Assembly (NCBI GenBank): GCA_963826715.1
Contig: CAWGYA010000007.1
Coordinates: forward strand, 128,001-192,000
Direction: 5' to 3'
Length of the DNA stretch: 64,000 nt
Origin: Candidatus Bathyarchaeota archaeon
GTDB taxonomy: Archaea; Thermoproteota; Bathyarchaeia; Bathyarchaeales; Bathycorpusculaceae
Shown: in pieces, positions 1-64,000 of the stretch
Layout of the letters: every line of letters starts with the position of its first letter
How positions within the stretch are numbered: position 1 is the first letter of the stretch
Program-made: the position numbers and the translations under genes
Notes under the pieces: model-generated
What the model was told of the DNA's origin: nothing
The model's database searches: none
The model's input: the letters and a program-made list of their open reading frames with translations, nothing else

Positions 1-2
1 CC

Positions 3-2552
3 CGAGACAACAACATCATTTTCGGTAGGTGTTGAATGGAATTTCAGCTTCTCGGTGCGAGTTGTGATGAGTTGAGGCACATTAGGGGTTCTGCCTATGC
101 AAATATAGCCGTCATGCCCAACATGCAGAGGATAGGCACCGTTTGCACTGTATTTGCCAGTCGAATTATCCAGCCTCAAACTCCAACTGCTAACTTCTTT
201 GGTAGCGCCCAAATGAACGGAGGCTTCTATGATGTCGGATTGGGGAACGCCGATGGTGCCAAGTGCAACAGCCATCTTCGATCCGGTGACGTCAGGATTC
301 ATGGAGGGACTAAAAACTGGAGTGACAGTAGTTGCAGTGGTTAAATTGAAAACGTAGGGATTGCCATAAATCAAAACGCCATTAACGACCCAGTTCTTGA
401 AAGTGTAACCATTTGCTGTGTCTGGGTAAGCAGTCAAAGTTATCTCTGCATTGTAGTCATAGTAGGATTCGCCCGCTGCAGGAGTCGTCGTACCCCCCAC
501 CCCGCTATACATAGTTAATTTGAATTGTTGGCTACTGAAAACAGGTGTCACTGACGTATTCGCATTTAGATTAAACGAATACGGGTTAGCCGTGATATGC
601 ACGCTATTGATCAACCATTCAACGAAGTGGTAGCCGTTTTGTGTGTCTGGGTAAGCTGTGAGCGTAACTTGCTGACCAGCAGCCCAACTCGACACACCTG
701 CAGCAGGAGTCGTTGTTCCCCCCGTCACACCGTACATAGTTAGATCATAAGTGGTGCCTGAACCGTTTTTTGTAGGCCAACTATTCCAAGTCGTCCAATC
801 AGCGGACGCCACAACTTCATACTTCCAAAGACAGCAGCCAGAAAAGTTAGAATACGGTCCATGAGCGGCTAACTGCTCATCAATAGCAGCCAACTGAGCA
901 GAAAACAACGTAAAAACCGGAGTAAACTTGCCTTGACACCACGTCCCATTAGCAGTCTTAGTCCCATAGTAATCACTGCAGGCAAACCAGGCGCTGATTC
1001 TTTGCTCATAGCTGTAATTTGGGTATGTGTTAAAGCTCCAAAGATAGGCACCTTGATAACCGTCAGCTCGCAAAACGTTGATGAGGTTGTTTTGCCAGGT
1101 TTGCTGCCAACTACCAAATACCTCAGTCCAATTGCTCCCAGACATAACGCCGTTGAACTCAGGGATAACTACGCACTTATTGGCAGCAATCATCTCATTA
1201 GCCCTAGTCTCAGCTAACGCAGCGCGAATCGCAGTCTCAGTATTTGTTCCCGTAGCGAATCCGTAGGCGTCATAGCCAAACATGACGTTGCTTCGCTGCA
1301 GTCCGATATCAAGCTCAAAAGCAAAGCTGCCAACCCATCGACCGCCGGTGCCAATGTCAGTGAGCATCGCATCAACCATAACAATTCTATCAGCGTCAAT
1401 TGCTCGTATGGCATCTATGGCAGCGCGGCAATGAGTCACCCAATCCGCAGCAGAGACGTTCATGGGCTCTCCGCACAACTGGAAAATAACGTTACCATAA
1501 GCTGAGAGCTGAGTCGCAAATATTGCCCACCAATTTACCCAGTCCGCCCAACTATAGACGTCCCCGTCAAAGTAGTCGTTGACATAGTGAGCAAAGCAGT
1601 CACTTCTACTGCTCCAGTGCACGCCAGCATCGATGAGAACAACCAAATTTTGGGCTGCAGCCTGAGTAATGAGATACTTTACGTTTGTCCACCAGGTCGC
1701 ATTAGTCAGCCAGCCGGCTTCAATATCACCAAACGCAACGGCAACTCGAATAGACGTCGCACCCATAGCTTTCGCATATGCAACCTGCTCAGCAATACGA
1801 GTCCCATTAATTACCCAGCGGTTGGCTTCAATAACATAGCCATCCATTTTGATGATGTCGCCATGGATGTTTTTGAGGTAACGCCCAGAAACATAGAGGC
1901 CCTCGATAGACTCTTGCTTTTTAACCATCAGCCCTAGGGAGATTTTGCAGGCGCAGTTTGTGAGCACATAATTCATGTAAGTTTTAATTGTAGCTGCAGG
2001 CAACGACTCGCTCGCATAAAGCATCGGGTGAACAACATCAATATCAGCGCTGCTCAAGTTAGGATACAAATTTTGATAGTCATACCCAGAGCGAATCTGA
2101 CCCATGCAACTAAACATTTTACCCTGAACATGTGCCTGATTGCCAATAGCATTCCACAGAACAGCCAAATTCGACGTTGACCCACTATACGTCTCGATGT
2201 CGTCACAAAAGCCATCCAAACCGATAACATTGACATAGCCAACAGCCAAACTAACTAGAGTCGAGCGATTTGTGGAACTGTCAATGTTGAGATCAACCGC
2301 TGGAGCGCCCAAACTTGATTTAGAATAAACCCAAGCAAAAATCTTAATCGTCGGATCTACTGCCTTGGCAGCTACGACCCAAGCCTGCACAACCCCATCA
2401 CTAAACTCCTTAGTTATCCCCGTGGGGACACCGGCCGAGCTTGTCGCCCAATTACCAATTTTCAAGTTTAGGTGGGTTATATTTCCGGCATTTGCCTTTG
2501 CAACAACAGTTGCAGGCGTATCATTTGGGGTACACCATAGCGCATTTATCAA
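3..2552 (-). CDS. Tail hub/baseplate protein with N-terminal GH18-like and GH5-like domains and two Flg_new/InlB-B-like repeats (C-terminus outside window)
   Basis: Manual translation: TTG at 2552 after GGAGG, open to the window edge (850 codons). Motifs LDGFCDDIE, NVIFQLCGEP, VIPEFNG; repeats GGTTTPAAG..VTLTAYPDT..GY.F..W; the last part (VHLGATKEVSSWSL, IGRTPN) matches the N-terminus of 47222..49711. Confidence 0.85.
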   Translation of the reverse strand, partial: MINALWCTPNDTPATVVAKANAGNITHLNLKIGNWATSSAGVPTGITKEFSDGVVQAWVVAAKAVDPTIKIFAWVYSKSSLGAPAVDLNIDSSTNRSTLVSLAVGYVNVIGLDGFCDDIETYSGSTSNLAVLWNAIGNQAHVQGKMFSCMGQIRSGYDYQNLYPNLSSADIDVVHPMLYASESLPAATIKTYMNYVLTNCACKISLGLMVKKQESIEGLYVSGRYLKNIHGDIIKMDGYVIEANRWVINGTRIAEQVAYAKAMGATSIRVAVAFGDIEAGWLTNATWWTNVKYLITQAAAQNLVVLIDAGVHWSSRSDCFAHYVNDYFDGDVYSWADWVNWWAIFATQLSAYGNVIFQLCGEPMNVSAADWVTHCRAAIDAIRAIDADRIVMVDAMLTDIGTGGRWVGSFAFELDIGLQRSNVMFGYDAYGFATGTNTETAIRAALAETRANEMIAANKCVVIPEFNGVMSGSNWTEVFGSWQQTWQNNLINVLRADGYQGAYLWSFNTYPNYSYEQRISAWFACSDYYGTKTANGTWCQGKFTPVFTLFSAQLAAIDEQLAAHGPYSNFSGCCLWKYEVVASADWTTWNSWPTKNGSGTTYDLTMYGVTGGTTTPAAGVSSWAAGQQVTLTAYPDTQNGYHFVEWLINSVHITANPYSFNLNANTSVTPVFSSQQFKLTMYSGVGGTTTPAAGESYYDYNAEITLTAYPDTANGYTFKNWVVNGVLIYGNPYVFNLTTATTVTPVFSPSMNPDVTGSKMAVALGTIGVPQSDIIEASVHLGATKEVSSWSLRLDNSTGKYSANGAYPLHVGHDGYICIGRTPNVPQLITTRTEKLKFHSTPTENDVVVS

Positions 2553-2588
2553 CTACTCTTTTCCTCCATTTTTTTAGTTACTATCATT

Positions 2589-3170
2589 TTATTCGATTCC
2601 TCTGCGGTAAAATGAGGCCTCAGATGAACCACTCCCAGAGCGGGAAACAACTGCGGCTTCACCTGATCTTTGAATACTACGAGTGTGAGTAGGCGTTTCA
2701 GAGGTGGCGCTATTGAAGTTCTGCACACTATCAGTTGCGTTGTTCATGCTAGTAGCAAAGTATGCCATGGCTGCTGCAGCCGCCACAATAACCGCAATCC
2801 CCACACCCGTTAATGCCAGGAATGTTCCGTAGCTAATGTTTAGGGCATTTTGTGCTGCAGTGGCCACCCAGCAAGCCGCAGAATACACCTTCTGAGCAAC
2901 AGCTAAACCGGTGCTCGTTCGTAGGAACATACCCATAACTGAGACAACCATCATCGAGGAGTTGAAAACCTTCATCTCAGAATCATTCAAAATACCAAAT
3001 TGGTTAGCAACATAGCCGATAGCGGTTCCAGCAGCACCTAAACCAGCTAGTGCAGTTCCTAAGCTCCTAACTCGTGTTGCTAGGGCTTCAGCGTCTGTTT
3101 GTATCCTGGCGAATTCATTACTAGCTCTATTTATCGCTCGAATGGTTAGGGCGATTTCTCGAAAACTCAA
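2589..3170 (-). CDS. Short tape-measure-like protein (193 aa)
   Basis: I.AINRAS start typical of TMP N-termini, Ala/Gly-rich hydrophobic helices, position before the hub; paralogue 46679..47221. Confidence 0.7.
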   Translation of the reverse strand: MSFREIALTIRAINRASNEFARIQTDAEALATRVRSLGTALAGLGAAGTAIGYVANQFGILNDSEMKVFNSSMMVVSVMGMFLRTSTGLAVAQKVYSAACWVATAAQNALNISYGTFLALTGVGIAVIVAAAAAMAYFATSMNNATDSVQNFNSATSETPTHTRSIQRSGEAAVVSRSGSGSSEASFYRRGIE

Positions 3171-3535
3171 AGCCCCGCCTCCACCCTGGCCTGCTCAATG
3201 GCTGCGATGACTACGGATTCGAGTTGAGGCAGATACTCTTGGATGGCAGGATAAAGGTAAGGATGCGCCTGCATGTACTTGGTGCCTAGTTCTACGAACA
3301 GAGCATATACGGCCTCTGCCCCAACATTAACTACCCATTCCTGGATCTTTGCGTATATGGTGCTTCGCAGATAGCCGCTACGGACAGGGACAATTCGTTG
3401 CGCCTCTGCTTTAACATCGGCAGCCCAGCTAGCCAAGAAACTGTGGACCTCACGCTGCATGCCTAAATCAAACCTTTGCATAGCTGCCTTGAACTCTTCT
3501 ACGCCCTCGATATCGCAGGCTATTTCTATCGCCGT
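3167..3535 (-). CDS. HK97 gp10-like tail completion protein
   Basis: PVRSGYLRSTI, YALFVELGT..M.AHPYLYPA; similarity to 46314..46682 extends upstream of ATG 3481 to an ACG at 3535. Confidence 0.8.
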   Translation of the reverse strand, partial: TAIEIACDIEGVEEFKAAMQRFDLGMQREVHSFLASWAADVKAEAQRIVPVRSGYLRSTIYAKIQEWVVNVGAEAVYALFVELGTKYMQAHPYLYPAIQEYLPQLESVVIAAIEQARVEAGL

Positions 3536-4055
3536 TTTGCTTCACGCTCCGCCTTCTCTTTTTCTTCCCTTGCCATTTCATCCATCTCCTTTAGGATAAC
3601 GCAGAACTCCTGCACGGTTCTTGCTGGCTGTTTGGCAAGCTGATTTGGGGTCCAGCCGAATTCTTTACATAACCGAAACTCACCAAGAGCAAAGTGAGGC
3701 TTGGCTCGTCTAACTGCTCTAATAAAAAACGCAGATCCTCACGACCAACGCTGGTGAGTTTGTTAGCTACTTTAGAGAAAAGCTCTCCAATCTCGATGGG
3801 GATCCCGTTTTCTTCGCTTAAAAGCTTCTCAAGTGTTACGGGCTGGCTTTTTGGCTGCCCATGCAGGCTGGCCATTATGGTTTCTGCTTGAATTGCAACA
3901 AAATCGCTGCTCTCAACATCGCCGGATAGCTTGTTGTATTTGGTGTGTCTTTGGATAATGCGGTTGCGCTTAGCCCATGAAATTTCACCAAACATGTATG
4001 TGCCCAGGTATTCTTCGCCGAAGCGAGCATCAATTTCAAGTTTTTCAGTTTTCAT
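3526..4055 (-). CDS. Tail chaperone -1 frameshift product (gpGT-like)
   Basis: Slippery heptamer at 3723-3729; -1 frame reads FIRAVRRAKPHFALGEFRLCKEFGWTPNQL...EAKRR*, conserved with provirus 2. Confidence 0.75.
3591..4055 (-). CDS. Tail assembly chaperone (gpG-like)
   Basis: Directly after the tail tube gene; contains T TTT TTA slippery site; paralogue 45807..46235. Confidence 0.75.
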   Translation of the reverse strand: MKTEKLEIDARFGEEYLGTYMFGEISWAKRNRIIQRHTKYNKLSGDVESSDFVAIQAETIMASLHGQPKSQPVTLEKLLSEENGIPIEIGELFSKVANKLTSVGREDLRFLLEQLDEPSLTLLLVSFGYVKNSAGPQISLPNSQQEPCRSSALS

Positions 4056-4070
4056 TTTTTGGTCTCCTTG

Positions 4071-4934
4071 CTATGAAATTGCGAGTGGTCCTTTGGCTGT
4101 GAAAAGAGCTTTGGCATAGATCAAATCCTCAGCCTTGCCGCTCAAAGAAAAATCATCCCACTTTGCATAAGCCACATTTACCTTATTGGCTCCACCAAGG
4201 CCAAACTCCAAACTCGACAACTCAGTGTCAGCTAAGACATCGTCAGCTTCCTGCTTGCTCTCAAACTCAAAATTAAGCTCGCCTCCGAGTAGCCGCTTGC
4301 CCCAAGGTAGATACTTTGCCAAATGCCCATTAGTCGACCGTATTACGGGGACCGCTTTGCAGGAGTTGTCGATTGAAAGTTTCCAAGAAGTAATTCGCTC
4401 GCATGTTACGCCGCCGATTTTGACGTAGCTTTCGCTTCCACAGACGGCGCCTTCATAGTCGGTGTAGGTTGCGTCAGCGATTTTGGCTGTGGTTACCTCG
4501 ATGTCTTGGGCTGGAAATTCCGCATCGCATTCTAAGAGGCCGTCTATGTCGCAGGTTAAGGTAGCCTTGTTGAAGCGGGCACCCTTGTAGATTAGGCTGA
4601 TGATGTTTGTTGCTGTGGCGAAAATGTCTTTGTAGTAGAGCACCTGGAGTGTGAGGCTGTTGTTTAGTTCCTGCTTGACATATTGCAACAAATTAATGGG
4701 AGCCTCCGACGGAATGGGATATTTGATGCGCAGGGTTGGCTGTCTTAAACCTCGCTTGAGCACTATGACGTCGGCTGATCCTGTTCCTGGGATTTTGATG
4801 TTGTTGGGGTTTATGTCTGGACTTAAGTTGCTACAGGAGTGACCCAACATCGCTGGAGCAGCTGGAACAACACCAAAGGAGCCCTCCGTCACGTAGTAGA
4901 ATTTCTCTTGGTCACTATGGTATGTATCGACCAC
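4071..4934 (-). CDS. Major tail (tube) protein
   Basis: YYVTEGSFGVVP N-terminal motif, beta-rich, position; paralogue 44927..45793. Confidence 0.75.
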   Translation of the reverse strand: MVDTYHSDQEKFYYVTEGSFGVVPAAPAMLGHSCSNLSPDINPNNIKIPGTGSADVIVLKRGLRQPTLRIKYPIPSEAPINLLQYVKQELNNSLTLQVLYYKDIFATATNIISLIYKGARFNKATLTCDIDGLLECDAEFPAQDIEVTTAKIADATYTDYEGAVCGSESYVKIGGVTCERITSWKLSIDNSCKAVPVIRSTNGHLAKYLPWGKRLLGGELNFEFESKQEADDVLADTELSSLEFGLGGANKVNVAYAKWDDFSLSGKAEDLIYAKALFTAKGPLAIS

Positions 4935-4950
4935 TCTTTGTCACCTATTA

Positions 4951-5967
4951 CTATGAGATGGCTATGGACTCAAAGAGCCAGGCCACAAGTTGAATTTCCT
5001 CTTTAAACAGGAACGGTTTGACATCGACGACATCGACGTCTTTGTAACTGTGAATATCGCAAAACGTTATGCCCCTCACATCGACTGTAGCTTGGATGAA
5101 ATCGCAGTTTAAAACGGCAGGAGAAAGCCCATCTGATGGGTTGGTTGTCTTTGCCATTATGTAGAGAAAGCCGTCGTTGTTGACGTAGTTTGCAAGGTTT
5201 GAGGTTAGGGTGATGGTTAGGGTTTCATCTGTTGCTCCAGTACCGGTTTGGGGATTGCTCCAAGAGTCTGCAACGTTATCCCAGACTTGTAGAGTTACCC
5301 CGTTTCCAGCCGGAGTAGTTCCGTAGCCTTCAAAGGACAGTATAATTTGCTTTAGGCATTGTTTGCGAGGCTCATTTCGGGTCTCTCCGGGCTTGGATGC
5401 GATTTTGAAGCGGAAAAGCATGAAAGCATAGTCGTTGAGCCCAGTTGCACTTTTAGAGTGCCTGTCATTGTCGCTTGCCCAAAGCTTAGGATAATCTGCG
5501 TTATCTATCTCACTCCAGGAAGCGCTTGAAGGTTCAGGCTCCCCTTCGGCAGCTGTGTCGTATGCTTTTTGGGTTATAGAACTGTCGTATAGAGGATAGT
5601 AATAGAAGCCAGTTCTATTTGGCAGGTTACGATTCTCAGGTACAATCAAAAGCAACTGCTCAAGGACCTTATCACGCATAACTCTGCCCACGTCTGAACC
5701 TGCATTTTGCTTATCCACAGTCGTTATGGTTGCTCGAAGAGAGTATATACGACGCCTCAGCTTACCATCTAAGGTGTGTTTTTGCTGTTGGCATGGGTCA
5801 GCGGTCTTGGAAACGGTGATTTGGGCGTCATAGTCTTTGAGCAGTTCGCGATCATAGTTGGCTTGAGAGCACAAAACGCGGGCTAAGCCACTGTCATCTT
5901 TGACAACTCTAAGGCGCGACTCAATCAAACGCAAAACAGTAACGACGGGATTTTCAAGCTCACTCAA
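4951..5967 (-). CDS. Tail terminator-like neck protein with a large inserted beta-rich domain
   Basis: Position before the tail tube; longer than usual terminators; paralogue 43897..44913. Confidence 0.55.
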   Translation of the reverse strand: MSELENPVVTVLRLIESRLRVVKDDSGLARVLCSQANYDRELLKDYDAQITVSKTADPCQQQKHTLDGKLRRRIYSLRATITTVDKQNAGSDVGRVMRDKVLEQLLLIVPENRNLPNRTGFYYYPLYDSSITQKAYDTAAEGEPEPSSASWSEIDNADYPKLWASDNDRHSKSATGLNDYAFMLFRFKIASKPGETRNEPRKQCLKQIILSFEGYGTTPAGNGVTLQVWDNVADSWSNPQTGTGATDETLTITLTSNLANYVNNDGFLYIMAKTTNPSDGLSPAVLNCDFIQATVDVRGITFCDIHSYKDVDVVDVKPFLFKEEIQLVAWLFESIAIS

Positions 5968-7355
5968 GTGGCAAGTAACCTCCTAGCTGCACTTTTGAAG
6001 TAAATTCGTTGGTTGACAAAGGTGAATGGTGTCACGGTTTGGATTTCATAGTCTTGGCCTTGCCGCCTGATCTTATCATGCACTCCAAGGGGCAGAAACG
6101 TGTAGATTGATAGGTAGTCGTTTAGATAATAGCCTGCTTCTACCATAACCTGCTCAGTCTTAACTGCAGAAACAACAGCCAATAGCTCCAGCGCCTCACC
6201 GTAAGTCACCGTTGCAGCCGCTTCCCGAACAGGATAAAGCGTGATGGTTTCACCGTGTCTCTTTAAAATCTTGGTAAACGGGCTTGAGGGCTCTTCGTAA
6301 TGAAGAAATAGTTGTCCCAGCCAGCAAACCGTTGCCATAGCCCACTTATTCTCCACATAGCTGTAGTCTGCGTGTTTGGCTCCCCAAAACATGAACTCAG
6401 CAGAATGCTTGTCGATGATTTCTACGCTGAATTTAAGGCTGGGTGGGTCGTGGTTTTTGCGTACTCTCCAAAGAATCCCGCTGGTGACCGCGTCGTAGTA
6501 GTCGGAGGCGGAGAATCGGCTAATGACATCTATGTAGCCAGCCCAACAGATCGCGGGGTTATAGGCGGGGTATTGGGCGCTTGCTCTTATGCTGTTTAGG
6601 TAGTTGTAGACTCTTTGGCAGCTATTGCTCCAGCCTTCAACCTCGTACAAGCCTATCAGGGCGTAGGCGAATGGGTCATCATAAACCTCGTTTTCAGTTA
6701 GGCCGACTCTGTGCCATTTGCTATCTGTTGGGTCGTAGTGCAACCATAGGTTCTCAAAGCCATCTCTTAGAAAACCAATTGCCTTGCCCATAATTCCCTG
6801 GTAAATTGAAGCGTTCTGGGCGTCATATTCCTCGGCTAACATCTTCAAACCAATTAGCCCATAGAGGCATTCAATGTCGAGTTGCAGAAGCCAAGCATCC
6901 CCGATTGTGACGGCTCTAGCGAAGCCGCCGTAGGCTTGCTGGTCCTGCATGGTTTTAAGAAAAGTTCCGCTGGATAGCTTGGCACTATCCAAATAATCTG
7001 TGTTGCCGCTAAGTTCGTAAGCTCTTAGAAGGGATGGAATAACTCTACAAGCGTCCACACTGTAGTAGTATGTGCTGATCTCTGCGCTTTGAAATCCCCC
7101 AAAAGCTTTCTTATCTGGATCAAGGCACTGTTGAGTAAGGATCCAATCGGCTAAGCTTATGATTTTGTCTTTGATGTCTTCTTTTCTTTCTTCGAATTGT
7201 TTGGCAGAATATGCTTCAAAGAGAAAGTCGATTGCAAAGCTAGCTGCCAAAACACCCTTACCGAATGAGGGGTCCGGTGTATCGGGTGGAATAACATAGA
7301 CATAGGGCGCGTAGTCCATGACGAATTGGTAGTAAGCTTCTGGAACGGTTCCCAT
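5964..7355 (-). CDS. Alpha/alpha-toroid (six-hairpin-glycosidase-like) domain fused to a C-terminal head-closure-like domain
   Basis: Helical repeats (LLRAYELSGN..YLDSAK, GGF motifs); C-terminal ~100 aa HGETITL...DKIRRQGQDYEIQTV; paralogue 42509..43900. Confidence 0.6.
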   Translation of the reverse strand: MGTVPEAYYQFVMDYAPYVYVIPPDTPDPSFGKGVLAASFAIDFLFEAYSAKQFEERKEDIKDKIISLADWILTQQCLDPDKKAFGGFQSAEISTYYYSVDACRVIPSLLRAYELSGNTDYLDSAKLSSGTFLKTMQDQQAYGGFARAVTIGDAWLLQLDIECLYGLIGLKMLAEEYDAQNASIYQGIMGKAIGFLRDGFENLWLHYDPTDSKWHRVGLTENEVYDDPFAYALIGLYEVEGWSNSCQRVYNYLNSIRASAQYPAYNPAICWAGYIDVISRFSASDYYDAVTSGILWRVRKNHDPPSLKFSVEIIDKHSAEFMFWGAKHADYSYVENKWAMATVCWLGQLFLHYEEPSSPFTKILKRHGETITLYPVREAAATVTYGEALELLAVVSAVKTEQVMVEAGYYLNDYLSIYTFLPLGVHDKIRRQGQDYEIQTVTPFTFVNQRIYFKSAARRLLAT

Positions 7356-7357
7356 GG

Positions 7358-7708
7358 CTACACGCTCCCCACGTAAGGCTCTTTGAGGCCTGATAGAATC
7401 CGCTCAAATTCTAATTGCAGAACTGCTAAGCTGGGTAGAGCTGAGTTTGAACTTGTTAGGTCGCCGACGCTGAAGTTTAAGCCGATGACGGAGCCGCCAG
7501 TTAAGTAACAGAGCGCATAAATGGCTGCTAAAAGAGTGATGGCTTCTTTTTGAGTATCCGAACAACTCAAATAATCAATGCTCTCCGAGAGCTCCAGCGC
7601 CAAAGTCACTGCAGAACGCTTAATCATCTTTAGGACTTGTACATCGGGAATATCAGAAGCATCTACATGTAAGATATCGCGGACATCTTCAAGGGAGACA
7701 GAAGCCAA
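7358..7708 (-). CDS. Head-tail connector (gp6/gp15-like)
   Basis: VSLEDVRDIL..DIPD start; alignment to 42136..42504 suggests the TTG at 7708. Confidence 0.7.
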   Translation of the reverse strand: MASVSLEDVRDILHVDASDIPDVQVLKMIKRSAVTLALELSESIDYLSCSDTQKEAITLLAAIYALCYLTGGSVIGLNFSVGDLTSSNSALPSLAVLQLEFERILSGLKEPYVGSV

Positions 7709-7828
7709 GCTATGCATACCTCCCACAGAGCAGTAAACCAAACGCTTTTGATACGTTCGTCAATTTCTTTTGCCTCTTGTTGGTTTCTTGCACAGCCCCT
7801 CAAGGGAGCCATGTCAAGCCAAAAATGG

Positions 7829-8020
7829 TCAAGTTGGGGTTGGTTTCACGAATTTGAACCAGAAAGCATTGAGCGTCACGCTGATAAAGCCCAAAATACC
7901 GCAGGCTGCAACTTTAAGCCCTGGATCTATAGGTTGTGTTGCCAGAAATGCTGCGCCCGCTCCACTTGCCTCCGCAATTCCCAAAATGAAACCTTCTTCA
8001 TTGTTTGATAAAATCGCCAA
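7829..8020 (-). CDS. Small two-TM membrane protein, holin-like
   Basis: 63 aa, two hydrophobic segments, basic C-terminus; similar to 51985..52194. Confidence 0.5.
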   Translation of the reverse strand: MAILSNNEEGFILGIAEASGAGAAFLATQPIDPGLKVAACGILGFISVTLNAFWFKFVKPTPT

Positions 8021-9268
8021 TCAATCACCTCCTTTTTTGATCTTAGAAGCGTTACTTTGACTTGACTGCTGAGAGGAAGCATCCCAGAGTTCCCAACCAA
8101 ACTTTACAGCATTCTTACGGAACTCTTCATCTCTGACCAGCCCTAGCTCAGCAGCCCTGATAAGATCAGCCGGAACCATCTCTGGTGTTTCTGGGCTACC
8201 AAAATTCAATCTCACCTTCGCCTTAGCAGCTTCAAACCCGTTTTGGGCAACAATGACAGCGAAAATTTCTTTCTCTACTTGACGTTTGATGTAGCGCTGA
8301 GCAGGCTTTATGAGCATGTCCTGCAAATCCAACGCCGCACGCGCAGAGGCCTCGGTAAAACCAGGAGTGCTAAATAGCCTGGGCAGAGGCGTCTCGCAGC
8401 CAAGATAGAATTGATTAACCATGTGATCTATGTAGTACTCAAAACGTGCCCTTGGGTCAATTGATACTGGGTAGACGCCGACGTTTTTGGCGCCGCTAAA
8501 TAGCCATTGTCCTTCTTCGGGGCGATTCTTTATTGCGCTCTCATATTTCTTGATGGTGTCTTCTTTTTGTCCCTCAAGCTGAACCACAACGTCTGGTCCA
8601 GCATACTTGACAAAGATGTTTGGCAGGATCTTCTCTATCTTGGCCTTCATCCAAGCATAACTTGGGCGCTTATCTGCGTCAAGAGTTAACGTGTGTAAAA
8701 GCACCTGTAGTAATCCTACGCCAAAGCCGGAGGGGACATCGCCGCTTAGGCGCCAGTGAATCACAGCTTCGGGTTTAAGCTCGTTTCCTGCACCGCCGCC
8801 ATAGGTGCTCATGAGCTGGTATCCTGTAACCTTGTAGGGCAACTTTAGGGTAGGAACCGAACTGAGCCCAATCCGCTGAACAGCATCAATCGGCATACGC
8901 AAAGTATCAACTAGCCGCTGGGGAGTGAGTTTTAGCCAGAAATCATTCCCGCATGCAATCAAAGGCTTAGCCATATCGTTTAGAAGCCCATCAAGGTTGA
9001 CGTCTTCACAAAACTTGTCTACAACAGCTTTTGCCTCAGATGCCTTCTCATATTTCTCATTAGCCGTCGTGTAGAAACCCATGCCAACCGCCGACGCGGC
9101 TAGCAAATCAACACTGCTCTTACAGGTCGGATCTCGCTCATAGAGCTTCATAACATCACATAGCGAAATGGCTGAGGTATCAAAGAACACACGCCCATTT
9201 GGCGACGCCACGCCTGCTGCAGGAGCACGGGAAAGCACTTCACGGATCTTATTGATTACCTTACTCAC
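8021..9268 (-). CDS. Portal protein
   Basis: LIACGNDFW, EAVIHWR, FGVGLL, G.ETPLPRL motifs; 415 aa. Confidence 0.8.
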   Translation of the reverse strand: MSKVINKIREVLSRAPAAGVASPNGRVFFDTSAISLCDVMKLYERDPTCKSSVDLLAASAVGMGFYTTANEKYEKASEAKAVVDKFCEDVNLDGLLNDMAKPLIACGNDFWLKLTPQRLVDTLRMPIDAVQRIGLSSVPTLKLPYKVTGYQLMSTYGGGAGNELKPEAVIHWRLSGDVPSGFGVGLLQVLLHTLTLDADKRPSYAWMKAKIEKILPNIFVKYAGPDVVVQLEGQKEDTIKKYESAIKNRPEEGQWLFSGAKNVGVYPVSIDPRARFEYYIDHMVNQFYLGCETPLPRLFSTPGFTEASARAALDLQDMLIKPAQRYIKRQVEKEIFAVIVAQNGFEAAKAKVRLNFGSPETPEMVPADLIRAAELGLVRDEEFRKNAVKFGWELWDASSQQSSQSNASKIKKGGD

Positions 9269-9328
9269 TTCACGTCTACTCCAAAGGTTAAACCAAAAAA
9301 AGGGAGGCCATTGGCTTAGAGTGGCGCT

Positions 9329-10285
9329 TTAAGTCAGCGTCGTTTTGATGTTTGTCATCTTGGCAACAGCGTTGGAGCGAAGAACACCTAGCCCAAAGCG
9401 GGTGGTGCCTCTAATGCCTGAATTGCCTGTCTTAGAATCATACCAGTCCTCAACAGTAACATCCCTGCGAAGCAGCATAACGGATGCTACTCGAGTGTCA
9501 ATTGCATATGCTGTGCCGTTGGGGATCTCGGTGCTAGCCTGAACCTTCATGCCCAGAATTGTACCTATGGAGCCTTGGTCTATGTCGGTTTGAGTGCTCG
9601 GCAGCATAACGCCGTTTCTAAAGTTCTCATCATTAAGTAACTGATGCAGCTGCATTTCATTGATCGCTAACACGTTAGGCTTCCAATTCGCACTACGAAC
9701 CGCATAATGCAAAGACAAAAGCTGCGCCCAACTAAACACTGCACCGCTACCAGCAAGCACAGCACCAGTCGCCAAATCAGCATCTGCAATAGCAGCATAA
9801 AGCGAGATGATCTTCTGGGTCTCCTTAACGGCAACTGCTCTGCCTACGTTTCCCACCATGCGGTCCATGACGTTCCAGGTGGCGTCTTCATCAAACTCCT
9901 TGGTCCACTGATCGCCAGACTCAACGGTGATGTTTGTGCTGACATCTACCTTGCCGGGTTTTTTACCACTTAAGCGCACGACTGCGCCTTCAGCGTATTG
10001 ATAAGCAACCGCTCCCTCATCGAGCGGAAAACGCTCCAGAGCCTCACTAGTAGGTGTGACATTGATGATGCCTCTGCCGATGAGTTCTGGCCATGCAGCC
10101 TCAACCATTGTGTCATGTACTCGCCCCAAAGCGTTTGCAGAGTCGCTAAAAAAGCCCTCTTTTACACCCACCGCAACATAGCGCTTAAGAAACGGATTGA
10201 CCTCAAGCTTGCGTTTTAGGTCTTCGTAGACGCGCTTTTGCTCGCAGTCACGCTGTTGAAGAGCTTCGTATAGTTTAGGTTTCAT
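9329..10285 (-). CDS. Major capsid protein, HK97 fold
   Basis: AEGA, GTILGMKVQAS, RFGLGVLRSNAV; probable start ATG 10285 (MKPKLYEAL). Confidence 0.85.
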   Translation of the reverse strand: MKPKLYEALQQRDCEQKRVYEDLKRKLEVNPFLKRYVAVGVKEGFFSDSANALGRVHDTMVEAAWPELIGRGIINVTPTSEALERFPLDEGAVAYQYAEGAVVRLSGKKPGKVDVSTNITVESGDQWTKEFDEDATWNVMDRMVGNVGRAVAVKETQKIISLYAAIADADLATGAVLAGSGAVFSWAQLLSLHYAVRSANWKPNVLAINEMQLHQLLNDENFRNGVMLPSTQTDIDQGSIGTILGMKVQASTEIPNGTAYAIDTRVASVMLLRRDVTVEDWYDSKTGNSGIRGTTRFGLGVLRSNAVAKMTNIKTTLT

Positions 10286-10289
10286 CCGA

Positions 10290-10718
10290 TCACTTCTCCA
10301 CTTCGATAAATAGCAAGTCACCGTCAAGAGTAGTGGTTTGCAGAGCGGTTCCAAGTTTGCGGTTGTAGAACACGGTGTAGGTTGCTGCGCCGCCTTCATC
10401 GACTGCCTGGTCTACTAAGGGGGCGACTTTGTTTGCTGCTGCACTGCAGACTGCCTTTCCACGTGTTATTGCTCCGTTTGCGGTGACTTTGACTCTGCCA
10501 CTAGTGAGGACGGGGCACATCTCACCGATTGCTACGGTTTTTGTTGCTATGCCAATAGCGTCATCTCCGCCTGGGCTGGGTGAGACTTTGTCGTCACTGC
10601 TCAAATAGACGGGTGCGCCTTTGGTGATTGCTGCCTCAGCCTCAAAAGACTCTATGATAGCCGTGGGGTCGTCGGAATCTCCTGCATCCATCCAAGTTTT
10701 GCCTGTTTTATCAGCCAT
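10290..10718 (-). CDS. Capsid cement/decoration protein (DUF2190-like)
   Basis: AEAAITKGAPV, AIGIA, GRVKVTANGAITRGKAV. Confidence 0.75.
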   Translation of the reverse strand: MADKTGKTWMDAGDSDDPTAIIESFEAEAAITKGAPVYLSSDDKVSPSPGGDDAIGIATKTVAIGEMCPVLTSGRVKVTANGAITRGKAVCSAAANKVAPLVDQAVDEGGAATYTVFYNRKLGTALQTTTLDGDLLFIEVEK

Positions 10719-10797
10719 ACAAAATCAAATCGAATGTTTGGTTTGAATTTCCCAAAGTTCGTCCTTTGGTACTTTTCCTCATAGAAATGAGCATAAA

Positions 10798-11553
10798 CTA
10801 GGAACCTCCGGCTAGCCGCCCTTTAGCTACAAAAAGCGCTGCTCTTACAGCTTGGGCTTGCCGCTGCATACCCATGCTAGACCTCTCCACCACCAAAGGA
10901 GGAAGCAGCCCTTCCAAAATGGTGATGTGTTCTGAGACTGGCATCATCTTTGACGGATCTTTAAGCAAGCCTCCACCTGGAAGTTGTTTTCGAAGGTCCT
11001 CGATTACTTTTTCAGATTCAGAGAGCTTGCCTTCGGTTTGGGTCAGCTTTTCGTGTAGCTGCTTATCCTCGACCTCCTCGATTACCTTAATGTTGGTTTC
11101 TTGGACGCCAGGGACCGCTACGAGCGATAGCTCGGGATTGAAAAGGCCATGAGGCACCTTAGCATCCACCACATCAAGCGTATCGTAGTCAGCGCCGACA
11201 CTAACGTGCTGAATCAGGCCGTTGCGTATTTTGTCGGCTATGGTTTGGTCGTAAATCTCAGCCTCATAGAGCAAACAACGGCTAGCCGAATCATAATTGC
11301 ACTTGGTAACTTTTCCTGCAGCAGTCTCGACGGCGACATGCTCGATGTAGACTGGAGCATTAACCAGCTTCTCAGCAAAAACCGTAAGCTCATTTGGCGT
11401 GTAAACGTTAAAGTTACGAGACATACCCGCAGCCATAGCGATGCCACCAATCTTTAGAGGCTTGTCATCTGCTGATTCTAAAATTTTGAAGGGTAAAAGA
11501 GAGGCTACATGCTCTTTGACGTGTCTGCAACCATCACAGGTTTGTATTGCCAT
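10798..11553 (-). CDS. Prohead maturation protease with C-terminal scaffold coiled coil
   Basis: SRNFNVYT, PVYIEH, HVSVG, ELSLVAVPG. Confidence 0.8.
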   Translation of the reverse strand: MAIQTCDGCRHVKEHVASLLPFKILESADDKPLKIGGIAMAAGMSRNFNVYTPNELTVFAEKLVNAPVYIEHVAVETAAGKVTKCNYDSASRCLLYEAEIYDQTIADKIRNGLIQHVSVGADYDTLDVVDAKVPHGLFNPELSLVAVPGVQETNIKVIEEVEDKQLHEKLTQTEGKLSESEKVIEDLRKQLPGGGLLKDPSKMMPVSEHITILEGLLPPLVVERSSMGMQRQAQAVRAALFVAKGRLAGGS

Positions 11554-11590
11554 ATAGGCAAAAGAGGCTTATTTTGCTGAAAAAGGCTGT

Positions 11591-11626
11591 TGTTAAGCCT
11601 TGTTAAAGATTAACAATAATTGTTAA
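11591..11626. promoter_or_regulatory. Phased TGTTAA repeats and palindrome, probable operator of the divergent promoters
   Basis: TGTTAA at 11591, 11601, 11621 and TTAACA at 11610. Confidence 0.55.
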
Positions 11627-11660
11627 ATACAGACAGGCAAGTGATAACTTTGTAAGAAAG

Positions 11661-11804
11661 ATGAAAAAACATCCAGTCAGCATCGCCCTTTCCAATCGTA
11701 TTCTGCAGAGGATAGACCAAGAGGCATCAAAGCAAAAACGCTCAAGAAGTGAATATGTTGAGTTATTCTTCGAAGAAGCCCTCTTTTCACAAAAACAGAA
11801 TTAA
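11661..11804 (+). CDS. Ribbon-helix-helix (CopG-like) regulator, 47 aa
   Basis: Manual translation MKKHPVSIALSNRILQRIDQEASKQKRSRSEYVELFF. Confidence 0.8.
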   Translation: MKKHPVSIALSNRILQRIDQEASKQKRSRSEYVELFFEEALFSQKQN

Positions 11805-11894
11805 TCTATCAAGACAAAATGTCGCTGGCTAATTAACCCTAAAACAGCTTTGTCTATTGAACCTCAAGCCCAAAAAAAGAAGATAGAAAGAATC

Positions 11895-13205
11895 TTAACT
11901 AGTCTTTTTGGCTTTCATCTCGGGGATTTGATAAAGTCTTACGTCTTTAACTTCAATTTGCCTAATTGCAGCAATATCTTTGTGAAGTTGTCCAACGCCG
12001 GATTTTAACACACTTAGATTTCCGCCAACTGCATGATACATCACCTTTTCAGCTGCCTTGCGGTTTACAGCACCAGTCAGCATTCTTTTTCCCGCGATAT
12101 TCCATACTATATTATTCCAAGGGTCATTTGATAAGTCTCTAGGAATCTTCGAAACCCTCTCTACAGCTTTTTCTAAAGATAGCTTTTCATGTTCGATTAA
12201 CAAGCGAACGATTTTTACGTAAATCAGAAGACCAATAGGTCTAAAAATGATATTTCCACCATCAACGTGTCTATATTTAACTGCAATTTCGTCCTCAGGA
12301 TTGCTATCACAAACCTCTTCTAATTCATTAAAGTATTTGCAGAATGCATCCCACAAGGCAATGGAAGATGCATATAATTCATTTACTTTTTCTTCGCCAG
12401 GGTAAAAACGTTTGAATTGATCCCAACCGGATTTTGGTTTTTCTATAAGGTAAGTATTTAATGCTTCATAAAGTGTGTTAATATTAGTTAAGGCTTGTTT
12501 GTCGCTAGACGACATACTTGACATGCTTGAAGAATTAGACAAAGACAATTTTCCATCAGAGAATAAGGCGTATTCTTCTATTAGTCTTCTAGTAATTATT
12601 GCAATTGCATCGTCTTCATCCAGGGTAATTATTGCTTTTTTGCTGACTGGTTTTGCATACCTATTTAAGGTACTAAAAAGCCGTCTTGTTCTTTGGAAAC
12701 CGGACGGGTCCTTAAGTCTTTCCGAGACCTCAATACCTTTCACTATTATTATTGGAATCTCCTCATGACCGAGTTCTGGATGATCTTTAATAGTAATTCT
12801 AATACCTTCAACTCTATGCTGCCCATCGATTGCAAAAAGTTTCTCTTTACCTGTAAAAGTAAGAAAACCTAGTATTCCTTCGAAATCTTCAGAAGCGCTA
12901 ACACCAGTATCCAATGGGCCCTCAAGTTTTATTTCTGTCCACTGTGGATCGCCAGCACATGTTCCAATAACTAAAGAGTTAAAGAAGCGCTGTGGTTGCG
13001 ACACTAAATATTCTTTGATTTTTATTGCACGCTGACCTTGAAGATCTCTTTGCAAAAGTTCTTCCAAGATCTTACTATCATAAAGAGTTTGAGCTCGAGA
13101 GATTCTATTGGCAATCGCTTCCATTTTCATGTAGGTGATATAATAAATCCAGTCTCCCATATTTGCTCTTAAGGCTGGTAGAACTAAGGGTTTTGATGAA
13201 CTCAA
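11895..13205 (-). CDS. DGQHR-domain protein (DndB-like, ParB superfamily)
   Basis: LQRDL, AIDGQHR, F..LNRYAKPV. Confidence 0.85.
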   Translation of the reverse strand: MSSSKPLVLPALRANMGDWIYYITYMKMEAIANRISRAQTLYDSKILEELLQRDLQGQRAIKIKEYLVSQPQRFFNSLVIGTCAGDPQWTEIKLEGPLDTGVSASEDFEGILGFLTFTGKEKLFAIDGQHRVEGIRITIKDHPELGHEEIPIIIVKGIEVSERLKDPSGFQRTRRLFSTLNRYAKPVSKKAIITLDEDDAIAIITRRLIEEYALFSDGKLSLSNSSSMSSMSSSDKQALTNINTLYEALNTYLIEKPKSGWDQFKRFYPGEEKVNELYASSIALWDAFCKYFNELEEVCDSNPEDEIAVKYRHVDGGNIIFRPIGLLIYVKIVRLLIEHEKLSLEKAVERVSKIPRDLSNDPWNNIVWNIAGKRMLTGAVNRKAAEKVMYHAVGGNLSVLKSGVGQLHKDIAAIRQIEVKDVRLYQIPEMKAKKTS

Positions 13206-13684
13206 GTAAATGCCCTCCTTGCTTGACCCATTGATCCTTTTATTTTAGTGTTTAACGGAGGTTGATAAGCGTCCGTAAGCTCGTCCTCCAATTGTACTGC
13301 TTCTTCCTTCTTGGCTTTAATATAATAGAAGCAAATAAACCCATCATATAAATTAAGAAAAACAAATACTTTGGGTCGACCAGTCACGCGTTTTTCAGAA
13401 GTCAAATATTCATGAAATCTACTTCTTAGCGATTTTTCCTCTTTTCCAACATACATCAAATAGGAACAAGCCGGATGATTAGCTATGCCGGGCTGAAGAA
13501 CAAGGGTATAGACACCTGGTTCGTTAGGTATTTGATCTTTCTTAGAAAAATCGAGCTTTTGACCATGCCATTCGTGAGTTAAGGTATATTTTTTCCAGGT
13601 ATCGGGGCAAAGCAAAAAATGCCTGCTCCAGCCACATGCCTTCAAGTAATCATTCAATATGTCGGCGAGCTCTGGCTTACTCAT
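13202..13684 (-). CDS. GIY-YIG nuclease
   Basis: PGVY...MYVGK...LRSRF.EY...LE..L...YQPPLN. Confidence 0.8.
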   Translation of the reverse strand: MSKPELADILNDYLKACGWSRHFLLCPDTWKKYTLTHEWHGQKLDFSKKDQIPNEPGVYTLVLQPGIANHPACSYLMYVGKEEKSLRSRFHEYLTSEKRVTGRPKVFVFLNLYDGFICFYYIKAKKEEAVQLEDELTDAYQPPLNTKIKGSMGQARRAFT

Positions 13685-13801
13685 AACCTCATCATTCAGC
13701 GTTACTTATTATTTTGTCTTTCGCGCATACCAAATAACCTATTAAACACTCTATTGAAGCTTCAGATAATATCCTACTTTGCTAGGGCTAAAATATCTCC
13801 T

Positions 13802-15352
13802 TTAAAATTTGGTTTGAGAAAGCAACTTATCCGATTTGTTCAATCTTTGCAAGATTAAGATGATTTTTTCAGTTTCATTATCCGGCAAGACTTCTAAGCA
13901 CTTAGTCAAATACTTTTGTTCAGCCTTCTCTTCGCCAATTCGCTTAAATGCTGAAGCCAAATTCCAAAGAATACCAAAATGCTCCATTGGGCTGGATAAA
14001 CTCGGAGTTTTCTCTTCCGCTTCTCTGAAATAGTTCCAAGCGGCCTCTTTGAAGCCCATTTGCCATTCTGCCTCTCCGATATTCTTCAGACCCACAGCCA
14101 CCATGTACTCATTACCGCTTTTTTCATATTCAACAAGTGCCTTTTTCATGTAACCGATCATAAGCTTGAATCGCTTATTATGCCTACATATGATTGCATT
14201 ATTTTCAAGAATTATGCCTTTTTCAAGAGTTGTCAAGTTACTGGATTTTAATAGTTCGTTGTTTAGCGTTATTGACTGTAGAAAAAGTCCTTGCTCTTGA
14301 AGAGAAATAGCGCACATACCTATCAGGAAGTTGACCTGCTTCTCAGGTTCTAGTAGAGTTAATAATAATTCTCTTGCTTTCGACGCATCCACAAAATTAT
14401 ATTTGAATGGATAACCTTTTGCAATGAGGCTCTTTCTTATTTCTATGTCTTGATTTTGGAACCATTCCTGGGCAATAATGGAGGAAACTTGCCTATAGAA
14501 GACTTCAAAAAGTAAAGTAAACTGCCCGCTTTCAGCGCACAAGTATTTGTGATATTTTTCTCTTAAAAGGAAGTTCTGCTTTGAAATTACATCATTGCAC
14601 TCTTCTCTAAAGGAAATAAAATCCTCAACATATTCAGGCATTATAGGGCTAATTGCAGCGTTGTGACGGATCATTTCCACAGCGATGGGGTTTGATTCCC
14701 AGTATTCCTTGTCTGCTTTTGACAACTGCAAAGCAGGAGAAGTTGTGTCTGTTTTAGGCAGCTCCTGTGAACTAAAAATAGTCGCAATTGATTTAACTCG
14801 ATCGTCAACTTTTTGCCTTTTTATCGGAGCCGGCTCTACCTCATAAAAAGCGTCTGGAACATATTCGTGAATTATTCGTTGCAGATGTCTGCGGGTGTAA
14901 TCATCGTTTTCTTCAACCGATAATGGCTTCTCTATTAAATCCTCTAACTTGAAGCCTTCGGGTCTAAACATTGAAAGCAGGAAAGCTTTGGTTAGAGTTA
15001 ATCTTTGTCTTTTTAGTTTCGGGGTTGTTCTTGTCTTTTTGAGAACATATCGATAAAACCCGGGTATGCAAGCTCTTTTGGAGAGCAGTAAACCTATTTG
15101 TCTTCCGAAGTCATTGAGTTCATTTTGCCATTTAGGACTTGCTCTATCTAATGCACCGATGTATCTTTCAAGATATCGTTGACTAATCCGATCAAAAGAA
15201 GTCATTATTGAATTTGCTATTTTGTCTCTTTCAATCTTTTCTTCTTCTGTTAGTCTGGCATCCTCTTCCTTTGGATAAAAAAAGGGAGGCCTTTTGCCTC
15301 CGGGATTATCTTTTTCCATGGTTTCCTGCTCTGGAATAGTGGTATGCTGCAT
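13802..15352 (-). CDS. Protein with C-terminal TPR-like repeats
   Basis: Helical repeats (LKNIGEAEWQMG, LWNLASAFKRIG). Confidence 0.6.
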   Translation of the reverse strand: MQHTTIPEQETMEKDNPGGKRPPFFYPKEEDARLTEEEKIERDKIANSIMTSFDRISQRYLERYIGALDRASPKWQNELNDFGRQIGLLLSKRACIPGFYRYVLKKTRTTPKLKRQRLTLTKAFLLSMFRPEGFKLEDLIEKPLSVEENDDYTRRHLQRIIHEYVPDAFYEVEPAPIKRQKVDDRVKSIATIFSSQELPKTDTTSPALQLSKADKEYWESNPIAVEMIRHNAAISPIMPEYVEDFISFREECNDVISKQNFLLREKYHKYLCAESGQFTLLFEVFYRQVSSIIAQEWFQNQDIEIRKSLIAKGYPFKYNFVDASKARELLLTLLEPEKQVNFLIGMCAISLQEQGLFLQSITLNNELLKSSNLTTLEKGIILENNAIICRHNKRFKLMIGYMKKALVEYEKSGNEYMVAVGLKNIGEAEWQMGFKEAAWNYFREAEEKTPSLSSPMEHFGILWNLASAFKRIGEEKAEQKYLTKCLEVLPDNETEKIILILQRLNKSDKLLSQTKF

Positions 15353-15543
15353 TATTGGAGTTGAGTTGATTGGCTGTATTGTTTTGGGCCGCTCTGTACT
15401 CCGAGCTAGTGGGGTTTAGGACTGTTGATCTTTGATCGTTTGGGGTTGGTTTATCGGTCATTTTATCACTGATTCCTTATAGAGCGCTAATTTTCTTAAA
15501 TAAAAATCGGACATAGAATCACTATATCTCAATTTTGCCTGCT

Positions 15544-16113
15544 TTAGGTTCCATTAAATGCATTATCGCAACCAACGGCATAAGGACAAACGATATCTAA
15601 CTGCTTAATCGGTCCGCCATTTTTCTTTTTGTAGAATCCCGCCAGTCGAATATTATAGTCGCAAATGGATCCCGCAAGTTCTCCACTGGTCACTTTCCAG
15701 CTTGTGCGATGTTTGCTTGTGTTAATAGCAGTGACAATTTCGATAGCAGTATCTTTCATACTCTCTTTATCCACATCACTGAGTTCTGCAAGTCCCTTTT
15801 TATCTCCAAATTGAGGATGAGAGTGAAAATCACCCACATATTCAAGGTGCATCAATCGGGGAATAGCTTCTTGTATCTTAATCTTTTTCTTTGGATGAGG
15901 TGCCACTTCACTATACGTTCGTTTAGCAACTGCCTGAAAAGGAACTGCATGTTCTACTATGATTTTTCCTTGCGACTTAATGCCTAATAGAATACCGAGA
16001 CATTCCTTCTTGTAAACTTCGATCGAAGAAAGCACTATTCCAACAAAGGCTTTATCGGATAGAATAATCCGAGTCTTACCGTAAACCGGCAATTTATCAC
16101 CGATTTTAATCAA
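15544..16113 (-). CDS. JAB/MPN (JAMM) metalloprotease
   Basis: KECLGILLG, VGDFHSHP, LSDVD. Confidence 0.85.
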   Translation of the reverse strand: MIKIGDKLPVYGKTRIILSDKAFVGIVLSSIEVYKKECLGILLGIKSQGKIIVEHAVPFQAVAKRTYSEVAPHPKKKIKIQEAIPRLMHLEYVGDFHSHPQFGDKKGLAELSDVDKESMKDTAIEIVTAINTSKHRTSWKVTSGELAGSICDYNIRLAGFYKKKNGGPIKQLDIVCPYAVGCDNAFNGT

Positions 16114-16179
16114 TCGGTTTCAATTTAAGGCTTTGCAGATTAACGAATACTTAATTGCTAACTATTGAATTGACTTATT

Positions 16180-16691
16180 ACACGGGTAGGAAAGTTCACA
16201 TCTGTTATAATCAAGCAACCAAAGAAGTGTACAAATAGCGAGTTAGACATATTCTTCGATTTACTCATGAAGGGAGGCGAGGTTGAAAAGCGAACTGCGG
16301 CTAGCGGAATTAGACGGGCGGAGTTTCTTGCATTCAACTTATGAGAAGAATATTCTAGCAGATCGCAGCAATAAAACAGCCAACAGAGACATATAGAGAA
16401 AGTATATTTCGGAAGGCAAATGCAAACGAGCAGGGGATTAATTACAACCGTGAACTTGGGTATATAGTCACGAATGAGGCGTATAGAGGACGCCGGATAT
16501 GCTCTAATCTGATTGACCAATTGTTGGAAAGATGCCCAGTCAATCTCTATGCAACTACAAAAACAGCAAACATAGTCATGCAGACGGCGTTGGAACACAA
16601 TGGTTTTCGGAAGATAGGCAGTCAATATAAGGGAAGACTAAATCATAGTAAACAGGATTACCAATTACAATTATATATTAGGAATATTTAG
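16180..16691 (+). pseudogene. Frameshifted GNAT acetyltransferase
   Basis: Frame 1 IIKQPKKC...GGEVE...RAEFLAF*; another frame IAAIKQP...ELGYIVTNEAYRGRRICS...LEHNGF; start approximate. Confidence 0.6.
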
Positions 16692-16724
16692 CCTTAAAGC
16701 GATTCCTAGTTCCGTTCAGAAAAG

Positions 16725-17872
16725 TTAGACCACGCTCATCAATTTCTCAAACCATTCCTCTTTTCCAAAGCGTTCTTGCATGTCTATAAGTTTTTTGCAG
16801 TTAAATTGATCTGGACAGGTAGAACACTGAAAGTGTTTCCGCTTAACTTGTTCTAATAAAATTTTTTTCAGCCGTTCATTCTGGATTTGCTTGGAATAAT
16901 TCGTGAATGGAGTTAAGAGAAATCCTCTATAACTTTGCATTTCAGCAAGAAAGAAGTCTTCCAGCTCAAACTCTTCCTTTTCACCTTTACCCATTTTTTC
17001 TTTTTTTAACGCAACCTCATATCTTTTTGCCAGTTCCTCAACAACAGTTAGATGGAACTGCTCGCCTATTTTCCCAAGAGTAATAGCCGATATCTGCGTA
17101 TATTGCCATAAGAAGCAGGTAAAAGACGATATCACCGGTTTGAACCGATAGATTGTAGACTTTTTTGAATTCCGATTGTTCAAAATACACAAAAGGAGTT
17201 ATTTCAGACCCAGGTTGGAAGTCTCTCAAGTTGGTATGGATATAGCTAGAAAGCTGATCATAAGTGAAATGTATCAATTCCGAGCGTTTATAATCATCAT
17301 ACTTTAAGCCATCCAGCCACAAATAGTCAAGACTATCAGGCAGGTTACCAATTCCGCTAATATGTCTAAATTTTTAATCCGATTGGAAAAATCTTTATCG
17401 TGCATCCATTTGGTTAATTTCTTATCTGGTTTTTTTTAACTCAAAATCAGTATATTCCAAAAACTCCATAAATTCCTCATAACTCATGCTTTGTCCCTTA
17501 TGGGTTTCATTTCCTGTCAGCATTGATTTATCATCGATTGCCACAAAAGCTTTAACGACTGTTTCTAGCATCCATCTAAGCGTTCTGGCTGCGGAATCGT
17601 AAGCTCCCACCAACTATCATTAACACTACTCCATTGAACTCTCTCGAAACTATTCTCGTAAGGTTAGCAGAAAGTGACTGATTATCTAAAAAAGGGTCAT
17701 TTTAGTCTATGTAGTCCCCGCACTTGCTACGATACATTGATGGGATCTTTGTCTCTAACCATTCATACAAGTAATTTATTTTCTGCAATAACGCAATGCG
17801 CTTTTTATTGCCTTTTACTTTTTGCGTGTCATTAAAAACATGGATAAAGTGCTCAGGAAGCTTTGTCGGCAT
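16725..17872 (-). pseudogene. Degraded paralogue of 19672..20823
   Basis: Fragments MPTKLPEHFIHVF, GAYDSAARTLRWMLE, YDQLSSYIHTNLRDF, CSTCPDQFNCK in different frames. Confidence 0.85.
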
Positions 17873-17999
17873 AGAAAAATATAGCTTTATTTTTGTTTTT
17901 AAAACTAATTGTATAACAAGACTAGCTTGCGTTTAGCTGATTTCTTAATTGAAGGCAATCGCTAATATTTACGAAGATTTCACTCAATCTTTTCAGCCG

Positions 18000-18491
18000 C
18001 TATCTGTTGTACCATATTTTGTTTTTTCGGCGTAGTCTTAAGAGTTGATCTTTTTGTGTGGAAGTAGCGTAAATATATTTGTAGACTTCAATGTCGTCCA
18101 TTAAGCCATTAGCTCTCCTTACGTATACATCAGGAAGGCTTTGACCACTTTTTGAGATATCTTCTTTTAACACCAAAAATTTTTCCTTAGCGTTGACTCT
18201 GCTTAGGAAAAAAAGCGCTTCATTTGCTGTAGAAATTTTCCCTGATGGATAAAAACTACCTTCGGTCCATTTATAGCATTTACATTCACCAACAATATTT
18301 CCGTCGTCTGATACTAAATCGAATTCATGTCGCATCGGAGACCCGTCATCCCTTCTTCCGATTACAAGTGATTTTCTGGATAATTTCCAACCTTTGGCGG
18401 CTTCAAAGGCAGCTTTGACTTTCTTTTCAAAGCTCACGCTTTCTGATTCCATAGGTAATTTTCTAAACTCTTCGGGGGTAATGTCCACCAT
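18000..18491 (-). CDS. PD-(D/E)XK nuclease-fold protein
   Basis: FE...HEFDLVS...IVGECK. Confidence 0.65.
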   Translation of the reverse strand: MVDITPEEFRKLPMESESVSFEKKVKAAFEAAKGWKLSRKSLVIGRRDDGSPMRHEFDLVSDDGNIVGECKCYKWTEGSFYPSGKISTANEALFFLSRVNAKEKFLVLKEDISKSGQSLPDVYVRRANGLMDDIEVYKYIYATSTQKDQLLRLRRKNKIWYNR

Positions 18492-18603
18492 ATTATCTGA
18501 CCCGTTACAGTTAGCACCTTTTATCGGCTTTAATTCTTATCTACTTCAGGTTTATCTTAAATTTATATAGAACAGCAGCAAGAGCCAAGTGCTAGTTTTT
18601 ACA

Positions 18604-19122
18604 TCAAGTTGTAGGTATAGGTGTAGGCGTTGGAGTGGGTAATACGCTCAATAAAGAGGACGAATCCATAAAGACGACTTGAAGAGTAAGAGTAGCCAGT
18701 AGTATAGTGATGAAGACTATCGGAAGCCAATAGACCAAATTGCGTATCTCAAACCCGGGAATGTCATCGGGATACATTTCGGGGAGATTATCGCTTTTTG
18801 ATAAAGCTTGGGCTTTATCTTTATAGTATTCAATGTATTTGCTACTTCTGTATTGGATAAAGAGCCATACTATACTAAGAAGAATACCTAGAATCACAAC
18901 GAGAAGTTGGAAGATGAATAGCTGAATTGGAATACCGAATGGTTTTTGCGTATATGCTAATGTTAAAAGGCTCATTACAACCAAAAAATAAGTGTTACGA
19001 TTCCAGGTAATACCTGCTTCATGCTCAACTCTGCTTCGGTATAAATTTAATAGCTCCATGCCATCTGGTGTTTTTGTTTCTTGGCCGTCTTGAGGCTGCG
19101 ATTGTTGTGGAGAGTCAGACAT
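18604..19122 (-). CDS. Three-TM membrane protein, possible defence effector
   Basis: EH...TWNRNTYFL before TM helices; island context. Confidence 0.5.
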   Translation of the reverse strand: MSDSPQQSQPQDGQETKTPDGMELLNLYRSRVEHEAGITWNRNTYFLVVMSLLTLAYTQKPFGIPIQLFIFQLLVVILGILLSIVWLFIQYRSSKYIEYYKDKAQALSKSDNLPEMYPDDIPGFEIRNLVYWLPIVFITILLATLTLQVVFMDSSSLLSVLPTPTPTPIPTT

Positions 19123-19671
19123 TGCAATAAGTGTTACCGCTTTTGTGCTTATTTGAATTCCTATAAGCTATTTTCAAGCTCGGCAAGCAGACAGAGTACT
19201 ATCGTTAAATCAGCGTTTTTTTGGTTTTTATACTCATTAAGTGCGTTGAATAGTGCTTTCCTAAGGTTTACTGTGAACCCCGCGAATCTTTGGTCGGAAT
19301 CAAAGAAATACATTGGTTGCCTAGAAAAGATGTTCTAAGAGTCTATTTGCCGCGTTGTTGTCAGAAGTATTCTTTGCGATGTACGCAGTTAAAGCATTTT
19401 TTATAGCTGATACTTCATCTTCATCAAGCCACTCTTGTTTTTTAACGTTTGACAAAGTTAGCCCTCGCACTGTTCAATCGTGTGATAGCTCTCAATTTAA
19501 CTGTTATGCTATACCGTATTCTCATTATCTCTTCGGAAAGGATTTAGTTGATTTCATCAGTTCTTCTAAGGACTTTCTAACGCATCAACTGATTCCCCGA
19601 GCCAAGGAGCATTTTATCATATTTTCATCGCTCGTATGTGCCAATGCAGGTCTCCATAGATAGAACACACT

Positions 19672-20823
19672 CTAGCCACTTTCCTTTAGCAACTTCTCGA
19701 ACCATTCCTGCTTCCCGAACCTTTCCTGTAATTCAAGAAATCTTTTACACGTAAACTGCTCAGGGCAAATAGGACATGTGAATTGGTTGCGTTCAGCTGC
19801 TTCTAATAACACTTGTTTTATCTGTGAATCCCTTATTTGCTTAGAATACCGTGGACCATGCCCAAAAACTAGTCCTCTTAAACTCGGCAACTGCTGGAAG
19901 AAGAATAACTGCTTCTCTTTTTCACACTTATTTTCCTCGTTTTCTTGCTCTTCCATACCCTCCGACAATTCTTTTATTATAGTCTCCTGAAATTGTTCCC
20001 CAAACTCCCAAGAGTAGAATCCTACATCGGTATAGATGGCCATTATGAGTAGATAAATTACAATGTCTGACGTCTGTACTGCAAGTTGGAAAACTTTCTT
20101 GAATTCCTTTGGTTCGTAATAAACAAAGGGTATTATCTCAGATTCTATTCTGAAGTCTCTCAAGTTTGTGTGTGTATAGCTGGAAAGCTGGCTATATGTA
20201 AAATAAATTAACTCAGCTTTTTTATGATCTCCATATTCTAAACCGTCAAGCCAACGATTCTCAATAGCATTGGGAAGGTTACCAATTCCACGAAGTTTGG
20301 TAGGTCGCTTTTTTTCTTTGCCAACTCGTTTATTTTTTACCCAAGTTGTCAGCTTGCTATTCTTACTGAAGTCTTTGGATACTGAGTCGGTAAACTCGAG
20401 GAATTCTATAAATTCTTCAAAAGTCATGCTTGCTCCTTTATGCGTCGCATCACCAGTTAGGATCGATTTGTCATCAACAGCGACGAAAGCTTTTATCGTG
20501 GTTTCTAACATCCAACGGAGAGTACGAGCTGCAGAATCGTATGCCCCGCCTGTAATCATTAGCACAACTCCGTTGAATTCTCTGGAAATAATTCGAGTTA
20601 GCTTTCCAGGAAGCGAGGACCCTTCTTCTATTAAACAATCATCGATGTATTTGCCACATTTGCTTTTATACAAATGCGGAATTTTTGTCTCAAGCCACTC
20701 ATACAAAATACTAATTTCTTGTAATAAGGCTAGACGTTTCTGGTTGGTTTTAGCTCTCGAAGTATAATTAAACACGTGGATAAAGTGGTCGGGTAATCGA
20801 GTGGGCATTTTACATCCCTGCAA
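19672..20823 (-). CDS. Helical hypothetical protein (HEPN/DUF5677-like) with C-terminal Cys cluster
   Basis: Y.SAA..LR..LE and Y..LS.Y.H pattern; CPICPEQFTC. Confidence 0.5.
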   Translation of the reverse strand: MQGCKMPTRLPDHFIHVFNYTSRAKTNQKRLALLQEISILYEWLETKIPHLYKSKCGKYIDDCLIEEGSSLPGKLTRIISREFNGVVLMITGGAYDSAARTLRWMLETTIKAFVAVDDKSILTGDATHKGASMTFEEFIEFLEFTDSVSKDFSKNSKLTTWVKNKRVGKEKKRPTKLRGIGNLPNAIENRWLDGLEYGDHKKAELIYFTYSQLSSYTHTNLRDFRIESEIIPFVYYEPKEFKKVFQLAVQTSDIVIYLLIMAIYTDVGFYSWEFGEQFQETIIKELSEGMEEQENEENKCEKEKQLFFFQQLPSLRGLVFGHGPRYSKQIRDSQIKQVLLEAAERNQFTCPICPEQFTCKRFLELQERFGKQEWFEKLLKESG

Positions 20824-20955
20824 TCAGTGTTTAAGATTGTTTACCGGTCAATTGATTGTTTATCATAGAAAGTGCATTATTATATTTAAGCGGTTTATCG
20901 CTTAGCCTAGATTTAATATTGGAGATGATGCAATTGATAGTAGGGTTACCCCTAA

Positions 20956-22221
20956 ATGGCTGAAATTGAAGAACAATGTTGTGAGGATTGTGGTTCCGAG
21001 GGTGAAATAGGGGACGGTCTTATTCGATGTCCAAGGCTCGAGAAGACTAAAAATCGGAAAATCTTATGGATACATAAAAAATGTTGTGCAACCGACCAAT
21101 TAACATACCAAAGAAAACTGCGCTTGCTGGGAAAGGAAGCACAGATACCAGGGATTGAAGAATGTTCAAAATGTGAACAGGGAAAAGAAGCAATAAAAGA
21201 AGGCGGTTACGACAGCTGGCCATGCTGTGAGAGTTGGGATTGTGACGTAGATTTTAAGGGTTTAACAAAGGAAGTTTGGCGTGGCATACCTGTCTATGTG
21301 CCGCCAGATAAAATATGGGCTATTACAAATGAAGGCGATCGGCTATTAGAATTATTTAAACCACTAAACATTGTAACTAGTTCCATAATTGACGAAGAAG
21401 CCCAAGTTTACTATGTTAAAGACCATAAGAAGAACATCACTGCATACTCACTTCAGTCTTTGAATGAAATTGAAAAAAGGCTCCCGTGGGGGTTTGGTAG
21501 CACTGAAAAATTTAGGGCGGCTAATGGTCCACTTTGTATTTTAAGTGAGCTTTATGATAATCCATTCGGTGCAATGCTGGCACCCTGGTTGTGCAACAAA
21601 GGCAAGGATATCAAACAGATAGGCCTCGATTTAGCCACTAAGTTTAGGATTAAATATTTTGAAGCAGAGAAATTTTTTGGTGTAGATCTTGCGGCGAATC
21701 ATGAAACGCTCAAGTGTAAAATACAAAGTTTGTCTGAAAACGCGTTTATTCAAGAAATTCTAGTTCCAGTATTAAAAGCTCAAGACTTTCAATCAGTTAA
21801 GCCTATTTCTTTCCACGGTCCGGGTGAATGCGGCGGAGATTTTCATCCATTCTATAAGGTGAATGAATTTGGAAAAATTGTGTATTATTCCGCCCAAGCC
21901 AAAGCTGTCAAGATTCATGCGACCTCTGGAAAGAAAGAAGGTAACGTAAATCAACTAATCGATGAACTTAAAAAGCTCTTTAGAACACCTTTCCCAACAT
22001 TCGTTGACAACACTCAAAAGAGAATTACGCAAGCTTTCGTTTTCTGTTCGCAAGATATTACAAAGGAAGCAAGTGATCAATTATTTAACGAATTTGAAGA
22101 AAGACAGCAAATACTTCTTATCGATATTGACGACATAGTTGATGCTGTACTAGAGAGAGGGTTGGCCAGCCAAATACTGGATAGTTGTATGAAGAAAGAA
22201 ACGATCGATTCAAAACTTTAG
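20956..22221 (+). CDS. Cys-rich N-terminus plus C-terminal Mrr-like restriction endonuclease domain
   Basis: E..F....L..L, HGPGECGGD, AQAK. Confidence 0.65.
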   Translation: MAEIEEQCCEDCGSEGEIGDGLIRCPRLEKTKNRKILWIHKKCCATDQLTYQRKLRLLGKEAQIPGIEECSKCEQGKEAIKEGGYDSWPCCESWDCDVDFKGLTKEVWRGIPVYVPPDKIWAITNEGDRLLELFKPLNIVTSSIIDEEAQVYYVKDHKKNITAYSLQSLNEIEKRLPWGFGSTEKFRAANGPLCILSELYDNPFGAMLAPWLCNKGKDIKQIGLDLATKFRIKYFEAEKFFGVDLAANHETLKCKIQSLSENAFIQEILVPVLKAQDFQSVKPISFHGPGECGGDFHPFYKVNEFGKIVYYSAQAKAVKIHATSGKKEGNVNQLIDELKKLFRTPFPTFVDNTQKRITQAFVFCSQDITKEASDQLFNEFEERQQILLIDIDDIVDAVLERGLASQILDSCMKKETIDSKL

Positions 22222-22223
22222 TA

Positions 22224-22687
22224 ACTCATCGTCTTTCGCTTTCAACATAGTCCATGACTCCATGGTAAACGTTATGAGAGCCCAATGCCAACCTCGTTTT
22301 TCTGCAATATGTACACCTAATTCTTTTCCAAGCGTTTATCCATTTTCTGGATTCTTCTACTTACTAGGTGACGGGTTACTTCAAATGCTCAAGTTTGGCC
22401 TGCAAATCTTCTGGCAATAAACCGGGATTACCTGCTTCATAGAGAAGTTGTATTATTTCTCTATCAATCTCATCACAGCAGGTCATTTGCTCAACTAATG
22501 ATTGATTAAAACTAAAAGAGCTTTTTAAACCAGCAAAAATAGTTCGCAGCATTAGCATTAGCTTAATCTCCTTAACTTCCCGTAAGATCTGCTTGAGTAG
22601 TTGCTGGTTTTACTTTAGGCGACCTATTTTGTCGCTTTGGCTGCGCTTCTTTTTCTGGTTCTGAACAGGCTTTTGGCTCTCTTCCAT
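22224..22687 (-). pseudogene. Disrupted winged-helix protein gene
   Basis: In-frame TAA after GRLK; DEIDREIIQLLYEAGNPGLLP followed by frameshifts; KRGWHWAL in a later frame. Confidence 0.6.
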
Positions 22688-22860
22688 GTCAGAATGCACA
22701 CTCCATGTTTTCTGCTCCATCAACGCATGGCAAAATTAGCAGTGGGTAATCAGGACTAACGAACTGTAGATTTGTGACTTCTGAAAAACATGGACTTTTC
22801 CCATGCCCTCGCACAGGGTCCAAAAGTGCTTTTGAACACCTTTTAACTTCCAAAACCGCT

Positions 22861-23784
22861 CTAAGCAACGTAAGCCATCCCGCCTTTACTGTTCTCCAGT
22901 GAACCTTTTGGTTTACTTTGCTGGACAGGATTTGCATCAAAAAGATTTGAAAGAATACCAGCTACCTTCTGAAGCGCCTCGCTGTTCTTAATCTCGGTTT
23001 TCTCCAACTTGTCAAGCTTATCTAAAGCATTATCCATCGTATCGGAAAAACTAGCGATAACTTCAATTGAATCCGGGTGAGTGCGATCCCCAACCTTAAT
23101 CACAAGGCCATGACTCTGCTCAAAATCTCGAATCACCATATACGGCAACCGCTCTCCTGCACAATAGGGAAAATGGCCACTCTTTGGGCGAATCCGCTCC
23201 AAAACCTGGCTAAGCACCTTAAAGTCAGTTACCAACCCAGAGTTAACAAAAGCATCACAAAACAACTGCTTAGCCTTCCCCAAATTCCCCGGACGCCGAA
23301 CATTTAACCCAACTAAACCAGTTTCAAACCAAACAGCCCGACCAAACTTGCCCTTCCAGATCCAAAAACGATTCCTCGCCCTAGAAGCCACCCAACCAAA
23401 ACCGAGCCCTTTTTTGTTCCAATCTGTCTGCACAACGCACCTAAGAGCTACACTTAGCTCTAAATCCAGCCTACCCTTCGCTTTAAAGCAGTGGAAATTT
23501 GAACACTTTGAACCTCGTTCATTTCTATAGTAATACTTCCACTCCCACTTAGTCTTAGAGACGTAGTTGTGGTATCGTTTGTATGTTAAATTCAGCAGTT
23601 CGCAGATTTGTTTGGGCGTTAACAATGGGTTGGATTGGCCTTCGCCGTCGAGAAGCTCGAAGATTTGTTTGCGCAGATTATTACTATTACCACTCTTACA
23701 GTAAGAGTCTGTCTTGCCTGTAGTGTCGGTCGATTGCTTAGCCAAAAAAATTAGCTCCTTTTCCCGTTTGAGACTCTTTCGCAT
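22861..23784 (-). CDS. HTH-containing protein with C-terminal coiled coil, candidate replication initiator
   Basis: LTPKQICELLNL HTH; overall architecture like 25633..26583. Confidence 0.45.
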   Translation of the reverse strand: MRKSLKREKELIFLAKQSTDTTGKTDSYCKSGNSNNLRKQIFELLDGEGQSNPLLTPKQICELLNLTYKRYHNYVSKTKWEWKYYYRNERGSKCSNFHCFKAKGRLDLELSVALRCVVQTDWNKKGLGFGWVASRARNRFWIWKGKFGRAVWFETGLVGLNVRRPGNLGKAKQLFCDAFVNSGLVTDFKVLSQVLERIRPKSGHFPYCAGERLPYMVIRDFEQSHGLVIKVGDRTHPDSIEVIASFSDTMDNALDKLDKLEKTEIKNSEALQKVAGILSNLFDANPVQQSKPKGSLENSKGGMAYVA

Positions 23785-23977
23785 GCTGGAGAAGATGCTA
23801 TGCGGTTAACTGATTTTCTGCCTTTCATAGCCGGCTCGGTGCAACGTTCACACCAAAAAACGCAGTCCATACAGTAGAAAATGTCTGATGAAGTTGATTG
23901 ATGAACGGTTAGTTTGGTTGATTTAAAATTAGGCGATAAAAAAGAGGAAGAAAAATGGTACTTTTTAACGTGAGCAT

Positions 23978-24000
23978 TGGTGGGGCCGCTGGGATTTGAA
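23978..24000 (-). other. att site: duplicated tRNA 3' end (probably tRNA-Pro)
   Basis: Minus strand TTCAAATCCCAGCGGCCCCACCA = T-loop, acceptor stem and CCA; the tRNA 5' part is absent. Confidence 0.8.
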
Positions 24001-24107
24001 GGCGGACCACCGAGGCGACATTTTTCCAGTTATCGCCACAATGTCTGTTTAAGCTCCGCAGCCTTCTTCCTTTTTTTCCTAACAATGCCCACTTGGAGGC
24101 TAACCCA

Positions 24108-24254
24108 TTGAATCAGAAGCAGATAGATGCTGCCACGGTTGTCCTTCGAATTGTCCTTTCAGGATTAGCCCTCAATTTTGATGCAGATTTCCATGAGCTT
24201 GAAGAAATTACCAAGCGTGCCCTACTTCAGATAGAACAGGAGCCTATTTCTTGA
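24108..24254 (+). CDS. Small hypothetical protein (48 aa)
   Basis: GGAGG then TTG; stop overlaps the next start. Confidence 0.5.
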   Translation: MNQKQIDAATVVLRIVLSGLALNFDADFHELEEITKRALLQIEQEPIS

Positions 24255-24781
24255 GCATCACTTTTACTTACCTACGTCAGCCTCTTAATCGCTATACATT
24301 CAAGGCGCCAAAAACTAAGGCATGGGTAGAAGAGCAGTGCAAAGGCAAATATGTGCTTAACCTGTTTGCAGGTCCCACACGATTGATGGGTTGCATTGAA
24401 GTCGCCAACGACCTAGACGATTTGCCGTATACTCTTTTTAGGATGGATGCCCTGGACTGCGCCAAACATCTCGGGGAAAGAGGCGAGTTATTCGATGTTA
24501 TTTTGCTAGACCCGCCGTATAGTTACCGCAAAAGCATGGAGCTCTACAATGGCCACAAGAATAGCCGTTTCAAGCAGCTGCTCGATGTTCTGCCTGATAT
24601 TTTGACGCCTCTCGGCTGGGTTATTACTTTTGGGTATCATAGTCGCGTTATGGGTGCTAGCCGAGGCTTTAGGATTCATGAAATTTGTCTGATTAGTCAT
24701 GGTGGGACTCAGCATGATACGATCGCTACGGTTGAGATGCGAATCCAAGTAACGAAAGGAGAAATCAAAGATGAGCAATAA
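24251..24781 (+). CDS. N6-adenine/N4-cytosine DNA methyltransferase, small phage type
   Basis: VLNLFAG and LLDPPY. Confidence 0.85.
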   Translation: MSITFTYLRQPLNRYTFKAPKTKAWVEEQCKGKYVLNLFAGPTRLMGCIEVANDLDDLPYTLFRMDALDCAKHLGERGELFDVILLDPPYSYRKSMELYNGHKNSRFKQLLDVLPDILTPLGWVITFGYHSRVMGASRGFRIHEICLISHGGTQHDTIATVEMRIQVTKGEIKDEQ

Positions 24782-25325
24782 AGTTAGTTTTGTTCTAAAT
24801 CGCAATCCGCCGTATATAGATACGATCGTTCCGTATGAGCGGACTAAAGCGGAAATTGAGATTCTGCTGAAAAGCTACGGGATAAAGAATATTCGCTGGA
24901 CCACTCTTGAAGGCCAGGATGACACTTTAGAGTTCATAATTGACGCTGAAGTGCAGGGTATAAAGAAGCAATTAGGCGTCGCCGTTAAGCCCCCTCATAT
25001 TATCGTCAAAAAGAAGCTTCATGGCAAACTCGTTGATACTGAGAACATTAACCAGGAGTACCGGCTGCTGTTTCATTGGATAAAAAGCAAGATTGAGGCG
25101 GTCGTTTGGGGTCTTAGCACAATCGAGAAAGAATTCCTCAGCGAAGTTTTGATGAAACTGCCCAACGGACAACAATCAACAGTTGGCGACGTGGTCGTAA
25201 ATTTGATGAGTAAAGATACGCTGCAGAGCTTGCCTTTCTACAATTCCCGACAGACTGAGCTTCCTCGCCGAGTAATTGAGCCTGAAGTAATTCTGCCCTC
25301 CGAAGATAATTCGGGAGGTTCATAG
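24771..25325 (+). CDS. Hypothetical viral protein
   Basis: Coupled ORF in the early operon. Confidence 0.6.
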   Translation: MSNKVSFVLNRNPPYIDTIVPYERTKAEIEILLKSYGIKNIRWTTLEGQDDTLEFIIDAEVQGIKKQLGVAVKPPHIIVKKKLHGKLVDTENINQEYRLLFHWIKSKIEAVVWGLSTIEKEFLSEVLMKLPNGQQSTVGDVVVNLMSKDTLQSLPFYNSRQTELPRRVIEPEVILPSEDNSGGS

Positions 25326-25326
25326 T

Positions 25327-25629
25327 TTGGGATATTTTCGTATGGGTCCTCGGAATATTCTTCAGCCTTTGCTTGACCAGGCTGATTTAGAGCAGCAGTC
25401 GCTGGGTGCTCCTGCAAAAAAGACGTTGCTTGAGATTGCAGACATGCTGGTTCGGTGGGCGCCTAACTTGTATAGCAGCCTAAGCGACCCCGGTTACTCT
25501 GATAAGGAGAAGACTGCTGCTAAAGCCTTGCTGAAAAAGTATGGTTTAGAGAAGCTTGGGAATCTGAGTCCCCGATACAAAAAGATGACTCTGCAAGCTA
25601 TTAGGGCAGAGTTAGCTAAGGGGGCTTAA
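25327..25629 (+). CDS. Hypothetical protein
   Basis: GGAGG RBS, operon position. Confidence 0.55.
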   Translation: MGYFRMGPRNILQPLLDQADLEQQSLGAPAKKTLLEIADMLVRWAPNLYSSLSDPGYSDKEKTAAKALLKKYGLEKLGNLSPRYKKMTLQAIRAELAKGA

Positions 25630-25632
25630 TTT

Positions 25633-26583
25633 TTGGCTGTAACATCTGTTACCTCTTCATGTAAGTCTTGTAACACCAGTTACAACAGTTACGGATCCTA
25701 CGGTTACAGCGTAGAAGCCCAAGTACTCCATGCGATCGAAGATTCGGAAATTGAGCTTACGCCAGCAGAGATTGCACGAAAAATCCATGCACCAAACAAA
25801 CCAACCAAGGGGCAATACACAACTGTCCGAGTATTCTGCCGACGCTTACTCGAAAAGGGGCAAATGCGTCAGCCTTATCCTGGAGCTTACTGTAGCAAAA
25901 TCACCCACGGGGTGCGGTTTGAACCTCTCTCAGTTCACAACATTACTCTTCGCAGTTTTGTTTGCCAAGACGTTAAGCATTGGGAGAAGGATGAGGTTGT
26001 TGGGGGTGTAAAGATTCATGTTTGTTTTGGGTCGGAAAGGCGAAAGGTCACTGGATATATTGCTTGTGACGTTGGCGGTATGAGCCACGACGCTTGCCTT
26101 TTGGCTTTAAATCGCTGGTTTGACCTAGTCAACAGTCGTTTGGGCTTTCAGCTTAACGATTTGGAAATTTTAACGTTTGAGTGCAACAGGGATCACCAAG
26201 GCGTACGTCTCGACGGTGTTCAATGCATAACAAGAACCGACCTTTGCGGAATGATCGATCGCATCTACCAAAAAGAGGCGTCTTTGGTGCGTGCAGAATG
26301 CAAGGTCCTTAGTCCTATGAGTGTTAACAAGTTTACACAGACCCTTGCCAGCGGCTTTGCAGACTTCAAGAACGCTCAACACATCTCTGAGTTAAAACAG
26401 GGTGTAAACAGCAATACTGAAGCAATAAAGTTTGCAAACAGTCGGCTTCTGCAGATTGAGCGTCAAAATGAGGCAATGGTGGGCGCAATAATTAGGCTTA
26501 CAGAAACTCTAACCAAACCCAACCAAACGGAAGATCCATCGGGTATTAGGGTGCCGAAGAATTTTGAGGGTTATGTTAGGTGA
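25633..26583 (+). CDS. Winged-HTH protein with C-terminal coiled coil, candidate replication initiator
   Basis: LTPAEIARKI...VRVFCRRLLEKG; iteron-like repeats in its 5' end. Confidence 0.5.
   Translation: MAVTSVTSSCKSCNTSYNSYGSYGYSVEAQVLHAIEDSEIELTPAEIARKIHAPNKPTKGQYTTVRVFCRRLLEKGQMRQPYPGAYCSKITHGVRFEPLSVHNITLRSFVCQDVKHWEKDEVVGGVKIHVCFGSERRKVTGYIACDVGGMSHDACLLALNRWFDLVNSRLGFQLNDLEILTFECNRDHQGVRLDGVQCITRTDLCGMIDRIYQKEASLVRAECKVLSPMSVNKFTQTLASGFADFKNAQHISELKQGVNSNTEAIKFANSRLLQIERQNEAMVGAIIRLTETLTKPNQTEDPSGIRVPKNFEGYVR
25639..25707. repeat. Phased GTAAC/GTTAC pentamer repeats
   Basis: Copies at 25639, 25648, 25670, 25679, 25688, 25703; variants at 25661, 25697; mostly 9-bp spacing. Confidence 0.6.
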
Positions 26584-27169
26584 CAGTTATGGAGAAATGG
26601 ATATGGAAGAGAGAAAAACAAGTTTGAAAGTTCCGGATGCTTACAGGAGCCTCCTCGAAGACATCCGCAACCTGAAAAGTGATGAAACAAACCCCAACCG
26701 AATGACCAACAAACAGAAAGCCGAGGTCTGGAAGAGCCTCAAAAAGCATGGTTGGATATACCCAATAGTAACCGATCTGCAAGGCATCTTTGGTGATGGC
26801 GAGCAACGAGTGCAAGTATGCCTAGAACATGAAGAATTCAACGCTCCCGTGCTTCGTCTTCAATTATCTGACGTTCAACGCAGGCTTCTAAGACAGACTC
26901 TAAACAAGCTTAGGGGAAAGCATAACCGAGAGCTTGATGAAGCCGATTACAAGCGCATAATTGAGGCTGGCGAGAAAGAAGATTTACAGGCGCTGTTGAC
27001 GGCGATTGGAGAGAAAATTCCCGAAGATCTAGGCGGACCTCAGGAGGGCTCTATGTTGATTCCTGAAAGTTACGAGCTGGTCATTGAGTGCAAAGATGAA
27101 ACTGACCAGAAAGCCAAATTTGACCAATTAACCGCGGCAGGATATGCTGTTAGGGTGCTGAATCTCTAA
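26564..27169 (+). CDS. ParB/Srx-like N-terminal domain protein
   Basis: NPNRM, SLKKHGWIYPIV, DGEQR, LNKLRG. Confidence 0.75.
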   Translation: MRVMLGDSYGEMDMEERKTSLKVPDAYRSLLEDIRNLKSDETNPNRMTNKQKAEVWKSLKKHGWIYPIVTDLQGIFGDGEQRVQVCLEHEEFNAPVLRLQLSDVQRRLLRQTLNKLRGKHNRELDEADYKRIIEAGEKEDLQALLTAIGEKIPEDLGGPQEGSMLIPESYELVIECKDETDQKAKFDQLTAAGYAVRVLNL

Positions 27170-27852
27170 TGGAATTCGATTTTTATAACACCTGGAGGGA
27201 GCCTGACAGTTTCCGAGCGCAGAGCGTCGTAGGAAGCTTCACCCTAAATGATGTTAAGCTGCAGAAGCACTTCAAGGGATCTCTACCCATAGAAGATGAT
27301 GATTGGCAGGTAGGCATAATTGTTGGCCCCAGCGGATCGGGCAAGAGCAGCATCGCAAAAAGACTCTTCCCCAACGAGTACATCACAAGTTTCCAGTACC
27401 AGGGCAAATGCATCCTCGACGACTTTCCGGCTGAGCTTAGCACATCAGAGATTACCCGTATGCTCTGCAGCGTCGGATTTGCTTCTCCACCGGATTGGCT
27501 AAAGGCTTACAGTTGTCTTAGCCAGGGCGAGAAAATGCGAGTTGACGTCGCAAGGGCATTATGCCTGCCTCAGAAATGCATTGTCTTCGACGAATTTACC
27601 AGCGTCGTGGACCGAGAAGTTGCTAAAATCGGATCCTACGCCATCAGCAAAGCCGTCCGAGTCCAAAGCGGAAAACAATTCATAGCGGTCACCTGCCACT
27701 TCGACGTCATAGACTGGCTAGAAGTCGATTGGGTCTTCAACACCGATACAATGGAGTTTGACCGAAAAAAAGAAGTCGGCCGCCCGTTGAGCTCAAAGTT
27801 TACCGGTGCGGCAATTCCATGTGGAAGAGCTTTCGGCAATATCACTATTTGA
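27169..27852 (+). CDS. ABC-type ATPase of a viral DNA-modification module
   Basis: GPSGSGKS, LSQGE, VFDEF, VTCH. Confidence 0.9.
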   Translation: MEFDFYNTWREPDSFRAQSVVGSFTLNDVKLQKHFKGSLPIEDDDWQVGIIVGPSGSGKSSIAKRLFPNEYITSFQYQGKCILDDFPAELSTSEITRMLCSVGFASPPDWLKAYSCLSQGEKMRVDVARALCLPQKCIVFDEFTSVVDREVAKIGSYAISKAVRVQSGKQFIAVTCHFDVIDWLEVDWVFNTDTMEFDRKKEVGRPLSSKFTGAAIPCGRAFGNITI

Positions 27853-28253
27853 ATGGTAAGCTCGGTGCCGGAGTGCGATGCTACGTTGCTGTCTACAACG
27901 AGAAACCTGTTGGTTTTGTTGCTGTTGTGCATACAAGGATGAAAGCCAATTACTTCCGGGTGAGTCGCCTGGTGGTTCTGCCCGATTACCAAGGAATAGG
28001 CTTAGGCAAACGGCTACTCAACTTCATCGCTGAACTCTACACTTCCCAAATCAACCTACCCTTCTATTTGGTTACTTCAAATCCTCAGCTTGTCCGAGGC
28101 AACTTGGGGAACTGGCGTGTGAAGCGTGTTGGGCATGGCACAGCTGGAAGCGAAGACACTAGAATAAACTCAGAACTCACCAAGAGCAACAGCAAACGAC
28201 GCCTAAGCGTAACCCTACAGTATATGCCTAAGCTGAAATCTGGAGGTTCTTAG
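27819..28253 (+). CDS. GNAT acetyltransferase, probably fused to the ATPase via a -1 frameshift
   Basis: F..YHYL, SRLVVLPDYQGIGLG; the same frame is open back to A AAA AAA at 27765-27771. Confidence 0.85.
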   Translation: MWKSFRQYHYLNGKLGAGVRCYVAVYNEKPVGFVAVVHTRMKANYFRVSRLVVLPDYQGIGLGKRLLNFIAELYTSQINLPFYLVTSNPQLVRGNLGNWRVKRVGHGTAGSEDTRINSELTKSNSKRRLSVTLQYMPKLKSGGS

Positions 28254-28408
28254 TGCCAAAATACTGCAAAGGCAAATGCGGCCGAAAAATCTCCTACCAA
28301 AACAAAACCGGCTATTGCAAAGAATGCTTTGGCCGTTTCATTCTTAGCCCTAAGGGTGCTAATGCAAGCAGGAGAGATACATCAAAACTAAAATCAACCA
28401 AAAGGTAG
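28253..28408 (+). CDS. Small zinc-finger protein
   Basis: GGAGG, GTG; MPKYCKGKCGRKISYQNKTGYCKEC. Confidence 0.6.
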   Translation: MPKYCKGKCGRKISYQNKTGYCKECFGRFILSPKGANASRRDTSKLKSTKR

Positions 28409-28927
28409 AAACACAAAACTACTATGTAGTAATTCGCCATTTAACATTAATTTAAACTCAGCACTATGACCTGCAACCTTATTCATTACGTCAAGACCAG
28501 TCAGAATGCTCGCTTGTATAGTCTTTGATTCACCAGAACGAATGATACCTATAGGTTCATTCCAAGCGCTATAGTTTTCGCTTGAAACTCCAGTAATGTT
28601 CACACTTAAAAGCAAACCCTCTATATCATTGATGCCCTCGTTATGAATAGTGACGTTGATTAAGCAATCCATAGTCATTCCTGCTGGATTCCGCCAAGTG
28701 TTCCCAGATGAGAGAGAGACAATTTTTGCGATATTAATCATCGGGGTAGGAGTTGGGGAAGGAGTAGGCGTTGGGGTTGGACTAAGAGTTGGAGAAGAAG
28801 TGGGAGTGCTATTTGAAGGTGAAGGAGTGAATATTTGAATATTCTGCGTAAAATACCAAGCAGAAAATGTTATTCCCACTATAGCGATAAGAACAATGCC
28901 GTAAACAGTTTTTCTATCTATTATCAC
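28394..28927 (-). CDS. Membrane-anchored surface protein with Pro/Thr linker and Ig/CARDB-like domain
   Basis: N-terminal TM, PTPTP linker, INVTIHNEG. Confidence 0.7.
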   Translation of the reverse strand: MIIDRKTVYGIVLIAIVGITFSAWYFTQNIQIFTPSPSNSTPTSSPTLSPTPTPTPSPTPTPMINIAKIVSLSSGNTWRNPAGMTMDCLINVTIHNEGINDIEGLLLSVNITGVSSENYSAWNEPIGIIRSGESKTIQASILTGLDVMNKVAGHSAEFKLMLNGELLHSSFVFLPFG

Positions 28928-29009
28928 TTATTTCAGCTTCCAAGTTTTCTATTTTAAGCAGTTAATTTGTCAGCTTAAGAGCTTTTTTGTCCACATTCCT
29001 ATACTAACC

Positions 29010-29031
29010 TTTGTCAACGTTTCTTGACCAA
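29010..29031. repeat. Motif A (dif-like palindrome)
   Basis: TTTGTCAA-CGTTTC-TTGACCAA. Confidence 0.7.
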
Positions 29032-29041
29032 AACAAAGAGA

Positions 29042-29071
29042 GGGTGGATAGTCTAGTCGTGAGAAAAAGGT
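29042..29071 (+). repeat. Motif B copy 1
   Basis: GGGTGGATAGTCTAGTCGTGAGAAAAAGGT. Confidence 0.7.
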
Positions 29072-29114
29072 CTTAATTGTCTCTATGAAGGGGTCAGTTT
29101 TGTTTCTTTGTTCC

Positions 29115-29366
29115 TTATCGTTTCATAATGAAAAATACATTGACTACTATAGTGAAGATAAAAATAAACAACGGATAATTGGGTAATGGCTCAATTAATG
29201 TTGGTGGATATTTAATTGAACTTTGAAAACTAACATCTATGAAAATACCTACATTACCTACAATCGTGTCTTTTAATAAAAAAAGGAGTTGCTCAATAGA
29301 CAGAAATAGAAACAAATCCATTATAACGTTAAACATGAGGATGATTGCTGTAAATCTTTTTGTCAT
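29115..29366 (-). CDS. Small two-TM membrane protein
   Basis: Hydrophobic helices; shares promoter and 3' sequence with 29439..29657. Confidence 0.6.
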   Translation of the reverse strand: MTKRFTAIILMFNVIMDLFLFLSIEQLLFLLKDTIVGNVGIFIDVSFQSSIKYPPTLIEPLPNYPLFIFIFTIVVNVFFIMKR

Positions 29367-29438
29367 AGATAAACACCAATCGAATGTGATTCAATAAGTT
29401 CAGATTTGTTTTGACCTTGCTTAAAGATTTTACAATAA

Positions 29439-29657
29439 CTAAGAAGGGGTCTGTTTTGTTTCAGTTATTTTCATTTTTTGAATGATTATTGCGATAGTAA
29501 TTAAGACTACTCCGATAACCAAAAAAGCCACATTCAAATCCGATGCTAAATTCCAGCGGTGAGGGTAAAAGATGAAATTAAAAATTGAAAATACAAATAA
29601 AATAGTTCCAATGACCGATAGAAGACTAACGCTCATTCTTTTGGTTTGTTTGTCCAT
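29439..29657 (-). CDS. Small two-TM membrane protein
   Basis: Hydrophobic helices, basic tail. Confidence 0.6.
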   Translation of the reverse strand: MDKQTKRMSVSLLSVIGTILFVFSIFNFIFYPHRWNLASDLNVAFLVIGVVLITIAIIIQKMKITETKQTPS

Positions 29658-29721
29658 TTTTACTTAATCCTCAATCAAGTGTTAATTTGTTTTGACCTTG
29701 CTTAAAAGATTTAGCGTTATA

Positions 29722-29752
29722 GGCAAGGTACATCCAAGCGTGGGAAAAATGT
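29722..29752 (+). repeat. Motif B copy 2
   Basis: GGCAAGGTACATCCAAGCGTGGGAAAAATGT. Confidence 0.6.
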
Positions 29753-29825
29753 ACTTATTAGGCTGTAACAAGTCTTAATACTATTAGTTGTGAAGCCAAT
29801 ATTTAATCAAAGATGAAACCTTCCT

Positions 29826-30095
29826 ATGTCAACAAAAAGATTATTTCATTTTGTGTCAATACTTACTTTGGCAGTTTTTGCAATATTAGTAGGTCTGTTT
29901 CTTTTCAAATTAAGGTTCTTTGGTGATTCAGACATCTGGTGGTATGGTGCTCTTTTCCAAGTTGAACATTACAGTAACTCAGATGTATGGCTTTATGGTG
30001 CAGTAACAGGTTTTTTTGCATGGCTATTCTTAGGACTACTTATTGCAACGGCTTTTCTATTTTACAAACTCAGTATGGAGAAAAGGCTGCAATAA
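29826..30095 (+). CDS. Small two-TM membrane protein
   Basis: Internal duplication DSDIWWYGA / NSDVWLYGA. Confidence 0.6.
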   Translation: MSTKRLFHFVSILTLAVFAILVGLFLFKLRFFGDSDIWWYGALFQVEHYSNSDVWLYGAVTGFFAWLFLGLLIATAFLFYKLSMEKRLQ

Positions 30096-30139
30096 GAGAG
30101 TTTGAAACATTGAAGTTAACCCTTGTCGTTACTTAGGCA

Positions 30140-30169
30140 GGGTGGGGTAGTCTATTGGTGGGAAAAGGT
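30140..30169 (+). repeat. Motif B copy 3
   Basis: GGGTGGGGTAGTCTATTGGTGGGAAAAGGT. Confidence 0.7.
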
Positions 30170-30269
30170 CTTGAAATTTTGATAAGTCCAGAAAACTGGA
30201 CTGATTATTATTTACCGTTTAAGGCTGGTCTACAAAATAGGGATTAAATACGTTAATAGATATTTATGA

Positions 30270-31148
30270 TTGCAAGGAAGAACCAACATGGAAGACCTGA
30301 ATCGGATAGAACAAGACAAGCAAAGGGCAGAAGTATTTGACGCACTAGGTCATCCGACACGGATACTTATTCTTAAAGTCTTAAATGACGGTTCACTTGG
30401 GTTTGCAGAGTTAAAGAAGAAGACAGCTATTGAGAGTAGCGGACATCTGCAACATCATTTAACAAAACTCAATGGGTTGATAAAGACTGATGAATACGGC
30501 AAGTACTGCTTATCAGAACAAGGTAAAGATGCCTTACTAACCGTTCAAACAGTAGAGAATGCGTCACCCAAAAAAGAGGCAAAAGAGCAGGGAAAAAAAC
30601 ACTTAAAGGTGGGTTTAAAACCAGTTGTTGTCCTACTTACCGTTCTGTTAATTACAAGTTCGGCAATTGCAATATATGAATACAACCAAACGCTAATTCT
30701 AGAGAAGGGCAGTCTTTCTCCACAAATCCTTACTTCCTACAGTAGCGTAAACAATGGTTTGCAATTATCTATAACTCTTCACTTAGGCAAGACCCAATAT
30801 AAAATAGGTGAAGTAGTACCCATAACCTTCACCATTAATAATGTAAGCAACCAAACACTAACCTTCACTAACGTAAATGGCAACGCAAATTTCAACTTCC
30901 AAGTATACAATGGCAATAACAAAGAAGTTTACTCTTGGGTGCTTGGGGCTTATCCACTAACTAATGCATCTATACCTTTGAATCCAAACGGAAGCTATGC
31001 ACAAACGCTTAACTGGAATTCTGAAGTAAACCTATCAGGATTTTCACAGGCAAAGGCAGGAGTATACTATATAATAGGTGAAATTGGTGAAAACCAGCCA
31101 TACCAATTCCAAACAACACCACTTGCGATAACAATTGCTACCTCATAA
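30270..31148 (+). CDS. Membrane-spanning regulator: ArsR-type wHTH, TM and extracellular Ig-like domain
   Basis: FDALGHPTRILIL, SSGHLQHHL; TM; YKIGEVVPITFTINN. Confidence 0.8.
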   Translation: MQGRTNMEDLNRIEQDKQRAEVFDALGHPTRILILKVLNDGSLGFAELKKKTAIESSGHLQHHLTKLNGLIKTDEYGKYCLSEQGKDALLTVQTVENASPKKEAKEQGKKHLKVGLKPVVVLLTVLLITSSAIAIYEYNQTLILEKGSLSPQILTSYSSVNNGLQLSITLHLGKTQYKIGEVVPITFTINNVSNQTLTFTNVNGNANFNFQVYNGNNKEVYSWVLGAYPLTNASIPLNPNGSYAQTLNWNSEVNLSGFSQAKAGVYYIIGEIGENQPYQFQTTPLAITIATS

Positions 31149-31202
31149 TGCTTATCCGACAATTTGTTTCTTAACAAGCGTTCTTTATCTACAATTACAG
31201 AT

Positions 31203-31231
31203 GGTGGATACACCCAACTGTGGGAAAAGGT
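31203..31231 (+). repeat. Motif B copy 4
   Basis: GGTGGATACACCCAACTGTGGGAAAAGGT. Confidence 0.7.
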
Positions 31232-31259
31232 CAATGTTTATCTCAGCAGGTTTTTCTTC

Positions 31260-31772
31260 TTAAGGATTTGTAACTGTTAGGCTGAAGGTGTCTCCGCTTT
31301 TGTTTGTCAACTGACTATTTCCAAAAGCAATGACCATTGTGTAATCACCTATTGGGATATCTTTTGCCAATTCAACTGTCAAAATTGAAGAGTTAGTTTG
31401 CATAGAGGCAATATTGATGGAATTGGGATTAAATGTGTAATTGAAAGTTTTTTCTTGTGGCGAAATATCATAATAGGTCCAATTTGAAAACCTCAAAGTA
31501 AGATTCTCAAAAGGTATGGATATTTCTGTTTCAAGAAAAGATTTTAAGGTAACATTTACTTGAAAAGTTGCGCCTTGGGCAACATTTGGATGAAACGGAG
31601 AAACATCTGATGTAATCATTTGTTCGGGTTTAAAAGGAATCAGCCCAATTGGTCTATTTAACCAGTAATACCCACCAATTAAAAGAGAAGCGAATAAAAT
31701 AGCAATTAATGCTCCTATAGCTAATTTGCTATTCAAGCTTATCCCTATAATCCATGGTATTTCAAGTCGCAT
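31260..31772 (-). CDS. Membrane-anchored Ig-like surface protein
   Basis: N-terminal TM; VAQGATFQVNVTL, PIGDYTM. Confidence 0.65.
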   Translation of the reverse strand: MRLEIPWIIGISLNSKLAIGALIAILFASLLIGGYYWLNRPIGLIPFKPEQMITSDVSPFHPNVAQGATFQVNVTLKSFLETEISIPFENLTLRFSNWTYYDISPQEKTFNYTFNPNSINIASMQTNSSILTVELAKDIPIGDYTMVIAFGNSQLTNKSGDTFSLTVTNP

Positions 31773-31821
31773 TTAAGTCTAGGCTTTAGAACAGTCTCTA
31801 TCTTCAGCTATACTTGCTTAA

Positions 31822-31847
31822 GATAGGTACAATATCGCTGGAAAGGT
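31822..31847 (+). repeat. Motif B copy 5 (degenerate)
   Basis: GATAGGTACAATATCGCTGGAAAGGT, abutting the stop codon of 31847..32605. Confidence 0.5.
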
Positions 31848-32605
31848 CATTGAGCTGGTTTTGTGGTTTTTTGATGCCTTCTAAAAAGCAAAACAGAAAT
31901 GGCAATAATCACAATTATAGCCAATATAACGCCAACAGGTAATAAGTAATCTATCGGTTCAGAATGTGGTGGATTTTTTGGTGGGAGATATTCACTGTCT
32001 TGTTGGTGTATAGAAACTGTTGATTTTGCATCATTGACCGTTATGCCAAAGTTAGCCCAATCCCAACCATTGCCTTGTTCTTTAGCTATTCCGTCAATGT
32101 AAACGGTGGGGTTGCTATTGTTTGAATTATATAACTGAGAATAGTCTAGTCGTTGAGTGCCTTTTCCTACAACGGAATAGTTAAACCAGCTATCGGCTTT
32201 GAAGAAATAATTGCCCAAGTCAGTTAGATAGAAGTTGTATGAAACAATGGTTACATTGCAGTTATGAGCAGAAATGCCTAATCCTGTTGTTCCATTTCCT
32301 GTAGAAAAAAGGTTAAAACTCCATAGTGATGCTACATATCCGTCATCTGTGGCATTATGGGCAGGATAAAATCCAGATGTGTCATGATAACCACCAAAAG
32401 AAGCACCTTTTTGGAGAATGATTGTTGCATTCTCATCGGGGATAGCATACAGGGTAGTGGTTTCTATGACTGTAGGATCTGCATTTGCAGATTGAAAGGT
32501 AGCTATAGATATTAGGAATAATGCAACAAGCAATAAAACGGAAATCTTGCCGATACAACCCATACTCAGTATTAGAAATCGTTTATGATAAAAAGCTTTC
32601 AGCAA
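31847..32605 (-). CDS. Secreted surface protein with C-terminal TM and RRHQKT tail
   Basis: Signal peptide, C-terminal anchor; distant paralogue of 54937..55842 (NITITS / W.NY.V.G.G.Q). Confidence 0.7.
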   Translation of the reverse strand: MLKAFYHKRFLILSMGCIGKISVLLLVALFLISIATFQSANADPTVIETTTLYAIPDENATIILQKGASFGGYHDTSGFYPAHNATDDGYVASLWSFNLFSTGNGTTGLGISAHNCNVTIVSYNFYLTDLGNYFFKADSWFNYSVVGKGTQRLDYSQLYNSNNSNPTVYIDGIAKEQGNGWDWANFGITVNDAKSTVSIHQQDSEYLPPKNPPHSEPIDYLLPVGVILAIIVIIAISVLLFRRHQKTTKPAQ

Positions 32606-32619
32606 ACTCTCTTGACTAA
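32598..32619. repeat. Motif A copy
   Basis: TTCAGCAA-ACTCTC-TTGACTAA; weak B-like GCGGAAGAGGGT at 32643-32654. Confidence 0.55.
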
Positions 32620-32884
32620 GCTAAGTCATCGTTCACTTTGTTGCGGAAGAGGGTTGAACTCAAATCCTCTGGCACATCTGGGTTGTCAGTGGCATAATTA
32701 TCGCGGGAAATCCTTACATAATGCTTAATTATTTTTCCAAAAATTCTTTGAAATCAGTTTTGCTCAGTATTCCTGCGTGCAATTGCTTAAAAGCGAGCGC
32801 TTATTAGTGTAATTTATTGGTTAGCCTCTTGCAAGCAAGCGTTTAGTTTCCTCGCCTCCTTAGCGGGAGAGTGAACGGTTTGCA

Positions 32885-33193
32885 GTGGTTTCTGTCATTG
32901 TACATAATTTTGTTATGGTGTTGTTTATGCCTCATAAAAGAAGTTATCAGGGTAAAATTATTCAGCGGCAGCGAGAGCAAGATTTCAAAGCGATAAAGAT
33001 TCAGCGTAAGGCGGCTTGCCAATACATTAGGGAGACCGAGTTTCGTGATCACTTGATCGGCGAGACCGTTTGTCGAACTGATACTAATTCGATTACCGAT
33101 AAGTTGGCAAAGCTTTTTGGTCAACCTGAATCTGAAGCGATTCCTAACGTTGAGCCCGGCTTAGTTCTTATTGGACCCATTGAGGAGTTTTAA
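32885..33193 (+). CDS. Hypothetical viral protein
   Basis: First ORF of the late operon. Confidence 0.45.
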   Translation: MVSVIVHNFVMVLFMPHKRSYQGKIIQRQREQDFKAIKIQRKAACQYIRETEFRDHLIGETVCRTDTNSITDKLAKLFGQPESEAIPNVEPGLVLIGPIEEF

Positions 33194-33198
33194 TTCTG

Positions 33199-33453
33199 AT
33201 GCCTGAAGAGTCATGGCCTGATTATAGTTTATGCCCCAGTTGCCCTGAGATCAAGCGCAAGATTGACCGTATAGATCTGGCTCTTTTGGGAGAGGATGGC
33301 ACTGGCTTAAACGGGGGCATTGTTAAGGCTATAACGGATTTGCAGAAGAAGAGTAAGGTTTCGGCGAGTTGGGCAAATTTTGCAAAACCAATCGCCATTG
33401 GTGCTGTCACGTCGATTGTGACTTTTCTGTTAACTTACGCTTTAGCTCATTAA
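33199..33453 (+). CDS. Coiled-coil plus C-terminal TM protein (XhlA/holin-like)
   Basis: CPSC, L.GEDGTG, C-terminal TM. Confidence 0.55.
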   Translation: MPEESWPDYSLCPSCPEIKRKIDRIDLALLGEDGTGLNGGIVKAITDLQKKSKVSASWANFAKPIAIGAVTSIVTFLLTYALAH

Positions 33454-33469
33454 TTTAGGAGAGGATTGT

Positions 33470-33655
33470 TTGGAACCTGAAGAGTTTATTGGAGAAATAA
33501 AGAAGACCTTTAGCCGTGCATGTGCTTTGCCTGATTGGATGCAGCAGATTCTCTTAGAAGACATAAACGCCGCTATAGAAAACCGCATCCGCACGATGGA
33601 ACTGATCATTCAAGCTAAACCAATTGCTGCAGAGACCTTGAAACCTGGACAATAA
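33470..33655 (+). CDS. Hypothetical protein
   Basis: GGAGAGG RBS. Confidence 0.55.
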   Translation: MEPEEFIGEIKKTFSRACALPDWMQQILLEDINAAIENRIRTMELIIQAKPIAAETLKPGQ

Positions 33656-33679
33656 CACAATCCGAAGGGAGAGAGTAAA

Positions 33680-33940
33680 TTGGCAAAAAGATCCACTTTT
33701 GAACAGTCCTTAGCTATCTTGGAAGTTGTGCGAACGCCAAAGATTCTAACGCATATTATGTATAAAACTAACGTTAACTGCAGTGTACTCAAGCCACTTC
33801 TTGAGGACCTAATGAAGAAGGATTTAATCACAACAGTTGAGATTCGCAGAGGAATTTCACGAAGGCACTATATCATTTCTCAAAAAGGCATAGACGTTCT
33901 TTGCTCTGTTAGAAAAGCATCGGAACTGCTGCAAGCTTAG
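33680..33940 (+). CDS. Archaeal winged-helix regulator
   Basis: KRS...ILE...THIMYKTNVN...L..L...Y.IS.KG. Confidence 0.8.
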   Translation: MAKRSTFEQSLAILEVVRTPKILTHIMYKTNVNCSVLKPLLEDLMKKDLITTVEIRRGISRRHYIISQKGIDVLCSVRKASELLQA

Positions 33941-33953
33941 AGGGTATAATTGC

Positions 33954-34454
33954 TTGTCAATTTCCATGGAAGAGGCCTTAGGTCTTAAGAAATCGGAGCC
34001 CAAGGTTGAGGAGTCGCCAGCAGAGGAAGAGGATAAAGAATACTCGCCTGCTGAGCTTAAGAAAATTCAGCGGGATAAAATTATTCTTGAGGAGACGGCA
34101 AATAAGGGCTCGACTATCCCTGAGATTTGCGAGATTTTGCGAGAAAAAGGGCATCCCACAAGTCAAAGAACTATCTGGACAGTTCTGCACAGTGACCGCG
34201 CCACTAAACTTAGGGAGGAGATGGAGCGCGCGCAGTGTAGGGACATTGCTCTATTGCGTGCTTATGCCTTGCAAGATAGGGATTTGAAGGCTTTAGCTGC
34301 GGCGATAGCAGCGCGCGGGCAGTCGATTAAGAACTTGACACCTAACAATCAGCCCAATGTCAATGTTGATGTCAAAGTAGACAATAAGATTGACGTCAGC
34401 AAAGAAGTTGCCGAAATCATAAAGTTTAGTCGTGAAGAAGATGCTGGCAAGTGA
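33954..34454 (+). CDS. Putative terminase small subunit
   Basis: HTH (TIPEICEIL..SQRTI), overlaps the terL start. Confidence 0.6.
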   Translation: MSISMEEALGLKKSEPKVEESPAEEEDKEYSPAELKKIQRDKIILEETANKGSTIPEICEILREKGHPTSQRTIWTVLHSDRATKLREEMERAQCRDIALLRAYALQDRDLKALAAAIAARGQSIKNLTPNNQPNVNVDVKVDNKIDVSKEVAEIIKFSREEDAGK

Positions 34455-35758
34455 AAGCCGATGTTTTGGGGTACGCTCTTAGAGATGGGCAGCTAAAGAT
34501 CGTTGGCTCCGTGCTAGATCCCAATGTTAAGCGGCTTATCGTTAGTGCAGTGACGCAGTATGGCAAAACGAGGGCAGTAGCCATTGGTGTTTTGCTCTAC
34601 ATTTTAGCGAATGAAAACAAGCGAATCTTGTTCATCGCGCCAACCATCGATCAAACCAATATTATCCGTAATTATGTCTCAGAGCATATTGCGGCAAGTC
34701 GTCAGCTGGCTTCTTTGGTAAATCGACCTAGGCGCAGCAGCCCTGAAGACTTAAAAAATGAGATGAGCAAGAAGCGTCTAACGCTCAAAAACGGCTGCGA
34801 AATCATTACATTAACAGCCCATGGCGCCGGAGAAGAACCTGGGAAGCAGCTGATGGGTTTTGGCGGCGACGTCATCGTCGTTGATGAGGCTTGCCTAATT
34901 CTTGATGAGGTTTATCGTAAGCGTATTAAGCGCATGTTGGGCAGTAACCCAGACAGCAAACTCATCATTTTGGTTAATCCGTGGCATCGGCGCAATTTTG
35001 CTTTTAGGGCTTGGCGGAATCCGAAGTTTAAGAAGATCCATATTGATTGGCGTCAAGCCGTCTTAGAGGGGCGTGTTACTGAAGAATTTATCGAGGATAT
35101 GCGCCAAGAGCTTTCAGATTATGAGTTTAAGGTGCTCTATGAGAGTGAGTTTGCGGAGGATTCTGAGGATTCTCTGATTCGTTGGGATTGGATCCAGCGT
35201 GCTCTCGTGAAGAAGGTTGAGTTTTCGGGTGCTACGCAGACGGTTTGGGGTTTAGATGTTGCTGAGCAAGGCAAGGACCTCACCGTTCTTACACGTGCAG
35301 AGACTGATGGCGTGCATTACGCTGTGACTGGACAGCAACATATCCAGGAGCGGGAAACAATGCCCACAGCAAATCGAGTGGCGGCTATTGTTCCAAAAAA
35401 TGAAGCCCTGCATGTTGATAGCATCGGTGTAGGCGCTGGCGTGTACAGTCGGCTGTCTGAAATGGGGTATAGAGCAGTTTCTGTTAGGGTTAGTATGTCT
35501 CCAACTTGTGAGGAAGATCGCTATCTGAATGAGAAGTCGCAGCGGTTTTGGAAGCTTCGCTCAATCTTTGAGCAAGACCTGATTAGCATTCCAAACAATC
35601 CACATCTAATTAGCCAGTTGTCACAGATACGCTATGAATTCACAGCTGCTGGCAAAATCCGCATTGTTGATCCGGAGGGTAAGAGCCCAGATTTTGCAGA
35701 TAGTTTAATGTTAACGCTTCTAGATTCGAGAAAGAGACCCAAGGCGGCAAATGCATAA
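34451..35758 (+). CDS. terL: Terminase large subunit
   Basis: TQYGKT, VIVVDEA, WGLDVA, VDSIGVGAGV, SPDFADS. Confidence 0.92.
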   Translation: MKADVLGYALRDGQLKIVGSVLDPNVKRLIVSAVTQYGKTRAVAIGVLLYILANENKRILFIAPTIDQTNIIRNYVSEHIAASRQLASLVNRPRRSSPEDLKNEMSKKRLTLKNGCEIITLTAHGAGEEPGKQLMGFGGDVIVVDEACLILDEVYRKRIKRMLGSNPDSKLIILVNPWHRRNFAFRAWRNPKFKKIHIDWRQAVLEGRVTEEFIEDMRQELSDYEFKVLYESEFAEDSEDSLIRWDWIQRALVKKVEFSGATQTVWGLDVAEQGKDLTVLTRAETDGVHYAVTGQQHIQERETMPTANRVAAIVPKNEALHVDSIGVGAGVYSRLSEMGYRAVSVRVSMSPTCEEDRYLNEKSQRFWKLRSIFEQDLISIPNNPHLISQLSQIRYEFTAAGKIRIVDPEGKSPDFADSLMLTLLDSRKRPKAANA

Positions 35759-35904
35759 TGAAAAAAAGGTTAGGAAAAATCTTTGCAGGCAAAAACAGAG
35801 CTGAGGGTGCGGATCGCTTTGCCGATTTTGACCCAGAGTTTAAGGACCTACAGAAGCAGGGCGCAATTAGGGTTTTAAGTACTGCATCGGATCGGTAGAG
35901 AATC

Positions 35905-37287
35905 TTGAGTGAGAAAAAATCTTCCTGGAAGGGTTTGTCGCATTACGCTAAAGTGCTAGTTTACGGCAGCGCAGCGAGTTCTCCCAAGATAGGCAAAGGC
36001 GACTTCGGAACCTCCAATACCCCAACAGACAGCGAAAACTATGCTAGTATGGATAAGGATTACCGTTGGTTTCGCCAAGATGAGCTTGTCCGCCGATGCA
36101 CGATTATTAATGCTTGTTTTACTGCGTTGGCAGCTGGATTTGAGACCACTCTTGAGCCAACAAAGCCCATAGCAGATGAAAACGAAAAGAAAACCTTCTT
36201 AGAGAAATATCAGTACGTCAAGGATTATGTCGACGCAATAAACAAAGCAGTAAACTTTGATCAGGTTCTTTTTGTAGCCCAAATTAAACGGAGCATCTTT
36301 GGGAAATGCGGGTTTGAGATCGTCTTTAAAACCGACGGCAAAACTCCCGCGTACCTGATTAGCCTTCAGAGCCCAAAGTTAACTCCCAAGAAAAACAAGG
36401 ATTGGGAACTCACAGGTTTCAAATATACTGGCATCAAAGAGGGCTATGATGTCGATGAAGTCCTGTATTTTGTTAACACTCAGCTCGAGAACGATTTCTT
36501 GGGGTTGAGCGATGTTGAACCTATCCGTTCAACCTGCAAAGCCAGGAATTACTTGCTCGATAAGGATTTCCCCGAGATTACCCGTCGGCTTTGGGCACCC
36601 TATACTTTGCTTGAAGCGGATACCGCCGATATGGCTGATGATGATGAGACTGCTTTTCTTAAGGATCTGGCAAAGATCGCTGAAGCGGGCAAGAGTACTG
36701 CAATTAACAAGTCTGTAACTGCCCAAGTGGTAGAGTTTCGCATTAATTTGGGGGGGCTTGTGCAGTTGATGGATAAGCTTGAGGAAGGAGTTATCCGAGC
36801 GTATGGTACACCGCGTTTTTTGATTAACAAGACTCCGGAGAATAGGGCAACAGCTTATGTTGAGTTTGAAGCTTACGTTGAGGGGGTTATCAAGCCTAAT
36901 CAGCGTTACTTTAAGCGTGCTTTGGAGTGTGAGATGTGGTATGATCGGTTAGCGAGGCTTGCCATGGAAGAACATGGAGAGAAAATTGCCAAAGGTGTTG
37001 CTCTTCCAGTTAAGGTGAAGCAAAATTTCAAGCCAGTTAAGGCCTCTGATATCTATGCGATGGCGGCAGCGGTTGCAAGTCTGTATGGTAACGGTAGCGG
37101 GGTGTTGGCTGAGTTCCCAGAGATTGCTTTTGAGATGATGAATTGGGACCAGGAGTTGCTTAAGGCAAAAGCGGACTCTGCTTTGTCTCCCGGTAAAGCA
37201 GCGGTTGTTAGGGGCGAAGATAAGGAGGGCAAATATGAGGAGTATATTATCCGTCGCCGATTGCCTGCAGCTCATCAGCACAGTTGA
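35905..37287 (+). CDS. Portal protein
   Basis: Follows terL; IFGKCGFE, DEVLYF, GLSDVEP, AYGTPRFL. Confidence 0.8.
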   Translation: MSEKKSSWKGLSHYAKVLVYGSAASSPKIGKGDFGTSNTPTDSENYASMDKDYRWFRQDELVRRCTIINACFTALAAGFETTLEPTKPIADENEKKTFLEKYQYVKDYVDAINKAVNFDQVLFVAQIKRSIFGKCGFEIVFKTDGKTPAYLISLQSPKLTPKKNKDWELTGFKYTGIKEGYDVDEVLYFVNTQLENDFLGLSDVEPIRSTCKARNYLLDKDFPEITRRLWAPYTLLEADTADMADDDETAFLKDLAKIAEAGKSTAINKSVTAQVVEFRINLGGLVQLMDKLEEGVIRAYGTPRFLINKTPENRATAYVEFEAYVEGVIKPNQRYFKRALECEMWYDRLARLAMEEHGEKIAKGVALPVKVKQNFKPVKASDIYAMAAAVASLYGNGSGVLAEFPEIAFEMMNWDQELLKAKADSALSPGKAAVVRGEDKEGKYEEYIIRRRLPAAHQHS

Positions 37288-37549
37288 CGTCATAGAGGTC
37301 CTTGAAGCCTTCAAGCGCATCCCAGACCAATTTCGGAGTTTTACTTTCTTTGGCGCTGATGACCGCTGGCTGTACATTAAATCTGGCCACCCGAACCTTT
37401 GCGAGAACTGTTTGGGCTATGATGGTGAAGTCTTCTACGGTGATAGCCTAAGATCAGAGTTTCCGTATCTTCGAATTATTGATGAGAACACGATTAACCC
37501 CAATGTTCACCCCCATTGTGAATGTCTTCTGATTCGGATTTCAGCGTAA
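37205..37549 (+). CDS. Minor head morphogenesis protein (Mu gpF/SPP1 gp7-like), short
   Basis: C..C...DG.VF and P.VHPHCEC. Confidence 0.65.
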   Translation: MLGAKIRRANMRSILSVADCLQLISTVDVIEVLEAFKRIPDQFRSFTFFGADDRWLYIKSGHPNLCENCLGYDGEVFYGDSLRSEFPYLRIIDENTINPNVHPHCECLLIRISA

Positions 37550-37580
37550 CAGGATTTCAAATTACTAAGAGGTAAAATGT

Positions 37581-38630
37581 TTGTTAAAACAGCATAGCCA
37601 CGAACTAGTCTTCATTGCTGGTTTGCATCGGCTTGATGCTGCCAACAAGAAGGCAGTGTTCTACTTGATGAATACTAGCCGGAACCGTAATCGCTGGGGA
37701 GTCACGCAAAAGGCACTCGATGAGGCTTTGCCGTCGCTGTTAAAGAAGCCTCTAGGCATGGGTAAGGACTACAAGCTGGGGCATTTTCCCGATGAGGAAA
37801 GCATGAATGTTGGGTTGTTCTCGGCTTTTGAGAATAAGGGCAACTATGCATTGGGCACGGTCGACATAACGGATGATAAAGTCTTAGCGATGCTTGAAGC
37901 TGGCGAGTTAGGACCGATAAGTTCAGTCATCCTTCCGTATTATGATACTTGCAGCGTTTGCGGTGAAGTTTTAGATGCTAACTGGGAAAATCACCCTTGC
38001 ATAGCCGAAAATAAGGCATTCTCAGAAGTGCAATCGTTCGAGTTTCACCGTTTCGATTTTGTGGATGTGCCAGCGTATCCGCAAGCGGGCTTCATGAATT
38101 TTGCCTCCAAACGAGAGGATAATAGTGTATCCCTTGCGCTTCTGGCAGGCGTCTACAGCAATTCACGGTCTCCAAATTTACAGGAGCAAAATAAAGTGTC
38201 CGAAAAACAAGAGAATGAAAAAATAGCGGCACTTGAGCAGAGGGCAACCAAAGCCGAAGCTGACCTCAAGAAAGCACAAGACGACGCATCAGCCAATGCA
38301 GCCAGAGTCAATGAGCTCAGTGCAGAACTCAATGCAATCAAAGATGAAAAGCACGCTGGTCTGGTAGAGCAAGCCTACCGTGCACGTGTCGAAGCTGGCA
38401 TCGCAGGCGAAGAGAAAGCAGACAGAGAAATGCTTGCTGGCTTAGATGATAAGAACCTTAAGCTTTTCTTTGTTGAGGCTGGGAAAATCGCTAAAGTTGT
38501 TTCTACTCAAGGGATTCAATCCCCCAAGAACAAGTATCAGGCGGGTGAGGAAGATGAGCTTGCAGCTGCAGTCGCAGCCAAAAGAGCAGAGCTTGGCTTA
38601 CCCGAAATAAAAAAACAGGAGAAAAAATAA
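37581..38630 (+). CDS. Prohead protease/scaffold
   Basis: RNRNRWGV, CSVCG insertion, FVDVPAY, C-terminal coiled coil. Confidence 0.75.
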   Translation: MLKQHSHELVFIAGLHRLDAANKKAVFYLMNTSRNRNRWGVTQKALDEALPSLLKKPLGMGKDYKLGHFPDEESMNVGLFSAFENKGNYALGTVDITDDKVLAMLEAGELGPISSVILPYYDTCSVCGEVLDANWENHPCIAENKAFSEVQSFEFHRFDFVDVPAYPQAGFMNFASKREDNSVSLALLAGVYSNSRSPNLQEQNKVSEKQENEKIAALEQRATKAEADLKKAQDDASANAARVNELSAELNAIKDEKHAGLVEQAYRARVEAGIAGEEKADREMLAGLDDKNLKLFFVEAGKIAKVVSTQGIQSPKNKYQAGEEDELAAAVAAKRAELGLPEIKKQEKK

Positions 38631-39089
38631 ATGACGTTAGGAGATTATGGACTCAAATCCGCTCTGTTAGTCGTTGAAAAAATGACTATGAAGAGCAACA
38701 CTGACGCGTTAAAGGGCAAACTCTACGCTGACGACGGCGCAGGATTAGTTCTCGCAACCGCTGCCCTAGCTGCAATAACAAAGGTTGTTATGGCAAACGA
38801 AGATCACGACTACAGCGAAGAAACAGACCACGATATCAGCGTAACGGTGGTGGGCTTGGTTGAATGCGCAAAAGTTGCAGGGTCCGGTTTAGCACGCAAG
38901 GGCGATAAAATCATGATTTCTGCAACAGCAGGAGAATGCACCAAATTCGTTGCGGGCGATGTTACTGCTACAGTCAACGAATCCACAGTTGAAGCAGCTA
39001 ACCTAGTTAACCTTGGCAAGATCGGCACAGCTTATGAAACATCAGCCGACGCAGATACCACACAGAAGATGTGGTTAGGAGTCTTCTAA
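38631..39089 (+). CDS. Capsid cement/decoration protein
   Basis: Ala-rich beta protein between scaffold and MCP. Confidence 0.6.
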   Translation: MTLGDYGLKSALLVVEKMTMKSNTDALKGKLYADDGAGLVLATAALAAITKVVMANEDHDYSEETDHDISVTVVGLVECAKVAGSGLARKGDKIMISATAGECTKFVAGDVTATVNESTVEAANLVNLGKIGTAYETSADADTTQKMWLGVF

Positions 39090-39090
39090 G

Positions 39091-40044
39091 ATGTCTCATC
39101 CAGTTAGGGTCTTTAAATCCGCTGTAGACGGCAAATTCTACAAAGCAAACTACTCAGAACGTGGACGAAACGCAAGCTTAACTGCCGGTGGAATCGTTTC
39201 CCCAAGTGACGTTGAAGCAGTTGAAGCCGTAACAATCCTTGAGCAAGTATTGGGCTACGCATGGCCAGCTTACAATCTGCGTTCGATCTGCCGTACCATC
39301 CAGATGGATAACTTGCAAGAACGCATAGACGTCGCAACTAAATCCACTGGTCAACGCAAAGTTAAGCCCATGCAGGAAGCCGAGATAAGCAAAGATGCAT
39401 TCGCACCAGTCAACTTTGACCTCTGGAAAAACGTAGTGCACGTTGCTGTCGCCGATGAGGCAGGCATGAAATCAGCCCACAACATCCTGCAGTTGCAAAC
39501 AGAAGCTGCCGGCAGAGATGTAGGTCGCATGGAAAACCTCGACATCAAAGACATAGCCGAAGCCTGCACAGAAAAAACCTCCAGCACCCCATACGTGGAT
39601 TGGGCAGCAAAATCAAGCGGCATAAGCACAAACGACCCCTTCGACGCCATCATACCCGCCATCGACTACATCCAAGGAAAAGGCTGGCCTGTTGACTTCA
39701 TGGCACTACACCCCACAATCTACAGCAAATTCATCCGCAACACACACGTCAGAGAACTAGTCCATGCGGGCATTGCAAGTTTAGGTCCAAACGGCGGCGC
39801 TTTCACACTGCCAGGCTACCCAACCATCAAGATTGTCACTGACTTCGCATTAACAGAAACTCCAGATGGCACGCATGGCCCACTCATTGGCAGCTCAAGT
39901 GCTCCAGGCTTGGTTTTCGGTGAAGGTCCAACGATGGCAGCGCAGTACAGAGACGAAGCCAAAGGCTTTGACGGCTACATCATCCGCAAATGGCAAGAAC
40001 CCAAAGTCGTCATACAAGACGCCATCACAAAAATCTGCACCTAA
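39091..40044 (+). CDS. Major capsid protein, HK97 fold
   Basis: V.PMQEA, ALHPTIY, TLPGYP, position. Confidence 0.75.
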   Translation: MSHPVRVFKSAVDGKFYKANYSERGRNASLTAGGIVSPSDVEAVEAVTILEQVLGYAWPAYNLRSICRTIQMDNLQERIDVATKSTGQRKVKPMQEAEISKDAFAPVNFDLWKNVVHVAVADEAGMKSAHNILQLQTEAAGRDVGRMENLDIKDIAEACTEKTSSTPYVDWAAKSSGISTNDPFDAIIPAIDYIQGKGWPVDFMALHPTIYSKFIRNTHVRELVHAGIASLGPNGGAFTLPGYPTIKIVTDFALTETPDGTHGPLIGSSSAPGLVFGEGPTMAAQYRDEAKGFDGYIIRKWQEPKVVIQDAITKICT

Positions 40045-40045
40045 A

Positions 40046-40061
40046 CCCCTTTTTTTCTTTT
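40046..40061 (+). terminator. Oligo-T terminator after the MCP gene
   Basis: CCCCTTTTTTTCTTTT. Confidence 0.45.
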
Positions 40062-40067
40062 CAGTGA

Positions 40068-40673
40068 TTATTTTGGTAATGAGATCCCGTTGATGGGATC
40101 GTAGGGCGCATAGTAGAGGTACTGGGTTGAATTTTGTTTTTGCGTAAAGGTTAGTTGCAGTCCATCGCTCATAAAGAATATGAAATTTGTTGGGGTTCCG
40201 CAGTGTACGTTAATAGTTGTGCTGTTCAATATTTTAGCCGTGTTTACATATTCTAAGTATGAGGCAATTGTTTTTCCCCCGCCTCCACGATGGTAAGCGT
40301 ATTGGTGAGCATCGACTACGTTAAAACCTTGGGACCTCAAATCATCAATGTACCACTGAACTTTGGTTCTTCTTTCAGCGGACGCCAAAGCGTTTGGGGT
40401 AAGCAACACTACAAGCAGAATAATGCTCGTCAAAAAAACGGCTGTAAGTATTTTTACGCTCTTTTGGCTGGGGCTTCTTTTCCACAAATATAAGAGCATA
40501 GGGATTCCTGTTCCCAAAATTAGCCCCAAAGATAACAGTTGAGTGATCGGTCCCCAAGTATCAGGAGAATTGCTTGAACGTGGGTATCCCCATTCCAAGA
40601 GCGCAACCATTGCAACACCTATGATTATCAAATAGCAGATTGCAATGGCTGCCTTCTTTAACTTAGACTGCAT
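40068..40673 (-). CDS. Inserted membrane protein (about 3 TM)
   Basis: Antisense to the virion operon. Confidence 0.65.
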   Translation of the reverse strand: MQSKLKKAAIAICYLIIIGVAMVALLEWGYPRSSNSPDTWGPITQLLSLGLILGTGIPMLLYLWKRSPSQKSVKILTAVFLTSIILLVVLLTPNALASAERRTKVQWYIDDLRSQGFNVVDAHQYAYHRGGGGKTIASYLEYVNTAKILNSTTINVHCGTPTNFIFFMSDGLQLTFTQKQNSTQYLYYAPYDPINGISLPK

Positions 40674-40762
40674 TGATTTCCAATCTATTGAACAACCGGT
40701 GTTTGCTTATAAATTCTGCCTTACATTGTCCAATTAGCGCCCGCGGAAAACCACCGCATCCC

Positions 40763-41920
40763 CTAACTAATTTCTTTCTTACGGCTATTGCGGTAAACCA
40801 AAAGGGCAGCAACGCCAACAACTAACGCTGCTACAGTAACAGCCGCAGCAACCATGATTGGAAAACCATTCTGATTCGAGTGAGGTGTTGGCGAAGGAGA
40901 TGGTGACTGAGCATCAATTGGTGCATACGCTTCATTAACGGCATATCCCTCACCCGATGACAAGATGTTGCCACCAGCACCTCCAAGAGCATACATAGTA
41001 TTATCTACAACTGCTACTGCCAATCTATCTCGAGCAGTTAACATAGGAACACCAACACTCCAAGAACTATTTTCAGGGTTGAAAACTTGAAGCATATTCG
41101 TTCTGCTGCCGCCTGTCCCCTTCTCGCCAAGTTGTCCACCAACAAGATAGATTCTTGCAGAACCAAGCGGATCCGTAAGGGTGCATGCTGCTGAATTTAG
41201 CATAGTTGTTTGCATCGGAATTCCAATAGTCCAAGAGTCAGTCGTGGAATCATAAATTTGGGTAATATTCAAATTTCTCGGGTCGTCGGAATTACCTTGA
41301 CCGCCCAGTACATAGATTTTGTTGCCAATTACTGTCGAAGAAAAAGAAGCAACAGGATAAGGTATAGGTTGTTTTGTTTCCCACTTCTCGCTAGTTGGGT
41401 CATAGACTTGATTTGTAGAGACCGCTGAATTTGGTCCACCTGTTATGCCACCAATCAAATAAATTTGGCCATTGACTACGTTTGCTTCAAAATTTGCCCG
41501 CGGGGTAGGCATTGGCTGTTTTATTTCCCAGGCATTGGTTGCAGGGTCATAGACTTCAATTGCTCCAGTAACTGAAGAACTGAAGGGAGCGCCCCTACCG
41601 GTTAAGCCGCCAATGCAGTAAATCTTACTTTGATATGCTGCTATGGCAAAGCTAAACCTCGGAGTGGGCATTGCTGCTTTGATTGTCCAGGTATCGGTTA
41701 TGGGATCATATTCTTCAGTATTGTTTAGATCGGTAAAACCTCCGATAGCGTAAATTTTTCCATTTACCTCGGCGGCGCCTAAAGATGTTCTTGCGGTTGG
41801 CATAGGCTCTTTGGACACCCAAGTGCCTATATCCCCATCAGCTCCATAAACAGGAGTAAGGACTACAACACCCGATATAAGAAATAAGGCAACAAGCAGC
41901 AGAGCATGGCTTTTTCTCAT
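40763..41920 (-). CDS. Secreted Kelch-repeat beta-propeller with C-terminal TM anchor
   Basis: Six MPT.R...KIY.IGG...YDP...W repeats. Confidence 0.9.
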   Translation of the reverse strand: MRKSHALLLVALFLISGVVVLTPVYGADGDIGTWVSKEPMPTARTSLGAAEVNGKIYAIGGFTDLNNTEEYDPITDTWTIKAAMPTPRFSFAIAAYQSKIYCIGGLTGRGAPFSSSVTGAIEVYDPATNAWEIKQPMPTPRANFEANVVNGQIYLIGGITGGPNSAVSTNQVYDPTSEKWETKQPIPYPVASFSSTVIGNKIYVLGGQGNSDDPRNLNITQIYDSTTDSWTIGIPMQTTMLNSAACTLTDPLGSARIYLVGGQLGEKGTGGSRTNMLQVFNPENSSWSVGVPMLTARDRLAVAVVDNTMYALGGAGGNILSSGEGYAVNEAYAPIDAQSPSPSPTPHSNQNGFPIMVAAAVTVAALVVGVAALLVYRNSRKKEIS

Positions 41921-41955
41921 GCTTAGCTCTTGACTGCGTTTGAAATAAAAGCTTT

Positions 41956-41977
41956 CTCGTAAAGCTTTCTTGACTAA
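41956..41977. repeat. Motif A copy at the insertion boundary
   Basis: CTCGTAAA-GCTTTC-TTGACTAA. Confidence 0.6.
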
Positions 41978-42135
41978 AGGCTAAAAAATTGTTGAGACTT
42001 TGGTGGTTCTTTATGACTGATCAGAAATATGGTTCTTTGGTTAATGTTCAGGTTATGGCAGGCGTGACTGTAAATGTTGACGTGAGCTCCGTCGCTTCTG
42101 TTTCTGTTATTGGTTAAGTTATTAGTAGATTTGGA

Positions 42136-42504
42136 GTGATATGGTTGGTTTCTGTTTGTCCTGACGATGTACGCGACGTCCTAAATGTTACTTCCTCAGA
42201 AATAAGCGATGCCAAAGTTGCCAAGATGCTCAAAAGGGCAGCGGTAACTTTGAGCCTGGAGCTTTTCGTTGAGATTGACTATGCAGACTGTACTGATGCC
42301 CAAAAAGAAGCCATTACACTCTTAGCCGCCGTTTATGGCATCTGCTTCTTAACTGGAGGCTCAGCGATCGGCTTGAACTTTCAAGTAGGAGACCTAAACG
42401 TTAATCCATCTTCGAGTTTGCCAAGCTTAGAGGTGCTTGAAGGCGAGTTTTCACGTTTACTCAACAAGTTAAAGCGAAAGATGCCCAAAATCGTGGAGGC
42501 TTAG
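42136..42504 (+). CDS. Head-tail connector
   Basis: Paralogue of 7358..7708. Confidence 0.7.
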   Translation: MIWLVSVCPDDVRDVLNVTSSEISDAKVAKMLKRAAVTLSLELFVEIDYADCTDAQKEAITLLAAVYGICFLTGGSAIGLNFQVGDLNVNPSSSLPSLEVLEGEFSRLLNKLKRKMPKIVEA

Positions 42505-42508
42505 CGCT

Positions 42509-43900
42509 ATGGGTACTGTTCCTGAAGCCTATTACCAATTTATCATGACTTATGCACCTAATGTTTACGTTATCCCGCCTAGTACACCGGATCCAGCTTT
42601 TGGCAAAGGTGTTTTAGCAGCTAGTTTTGCTCTTGATTTTCTCTGTGAAGCCCAATCGGTACCGCAATTCGAAGGTAGAAAAACCGAAATTTTTGATAAG
42701 ATCGTGAGTTTAGCCGATTGGGTTCTAACTCAACAGAATCTGGATCCCGCGAGAAAAGCTTACGGTGGCTTTAGAAGTGCAGAAGAGAGTACCTACTACT
42801 ACAGTGTTGACGCTTGCAGAGTTATCTCGTCTCTTCTTTGGGCTTATAGATTAACAAGCGATTCACGTTACTTGGATGCTGCTAAGTTAGCAGGCGGGAC
42901 CTTCCTAAAAACAATGCAAGACCAGCAGACATACGGTGGCTTTGCCAGAGCCGTCACGATTGGAGATGCTTGGCTTCTGCAATTAGACGTCGAATGCCTC
43001 TATGGACTAATTGGCTTAAAGATGCTAGCAGAAGAATTCGATGTTGCTAACGATGCACTCTACCAGGGGATTATGAGCAATGCAATTGGCTTTTTGAGAG
43101 AGGGCTTTGAAAATCTATGGTTAAACTATGATCCTTCAGATAACAAATGGCACAGAGTAGGCCTCAGCGAAAATCAAGTTTACGATGATCCATTTGCCTA
43201 TGCACTGCTTGGTCTATATACGGTTGAAGGTTGGAGTGTTAGTTGCCAAAAAGTCTACGATGCCCTAAATAACATTCGAGCTAGCTCAACTTATCCAGCT
43301 TATGACCCTGCAGTTTGTTGGGCGGGATACATAGATGTTGTCAGCAGGTTTGTTGCAAGCGATTACTATGATGCAGTCACTAGTGGGATTTTGTGGAAGA
43401 TTCGCAAAGGCCATGACCAACCTAGCTTAGAATTGAGCGTGAAAGTGATCGAGAAGCACTTTGATGAGTTTATGTTCTGGGGTGTAAAGCATATCGATTA
43501 CAGTTGCGTGGAAAATAAATGGGCTATGGCTACAGTTTGCTGGTTAGCTCAGTTGCTCCTAAACTATGAGGAGCCTAAAACACAATTTACAAAGATTCTA
43601 AAAAGCAACGGCGAGGCGGTTGTGCTTTATCCTGTCCGAGAAACCGCTGATACAGTGACTTATGGTGAGCCGCTTGATTTGTTGGCTGTTGTTTCTGCGC
43701 TTAGAGCTGAGCAGGTGCTAATTGAAGCAGGTTATTATCTGAATGATTACTTGGCGTTCTACACTTTCTTGCCTGTTAGAGTGCATGACAAGATTCGCCG
43801 TCAAGGTGAAGACTATGAGGTGCAGACTGTGACGCCTTATACATTTGCTAATCAGCGTCTCTACTTCAAGAGCATAAATCGGAGGTTGCTTGGGACTTGA
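42509..43900 (+). CDS. Alpha/alpha-toroid domain fused to a head-closure-like domain
   Basis: Same length (463 aa) and highly similar to 5964..7355. Confidence 0.6.
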   Translation: MGTVPEAYYQFIMTYAPNVYVIPPSTPDPAFGKGVLAASFALDFLCEAQSVPQFEGRKTEIFDKIVSLADWVLTQQNLDPARKAYGGFRSAEESTYYYSVDACRVISSLLWAYRLTSDSRYLDAAKLAGGTFLKTMQDQQTYGGFARAVTIGDAWLLQLDVECLYGLIGLKMLAEEFDVANDALYQGIMSNAIGFLREGFENLWLNYDPSDNKWHRVGLSENQVYDDPFAYALLGLYTVEGWSVSCQKVYDALNNIRASSTYPAYDPAVCWAGYIDVVSRFVASDYYDAVTSGILWKIRKGHDQPSLELSVKVIEKHFDEFMFWGVKHIDYSCVENKWAMATVCWLAQLLLNYEEPKTQFTKILKSNGEAVVLYPVRETADTVTYGEPLDLLAVVSALRAEQVLIEAGYYLNDYLAFYTFLPVRVHDKIRRQGEDYEVQTVTPYTFANQRLYFKSINRRLLGT

Positions 43901-44913
43901 GCGCTACAGTTCCTCCTGAAAATCCTATGTCTACTGTTCTGCGCCTTATTGGTAACCGTATTAGAGTTGTTAAGGATGACAACTCAGTAGCAACCGTAAG
44001 ATGTAGTGAGGAAAATTATGATCGAGAATTGCTAAAAGGCATCGACGGTCACATCACCTGCAGTTTAGTGGATAGGCAGGATCAGAAGCTTAACAACAAT
44101 GGTACAAAACGGCGTAAAGTTGTATTTCTCAAGGTTTTGACTACCTCAGCTAATCGGGAGTTGCCTTCCGCTGATCCAGGGCGTACTATGCGGGATAAAA
44201 TCGCAACGCAAATTAACAATATTATCAGGGAATGCAGGCAGATTCCTTACATAACAACCTACAATTTCTATGGACTCGGCTACCCCGAAGGGGCACCCCA
44301 TAAAGCCAAAGATGCTGATGCCTCTTCAGAACTGACGCCCTCTGCAGCATCCTGGCTGGAGCTTGATGCGAGCAATTATCAAAAAATCTGGGCTAATGAC
44401 GATGTCTTGCACAGCAAAGTCACCTCCGTGACAGGGCAGTATCCTCAGATGTTGTTCTGTTTTAAAATCGGAAAAAGCGTAAACACTGACCTGCAGCCTC
44501 TCAAAACTTGCCTCAAGCAAATCATGCTCACTTGGATAGGCTACGGCATAGTAGCAGCAGGTGTAGATGGCGCCACAATTAAGGTTTGGAACAGCCAGAC
44601 GAACACTTGGACTAATGCGGCCTCCGGAACAGGGAGCGCAAAAGAAACACTTTCGATAACGTTAACAGAGAACCTCACAAACTACGCGGATGCAAACGGC
44701 TATCTCTGGCTCATAGCGAGAACTACAAATCCCAGCTCTGGAGCTGCTGCTACTTTGTACTGCGATTTTGTTCAATGTGTAATCTATGTCCAAGGCTTAA
44801 GCTACATCGATGTGGTGAGCGACAAGCCCTCAGATATCATTGATGTTAAGCCCTTTCTCTTCAAACATGAGTTCCAGCTTCGGGGCTTCTACTTCGAGGA
44901 TATATTATTGTAA
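43897..44913 (+). CDS. Tail terminator-like protein with inserted domain
   Basis: Paralogue of 4951..5967. Confidence 0.55.
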   Translation: MSATVPPENPMSTVLRLIGNRIRVVKDDNSVATVRCSEENYDRELLKGIDGHITCSLVDRQDQKLNNNGTKRRKVVFLKVLTTSANRELPSADPGRTMRDKIATQINNIIRECRQIPYITTYNFYGLGYPEGAPHKAKDADASSELTPSAASWLELDASNYQKIWANDDVLHSKVTSVTGQYPQMLFCFKIGKSVNTDLQPLKTCLKQIMLTWIGYGIVAAGVDGATIKVWNSQTNTWTNAASGTGSAKETLSITLTENLTNYADANGYLWLIARTTNPSSGAAATLYCDFVQCVIYVQGLSYIDVVSDKPSDIIDVKPFLFKHEFQLRGFYFEDILL

Positions 44914-44926
44914 CTGGTGACAAAGA

Positions 44927-45793
44927 ATGGTTGAGACCTATAGTGCAGACCAAGAACGCATCTACTACGTAGCTGAGACCGTAAAAGGCACAACACCCGC
45001 TAACCCCTCGATGCTTGGTGTTCCTCATGAATCAGTCAATCCAGGCTTCAATGCAGGCAATCTGCTTTTGCGTAGTGGCGGAAGCTATGATTTGTTCGCC
45101 ATCAAGAAAGGCACTCGTGTGCCCTCCCTCAAAGTTTCCTACATCGTGCCCTCGGCAGCACCAATAGATCTGCTACAATACGTCAAGATTGACTTGGATA
45201 AGACCTTGAGCGTTCAGGTCCTCTATCATAAAGGCTCTTTTGCATCAGCAACCGACATCCTCTCGCTGCTATACACTTACATGCGCATAGGCAAGGCAAG
45301 CGTAAGCTGCGAAATAGACGACGTCCTAAAATGCAACCTGGAAATGGTCGGGCAAAACCTCGTCACGGGCACAGCAAAATTGTCCGGTGCCACCTTCACC
45401 GATTATGCTGGGGCAGTGGCATTTAACGAAACAGACGTCACCATAGGTGGCTCACTAAACGATCGTGTTATGGGCTGGAAATTCGACGTAAACAATAACC
45501 CCAAGCAGGTGCCCGTTATCCGCAGCACCAACGGCTACCTAGCCAAGTACATTCCTTTTGGCAATCGGCAGCTGAGCGGTGAAGTCCGATTCGAATTTGA
45601 GAGCAAAGCAGAGATGGACAATGCCCTCGCTGATACCGAGTTTAACATTAGGTTTGGGCTTGGCGGCACAGCATATGCTCAGATGGATGCGGCAAAATGG
45701 AGCAACGTAACCAGCGAGAAGTGGCTTGATGACCTAATCGCGGTTAGGGCACAGTTTGACGCTAAAGGACCGCTTAGTATAGCGGCAAGTTAA
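44927..45793 (+). CDS. Major tail (tube) protein
   Basis: YYVAETVKGTTP; paralogue of 4071..4934. Confidence 0.75.
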   Translation: MVETYSADQERIYYVAETVKGTTPANPSMLGVPHESVNPGFNAGNLLLRSGGSYDLFAIKKGTRVPSLKVSYIVPSAAPIDLLQYVKIDLDKTLSVQVLYHKGSFASATDILSLLYTYMRIGKASVSCEIDDVLKCNLEMVGQNLVTGTAKLSGATFTDYAGAVAFNETDVTIGGSLNDRVMGWKFDVNNNPKQVPVIRSTNGYLAKYIPFGNRQLSGEVRFEFESKAEMDNALADTEFNIRFGLGGTAYAQMDAAKWSNVTSEKWLDDLIAVRAQFDAKGPLSIAAS

Positions 45794-45806
45794 CGGTGAT
45801 CTAAAA

Positions 45807-46235
45807 ATGGAGACTGCGAAAGTAAAAATCGACAGGCGTTTTGGCGAGCAATATGTAGGCGAGTATGAATTTCGCCAAATTACTCAAGGAGAATACGAGC
45901 GGGTGCTCATTAGCTATATGGATGCAGCGGGCAAAGTTCCCAAACAAGACATTCTCAAAGTCAACAGGGAATGCCTCTTTATGGCACTTGTCAGCCAACC
46001 CGCCAATAAACCGCTCTACAAAGACCTCATAGTTCAAGGGCGCCTCCCCTACGGTCTCTCATTGAAACTGCAGGAAATCTACGACACCGTAAATGGGATT
46101 GACGTTGAGGAGCAACGTTTTTTATCGTCGCCATCCGAGGAAAACGACCAAACCCCCGACTCACCAAGTTTGTCATGTGTGAGCGGTTTGGATGGACAGA
46201 AGCCGAGTATAACGCCACAAGCCGCCAGGCAATAG
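45807..46235 (+). CDS. Tail assembly chaperone (gpG-like)
   Basis: Paralogue of 3591..4055. Confidence 0.75.
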   Translation: METAKVKIDRRFGEQYVGEYEFRQITQGEYERVLISYMDAAGKVPKQDILKVNRECLFMALVSQPANKPLYKDLIVQGRLPYGLSLKLQEIYDTVNGIDVEEQRFLSSPSEENDQTPDSPSLSCVSGLDGQKPSITPQAARQ

Positions 46236-46336
46236 TCGAGTTTTCACTGATCCTGCGTACTTTAGATAAGATGGCCGCTGACGAAGCCAAAAAAGCTGAA
46301 CAGGAAAAAGGACATGTCAGTCGAGGTAACATTTGA
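45807..46336 (+). CDS. Tail chaperone -1 frameshift product (gpGT-like)
   Basis: T TTT TTA at 46118-46124; -1 frame FIVAIRGKRPNPRLTKFVMCERFGWTEAEY...GNI*. Confidence 0.75.
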
Positions 46337-46682
46337 CATCCAAGGCGTGGACGATTTTGTCCAGTCAATGCAACGTCTAGATAAGGCTATGCAGGAGCAG
46401 GTTCGCAGATGGCTCTATGATTGGGCACAGCGGGTAGTTGCTGAGGCAAAACGCAATGCTCCTGTGCGCACGGGTTACCTTCAAAGCAAAATATACGCTA
46501 TGGCGCAAGAGTGGGTTGTTGAAATCGGGGCAGGGGCAGCTTATAGCTACTTTGTTGAGTTCGGAACCCGCTACATGACAGCCCACCCGTTTCTTTATCC
46601 TGCAATTCAAGAGTTTCTCCCCGAGTTAGAAACCAACATCATAGGTGCAATTGAGCAGGCAAAAGCGGAGGCTGGTTTGTGA
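46314..46682 (+). CDS. HK97 gp10-like protein
   Basis: APVRTGYL, FVEFGT..M.AHPFLYPA. Confidence 0.85.
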   Translation: MSVEVTFDIQGVDDFVQSMQRLDKAMQEQVRRWLYDWAQRVVAEAKRNAPVRTGYLQSKIYAMAQEWVVEIGAGAAYSYFVEFGTRYMTAHPFLYPAIQEFLPELETNIIGAIEQAKAEAGL

Positions 46683-47221
46683 GTTTTCGAGAAATCACTT
46701 TGTCTATTCGGGCAATTAACCGAGCTAGCAGCGAGTTTAATCGCATTCAAACAGACGCCCAGCTCATGACAGCCCGTATCAAAAGCTTCGGCGCAGCTCT
46801 CGCTGGGTTAGGCGCAGCGGGCACAGCCATCGGGTACATGGCTAACCAATTTGGGATCCTAAACGATGAGCAAACCAAAGTTTTCACAGGCACCATGATG
46901 CTTGTCTCAGTCATGGGCATGTTCCTACGTACAAGCACCGGATTAGCTATAGCTCAAAAAGTCTATTCTGCCGCGTGCGCGTTTGCAACTGCCGTCCAAA
47001 ACGCACTCAACATCAGCTACGCAACCTTCCTGGCACTTACAGGTGTAGGCATCGCTGTGATTGCCGCAGCAGCTGGAGCCATGTATGCCTTCGCCAACAG
47101 CATGAATACGGCGACGGCAAGCGTCCAAAACTTCAATGCGACGGCTGCCGAGACGCCCACCAGGGTTAGGGGTATTACTCGGGCAGGAGACGCAGAGCTG
47201 GCAAGGCGAGGGATCGAATAA
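46679..47221 (+). CDS. Short tape-measure-like protein (180 aa)
   Basis: Paralogue of 2589..3170. Confidence 0.7.
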   Translation: MSFREITLSIRAINRASSEFNRIQTDAQLMTARIKSFGAALAGLGAAGTAIGYMANQFGILNDEQTKVFTGTMMLVSVMGMFLRTSTGLAIAQKVYSAACAFATAVQNALNISYATFLALTGVGIAVIAAAAGAMYAFANSMNTATASVQNFNATAAETPTRVRGITRAGDAELARRGIE

Positions 47222-49711
47222 ATGTCCACGGCTACTCCAAGTATTGCCCTTGTTTTTGGCGCGGTAATGCCTCCGCAAAACGATGTCGTTGAGATGTTGG
47301 TCCATTTAGGCTGCAGCAAAGAAGTCAGCAGCTACGAACTAACGTTGCACAACCATGACGGCAAGTACAGCCCAGGCGGATCAACACCCATAACCGTGGG
47401 AACGGACGGCTCAATCAGCGTAGGGCGCACACCAAACTGTCCCCTGCTCATGACGCTGCGAGTGGAAAAGGTCTGTTACCAAAGCTCGCCAACTGAGAGC
47501 TACATTACTGTTTCTGGGCGATGCTGGGGGGAGCGGCTGTTCCGCCGAGTCGTCACAGCAACCTATTCGGGCATGAAGGGCGAAGAAATAGTTAAGGACC
47601 TGATGGATTACTATGCAGGTCTTAGCCACAACAGAAGCGGCATTGAACTTGTTGAAAACACGGACACAGCCTATACGGAATTGGAGTACGAGGACTCGCC
47701 CGTCTGGGACATCCTTAAGTACGTTGCCGAATCCGCCGACAGAACAGGTGTTATAGGTTTTGACTTTCGGGTAGCGCCAGATGGCAAATTCGAGTTTTTC
47801 CCCAAGCTCTCAAAAACTAATTCAGCTGTAATCACCGAAAACATTGATACCACAGCAGAATACGAAAAGGACATCACTCGGATCAGAAACAAAATTTTAG
47901 TTTGGGGTTTAGCTGACAAAAGTCTCCCAAGTAATAAAGTTGCTTGGACACGCAGCCTAACAACGCCCGAGGGCACTTGGACAGCAAGCGCTGGAACTGC
48001 AAGCCTTGACGGCTCAGCGGCACCGGACGGCGGCGCCTGCATTAAACTGTATGCACCCAACAACTACTTTGGCAGCGCCAATTTCACGTTAAACACGGGA
48101 AACCTGCTAGACTGCGAAAAATACCCTATCTTAGCAGTCATGCTCGAAGCAGAGAATACATTTAGCGGAACAGGGCAAATCACCCTCTACGACAACACCT
48201 ATAAAACCGCAGATAAAGAAATCTCCATTAGTCCTGACGGTTCTTGGCATAATTTTGAGACTGGTGTCGGTTCTACATATAAAAATCAGTGGAATTGGGT
48301 GCAAGATGGCTTTGACTGGACAAAAATTCTAGTCATTCGCATTACCTTCTATTATCCTGGTGTAGGAACGGGAAGCTTTTGGATTCATCAACTCTACATA
48401 GGCGGCCGCCGATATTGCGGCATCGCTGAGAATGCAGAAAGCCAGACAGCCTACGGATTAAGGGAATACGTTGAGGTCGATGAGGAACTTTGGAGCGATG
48501 GCGAATGCAACAGGCGAGCAGCTTCACTTTTGGCTTATCTCAAAGACCCAGCTGAGCATCTGCACATAGTTAGCAACGTCTTGGATTATGGGACGTCGCC
48601 GATTCTAGGCGCGGATAAGGTGCCTGTGCAGTTGCCAGTTGAAGGCGTCAACAGCCAATTTAGGGTTGAATGGGCTGAGTATAGAGTGCCAAAAGAGGAC
48701 CCGACAAAGCTGGAAATAACTTTGGAGCTCGGCAAGGAACCGCCGCACCTAGCCGATTTCCTCTATGGCTTGCGCACCCATACACCAAACGTTGAAAAAC
48801 TTAGCCGAACCAAGCTTGGCAAACGAGGCATCCCCGTATCCTCTGGCGGAAGCGGAGGAGGCGGAACAGCAAGCAGTTACTTTAACAGCAATGTGGAAAT
48901 CGACAAAACCTCACCTGTGCTGAATTTGTTAACTAGCCGTAATCATAAATCTGCTTTAGGGTTTGATGGCGCCAACACTTTTCTTGCAGCCTATACCGGG
49001 GACCTGATTCTAAATTCGGCGCTCAATCATCTTATTCGTCCTAACTCAGATGGCAATGATGACCTGGGCAATGGCACTTTCCGTTTTGGCTCGCTTTATC
49101 TTAAAAATAAGCTGTATGTTGCAGGCTGGGAAGTTGTTGCTGACACGGGCAGAGTTAATATGCATTCATTGCCTCGTGACGTCGCGGGTTATGTTTTGGA
49201 GGCTCAAGGGGCAGGTTTCTATCCAATGTATGTTGACCCGAACGGGAGGTATATTCCAGCAGCTCACAGCCATCAAAGTCTTGTTCGTGGAGCAAAATTT
49301 GTAGAGCTTGATGCGACTAATGCTGTAGCCAACTTTTATGACGGCGCTAACCTAAAAGGCGCAGTAGGCCATGACGGAGCAAACTATTTCGTAGTTGCAT
49401 ACACCGGAGACCTTGTTTTAAAGGGTGCAAACGGGATCATTAGGCCAAACTCTAGCGCGAGTGATGATTTGGGGAATGCAACTTTTCCTTTTGGCAATAT
49501 CTTCGTTAATGGAGTTGGCAGTTTTGGCTGGGTGAACGTTGCGGGTTTTACAGTGATTAATTCCTCAAGGCAGCTCGTCAATACCTCAGTTAGCGCTTTG
49601 AGCATAGATAGAGATGGCGTGACTGAAGATGTTGCCGTGGCAAAAGTCGGCGGCGGGACTAGAACGTTACATTTTCAGAACAGCCGATACACCGGATATA
49701 CAGATTCCTAA
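47222..49711 (+). CDS. Tail hub/baseplate protein with an inserted carbohydrate-binding-like domain and C-terminal fibre repeats
   Basis: Hub-like N-terminus, SQTAYGLRE; two AYTGDL.L...IRPNS...DDLGN repeats. Confidence 0.7.
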   Translation: MSTATPSIALVFGAVMPPQNDVVEMLVHLGCSKEVSSYELTLHNHDGKYSPGGSTPITVGTDGSISVGRTPNCPLLMTLRVEKVCYQSSPTESYITVSGRCWGERLFRRVVTATYSGMKGEEIVKDLMDYYAGLSHNRSGIELVENTDTAYTELEYEDSPVWDILKYVAESADRTGVIGFDFRVAPDGKFEFFPKLSKTNSAVITENIDTTAEYEKDITRIRNKILVWGLADKSLPSNKVAWTRSLTTPEGTWTASAGTASLDGSAAPDGGACIKLYAPNNYFGSANFTLNTGNLLDCEKYPILAVMLEAENTFSGTGQITLYDNTYKTADKEISISPDGSWHNFETGVGSTYKNQWNWVQDGFDWTKILVIRITFYYPGVGTGSFWIHQLYIGGRRYCGIAENAESQTAYGLREYVEVDEELWSDGECNRRAASLLAYLKDPAEHLHIVSNVLDYGTSPILGADKVPVQLPVEGVNSQFRVEWAEYRVPKEDPTKLEITLELGKEPPHLADFLYGLRTHTPNVEKLSRTKLGKRGIPVSSGGSGGGGTASSYFNSNVEIDKTSPVLNLLTSRNHKSALGFDGANTFLAAYTGDLILNSALNHLIRPNSDGNDDLGNGTFRFGSLYLKNKLYVAGWEVVADTGRVNMHSLPRDVAGYVLEAQGAGFYPMYVDPNGRYIPAAHSHQSLVRGAKFVELDATNAVANFYDGANLKGAVGHDGANYFVVAYTGDLVLKGANGIIRPNSSASDDLGNATFPFGNIFVNGVGSFGWVNVAGFTVINSSRQLVNTSVSALSIDRDGVTEDVAVAKVGGGTRTLHFQNSRYTGYTDS

Positions 49712-49861
49712 TTTTCTAAAGTTTCGGTTGGCATGTTTGCCATAAACCTGCAGGCGCGTTTGTTATGCGCTTCCACTGCTTTCTTTTATAAGTCTTTTAA
49801 ATCGCGGGTAAAGCAGAAGCCGCTGCAATCTGCTTCATAGTACTTAATCAAAACCTGTTTT

Positions 49862-50656
49862 TCAGAAGGCTTGTGTCGGTGGAGGAGGGGGTGGTAGTGT
49901 TCTTGCTCTCATCGAATAGTAGTAGAGAGTTATGGCTATTGCGAAGATTGGTGTTATGAGCGCCGTCAGAATGCTCGATATAAGCGGACCAACTACTCCA
50001 AGTGGTCCGGTGAATAATACGAAGGAGACGAATACGAAAACCCCATTTATTGCATAGACAATAATAGCAAGCAAAAGCAACAAACCGAAGGTTTTTAGCC
50101 ATCTGTTGCTAACAAGCTCGCGACTTCTGGAGAGGCTTCCAAAAACGCCTGTGCCCTCAAGCATTATAGCTGGGTAAACAAGCGAAAACATAAGTGCGAG
50201 AATTATTCCTGGAACAACCAACGCAACAAATCCGAGAACGATAAGAATACCTGTGATAATGCTTGCTGCCAACAAGAGCAGCAACTTTGTCAAAGTAAAA
50301 TTGAAGGATGTTTGCAGGTTTGCTTGTCCTCTCTCCAGTAAATCTGAAGTGAATTTTGTTGTGATTCCTGTTGTGAAGCTGTAAGTGATCCAGCTTACGA
50401 TTCCGGATAAAAATAGAGACGTAACGGTCGCTGACAAGAAGGTTGGAAACCAAGCTAGTAGTTGCTGCGATGTTGGATGTAATGGTGCTTCAGGAATGAC
50501 TATGGCTGACCTCACAACTATAGTTGCCAATCCTGTAACGATTCCTGCAACCAAGAAGGGAATCAAGTACTGTACAAAATTTCGCGAATACAAATTGAAG
50601 GTCTGTGATAATATTTCACCAATTGAGAGTTCGCGTTGGAGATTTTTATTTTCCAC
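49862..50656 (-). CDS. Multi-TM membrane protein
   Basis: LSIGEILSQTF.LY, PAIMLE...SLSRS.ELV. Confidence 0.75.
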   Translation of the reverse strand: MENKNLQRELSIGEILSQTFNLYSRNFVQYLIPFLVAGIVTGLATIVVRSAIVIPEAPLHPTSQQLLAWFPTFLSATVTSLFLSGIVSWITYSFTTGITTKFTSDLLERGQANLQTSFNFTLTKLLLLLAASIITGILIVLGFVALVVPGIILALMFSLVYPAIMLEGTGVFGSLSRSRELVSNRWLKTFGLLLLLAIIVYAINGVFVFVSFVLFTGPLGVVGPLISSILTALITPIFAIAITLYYYSMRARTLPPPPPPTQAF

Positions 50657-50842
50657 TAACTTGTCCTCAGTTTGCTGATATACTGTTTAGAACTTATAAC
50701 ATTTATGAGGTCATTCTTGCTGCTCATTATGTGTTTTTGTTCTTGTTGTTTTTTAGGTGTTGTTTATCGACAGAATCTTTTTCATGGGAAACCTTTGTCA
50801 GAAAATTTGATTTTTCCTAAACTACTCGACTATGCTAAATGC

Positions 50843-50864
50843 TTAGTCAAAGTTTCTTGACGAA
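50843..50864. repeat. Motif A copy
   Basis: TTAGTCAA-AGTTTC-TTGACGAA. Confidence 0.7.
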
Positions 50865-50909
50865 AAAGCCTTTAAAATGAAAGCATTCTATCAATATATC
50901 TGATAAAAT

Positions 50910-51851
50910 ATGAGAGCGCATATTTCTTTACTTAGGATCTGCCTCATTGTTTCTCTTTCAATCGTCGCATTACCAGTTAATGCGCAAGAATTAGAACCGC
51001 TCAACCTAACAATCAAGCCAGATGGAAGCATTGAACCAGACACTGATGTTGTTTGGCTTCAAAGAAACGGAAGCACCTACACCTTTGTAGTAGATATTCT
51101 TGCTACCATAACAGTTCAAAGAGCAGGAATTACAATAGACGGAGCAGGACATACCCTTCAAGGCAACTTCAAATCATCAGGCCTGGGAGGGATAAATTTG
51201 GTGGGACATGACGAGACCTTCAACGCTTACGGCAACGTCTTAGTGAAGAATCTTCGCATCTGCAATTTCCTGGAAGGCATACGCACCCCCTCAAACAACA
51301 ACAGTTTCATAGGCAACCGCTTCGAAAACACCCGCATACACATTCTGGGGGGACCAGCAGGAAACGTCGTAAAAAACAACTATTTCATAAACTCCTCAGT
51401 ATTTGTCGATTACAACTACGGAGGACACGATGTCATAACTGAAAACAACTTCTTTGACAGCGGCACGCTAGTTGATTTAGCAGATGCCCCCTTTGTAGAT
51501 AAGAACTACTGGAGCAACTACACCATAAAATATCCTAACGCCACCGAAGTTGAAGGGTTGGGAATTTGGAACACACCTTATGTAGATGATAGATACTCGT
51601 GGGCAACGGGCAGAAGCATTGATTACCATCCGTTAGTTAACCCGATAACCGATTTCGAGATTCCTAACTTCGGCATCCTGGCAATGCCGACATTGACACC
51701 GTATCCAACCTTTAATACTGGTCCAAAACCACCCAAGACAGACTCTCTTCTACTAATCTTAGTCGTAGCATCCATATTGGCAGCGGCTGCTTTGGGTGCG
51801 GGTCTGATAGTTTATAGGAATAAGCGTAAGCATGTCTTAGCTGCCGGATAA
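50910..51851 (+). CDS. Secreted parallel beta-helix (NosD/CASH-like) surface protein
   Basis: I.PDGSI, IDGAGHTLQG, NYWSNY, GIWNTPY, DYHPL, C-terminal TM. Confidence 0.8.
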   Translation: MRAHISLLRICLIVSLSIVALPVNAQELEPLNLTIKPDGSIEPDTDVVWLQRNGSTYTFVVDILATITVQRAGITIDGAGHTLQGNFKSSGLGGINLVGHDETFNAYGNVLVKNLRICNFLEGIRTPSNNNSFIGNRFENTRIHILGGPAGNVVKNNYFINSSVFVDYNYGGHDVITENNFFDSGTLVDLADAPFVDKNYWSNYTIKYPNATEVEGLGIWNTPYVDDRYSWATGRSIDYHPLVNPITDFEIPNFGILAMPTLTPYPTFNTGPKPPKTDSLLLILVVASILAAAALGAGLIVYRNKRKHVLAAG

Positions 51852-51984
51852 TATTTTTTCCATTCTTACTGTATTTCGTTAGCTGATATTTTTCGTTAGA
51901 ATCTTTTTTGGGCAAGCTGGGCTGCATACAAAAATTTAAGTTCTAAATTTGTTTTCGAACTAATTTTTTTCTTGTTAATGCTTT

Positions 51985-52194
51985 TTGGAGGTGATTTGTT
52001 TGGTTGATGAGATAGAGGTTTCTGAGAATAAGGAAGCCCTGATTGTTTTGGCTGGCACAGTTGCGGGCGCTGCTACTACGTTTGTTGCTTCTTTGCCGAT
52101 TCCGCTGGAGATTAAGGCGCCGGCGACTGCGTTAGCATCCACTGTAACAGGGGCAATTCTGCTTTACTGGAAGAGTAAAGTCAACAAGCAGTAA
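51985..52194 (+). CDS. Small two-TM holin-like protein
   Basis: Aligns with 7829..8020 (S.N.E..I..A...GA...F.A..PI....K). Confidence 0.5.
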   Translation: MEVICLVDEIEVSENKEALIVLAGTVAGAATTFVASLPIPLEIKAPATALASTVTGAILLYWKSKVNKQ

Positions 52195-52356
52195 GCATCC
52201 ACTTTTCTTTCTTTTTAGCGCAGTCTAAAGGTGTTTCCATTTTCACAAACCCCTCTCCCCTGCTTCCAACATACGCTTTTACAGCGCTTTTTTTAAGGAC
52301 TATCAGCATATGCATCGCCCGATGGATGTCTGAATCAAAATGAGAAGTGAAAGTCA

Positions 52357-52668
52357 GTGAAAGAGATTCAAATGTCAGACGAACTTTACATAAAATTTCG
52401 TGAATTAGCTGCCCGTATCACCTTAGTAGAGGGTAAAGAAACAACCATCGTTGATGCATTAGAACTTGTTACCGTGCCCCTGAAAGCTTTCGGCGAACCC
52501 GAAGAACGGATGCCTGAAAATCTGCAGAAATACCAAAAAATAGTGGAGGAAAACAAGGATCTTGCACAAGAGAATCTTGAAATGTTGTTATCGGGCTTAA
52601 TACGCGACTACAATGATTTCCTTGACACTAAACAGAATCCCCAAGAGCCAAACCAGACAAACATCTGA
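52357..52668 (+). CDS. Hypothetical protein, possible RHH-like N-terminus
   Basis: KEIQMSDELY.KF. Confidence 0.5.
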   Translation: MKEIQMSDELYIKFRELAARITLVEGKETTIVDALELVTVPLKAFGEPEERMPENLQKYQKIVEENKDLAQENLEMLLSGLIRDYNDFLDTKQNPQEPNQTNI

Positions 52669-52683
52669 GCTTTTTTTAGTCAG

Positions 52684-52920
52684 TTATTTTTTTGGCTTAG
52701 CGGTAGCTCTGGCTTCTTCTTCATCTGCTTTTCTTTCGTCTTCCTCGATTTCTTTTAGCAAGTCTTCGTCTTCAACTAGGCAAGTGTTCTCCTCATCCAC
52801 TTCGACGGCTCGGTCTTGGATCCGATGTTTCGCTATTGCAATCGCTTCTTCTTTGGTGTTTGCATCCACAATTTCTGAACAATATTCAATTATAAAGTAG
52901 TTCTTTTTTGGTTTGGACAT
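52684..52920 (-). CDS. Small acidic hypothetical protein
   Basis: GGAG RBS; VDANTKEEAIAIA. Confidence 0.55.
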   Translation of the reverse strand: MSKPKKNYFIIEYCSEIVDANTKEEAIAIAKHRIQDRAVEVDEENTCLVEDEDLLKEIEEDERKADEEEARATAKPKK

Positions 52921-53282
52921 AGGTTAATCTCCATTATGCTGAGCCTTTACTATCTTATTATGTCTAACGAAAAGTTTGGGCATATGGGGCGCTCGTTTGA
53001 TTACTCGCAGACGGCACCTACATCGCAGTCTCGCCAGCACCAGAAAACATCAATGCACTACTCGCAGCAGTAGCATACATCTGCGGCTAGCCGTTACCAA
53101 CCTTTCGGGAAAACCTCTGATTACTTTGCTAGCATTTTAAACGCTGATTCTGCGAAATTGGCGAAGCTGATTAGGCTTGTTGAAATGCTTCAGCAAACAA
53201 AGGTTACCTGTTTTTGGTTAAACTTTAGCTCATAGTCCAAAATGCTTATAGTTGTCATTATACATTTTATTAACTGACCATT

Positions 53283-53732
53283 ATGTCTGAGAAAACAGTC
53301 TCAATCCTTCGAGCAATAGGAAACCCGAACAAAGCAAAAATAATCGCGCACCTGGCAAAGCATAGAGGTGAGACGGCTGAAGGCATTGGAAAACACTTAG
53401 GCTATCCGCTACCAACCGTTTACAAGTACCTTCGAGAGCTTGAAGCTGCAAGCGTTGTAGAGAGCGAAGCTAAAGGCAACACAAGAGTGTATTTTGCTGG
53501 CGATTTCAAGCTTGAAGTTTCTCCTGAGAAGTTAATGGAGGCGTTCGAGGAACAAACGATGATGGATCTCCACAAAGGCCGATTTGGGGCTAAGGGCATA
53601 GAGAAGTTTAACAACGTTGCAGCTAAAGCGAAAGCGGGAAAGATGACTTTTAGGCAAGCAGCCGCCACACTGGGAATAACCTACTACGAGTTTATCTCAC
53701 TTTTAGAAGAAGCCGGCGCTCTGGATGCCTAA
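53283..53732 (+). CDS. ArsR-HTH plus UPF0175-like putative antitoxin
   Basis: AIGNP..AKII, TVYKYLREL; GKMTFRQAA.LGI.YYEF..LL. Confidence 0.7.
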   Translation: MSEKTVSILRAIGNPNKAKIIAHLAKHRGETAEGIGKHLGYPLPTVYKYLRELEAASVVESEAKGNTRVYFAGDFKLEVSPEKLMEAFEEQTMMDLHKGRFGAKGIEKFNNVAAKAKAGKMTFRQAAATLGITYYEFISLLEEAGALDA

Positions 53733-54234
53733 GCGTCTTGTAGTAGATTCGTCAGTTCTCATATTCTATGATAGAAAGAGGAAATTAGAGGATTTCTTGC
53801 AGGCGAAAAAGAAAGAAAACTATAAAGTCATAATTCCAAAAGCGATAGCACAGGAAGTCGTTGATGAACCAAAAGAGTTTGCAAGAGAAATCAAACAAAC
53901 AGCTCCCGAATCCGCAAAGCAAATACTTGATTCTGTGAAAAGGTTCAACACTGCCATTGAACAAGGACTTATCCAAGTAGAAAATGTGAATTATAGAGAA
54001 TATTCGAAAGTAATAGATAACGTTAGAAAACACTTAAGCAGGCTCGATGCTACTCCGGAATACGCGGTAAAGAAGGGCGACCCAGAACTCATAGCGCTTG
54101 TTATTCAACTCTACGGTGAAGCTAAAGAGAAGGTCTTTGTTGCAACATTGGATAAGGGGTTGCTAAAGGCGCTCAAGCCATTTGGAGGCTTAGTTGATTA
54201 CGAAGTCATGGTCCAAAATTCCATCCATAAATGA
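53725..54234 (+). CDS. PIN-domain (VapC-like) toxin
   Basis: VVDSS, IP.AI.QEV, GD.ELIA, ATLDKGL; overlaps the antitoxin gene. Confidence 0.8.
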   Translation: MPKRLVVDSSVLIFYDRKRKLEDFLQAKKKENYKVIIPKAIAQEVVDEPKEFAREIKQTAPESAKQILDSVKRFNTAIEQGLIQVENVNYREYSKVIDNVRKHLSRLDATPEYAVKKGDPELIALVIQLYGEAKEKVFVATLDKGLLKALKPFGGLVDYEVMVQNSIHK

Positions 54235-54328
54235 AATTAAGAGCATTATTTCGATCTAATTTAGCGCTGTGGGACCATGTGATTTGGGTCGCTGATTGGG
54301 GTTTCCGCCATTTCGGCTTGGACTTGAG

Positions 54329-54562
54329 TCATGTTAACGGGGATTGCTTTAGCTGGGTTAAAGGGCGGCAAGGTAGGCCAGGACCAGTTTCGGTCGCGGT
54401 TATGCTTGGAATTTTTAATGGTGCCAAAGCATGCTGAGAATTAGCTAATGTTGCATTAGAGTTTGAGAACTGGATTAGGTCAAGCCCTAATGGCGTATTG
54501 GATTGTATTGATTGTGCGAGGACCGTTACAGTAAAGGCAGTGATAAATAAAATTACAAGCAA
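54329..54562 (-). pseudogene. Probable truncated secreted-protein gene
   Basis: Signal-like N-terminus then early stop. Confidence 0.3.
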
Positions 54563-54936
54563 ACTAGTTGCTATTATTTTCTTTATCTTTTTTCACCTCT
54601 ATACTCAAATCTCAATCGGCAAAATTACCGCTAAACTAAACTGTGATAAGCAATTTGAGTTTTTTCAAGTTATTTACTCCTTTGCAGTTTTATCATGAAC
54701 CATAGGTTAACTGTTAATAGTCCCCAAAATAACCAAAAAGGTGTGTTCAAATACCAAAAAATACCTTGAACAGCCGAAAGGCTACCGTTGAAGTATGCAT
54801 AATGTTGAGCACTAATTCCTATTGGACCCAATGACTAGTTATTAGAATTGTATTAGTGCCATTCATCGCATTCCAAATTGTGGCGTTAGAGTAAATAAAA
54901 AGCAAACTTAGGATAATATTTGTAACGATTAAATAT

Positions 54937-55842
54937 TTAACTATTTTTTGCGTGTTTCTCAACCTCCAAATATTGCTTGCCCTTTTTTTTGTTCAGCATT
55001 AATTTCAAGCGATGTCTGTTTGTGAATAAGGCAACTGAGACTATGACAGCACTTGCCATAGCAACAAGCAGTAAGTAAGGTAACCAGACGGGTGAGATTG
55101 AAGCTTTAGTAGTCGATAAACTGGAGTCTATCAGTGATTGATCTACAGGCGCAGGCACAGGCGCCCAAGCGTATTTGATGCTAACATTTGAAGTAGCTCC
55201 CTCAACTATGAGTCCTGTGCCGTATGGAATCACTCCATCGGTAAAGTTCAAACTGGATGTGTTATAATCTGCTTGTTTGCCATCAATGCAAACCTCAACA
55301 CCCAATGGCCAAGTGAACGTTCCATTAATGGTATCTTGAGAAGGCTCTGTCCAATTTGCCAGATTGAACCGGATTCTAATAATTTGCTCTCCAATACCAG
55401 CTACTGTGTAATTTAGCCAGCCCTCTGTTAACCATGAACCCCTATTCTGGTTGTCACTTCCATCTGGGGTTAGAAGCCGTTCGAAACTGGTTATAGTGAT
55501 ATTGCTGTCTTGTGTTGTTATGTTTAGGTTTGCGGTTGTTGGGCTGTCAGAGAGGATATCGGCGTGTTGTGGGTCAAGTTGTAGGTGAGTAAAAACCCAT
55601 GTGTCATCGACGAGAGTGGCGTTACTATAATATCCTGTCTCGTTGAAACATATGGTGCCGTTTGTTGTCGGGATGGTAAATTGGGTTTCTGACGTGAACG
55701 CCATCGAAGTTGCGATGCTTGTAAATATGTTGGTTTCGTACGCTTTTATGGGAAAGAAGACATACGACAATGCTAAGATTACACAAAGTGCTACAATGAT
55801 ATTTCTGCATTTCATTGTTGTTACCTCTTGCTTTTGACACAA
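54937..55842 (-). CDS. Secreted surface protein with C-terminal TM
   Basis: Signal peptide, beta-rich, basic tail. Confidence 0.7.
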   Translation of the reverse strand: MCQKQEVTTMKCRNIIVALCVILALSYVFFPIKAYETNIFTSIATSMAFTSETQFTIPTTNGTICFNETGYYSNATLVDDTWVFTHLQLDPQHADILSDSPTTANLNITTQDSNITITSFERLLTPDGSDNQNRGSWLTEGWLNYTVAGIGEQIIRIRFNLANWTEPSQDTINGTFTWPLGVEVCIDGKQADYNTSSLNFTDGVIPYGTGLIVEGATSNVSIKYAWAPVPAPVDQSLIDSSLSTTKASISPVWLPYLLLVAMASAVIVSVALFTNRHRLKLMLNKKKGKQYLEVEKHAKNS

Positions 55843-55887
55843 TACACTGATGTGGGGCGGTACTTAATGCGATGTTTTAGAACGAAC

Positions 55888-55905
55888 TGTTCTTTTTTTA
55901 GAACA
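55888..55905. promoter_or_regulatory. Operator TGTTC-N8-GAACA
   Basis: Also at 56306-56323 and 61669-61686. Confidence 0.6.
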
Positions 55906-55929
55906 TGCTTTACTAGAGGAAGTCATTAT

Positions 55930-56262
55930 CTACCGATTAATTTCCTTCTTGAGGCTTCTTTCTGAAAATAACAAAAGAGCAGCAACTATCGCAACTACTA
56001 TAGCGGCAACAGCAAAAAGAATTGAAACTATATTGCCACTTAATGGGGTAGTTTGCGCCACTGGGGGTGATGTCGGCAAGGGCGTCATTGTAGAATTAGG
56101 ATTTGAGGTAGGTTGAGGGTTTGGGGGACCTTGCGAAGCATCTTGGGGCAAAAAACTTACCGATCCTGCAAGCAATAAGGCTAATGCGATTGCAAGAATG
56201 GGCGCGAACAGCATTTTCTTTCGGAGCAGGCTCATAATTTCAACCTTACCTACGATACTCAT
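55930..56262 (-). CDS. Small two-TM protein with Pro/Thr linker
   Basis: TM-linker-TM. Confidence 0.6.
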   Translation of the reverse strand: MSIVGKVEIMSLLRKKMLFAPILAIALALLLAGSVSFLPQDASQGPPNPQPTSNPNSTMTPLPTSPPVAQTTPLSGNIVSILFAVAAIVVAIVAALLLFSERSLKKEINR

Positions 56263-56393
56263 GAAAACACGCAGTCGGTTATTTAATGCTATATTTTATT
56301 GAAGGTGTTCTAATTTTCGAACAGGCTACATGAGTAACTGTTGAGGGTAGCTCTTAAATTATTGTTGCGCTTTGTTTTGGCATGTGAAAGAGT

Positions 56394-56816
56394 TTGGTTG
56401 ACGATGACCCCAAAGAAGTGCTAAGAGGAACTACTCTTGAAGTTTACCGTTTTCTGTTAAAAAGCAACAAGCCTATTGGAACAAGGGAACTTCAAAGAGC
56501 TCTAAACCTTAGCAGTTCCTCGGTAGCCACGTACCATCTATCTAAACTTGAAGATGCCGGGCTTCTAAGAAAGGAGCCTGGCGGTTTCACCGTTAGCAAA
56601 TTCCTTTTGGAAAACAGCATCAAAATAAATCGTTTTCTAGTTCCAAGATACTTTTTTTATGCGATATTTGCCATAGCAATTCTCATAATAGAATTGACAA
56701 TTATGAAGCCGGCTGTTCTTTATCGTGAATACGTTTTTTCGTTGGTTGCAACCGTTATACTCACCTTTTTCTTTTGTTACGAAACACTAAAAACTTGGCG
56801 ACGGGGCAATTTGTAA
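56394..56816 (+). CDS. Winged-HTH regulator with two C-terminal TMs
   Basis: TLEVYRFL, GTRELQRALNLSSSSVATYHL.KL. Confidence 0.8.
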   Translation: MVDDDPKEVLRGTTLEVYRFLLKSNKPIGTRELQRALNLSSSSVATYHLSKLEDAGLLRKEPGGFTVSKFLLENSIKINRFLVPRYFFYAIFAIAILIIELTIMKPAVLYREYVFSLVATVILTFFFCYETLKTWRRGNL

Positions 56817-56850
56817 TAGATATCAGGTCACAGGCAAATATTACTAAACC

Positions 56851-58506
56851 CTACCTTCTATTTATCACTGAAGATCGCCGTCTCCTTTTTGCTCTAATGA
56901 CAATGATAGTTACTGCGGCTATGATTGCGGCTGCAACTAATAGTCCGATTATAAGTGGAGTTGAAAAGGAAGTGGCTGACTGGTTCCAATAGTATATTTG
57001 GCTGTATTTTTCAGTGATGTTATAGGCTGGGTCGTCATAGACTATGTCTAGTTTTGAGCCGTATTGCGCCAGTTTGTTTTGGAGCTGGTTCCAGATTTGC
57101 TGTGACGTATCATTTGGTTTCCACAATCCCCAAATCGTGTCGTTTGTATGCCTCATGCCCCATCCATAGTCTTGGGGTAAAACCAATGCTGCTTCACCTG
57201 TAATTCCGCCATGGACAACCTTGGGGTTTTGCACTACATCGTTCCAGAAGCGCTGGAGAGCTTGGAAATGCTCAGTCTGTAATGTTCCATAGGGATCAGT
57301 CATGTTTTCAGCGTAATTAAAAACCACAACATACTGAGCGCCACACTCATAAGACAAGTGCATTTGATCATACATTTCATCTCCGCTGGGTAAATAGGGC
57401 GGCTGATTGTATTTCCAATCTATGATAGTGCCCCAATTTTTACCCTGCAAATTCGCCGATCCTCTTACAAGACCGATTTCTTGGGCAACAGTATTATTCC
57501 AGCCTAATTCAGCAAAGACTGTATCATAGCCAATTTGGTAGTCCCACCAATAAAGAACATAGTCAGAAGTGAAAAGCTTAACGTCATCTCGATTAGCTAT
57601 CCAATCTGTTGTCGCTTGCTGGTTTTTTAAATAAGACGCGGCTACTGCGGATAAATCATCCATTGTTTGGAATGGACGTGAATCCCAAAGTTGTCGGTAG
57701 GGTTCAAACTGGGAAATATTACCCATATCCGTCACCGCTACAAAAAAGGGTTTATTTAACAATTGGTTGAGAACAGTTCCAGTTGTTCTCCAAGAGTCAT
57801 TATTTGCGTTCGGAGAGCTTGTTTGTTTGAGCACGGTTCCATTTGTCAAGTAAATCACATATTCATTGTTTTTTGCAAGAGCGATGGTTCCATTCGGAAA
57901 ATAGTTAATCATCGTGTAATTGCCTGCCGCCAAGTCAGCATACTGTACATTAATCTGTCCTGAAAAGTCAGGACTATAAAGGAATGATTTACTCGTCATG
58001 ATTGAGCCAGAGGTTTGGCTGACGGTGAGGTCATGGCTGCTTACCGACACATTGCCTATATTGGGTACGTTATCCAAGCGCATGATTCCATCGAATGCTT
58101 TTCCGCTAGGTTCATCTCCATAGTATATTCCCAAGAAGTGGTTGCCCCATCGTTCCTGCGCTGTATCGATAAAGGCAGCGGTTTTATCCCTATTTGTCTC
58201 GTATGAACCGAAATAAACGATGATATCTAACCCTGATTTAACAGCATAATCGCAAGTTTTAACCAATTCGTCGATATTACCCTGTAGGGGACCTGAAGCT
58301 ACAACAAACAGGTTAGTATAATCTTTAACTTTATCAATCAGTATTTTCGCATCGGCGGCGTTGTCCCCGCCGAACGTTACGCCAACATGAAACGGCTGGC
58401 TATCTTGTGCGTTTGCATTACCTACGCTGTTAACTGCAAAAATATTTACTATAAAAATGGCTATTAAAAGCACTGCAAACGCCGAAAATAGTTTTGCTCT
58501 TTTCAT
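56851..58506 (-). CDS. Secreted, membrane-anchored protein, possibly a glycoside-hydrolase-like TIM barrel
   Basis: GIYYGDEPSG, YDTVFAELGW, C-terminal TM. Confidence 0.6.
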   Translation of the reverse strand: MKRAKLFSAFAVLLIAIFIVNIFAVNSVGNANAQDSQPFHVGVTFGGDNAADAKILIDKVKDYTNLFVVASGPLQGNIDELVKTCDYAVKSGLDIIVYFGSYETNRDKTAAFIDTAQERWGNHFLGIYYGDEPSGKAFDGIMRLDNVPNIGNVSVSSHDLTVSQTSGSIMTSKSFLYSPDFSGQINVQYADLAAGNYTMINYFPNGTIALAKNNEYVIYLTNGTVLKQTSSPNANNDSWRTTGTVLNQLLNKPFFVAVTDMGNISQFEPYRQLWDSRPFQTMDDLSAVAASYLKNQQATTDWIANRDDVKLFTSDYVLYWWDYQIGYDTVFAELGWNNTVAQEIGLVRGSANLQGKNWGTIIDWKYNQPPYLPSGDEMYDQMHLSYECGAQYVVVFNYAENMTDPYGTLQTEHFQALQRFWNDVVQNPKVVHGGITGEAALVLPQDYGWGMRHTNDTIWGLWKPNDTSQQIWNQLQNKLAQYGSKLDIVYDDPAYNITEKYSQIYYWNQSATSFSTPLIIGLLVAAAIIAAVTIIVIRAKRRRRSSVINRR

Positions 58507-58595
58507 TCAACAGCTCTCCTTTAGCTTCTAATTACCGGTAAATACAGCATTAGGCTTCTTATTTTTATCCCTAATTCGAAGTGTTCTAATCTTTA

Positions 58596-59570
58596 GTGCA
58601 GTCTTGGTTAAGAAACCTTGACGAATGCACTTATATCTTTAATGAGTGCCTAACAAATTGTAGAGATGATGATGTGAACAAGCATTGGGTTCTGCCAATC
58701 AGCCTTGCCTTTCTTTTGTCCATGGTTGCCACTATTCCAGTTATCAATGCACAATCAGTTGGCAATATAGTGATCAACTCCGACGGCGCCTTCACAGGGA
58801 CAGATGCCATTAACCGCAAGGGTAACACCTACACTTTAACGGCAAACATTTCAGGCAACATACAAATTCAGAGGAGCAACATAATAGTAGACGGCGCAGG
58901 GTATTCGCTTAACCAAGGTGGAATAGACCTAACAAACGGAATAGGGCAAGACCCAACACGTTCTACCATTATCAATGTAACAATCGAAAACTTGTATGTC
59001 GAAAGCGGCAGCATAGGCACTAATGGGGGTGGAAATTACACTTTCTACGATGACTACATACCTTCTATCCAGTTTTTAGGAGACTGTATTAACAATAACA
59101 TAACTTTCTGCACCGTTGAAGCAGTATCATTTGATTACGGAGGAAACGCAACATTAACTGAAAATAACCTCGGTAGCGTCTTAGTATGGTTAAGCTTTGG
59201 CGGAGTTGCTGACAGAAACTATTGGAGTGATTATTTAACAAAATATTCTAATGCTACAGAAATAGACAGCACGGGAATAGGTAACACGCCCTATGTATAT
59301 TCTATAGTAGAAACACAGACGCCCTTAATCTATAAGGACAATCATCCGTTAATGAAGCCAGTTGCAATTCCGTTGATGGGTTCAAATACTTTAAGCCCAT
59401 TAACCCCAACACCTACTATAACACAGCTTCCTACAGTTAATACTGGTGCAGAAACACCACAGACAGAGTCTATAATTATTGTCGCTATTACCTTTGTAAT
59501 CGCATTAGCGGTGGCTGCTGGTTTGTTTTACTATTTCAGGAAACAGAAGCATGGAGCTGTACAAGGATGA
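58596..59570 (+). CDS. Secreted beta-helix (NosD-like) surface protein; real start probably near 58675
   Basis: Paralogue of 50910..51851. Confidence 0.8.
   Translation: MQSWLRNLDECTYIFNECLTNCRDDDVNKHWVLPISLAFLLSMVATIPVINAQSVGNIVINSDGAFTGTDAINRKGNTYTLTANISGNIQIQRSNIIVDGAGYSLNQGGIDLTNGIGQDPTRSTIINVTIENLYVESGSIGTNGGGNYTFYDDYIPSIQFLGDCINNNITFCTVEAVSFDYGGNATLTENNLGSVLVWLSFGGVADRNYWSDYLTKYSNATEIDSTGIGNTPYVYSIVETQTPLIYKDNHPLMKPVAIPLMGSNTLSPLTPTPTITQLPTVNTGAETPQTESIIIVAITFVIALAVAAGLFYYFRKQKHGAVQG
58604..58625. repeat. Motif A copy
   Basis: TTGGTTAA-GAAACC-TTGACGAA. Confidence 0.7.
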
Positions 59571-60247
59571 AAAGAACAAAATTGGCGGTAATAGTCATTT
59601 TAGCGCTAGTAATTTCAGTGCCAGCGCTTCTACAAGTTAATTTGGTAAGAGCGCATTATTATCCACCGCCCTCCATTGAAATCTTTTCGCCAATCCCTGC
59701 TCCCGACGTTCATTCAACTGCATCTGTTCCACTTCAGGTTCGTGTTAACGTCTTAACAGACGACGCTGCCATTACTTTCATCCGTTATAGTCTGGATGGA
59801 GGAGCCAACGTTACACTTACCGATTTAACAAGAGAAGACGGGCTTTATTATTGGACTACTACAAAAGGCGTTTTTGCACATGGCAATGCTTTCAGTACAC
59901 AAGCCTCTTTGGACAACGTAGACGAAGGCAATCATACGCTTATCGTGTACTCGCACGCTGCTGATGGTAAAGAAATGTCGCGAACACGAGAGTTTAAAGT
60001 GGACTACAACTATGTGCCGCCTCAACTACCACCTTTAACATTGCCCAATGGCACATCAATGCAACCAGCGACTTCATCAGCCCAAACTGAAACACCCATA
60101 ACAACAAACGCAGATAGTTTCCAACCCTTCGAAGACCCTGCATTATTCATAATTATAGCTTGCATTTCGGTATCGCTGTTAGCAGGAATACTGTTCTTCA
60201 GAAAAAAACCTAAAGGTTTTATGAAATTGAAGGACAAAGAAAATTGA
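59567..60247 (+). CDS. Secreted Ig-like surface protein
   Basis: PP.I.I.SP, YSLDG..NVT, EGNHTL.VY, C-terminal TM. Confidence 0.75.
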   Translation: MKRTKLAVIVILALVISVPALLQVNLVRAHYYPPPSIEIFSPIPAPDVHSTASVPLQVRVNVLTDDAAITFIRYSLDGGANVTLTDLTREDGLYYWTTTKGVFAHGNAFSTQASLDNVDEGNHTLIVYSHAADGKEMSRTREFKVDYNYVPPQLPPLTLPNGTSMQPATSSAQTETPITTNADSFQPFEDPALFIIIACISVSLLAGILFFRKKPKGFMKLKDKEN

Positions 60248-60331
60248 GTGTACCAAAACGTTGGTCGCTTGTTCTAAACTGTAGCATTAAATATCACTTT
60301 AAAGCTTAGATAGACTGGGAATGCCACCTAA

Positions 60332-60865
60332 ATGAAAATAACTCGAAAGCATACGCTATTACTAGTTGTTATTCTTTTAATTGCCCTTTTCTTAGTCTTA
60401 ACCGTTTTTTTGGCGAGTAATCAACCAGTGGCCTCTTCTCCCCAATCAGAAGGTAGTGTCTATCTTCATTTTCCAAGTGATTACCAAGGAGGCGAAGAAA
60501 CCAAGGCTTACTTGATTGACTCACAACTTTATTATGGAAATTACAACCAAAGCTTCACCCGCTCAGGCGCCACAGGCTCTTATTCTATTAACAATGGCGA
60601 TGCGTGCGTTATCATAAATGGAACAATTAGAAATGACTACTCCAAAGATTACTATTTCAGCATAACAGCAAATGTTTACAATTCTACAAACCAAAAAATC
60701 GGACCAATTCTTACCGCAAACTCGCCACAGCCAGGTTTCACCATTACTAAAGTGAGCAACAGTTCAATAGGAACATTTGAAATACAAATACCATACGACA
60801 GAAAAGACATCGCAAACTACGACCTTCTTCTCGCATTCGAACCAACCGAAACCCCACCCCCTTAG
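60332..60865 (+). CDS. Membrane-anchored Ig-like protein
   Basis: N-terminal TM; IINGTIRNDY. Confidence 0.7.
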   Translation: MKITRKHTLLLVVILLIALFLVLTVFLASNQPVASSPQSEGSVYLHFPSDYQGGEETKAYLIDSQLYYGNYNQSFTRSGATGSYSINNGDACVIINGTIRNDYSKDYYFSITANVYNSTNQKIGPILTANSPQPGFTITKVSNSSIGTFEIQIPYDRKDIANYDLLLAFEPTETPPP

Positions 60866-60986
60866 GAGATTTGACTTGAAAAGCCCAAGCGTCCAACCAA
60901 ATAATGCAACTGTTAACGCGATTCCTATAGCGCTAGCAATAGTTACGGTTGCTGGTTTGTTGGCGTACTCCAAAAAACATAAGCCG

Positions 60987-61622
60987 ATGAAGTTAAGTGA
61001 GCTGAGTAAAGGTTTGGCTTTAGCTTTTGTTCTAACATTGGTTGTGTCAAGCCTAATGATGGTTGAATCTGCAGTCGCTCAGACACCTACACCTGTTGCA
61101 ACTTTGACACAGTCAGAACCAACTGTTTCTTTTGCTCTTTGGCATACAAATTCATCTGTTATTCAGCCACCAGCAGATGAACTTGAACATATTCCTCCAA
61201 TCTGTGAAATAGTGTTTCCTGAAAATCAAACTGTGTTGCAAGCAAGCAACTTTACATTAACAGTAGATGTGGCTTCGTATTTTTGGACGATTGATAGTGT
61301 TTATTACCAAGCGGATTGGCAAGACGGTATTCACCAGCTTTTTGGTATTCAGACTAATTATGTAAACTCATTAAACGCCTCAATTGTCGCAACGTTTCAA
61401 CAGATTCCTTTCGGTAATCATACATTGACCGTTTATGCTAATACCCATGATAACTCCCATAGCAATGCCACAGTTACATTTTCAACCGAAAGGTTCACAG
61501 AAAAACCTCAGCCTTCTTCGTCTTTTTCCGTCGTAGCTGTTGTTGCTGTCATCTTAGTAGTTTTCGGAATAAGTGTAGGTTTTATGCTTTATAGAAGGCA
61601 TCGAAAAACCGCTAACCCCTGA
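60987..61622 (+). CDS. Secreted Ig-like surface protein with RRHRKTAN tail
   Basis: Probable start MKLSELSKG; the upstream in-frame segment looks like the anchor remnant of another gene. Confidence 0.65.
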   Translation: MKLSELSKGLALAFVLTLVVSSLMMVESAVAQTPTPVATLTQSEPTVSFALWHTNSSVIQPPADELEHIPPICEIVFPENQTVLQASNFTLTVDVASYFWTIDSVYYQADWQDGIHQLFGIQTNYVNSLNASIVATFQQIPFGNHTLTVYANTHDNSHSNATVTFSTERFTEKPQPSSSFSVVAVVAVILVVFGISVGFMLYRRHRKTANP

Positions 61623-61781
61623 ATTAAGGCCTTTTCTCAATCAAATGTATAATCACCCAATCGCTTGCTGTTCTTTTAGCGGAACAGATTGTTCTCTAAG
61701 GAGAGCTAAAAGTAACTCTAGCATACTCTATTTTGAGCAGAAATAAAGAAAGCTCTGTAACTAAGGGGAAATGATGACTAA

Positions 61782-62234
61782 ATGAAAACCAAAGTAAAAG
61801 TTTTAGCTATAATAATTTCAGCAATAGTCATAGCAACCATTGGATTTACTGTTGAATTTAGTGTTATACCAACCGAAACACAGTCTATTTCTTCACTAAT
61901 AACAACGCCAACGAAACCTATAACAAATAATGTGACAGTCTCAGGTTTAATTATTAGCCACGGCTTAACTGTCCCACCTACCGAAGTGCAATTCATAAAC
62001 ACAGAAACCCATGAGGTTTACAAAGCGCCAATAAGTCAGCCACAATATTCCTATGCTATATCTCTTCCAGTTAATCAAACGTATGGTATAGAAGGCGACT
62101 GGAACGGCAGGACATTTAACGCTACTGGAATACCGATGGGTGCCATAACAATGAGATGTGACAATGGTTTACCAATTCTAAATCTATACAACGCCAACAG
62201 CACAATGATACAAAATCTTGTCGTTGGGCAATAA
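61782..62234 (+). CDS. Membrane-anchored surface protein
   Basis: N-terminal TM, beta-rich. Confidence 0.65.
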   Translation: MKTKVKVLAIIISAIVIATIGFTVEFSVIPTETQSISSLITTPTKPITNNVTVSGLIISHGLTVPPTEVQFINTETHEVYKAPISQPQYSYAISLPVNQTYGIEGDWNGRTFNATGIPMGAITMRCDNGLPILNLYNANSTMIQNLVVGQ

Positions 62235-62244
62235 GAGTAAGTAA

Positions 62245-62270
62245 ACCTTTTCCCACGGCTAGAATACACT
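62245..62270 (-). repeat. Motif B copy, inverted relative to the 29-32 kb array
   Basis: Minus strand AGTGTATTCTAGCCGTGGGAAAAGGT. Confidence 0.7.
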
Positions 62271-62822
62271 TTCATTTTAAGGCATGCTGTTTAGTGGTCC
62301 CTTTGCCTGCGACTGGTGAAAAGCATATTTCTCTAATTATGGACGCAGTTGCGGAAAAAGCTCTCATCAGTCTCCAGCTTAATATCCCCTGTCTTGAGCT
62401 TCAGCGTTGACTATATGTTAATTCTTATAAAGTGGCTTGGTGATAGGCCTATTTTGTGTAGGCCGCTCTGTGGAAAGCGGTAAGTTTCAATCTCTTCCCG
62501 GGGCTGCGGGCTTGCTAGTTTACTTCAAGAAACGCAAATACTACAGTCAATAGCAAAGAAACAAAACAGAACCCTTGGCATTCACCCGCTTATCCGCACG
62601 GATTCTACAGAGTATAACATGCGGCTGGCAGGAATGCTTTCTCCAAAGGAATGCGTCTCAAGTACAGTCGAGGCCTAATTAAAGATGACAAAGTAATCTC
62701 AGGAGTGGACAAGAAAGAAGTATTCACCGCTTTATAATTGACCTGCCCTTTGCCACATGATCGCGAGATATTAGAAACAAACCTCTTTGGCAAAAATAGA
62801 ACCCAAGCGACAACTGATTTGG

Positions 62823-63242
62823 TTAACGGTATTGTTTGGTCTTCTTGTATTCATCGTATTTGTAGAGGGTTTCGGATATTTGGCTGCGTATAAATTGCTC
62901 TGGACTGCGGAAAGGTGAACCCATTTCTTTTAGGGCTTCATCGAGCTCATCATACTGCTCACGAGAAACTTCTAGGAATTCGTTATCGTTTTTCAATCGT
63001 TCTAGTCGGTAGCGTATGGCATCACGGACAAAGTCCTCTTTGTTGGTAAAGCCTATGTCTTTGTTTTCTTCAATGAAGTTTTCCACTTTGGCAATGACTT
63101 CAGACGGAAGAATAACCGACTGCTCTAGGAGAGCGTTTATAGCGTCTTGGTAAGTTTGCATTTTGTTAGTCTCAGCGGTGAGCTCGCCTAGGAGACCGGT
63201 TAGTTTGCTATGTATGTCGTCTGAGATTTTTATTGCTTTCAT
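62823..63242 (-). CDS. Ribbon-helix-helix regulator (repressor candidate)
   Basis: KAIKISDD.H.KL; GFTNKEDFVRDAIR. Confidence 0.7.
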   Translation of the reverse strand: MKAIKISDDIHSKLTGLLGELTAETNKMQTYQDAINALLEQSVILPSEVIAKVENFIEENKDIGFTNKEDFVRDAIRYRLERLKNDNEFLEVSREQYDELDEALKEMGSPFRSPEQFIRSQISETLYKYDEYKKTKQYR

Positions 63243-63304
63243 GCCGTATTTCTCCTGTGAACAGAAGTATGATTAGTAGGATTAGATTTATAAGGTTTCT
63301 CATA

Positions 63305-63327
63305 GTAACGGAGTTAACTAAGTTAAC
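63305..63327. promoter_or_regulatory. GTTAAC repeats between divergent RHH genes
   Basis: GTAAC 63305, GTTAAC 63313 and 63322. Confidence 0.5.
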
Positions 63328-63347
63328 CATAAGGGGAATTGTGAGAA

Positions 63348-63560
63348 ATGAAAGCAAAAGTCGCCTTCACTATCGATCAAGAGGTTCTAAAAGAAATAGA
63401 CGCCTTAAGGGACCTAGCAACGCGAAGCGCTTTCGCCAATGAAATCCTCAAACAAGGACTCAAAGCATACAAGGCAACTCATAAGCGACCTAAGGCGCCA
63501 TTTCCAGCCGTGACCTTTGATACGGCTGAGGAAACAGCGTTAGCGAGGGAGAGACCATGA
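63348..63560 (+). CDS. Ribbon-helix-helix regulator
   Basis: KVAFTIDQEVLKEID..R..ATRSAFANEIL. Confidence 0.8.
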   Translation: MKAKVAFTIDQEVLKEIDALRDLATRSAFANEILKQGLKAYKATHKRPKAPFPAVTFDTAEETALARERP

Positions 63561-63796
63561 CGGAGCGACATAAGGTTTGCCCCTTAGCCGCAGCCCATCC
63601 TCAACAGGAAAACAGCGATTGCCTAGGCGAAGCGTGCGCATGTCACGTAAAAATGCAAAAGCCCCGCTTAATGCAGACAGGCAATACCAGCATTGTTGAT
63701 CCAGAGAGTTTCTATCGCTATGTCGGATGCGGACTGGTAGCACACATTCCTTGGGAACTTGTCAACTTCGAAAAGATTCCAGAACTAGACAAGTAA
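63557..63796 (+). CDS. Small Cys-rich protein
   Basis: KVCPL, CLGEACAC, GCGL. Confidence 0.6.
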   Translation: MTERHKVCPLAAAHPQQENSDCLGEACACHVKMQKPRLMQTGNTSIVDPESFYRYVGCGLVAHIPWELVNFEKIPELDK

Positions 63797-63840
63797 ACTA
63801 ACCAATCACAAGAAACTGAAATAACAAAGGGTGGGAGGGA

Positions 63841-64000
63841 ATGGTTGGATATTCAGGCGGGGTTAAGTCTTCTGACGTTTTTGGCACCTTCTCCAGCATG
63901 CCCGCTTGTGGATCCACGCTTCAAGAAAGCATCCCCCTAAACCCACCTTGCCCTCAATGTAACTCAAAACGGCTATGGCGAGACTCCAAACGTTACACAG
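63841..64000 (+). CDS. 5' end of a zinc-ribbon-led protein, probably a tyrosine integrase
   Basis: GGGAGG RBS; PPCPQCNSKRLWRDSKRY; catalytic domain not visible, integrase call rests on position and architecture. Confidence 0.5.
   Translation, partial: MVGYSGGVKSSDVFGTFSSMPACGSTLQESIPLNPPCPQCNSKRLWRDSKRYT

Follow-up and report, generated by a model that had tools for sequence, protein, structure and literature searches.

Several described systems place a short conserved site beside each of a series of genes. In shufflons and the Mycoplasma vsa/vpma-type loci, the sites are inverted and segments are inverted onto one expression site. REP/BIME-type repeats and MITEs are short conserved intergenic elements that often lie just downstream of stop codons. 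The closest relatives of the locus described here are integrons and the clusters of attC sites without an integrase (CALINs), which have also been described from archaea (Ghaly et al. 2022, PMC9668308). Our analysis concerns a 64,000-nt stretch of Candidatus Bathyarchaeota DNA, called the window below, in which a provirus slot with motif-separated genes hints at a gene-cassette system not described before. The evidence is comparative throughout and was drawn from metagenome-assembled genomes (MAGs) and metagenome contigs.

The cargo slot and its genes

In the window, the array occupies a hypervariable cargo slot in a head-tailed, temperate provirus of a Bathyarchaeia archaeon (Table 1). Sister proviruses are 83-93% identical to the window until 28392/28394 and again from 32723/32762, and between these borders they are unrelated save for about 500 nt in the wHTH gene. 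GC content is 0.32-0.41 in the slot versus 0.45-0.49 in the viral flanks. Over 20 proviruses of the genus keep the early genes on the left, as far as window position 28394, and the terminase on the right is 94-96% identical in L065-L067, in agreement with a first-pass annotation of the window that had placed the array between early and late viral genes. Its description of seven AT-rich genes for membrane or secreted proteins also holds, with at least one predicted transmembrane-like segment in all seven slot ORFs and GC values of 0.28-0.39.

The slot content is a block of a genus-wide type of gene array, the self-contained modules of which encode small membrane/surface proteins and a wHTH protein. 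The product of this wHTH gene, gene C, is likely a membrane-anchored regulator. Homologues of its N-terminal half are found at 60-84% identity in many genomes of the genus (33/120 at a best E<=1e-40). The cassettes of the window are each distributed differently over the genus: gene A3 has 86-90% identical copies in G128 and G107 and lies directly after a motif in L048, and gene A matches neither a Pfam family nor, at E<=1e-15, any DNA elsewhere in the genus. The remnant of a basic tail, shifted out of frame, lies between the stop of gene D and motif copy c4.

Table 1. Features of the window, with strand and basis of assignment
Feature	Position	Strand	Basis and remarks
GNAT acetyltransferase and small Zn-ribbon ORF	27819..28408	+	last conserved early genes; left slot border; Pfam
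Variable cargo slot (array of the first-pass annotation)	28394..32722	.	sister-provirus comparison and GC
Gene A	28394..28927	-	N-terminal membrane anchor, Pro/Thr linker, ectodomain; predicted from sequence
Motif copy c1	29040..29072	+	matrix 21.2; N8 class; diverged box B GTGAGAAAAAGGTC
Gene A2	29115..29366	-	83 aa, two hydrophobic segments; sequence
Gene A3	29439..29657	-	72-aa two-TM protein, tail ...ITETKQTPS; sequence
Motif copy c2	29720..29753	+	matrix 23.9; N9 class; box B end diverged
Gene B	29826..30095	+	89-aa membrane protein, strand shared with motifs; sequence
Motif copy c3	30139..30171	+	matrix 42.9; N8 class; 116 nt upstream of wHTH gene
Gene C	30288..31148	+	wHTH (DUF7347), one TM segment (residues 112-130), ectodomain; PF24038, E 8e-11
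Motif copy c4	31200..31233	+	matrix 47.3; N9 class; between convergent genes
Gene D	31260..31772	-	170 aa, N-terminally anchored; sequence
Motif copy c5, degenerate	31822..31849	+	alignment with other copies; overlaps TGA stop of gene E
Gene E	31847..32563	-	signal/anchor, ectodomain, C-terminal TM, basic tail RRHQKT; sequence
Large terminase	34451..35758	+	Terminase_6N/6C; first recognisable late gene right of slot
Motif copy c6, solitary, inverted	62243..62275	-	matrix 31.2; 9 nt past stop of gene 61782-62234(+)
Tyrosine-recombinase gene start	63841..64000	+	continues beyond window; PF00589, 73.8 bits at C7:192519-192977

The motif and its distribution in the host genus

The motif is an asymmetric site of about 32 nt with the consensus GGGTGGGTAYAC-N5/6-GTGGGAAAAGGTC, in which box A (GGGTAYAC) and box B are separated by a variable spacer of 5-6 nt. 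Scores come from a weight matrix that was derived from 91 copies across the genus and did not include c1 and c2. Matches scoring at least 18 number 12 in the whole 2.64-Mb genome (about 10 sites) versus 0 in 1 Mb of block-shuffled genome. The 28-nt pattern of the first-pass annotation, at up to three mismatches, gives 2 matches against 0.02 expected; the bare 13-mer at the same tolerance shows no enrichment, with 18 matches against 16.5 expected.

Five of the six internal junctions of the array carry a copy on the plus strand, as the earlier annotation had reported, and the junction at 29366/29439 has none. Copy c1 lies 41 nt beyond the stop of gene A2 and c2 is flanked by divergent genes. Copy c5 is degenerate and aligns with the other copies; it was missed by the matrix because its box B is 2 nt short. 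Gene E ends in ...FRRHQKTTKPAQ, with the TGA within GGTCA, and canonical copies in relatives overlap a stop in the same way. The inverted copy noted earlier at 62245 was recovered as c6, whose placement is canonical (gene, stop, motif on the opposite strand). A weak copy proposed near 32643 was not recovered: the matrix gives no match of at least 12 there, and the sequence does not align with the true copies at that border in sister proviruses. The motif has no long hairpin, no covariation and no inverted-repeat core of the usual tyrosine-recombinase kind. It is linear and sequence-specific, as expected of a protein site.

The motif is restricted to the host genus and is not a property of the virus. 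Its exact pattern occurs in 6 of 24 further genomes from the genus versus 0 of 16 from other families, and at up to one mismatch it occurs in 54 of 120 genus genomes (131 matches versus 23 for a reversed-pattern control). Arrays are located in chromosomes, in integrase-bearing islands and in two provirus lineages. Among neighbouring copies at most 3 kb apart in 27 loci, all selected for containing the motif, orientation is the same in 25 cases and opposite in 0 at scores of at least 35. At scores of at least 25, again with 27 loci, 43 are the same and 2 opposite, both exceptions being S- or E-type end variants. This orientation is kept even where the intervening genes are flipped. As a rule, a copy stands 0-15 nt beyond the stop codon of an opposite-strand gene.

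Homology breakpoints

In comparisons of aligned sequence, homology between genomes switches on and off at the motif. The first-pass annotation had expected indels in relatives to break there, and they do. L053 has two motifs around a gene for an 89-aa membrane protein and L062 has one motif, with flanks 94-96% identical on both sides. Positions 2634-3199 of L048 match 2943-2378 of L050 at 96%, motif to motif, and the DNA outside is unrelated. The block comprising c4, gene D and c5 is 93% identical in G053:C227, where it starts exactly at c4 and its flanks are unrelated. Contigs from two soil metagenomes join 30073 to 31199, skipping the wHTH cassette (side of 62 nt), and 31234 to 31867, skipping gene D (side of 27 nt). 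Others carry a c3-like or c4-like motif end, then 14 nt, then gene A3. Contigs also start or end at the 5′ edges of c2 (29712/29716), c3 (30130/30135) and c4 (31199/31201).

Long collinear homologies between motif-centred 600-nt segments are one-sided in 18 of 22 cases, ending at +14 to +19 or starting at -20 to -1, with outliers at +29 and +32 and two near -90, at a neighbouring copy. Of the four two-sided cases, three come from one pair of nearly identical proviruses and the fourth is a self-overlap. When the segments were shifted by 450 nt as a control, two-sided homologies made up 27 of 36. The breakpoints do not fall at a single nucleotide and are spread over the whole motif. Left-shared blocks extend through box B (spacer identity 0.89-1.0), and some right-shared blocks contain the entire motif (spacer identity 0.44-1.0, versus a background of 0.44). 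This spread is explained no less well by crossing-over anywhere in a short homology patch than by a fixed cleavage point. In our own reading of the list of 27 high-identity blocks, about half of the internal ends lie away from any motif; an example is the 97.5% identical wHTH block common to L048 and L065.

Recombinases near the arrays

The first-pass annotation saw no cognate recombinase in the window apart from a possible integrase at its end. That gene proved to be a real tyrosine-recombinase gene (full ORF at C7:191841-193109), which sits at the provirus end and has no S-type site, as defined below, beside it within the window. The slot itself holds neither an int gene nor an S site; candidates are found elsewhere in the genus. 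Of 9 arrays in five genomes, 5 lie within 4-10 kb of a PF00589 gene. A motif variant, S, with the form GTATACCCTCT-N3-AT-N-GGAAAAGGTAG, was found at 11 sites in 8 of 120 genomes and at 0 in a reversed control. All but one of the 11 follow a tyrosine-recombinase gene on its downstream side, in fixed relative orientation, at about 250-270 nt in nine and about 680 nt in one partial match; one of the genes is a pseudogene. These recombinases share only 21-58% identity across clades, yet the placement of S holds. No single recombinase lineage tracks the motif, with the L100-type (at least 77% identity) in 4/120 genomes, S in 8/120 and the motif in 54/120.

Mechanism and alternatives

The reading that we favor, with a confidence that goes no further than an even balance, is that cassette-like modules recombine at a linear site, probably by means of trans-acting tyrosine recombinases. 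The motif would be a recombination site recognised by a protein. Exchange between two copies in direct repeat would remove a motif-to-motif unit and the reverse reaction would insert a unit at a resident copy, so modules would be gained, lost and re-sorted singly, irrespective of gene orientation. The enzyme would be encoded outside the slot, the most likely candidates being tyrosine recombinases from integrative elements found in the same genus; these elements have S some 250 nt downstream from the int operon, with adjoining motif-punctuated cargo. The window would then hold a CALIN-like array without an integrase that had come to lie in a provirus cargo slot, and such an array would diversify the surface proteins of the lysogen.

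Less likely, though the main rival, is the alternative that the motif is first and foremost a cis-acting 3′-end element (a factor-dependent terminator, an insulator or an mRNA 3′-end signal of a mobile-element family) and that shuffling is a by-product requiring no dedicated recombinase. With 30-70 nt at the motif as the sole conserved stretch between unrelated genes, short-homology recombination or gene conversion would take place there. Coupling to opposite-strand stops is indeed tight (79 of 99 non-redundant copies face one, at a median of 12 nt and within 15 nt in 45 of the 79), and spacing to the next start is loose (median 88 nt; 10th-90th percentile 36-266). S likewise follows, by 2 nt, the stop codon of a small ORF closing the int operon, in the same gene-stop-antisense-motif arrangement, and in gene sense the motif starts CCTTTTCC. 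The scatter of breakpoints agrees with this alternative, and the homology patch is lengthened in 34 of 102 copies by an extra conserved stretch, GGTTTTTCGATGCC, the coding sequence of the basic tail. However, a host terminator would be expected at many genes rather than at about 10 sites per genome in fewer than half of the genomes. The T run is just 4, and runs of five or more T do not occur more often near the motif (0.27) than behind ordinary genes (0.36). Moreover, 14 of the 85 copies with genes on both sides are at no opposite-strand 3′ end and still keep the array orientation, and the preponderance of one-sided homologies would mean that a patch of 30 nt is exchanged at a very high rate.

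We consider it improbable that the motif is an operator of the membrane-anchored wHTH (DUF7347) regulator, marking a surface-protein regulon in which recombination is incidental. A linear, protein-site-like motif suits an operator, the window, L065 and 6 of 20 array loci contain a wHTH gene, and the motif lies 116-133 nt upstream of it in sense orientation in the window, L045 and L048. In our own cross-tabulation, 21 of 33 genomes with a close homologue are motif-positive versus 33 of 87 without one. Yet 12 of those 33 gene-bearing genomes have no motif, and copies are numerous in genomes lacking a close homologue (8 in G015, best E 1.4e-12; 6 in G093, with no homologue at 1e-10; 3 in G125, with none). 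The wHTH block of L065 has no upstream motif, and the motif would have no consistent placement or orientation with respect to the genes it regulates. Least probable, and largely refuted, is a site-specific capture system run by the provirus itself at the slot with the motif and a virus-encoded recombinase. Arrays do fill this slot in the window, L065 and L056, and in a second provirus lineage (L047/L055) they lie at the corresponding place, upstream of the terminase genes; in L065 and L056 a motif copy is retained at a distance of about 85-110 nt from the conserved late region, and a tyrosine recombinase sits at the provirus end. But of the 14 sister proviruses in which both borders are present, 12 carry other, motif-free cargo there (e.g., kinases, an ABC-type ATPase and large surface proteins), neither slot border of the window (28392/28394; about 32723) has a motif copy, most arrays sit in host chromosomes or integrase islands, and 12 pattern matches in IMG/VR include 0 convincing copies. 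The gene-capture reading of the first-pass annotation is retained insofar as the motif bounds independently assorting modules, and set aside insofar as, taken literally, it would make this the virus's own system.

Comparison with known systems

The arrays are not classical integrons, as the first-pass annotation had also held, since hairpin, attC and IntI are all absent; with the integron-integrase model, whose cut-off is 265 bits, the nearby recombinases score 42.6-47.9 bits. Integrons and CALINs nevertheless share with our locus arrays of short genes with one co-oriented site per junction directly after an ORF, the gain, loss and re-sorting of units at those sites, and a majority of arrays without an adjacent recombinase alongside a distinct site variant that adjoins a tyrosine-recombinase gene. 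In those systems the site is a folded imperfect palindrome, whereas ours is a 32-nt linear asymmetric site, and the variant lies upstream of a divergent intI rather than downstream of the int operon. Here, too, gene orientation is mixed, cassettes appear to carry their own upstream regions, and the array is known from sequence comparison.

Shufflons and vsa/vpma-type loci resemble the array in having a short conserved site per surface-protein gene and, if our reading is right, recombination between sites. Their genes are paralogous, whereas those of the array are mutually unrelated. The strong copies, unlike the sites of those loci, are direct repeats (25/25), so the products would be deletions and insertions. 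With REP/BIME-type repeats and MITEs the motif shares being short, conserved, intergenic and often just past stops, but it is non-palindromic, numbers about 10 per genome rather than hundreds, and is confined to particular arrays, at module boundaries. The slot itself resembles the cargo ("moron") hot spots of temperate tailed phages in its fixed position between early and late genes and in the unrelated, lower-GC accessory genes of sister proviruses. It differs from them in its internal punctuation and its own exchange pattern, both held in common with non-viral loci of the host genus.

Cargo slot of the provirus

The window holds two head-tailed proviruses, recognized through Pfam by their HK97-type capsid, tail tube and gp10-like proteins, in a genome of 2.64 Mb (8 contigs, ~41% GC). 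Several related proviruses reside in this genome, and the two in the window face each other in mirror orientation. A third, 60 kb upstream on the same contig (G000:C7:68400-75400, L081; G000 denotes this genome), has a 4-kb slot with the gene for an 867-aa surface protein, and a fourth on another contig (G000:C5, L001 10300-13817) is almost without a slot. A terminase 94-96% identical occurs in three contigs, two of them titled Candidatus Bathyarchaeota MAGs. Contig CAWGSB010000033.1 (L065) carries the same provirus, with a terminase 96% identical, under the title "uncultured Alphaproteobacteria bacterium"; a mistake in binning or labelling probably lies behind this name.

In the second provirus, the stretch 28394-32722 comprises seven ORFs in mixed orientation (two on the + strand, five on the - strand), each with at least one transmembrane-like segment and with GC between 0.28 and 0.39; gene C encodes a DUF7347 wHTH protein with a membrane anchor. 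Three relatives (L065, L066 and L067) match the window at 83-93% identity up to 28392/28394 and resume at 32723/32762, and between these borders they are unrelated to it except for ~500 nt of the wHTH gene. Searching the genus at the DNA level showed that more than 20 proviruses have the left flank in common, up to its end at window position 28394. The slot comparison covered 20 of these places plus L065 and L066; with L076 and L066 counted once, as one contig, there were 13 distinct relatives showing both borders and, with the window, 14 slots. A fixed position between conserved modules, unrelated content in close relatives and deviating base composition all mark this region as a phage cargo (moron) slot. 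The motif lies inside only two of the 14 slots (the window and L065), and a locus showing the right border only (L056) also carries it; the 12 motif-free slots, 0.56-4 kb long, carry genes for histidine kinases, for an ABC-type ATPase set or for one large surface protein each, or else small ORFs. Because those 12 slots lack the motif and the window's own slot borders are not at motif copies, the virus has a cargo hot spot whose own insertion site is not the motif.

Other parts of the neighborhood are also of accessory character. A low-GC island between the two proviruses (11895-22218) encodes DndB-like, GIY-YIG-like, JAB, TPR, DUF5677 and 8xMP proteins and looks like a defence or accessory island. 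A second cargo insertion, a Kelch-repeat gene with a neighboring ORF, lies antisense inside the late operon (40068-41917, - strand), and the weight-matrix scan of the window placed no motif copy there; locus L048 likewise has Kelch proteins with C-terminal anchors, within its motif arrays. In gene A, the Pro/Thr-rich linker (28752-28774) has 25 extra letters in metagenome contigs, a repeat length polymorphism. The N-terminal half of the wHTH protein (residues 1-140) and its C-terminal ectodomain (~148-284) match different genome sets, and the regulator family therefore appears to swap ectodomains. A 7-bp hairpin (GTCCAG AAAA CTGGAC, 30185-30202), 14 nt past copy c3, marks the start of a conserved region upstream of this gene.

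Coordinates of proviruses, slot genes and motif copies (window positions) and loci (L) and genomes (G) of integrase-bearing islands
Feature	Location	Strand	Remark
Provirus 1	~1-11 kb	-	Pfam
Provirus 2	from ~24 kb (24000-50000)	+	large terminase 34451-35758
Gene A	28394-28927	-	
Gene A2	29115-29366	-	
Gene A3	29439-29657	-	
Gene B	29826-30095	+	
Gene C	30288-31148	+	
Gene D	31260-31772	-	
Gene E	31847-32563	-	
Motif c1	29040	+	matrix score 21.2
Motif c2	29720	+	matrix score 23.9
Motif c3	30139	+	matrix score 42.9
Motif c4	31200	+	matrix score 47.3
Motif c5	31822	+	shortened box B; alignable with other copies; overlaps gene E stop codon
Motif c6	62243	-	matrix score 31.2
Island with int layout	L100+L045 (G014)		
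Island with int layout	L063+L104 (G128:C6)		
Island with int layout	L049+L102 (G015)		
Island with int layout	L051+L103 (G015)		

The motif and its structure

The motif has the consensus GGGTGGGTAYAC-N5/6-GTGGGAAAAGGTC (box A, spacer, box B) in two spacing classes. A weight matrix built from 91 copies genus-wide, with c1 and c2 left out, gave 12 matches scoring at least 18 in the whole genome and none in a 1-Mb shuffled control. Inside the slot, a copy sits at five of the six junctions, as the first-pass annotation had described, four by matrix and c5 by alignment; c5 escapes the matrix because its box B is shortened. The weak copy that the annotation had placed near 32643 found no support in either the matrix scan or the border comparison.

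Direct half-repeats, GTGGGTA and GTGGGAA, can be seen by inspection within the motif, 16 nt apart. One stem alone, GGGTG/CACCC, is plausible; depending on the position, it is paired in 39-58 of 71 copies, with no compensatory changes among those copies and with the top mutual information between neighboring positions. When nine 101-nt stretches were folded as single-stranded DNA (z between -2.71 and +2.23), the motif stayed unpaired in most, and the folds were no better than shuffles, except where hairpins fall outside the motif. These stem counts and folds rule out a hairpin or attC fold, and the absence of a long attC hairpin reported at first reading is borne out; the conservation is best described as that of a linear, asymmetric recognition sequence. 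An RNA family was likewise ruled out, with no Rfam match at E<=1 in 27800-33200. The N8 spacing class resembles a tRNA D-arm, and the idea of a tRNA or att remnant was rejected after ARAGORN reported no tRNA in the window. CRISPR repeats lie 25-50 nt apart; the motif copies are spaced by 400-1100 nt, a k-mer search of the assembly revealed no CRISPR-like array, and this relation was dropped. A fixed-distance upstream promoter was considered on account of a TTGCTTAAAAGATTT element before four copies, but the genus-wide logo contains no fixed element.

Distribution and gene context in the host genus

The exact pattern was found in 6 of 24 other genomes of the genus and in none of the 16 genomes that represent other families of the order, and a reversed-pattern control was never found in an exact search of the same genomes. 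With one mismatch allowed, 54 of 120 genomes gave 131 matches vs 23 for the control. Copies are clustered in arrays of 2-5 or more. Such arrays occupy chromosomal loci and islands with an integrase, and two provirus lineages have them immediately upstream of the terminase genes. In 27 loci, neighboring strong copies always share one orientation (25 of 25), and at a lower threshold 43 of 45 do, the two exceptions being end variants. On this evidence, the motif is real, oriented, genus-specific and a property of the host genus. IMG/VR yielded 12 pattern matches, which look like chance because none has the G-rich box A context or an array.

Gene position was counted over 99 non-redundant copies after removal of 13 redundant loci, all genomes being MAGs, the loci having been selected via the motif and counts across related genomes not being independent. 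On the 3' side of the motif, an opposite-strand gene has its stop facing box B in 79 of the 99, with a median gap of 12 nt (at most 15 nt in 45 of the 79), and its TGA often falls inside GGTCA; on the other side, the start codon is a median of 88 nt away. The neighbor combinations (left, right) were -,- in 56 cases, +,- in 15, -,+ in 7 and +,+ in 7. The array genes are mutually unrelated (Kelch, NosD/beta-helix and Ig-like surface proteins, many small membrane proteins and DUF7347 regulators), and for many of their products the sole common feature is a C-terminal anchor that has a basic tail (RRHRKT..., ETKQTPS). DNA encoding this tail directly follows the motif in 34 of 102 copies, in 20 of the 34 without an attached long ORF; of these tail-only copies, some are relics and others may be small ORFs.

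Homology breaks at the motif

Relatives were compared for cassette gain or loss breaking at the motif, the check attached to the first-pass annotation, and the outcome was positive in pairs of loci, in one shared block and in a segment comparison. Locus L053 (genome G020) has two copies 387 nt apart with the gene for an 89-aa membrane protein between them, and L062 (G127) has one copy whose box A and spacer equal those of the left copy of L053 and whose 3' flank equals that of the right copy; the flanks are 94-96% identical on both sides. L048 (2634-3199) and L050 (2943-2378) are 96% identical from one motif to the next, and the DNA outside is unrelated. The block c4-gene D-c5 recurs at 93% identity in G053:C227, starting from 31203, between unrelated flanks. 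In L043/L049 and in L016/L041, the motif attached to the same gene is of the N8 class in one genome and of the N9 class in the other.

In the segment comparison, 102 motif-centred 600-nt segments were set all against all and gave 22 long collinear homologies, some of them not independent, of which 18 were one-sided and 4 two-sided. Five of the one-sided homologies finish at +14 to +19 from the first base of box B, and the other 13 begin at -20 to -1 or +29/+32, or else at ~-90, the position of a second copy; the two-sided ones are a near-identical provirus pair (three) and a self-overlap (one). Among control segments shifted by 450 nt, 27 of 36 homologies were two-sided, and the one-sided controls that were traced (for example L048/L050 and L047/L055) stop at neighboring motif copies. 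Pairs sharing the 5' flank have spacer identities of 0.89-1.0 and diverge 1-6 nt after box B; for pairs sharing the 3' flank, spacer identity ranges from 0.44 to 1.0 against a background of 0.44, and some share the whole motif.

Further joints come from two soil metagenomes, in contigs 90-99% alike. One runs from 30073 to 31199 and skips c3 and the wHTH gene (side of 62 nt), another from 31234 to 31867 skips gene D (its side of 27 nt is under the tool's caution line), and a third joins the end of c3 or c4 through 14 other letters to gene A3 (29439). Contig ends at 29712/29716, 30130/30135 and 31199/31201 correspond to the 5' edges of c2, c3 and c4. These contigs come from other strains or relatives and therefore represent alternative adjacencies, not events in the genome itself. 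None of the 20 listed runs holding the region is on record as RNA.

Not every break is at a motif. Among 27 high-identity blocks compared by reading, about half of the internal ends lie away from it, for example in a 97.5% wHTH block of L048/L065. An empty-site comparison at a host locus carries no weight on the site either way: genome G047 has a motif-gene-motif unit between a gltB-like gene and rpoN/S9, where eight other genomes have shorter or different DNA without the motif, and the borders of this insert are gene ends, not motifs. Assembly chimeras may also arise at a 30-70-nt repeat; several of the genomes are single-contig assemblies. The motif is a strong hot spot and not the sole junction, and a short homology patch accounts for the data as well as a fixed cleavage site does.

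Recombinases and variant sites

No recombinase was found among the ORFs of the slot or its flanks or among 145 ORFs of at least 110 aa in 22 array loci. In the whole genome, 17 matches to PF00589 exceed the cut-off, and no serine recombinase was found. In five genomes rich in copies, a PF00589 tyrosine recombinase lies 4-10 kb from 5 of 9 arrays. A variant site, S (GTATACCCTCT-N3-AT-N-GGAAAAGGTAG), was found next to array-linked recombinase genes (int), just past the small membrane ORF that follows int and on the opposite strand. There are 11 S sites in 8 of 120 genomes and 0 in the control; 10 of the 11 are downstream of a tyrosine-recombinase gene in one relative orientation, the distance being ~250-270 nt for nine of them and ~680 nt for the tenth, a partial match. 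The S-linked recombinases fall into clades with only 21-58% identity between them, and the idea of co-distribution with one integrase lineage was rejected, as no single lineage matches the distribution of the motif.

Four islands share one layout, in which int and its small ORF are followed by S, then by variant sites grouped in a short sub-array (box B CCGTGAAAAGGTC or CACAGGAAAAGATA), and then by the main array in opposite orientation; a further inverted variant (GGGTATACCCC...GGAAAAGGTAT) lies ~150-180 nt beyond the last copy of the main array. The orientation switch consists of head-to-head pairs 7-8 nt apart in G014 and G128, and S and the far-end variant are mutually inverted. Neither S nor int was found within the window's slot. 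Elsewhere in the same genome, one S-linked recombinase gene is frameshifted and lies 0.3 kb from the motif copy C8:480128; it resembles the gene for the 281-aa recombinase of L100, and gene, S (479825) and motif fall within 1.5 kb (G000:C8:478724-480161, L002 5725-7162). A second S-like site (C6:110836) has no recombinase within 1.5 kb.

Interpretation

The comparisons show the motif's position at gene ends, its coincidence with module boundaries and the slot nature of the region. We give about even chances to the motif being a recombination site for trans-acting tyrosine recombinases, with deletion or insertion between direct repeats. Under a broader proposal, tyrosine recombinases of integrative elements would act on a family of linear 32-nt sites, the primary one (S) lying beside the int operon and a canonical one following each cassette, and would do so without attC-type folding. 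Acting in trans, they would also reach integrase-less arrays in chromosomes and provirus cargo slots and so keep reshuffling small membrane and surface proteins, some of which may alter the lysogen's susceptibility to viruses. That these parts together form an undescribed gene-cassette system in Bathyarchaeia of this genus, with S and canonical linear sites, trans-acting recombinases and surface-protein re-sorting, we propose tentatively, at somewhat under an even chance.

A less probable account, which we would still take seriously, makes the motif a cis element of gene 3' ends whose conservation seeds recombination. The facing stop codons suit it, and it predicts transcripts ending inside CCTTTTCCCAC. 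Archaeal intrinsic terminators have a run of at least five T at the transcript end; read in the sense of the gene, the motif offers only TTTT, and T5+ runs occur in 0.27 of motif regions vs 0.36 downstream of ordinary ORFs. Even on this modest reading the motif is a useful marker, delimiting exchangeable modules in ~45% of genomes in this large archaeal genus. We consider it improbable that the motif is an operator of the wHTH regulator: 21 of 33 genomes with a close homologue are motif-positive vs 33 of 87 others, a weak co-occurrence, yet several motif-rich genomes are without a close homologue, which 33 of 120 genomes have. The first-pass annotation had proposed a gene-capture system of the provirus itself, and in this literal, virus-encoded form the proposal is very improbable and was abandoned in view of the motif-free slots (12 of 14), the window borders off the motif and the spread of arrays through the host genus. 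The proposed cassette system, if real, would explain how proviruses acquire host surface-protein genes and provide a handle on cell-surface variation in uncultured sediment and soil archaea.

Comparison with known systems

To our knowledge, no cassette-capture platform other than the integron is well understood so far, and integrons depend on folded attC sites and a specialised IntI. A literature search for the 12-mer and its reverse complement returned only unrelated papers, and the portions of text retrieved on Bathyarchaeia, on provirus and cassette and on archaeal integrons contained no description of the motif or its arrays. We took the integron criteria (IntI, attC, co-oriented sites and cassette behaviour) from PMC9668308, in which IntI is a tyrosine recombinase with an IntI-specific domain next to the array, attC is an imperfect inverted repeat folding as single-stranded DNA, and cassettes are mostly promoterless and co-oriented behind one promoter, Pc. 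The motif arrays are like integrons and CALINs in layout and comparative signature: each cassette has one site, directly 3' of its ORF, two or more sites share an orientation at distances below 4 kb, and cassettes are gained, lost or reordered with junctions at the sites. In 79 of 99 copies, gene and motif are on opposite strands. Unlike in integrons, the motif has no attC-type inverted repeat, the genes are mixed in orientation in the window and its relatives with a median of 88 nt from motif to next start, and no integron integrase lies by an array, recombinases 4-10 kb from arrays in relatives scoring 47.9 and 42.6 bits on TIGR02249 (cut-off 265). Judged by these defining features, the arrays are outside the integron family, and the earlier description of them as distinct from classical integrons holds, as attC and IntI features are absent. 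Shufflon-type inversion switches have inverted sites flanking invertible segments, whereas here all 25 of 25 adjacent strong copies are direct repeats. If the proposed system is real, it would be a second cassette system, mechanistically different from integrons in its linear site, its ordinary-looking tyrosine recombinases and its cassettes that bring their own expression signals, and cassette-type genome plasticity would have arisen more than once.
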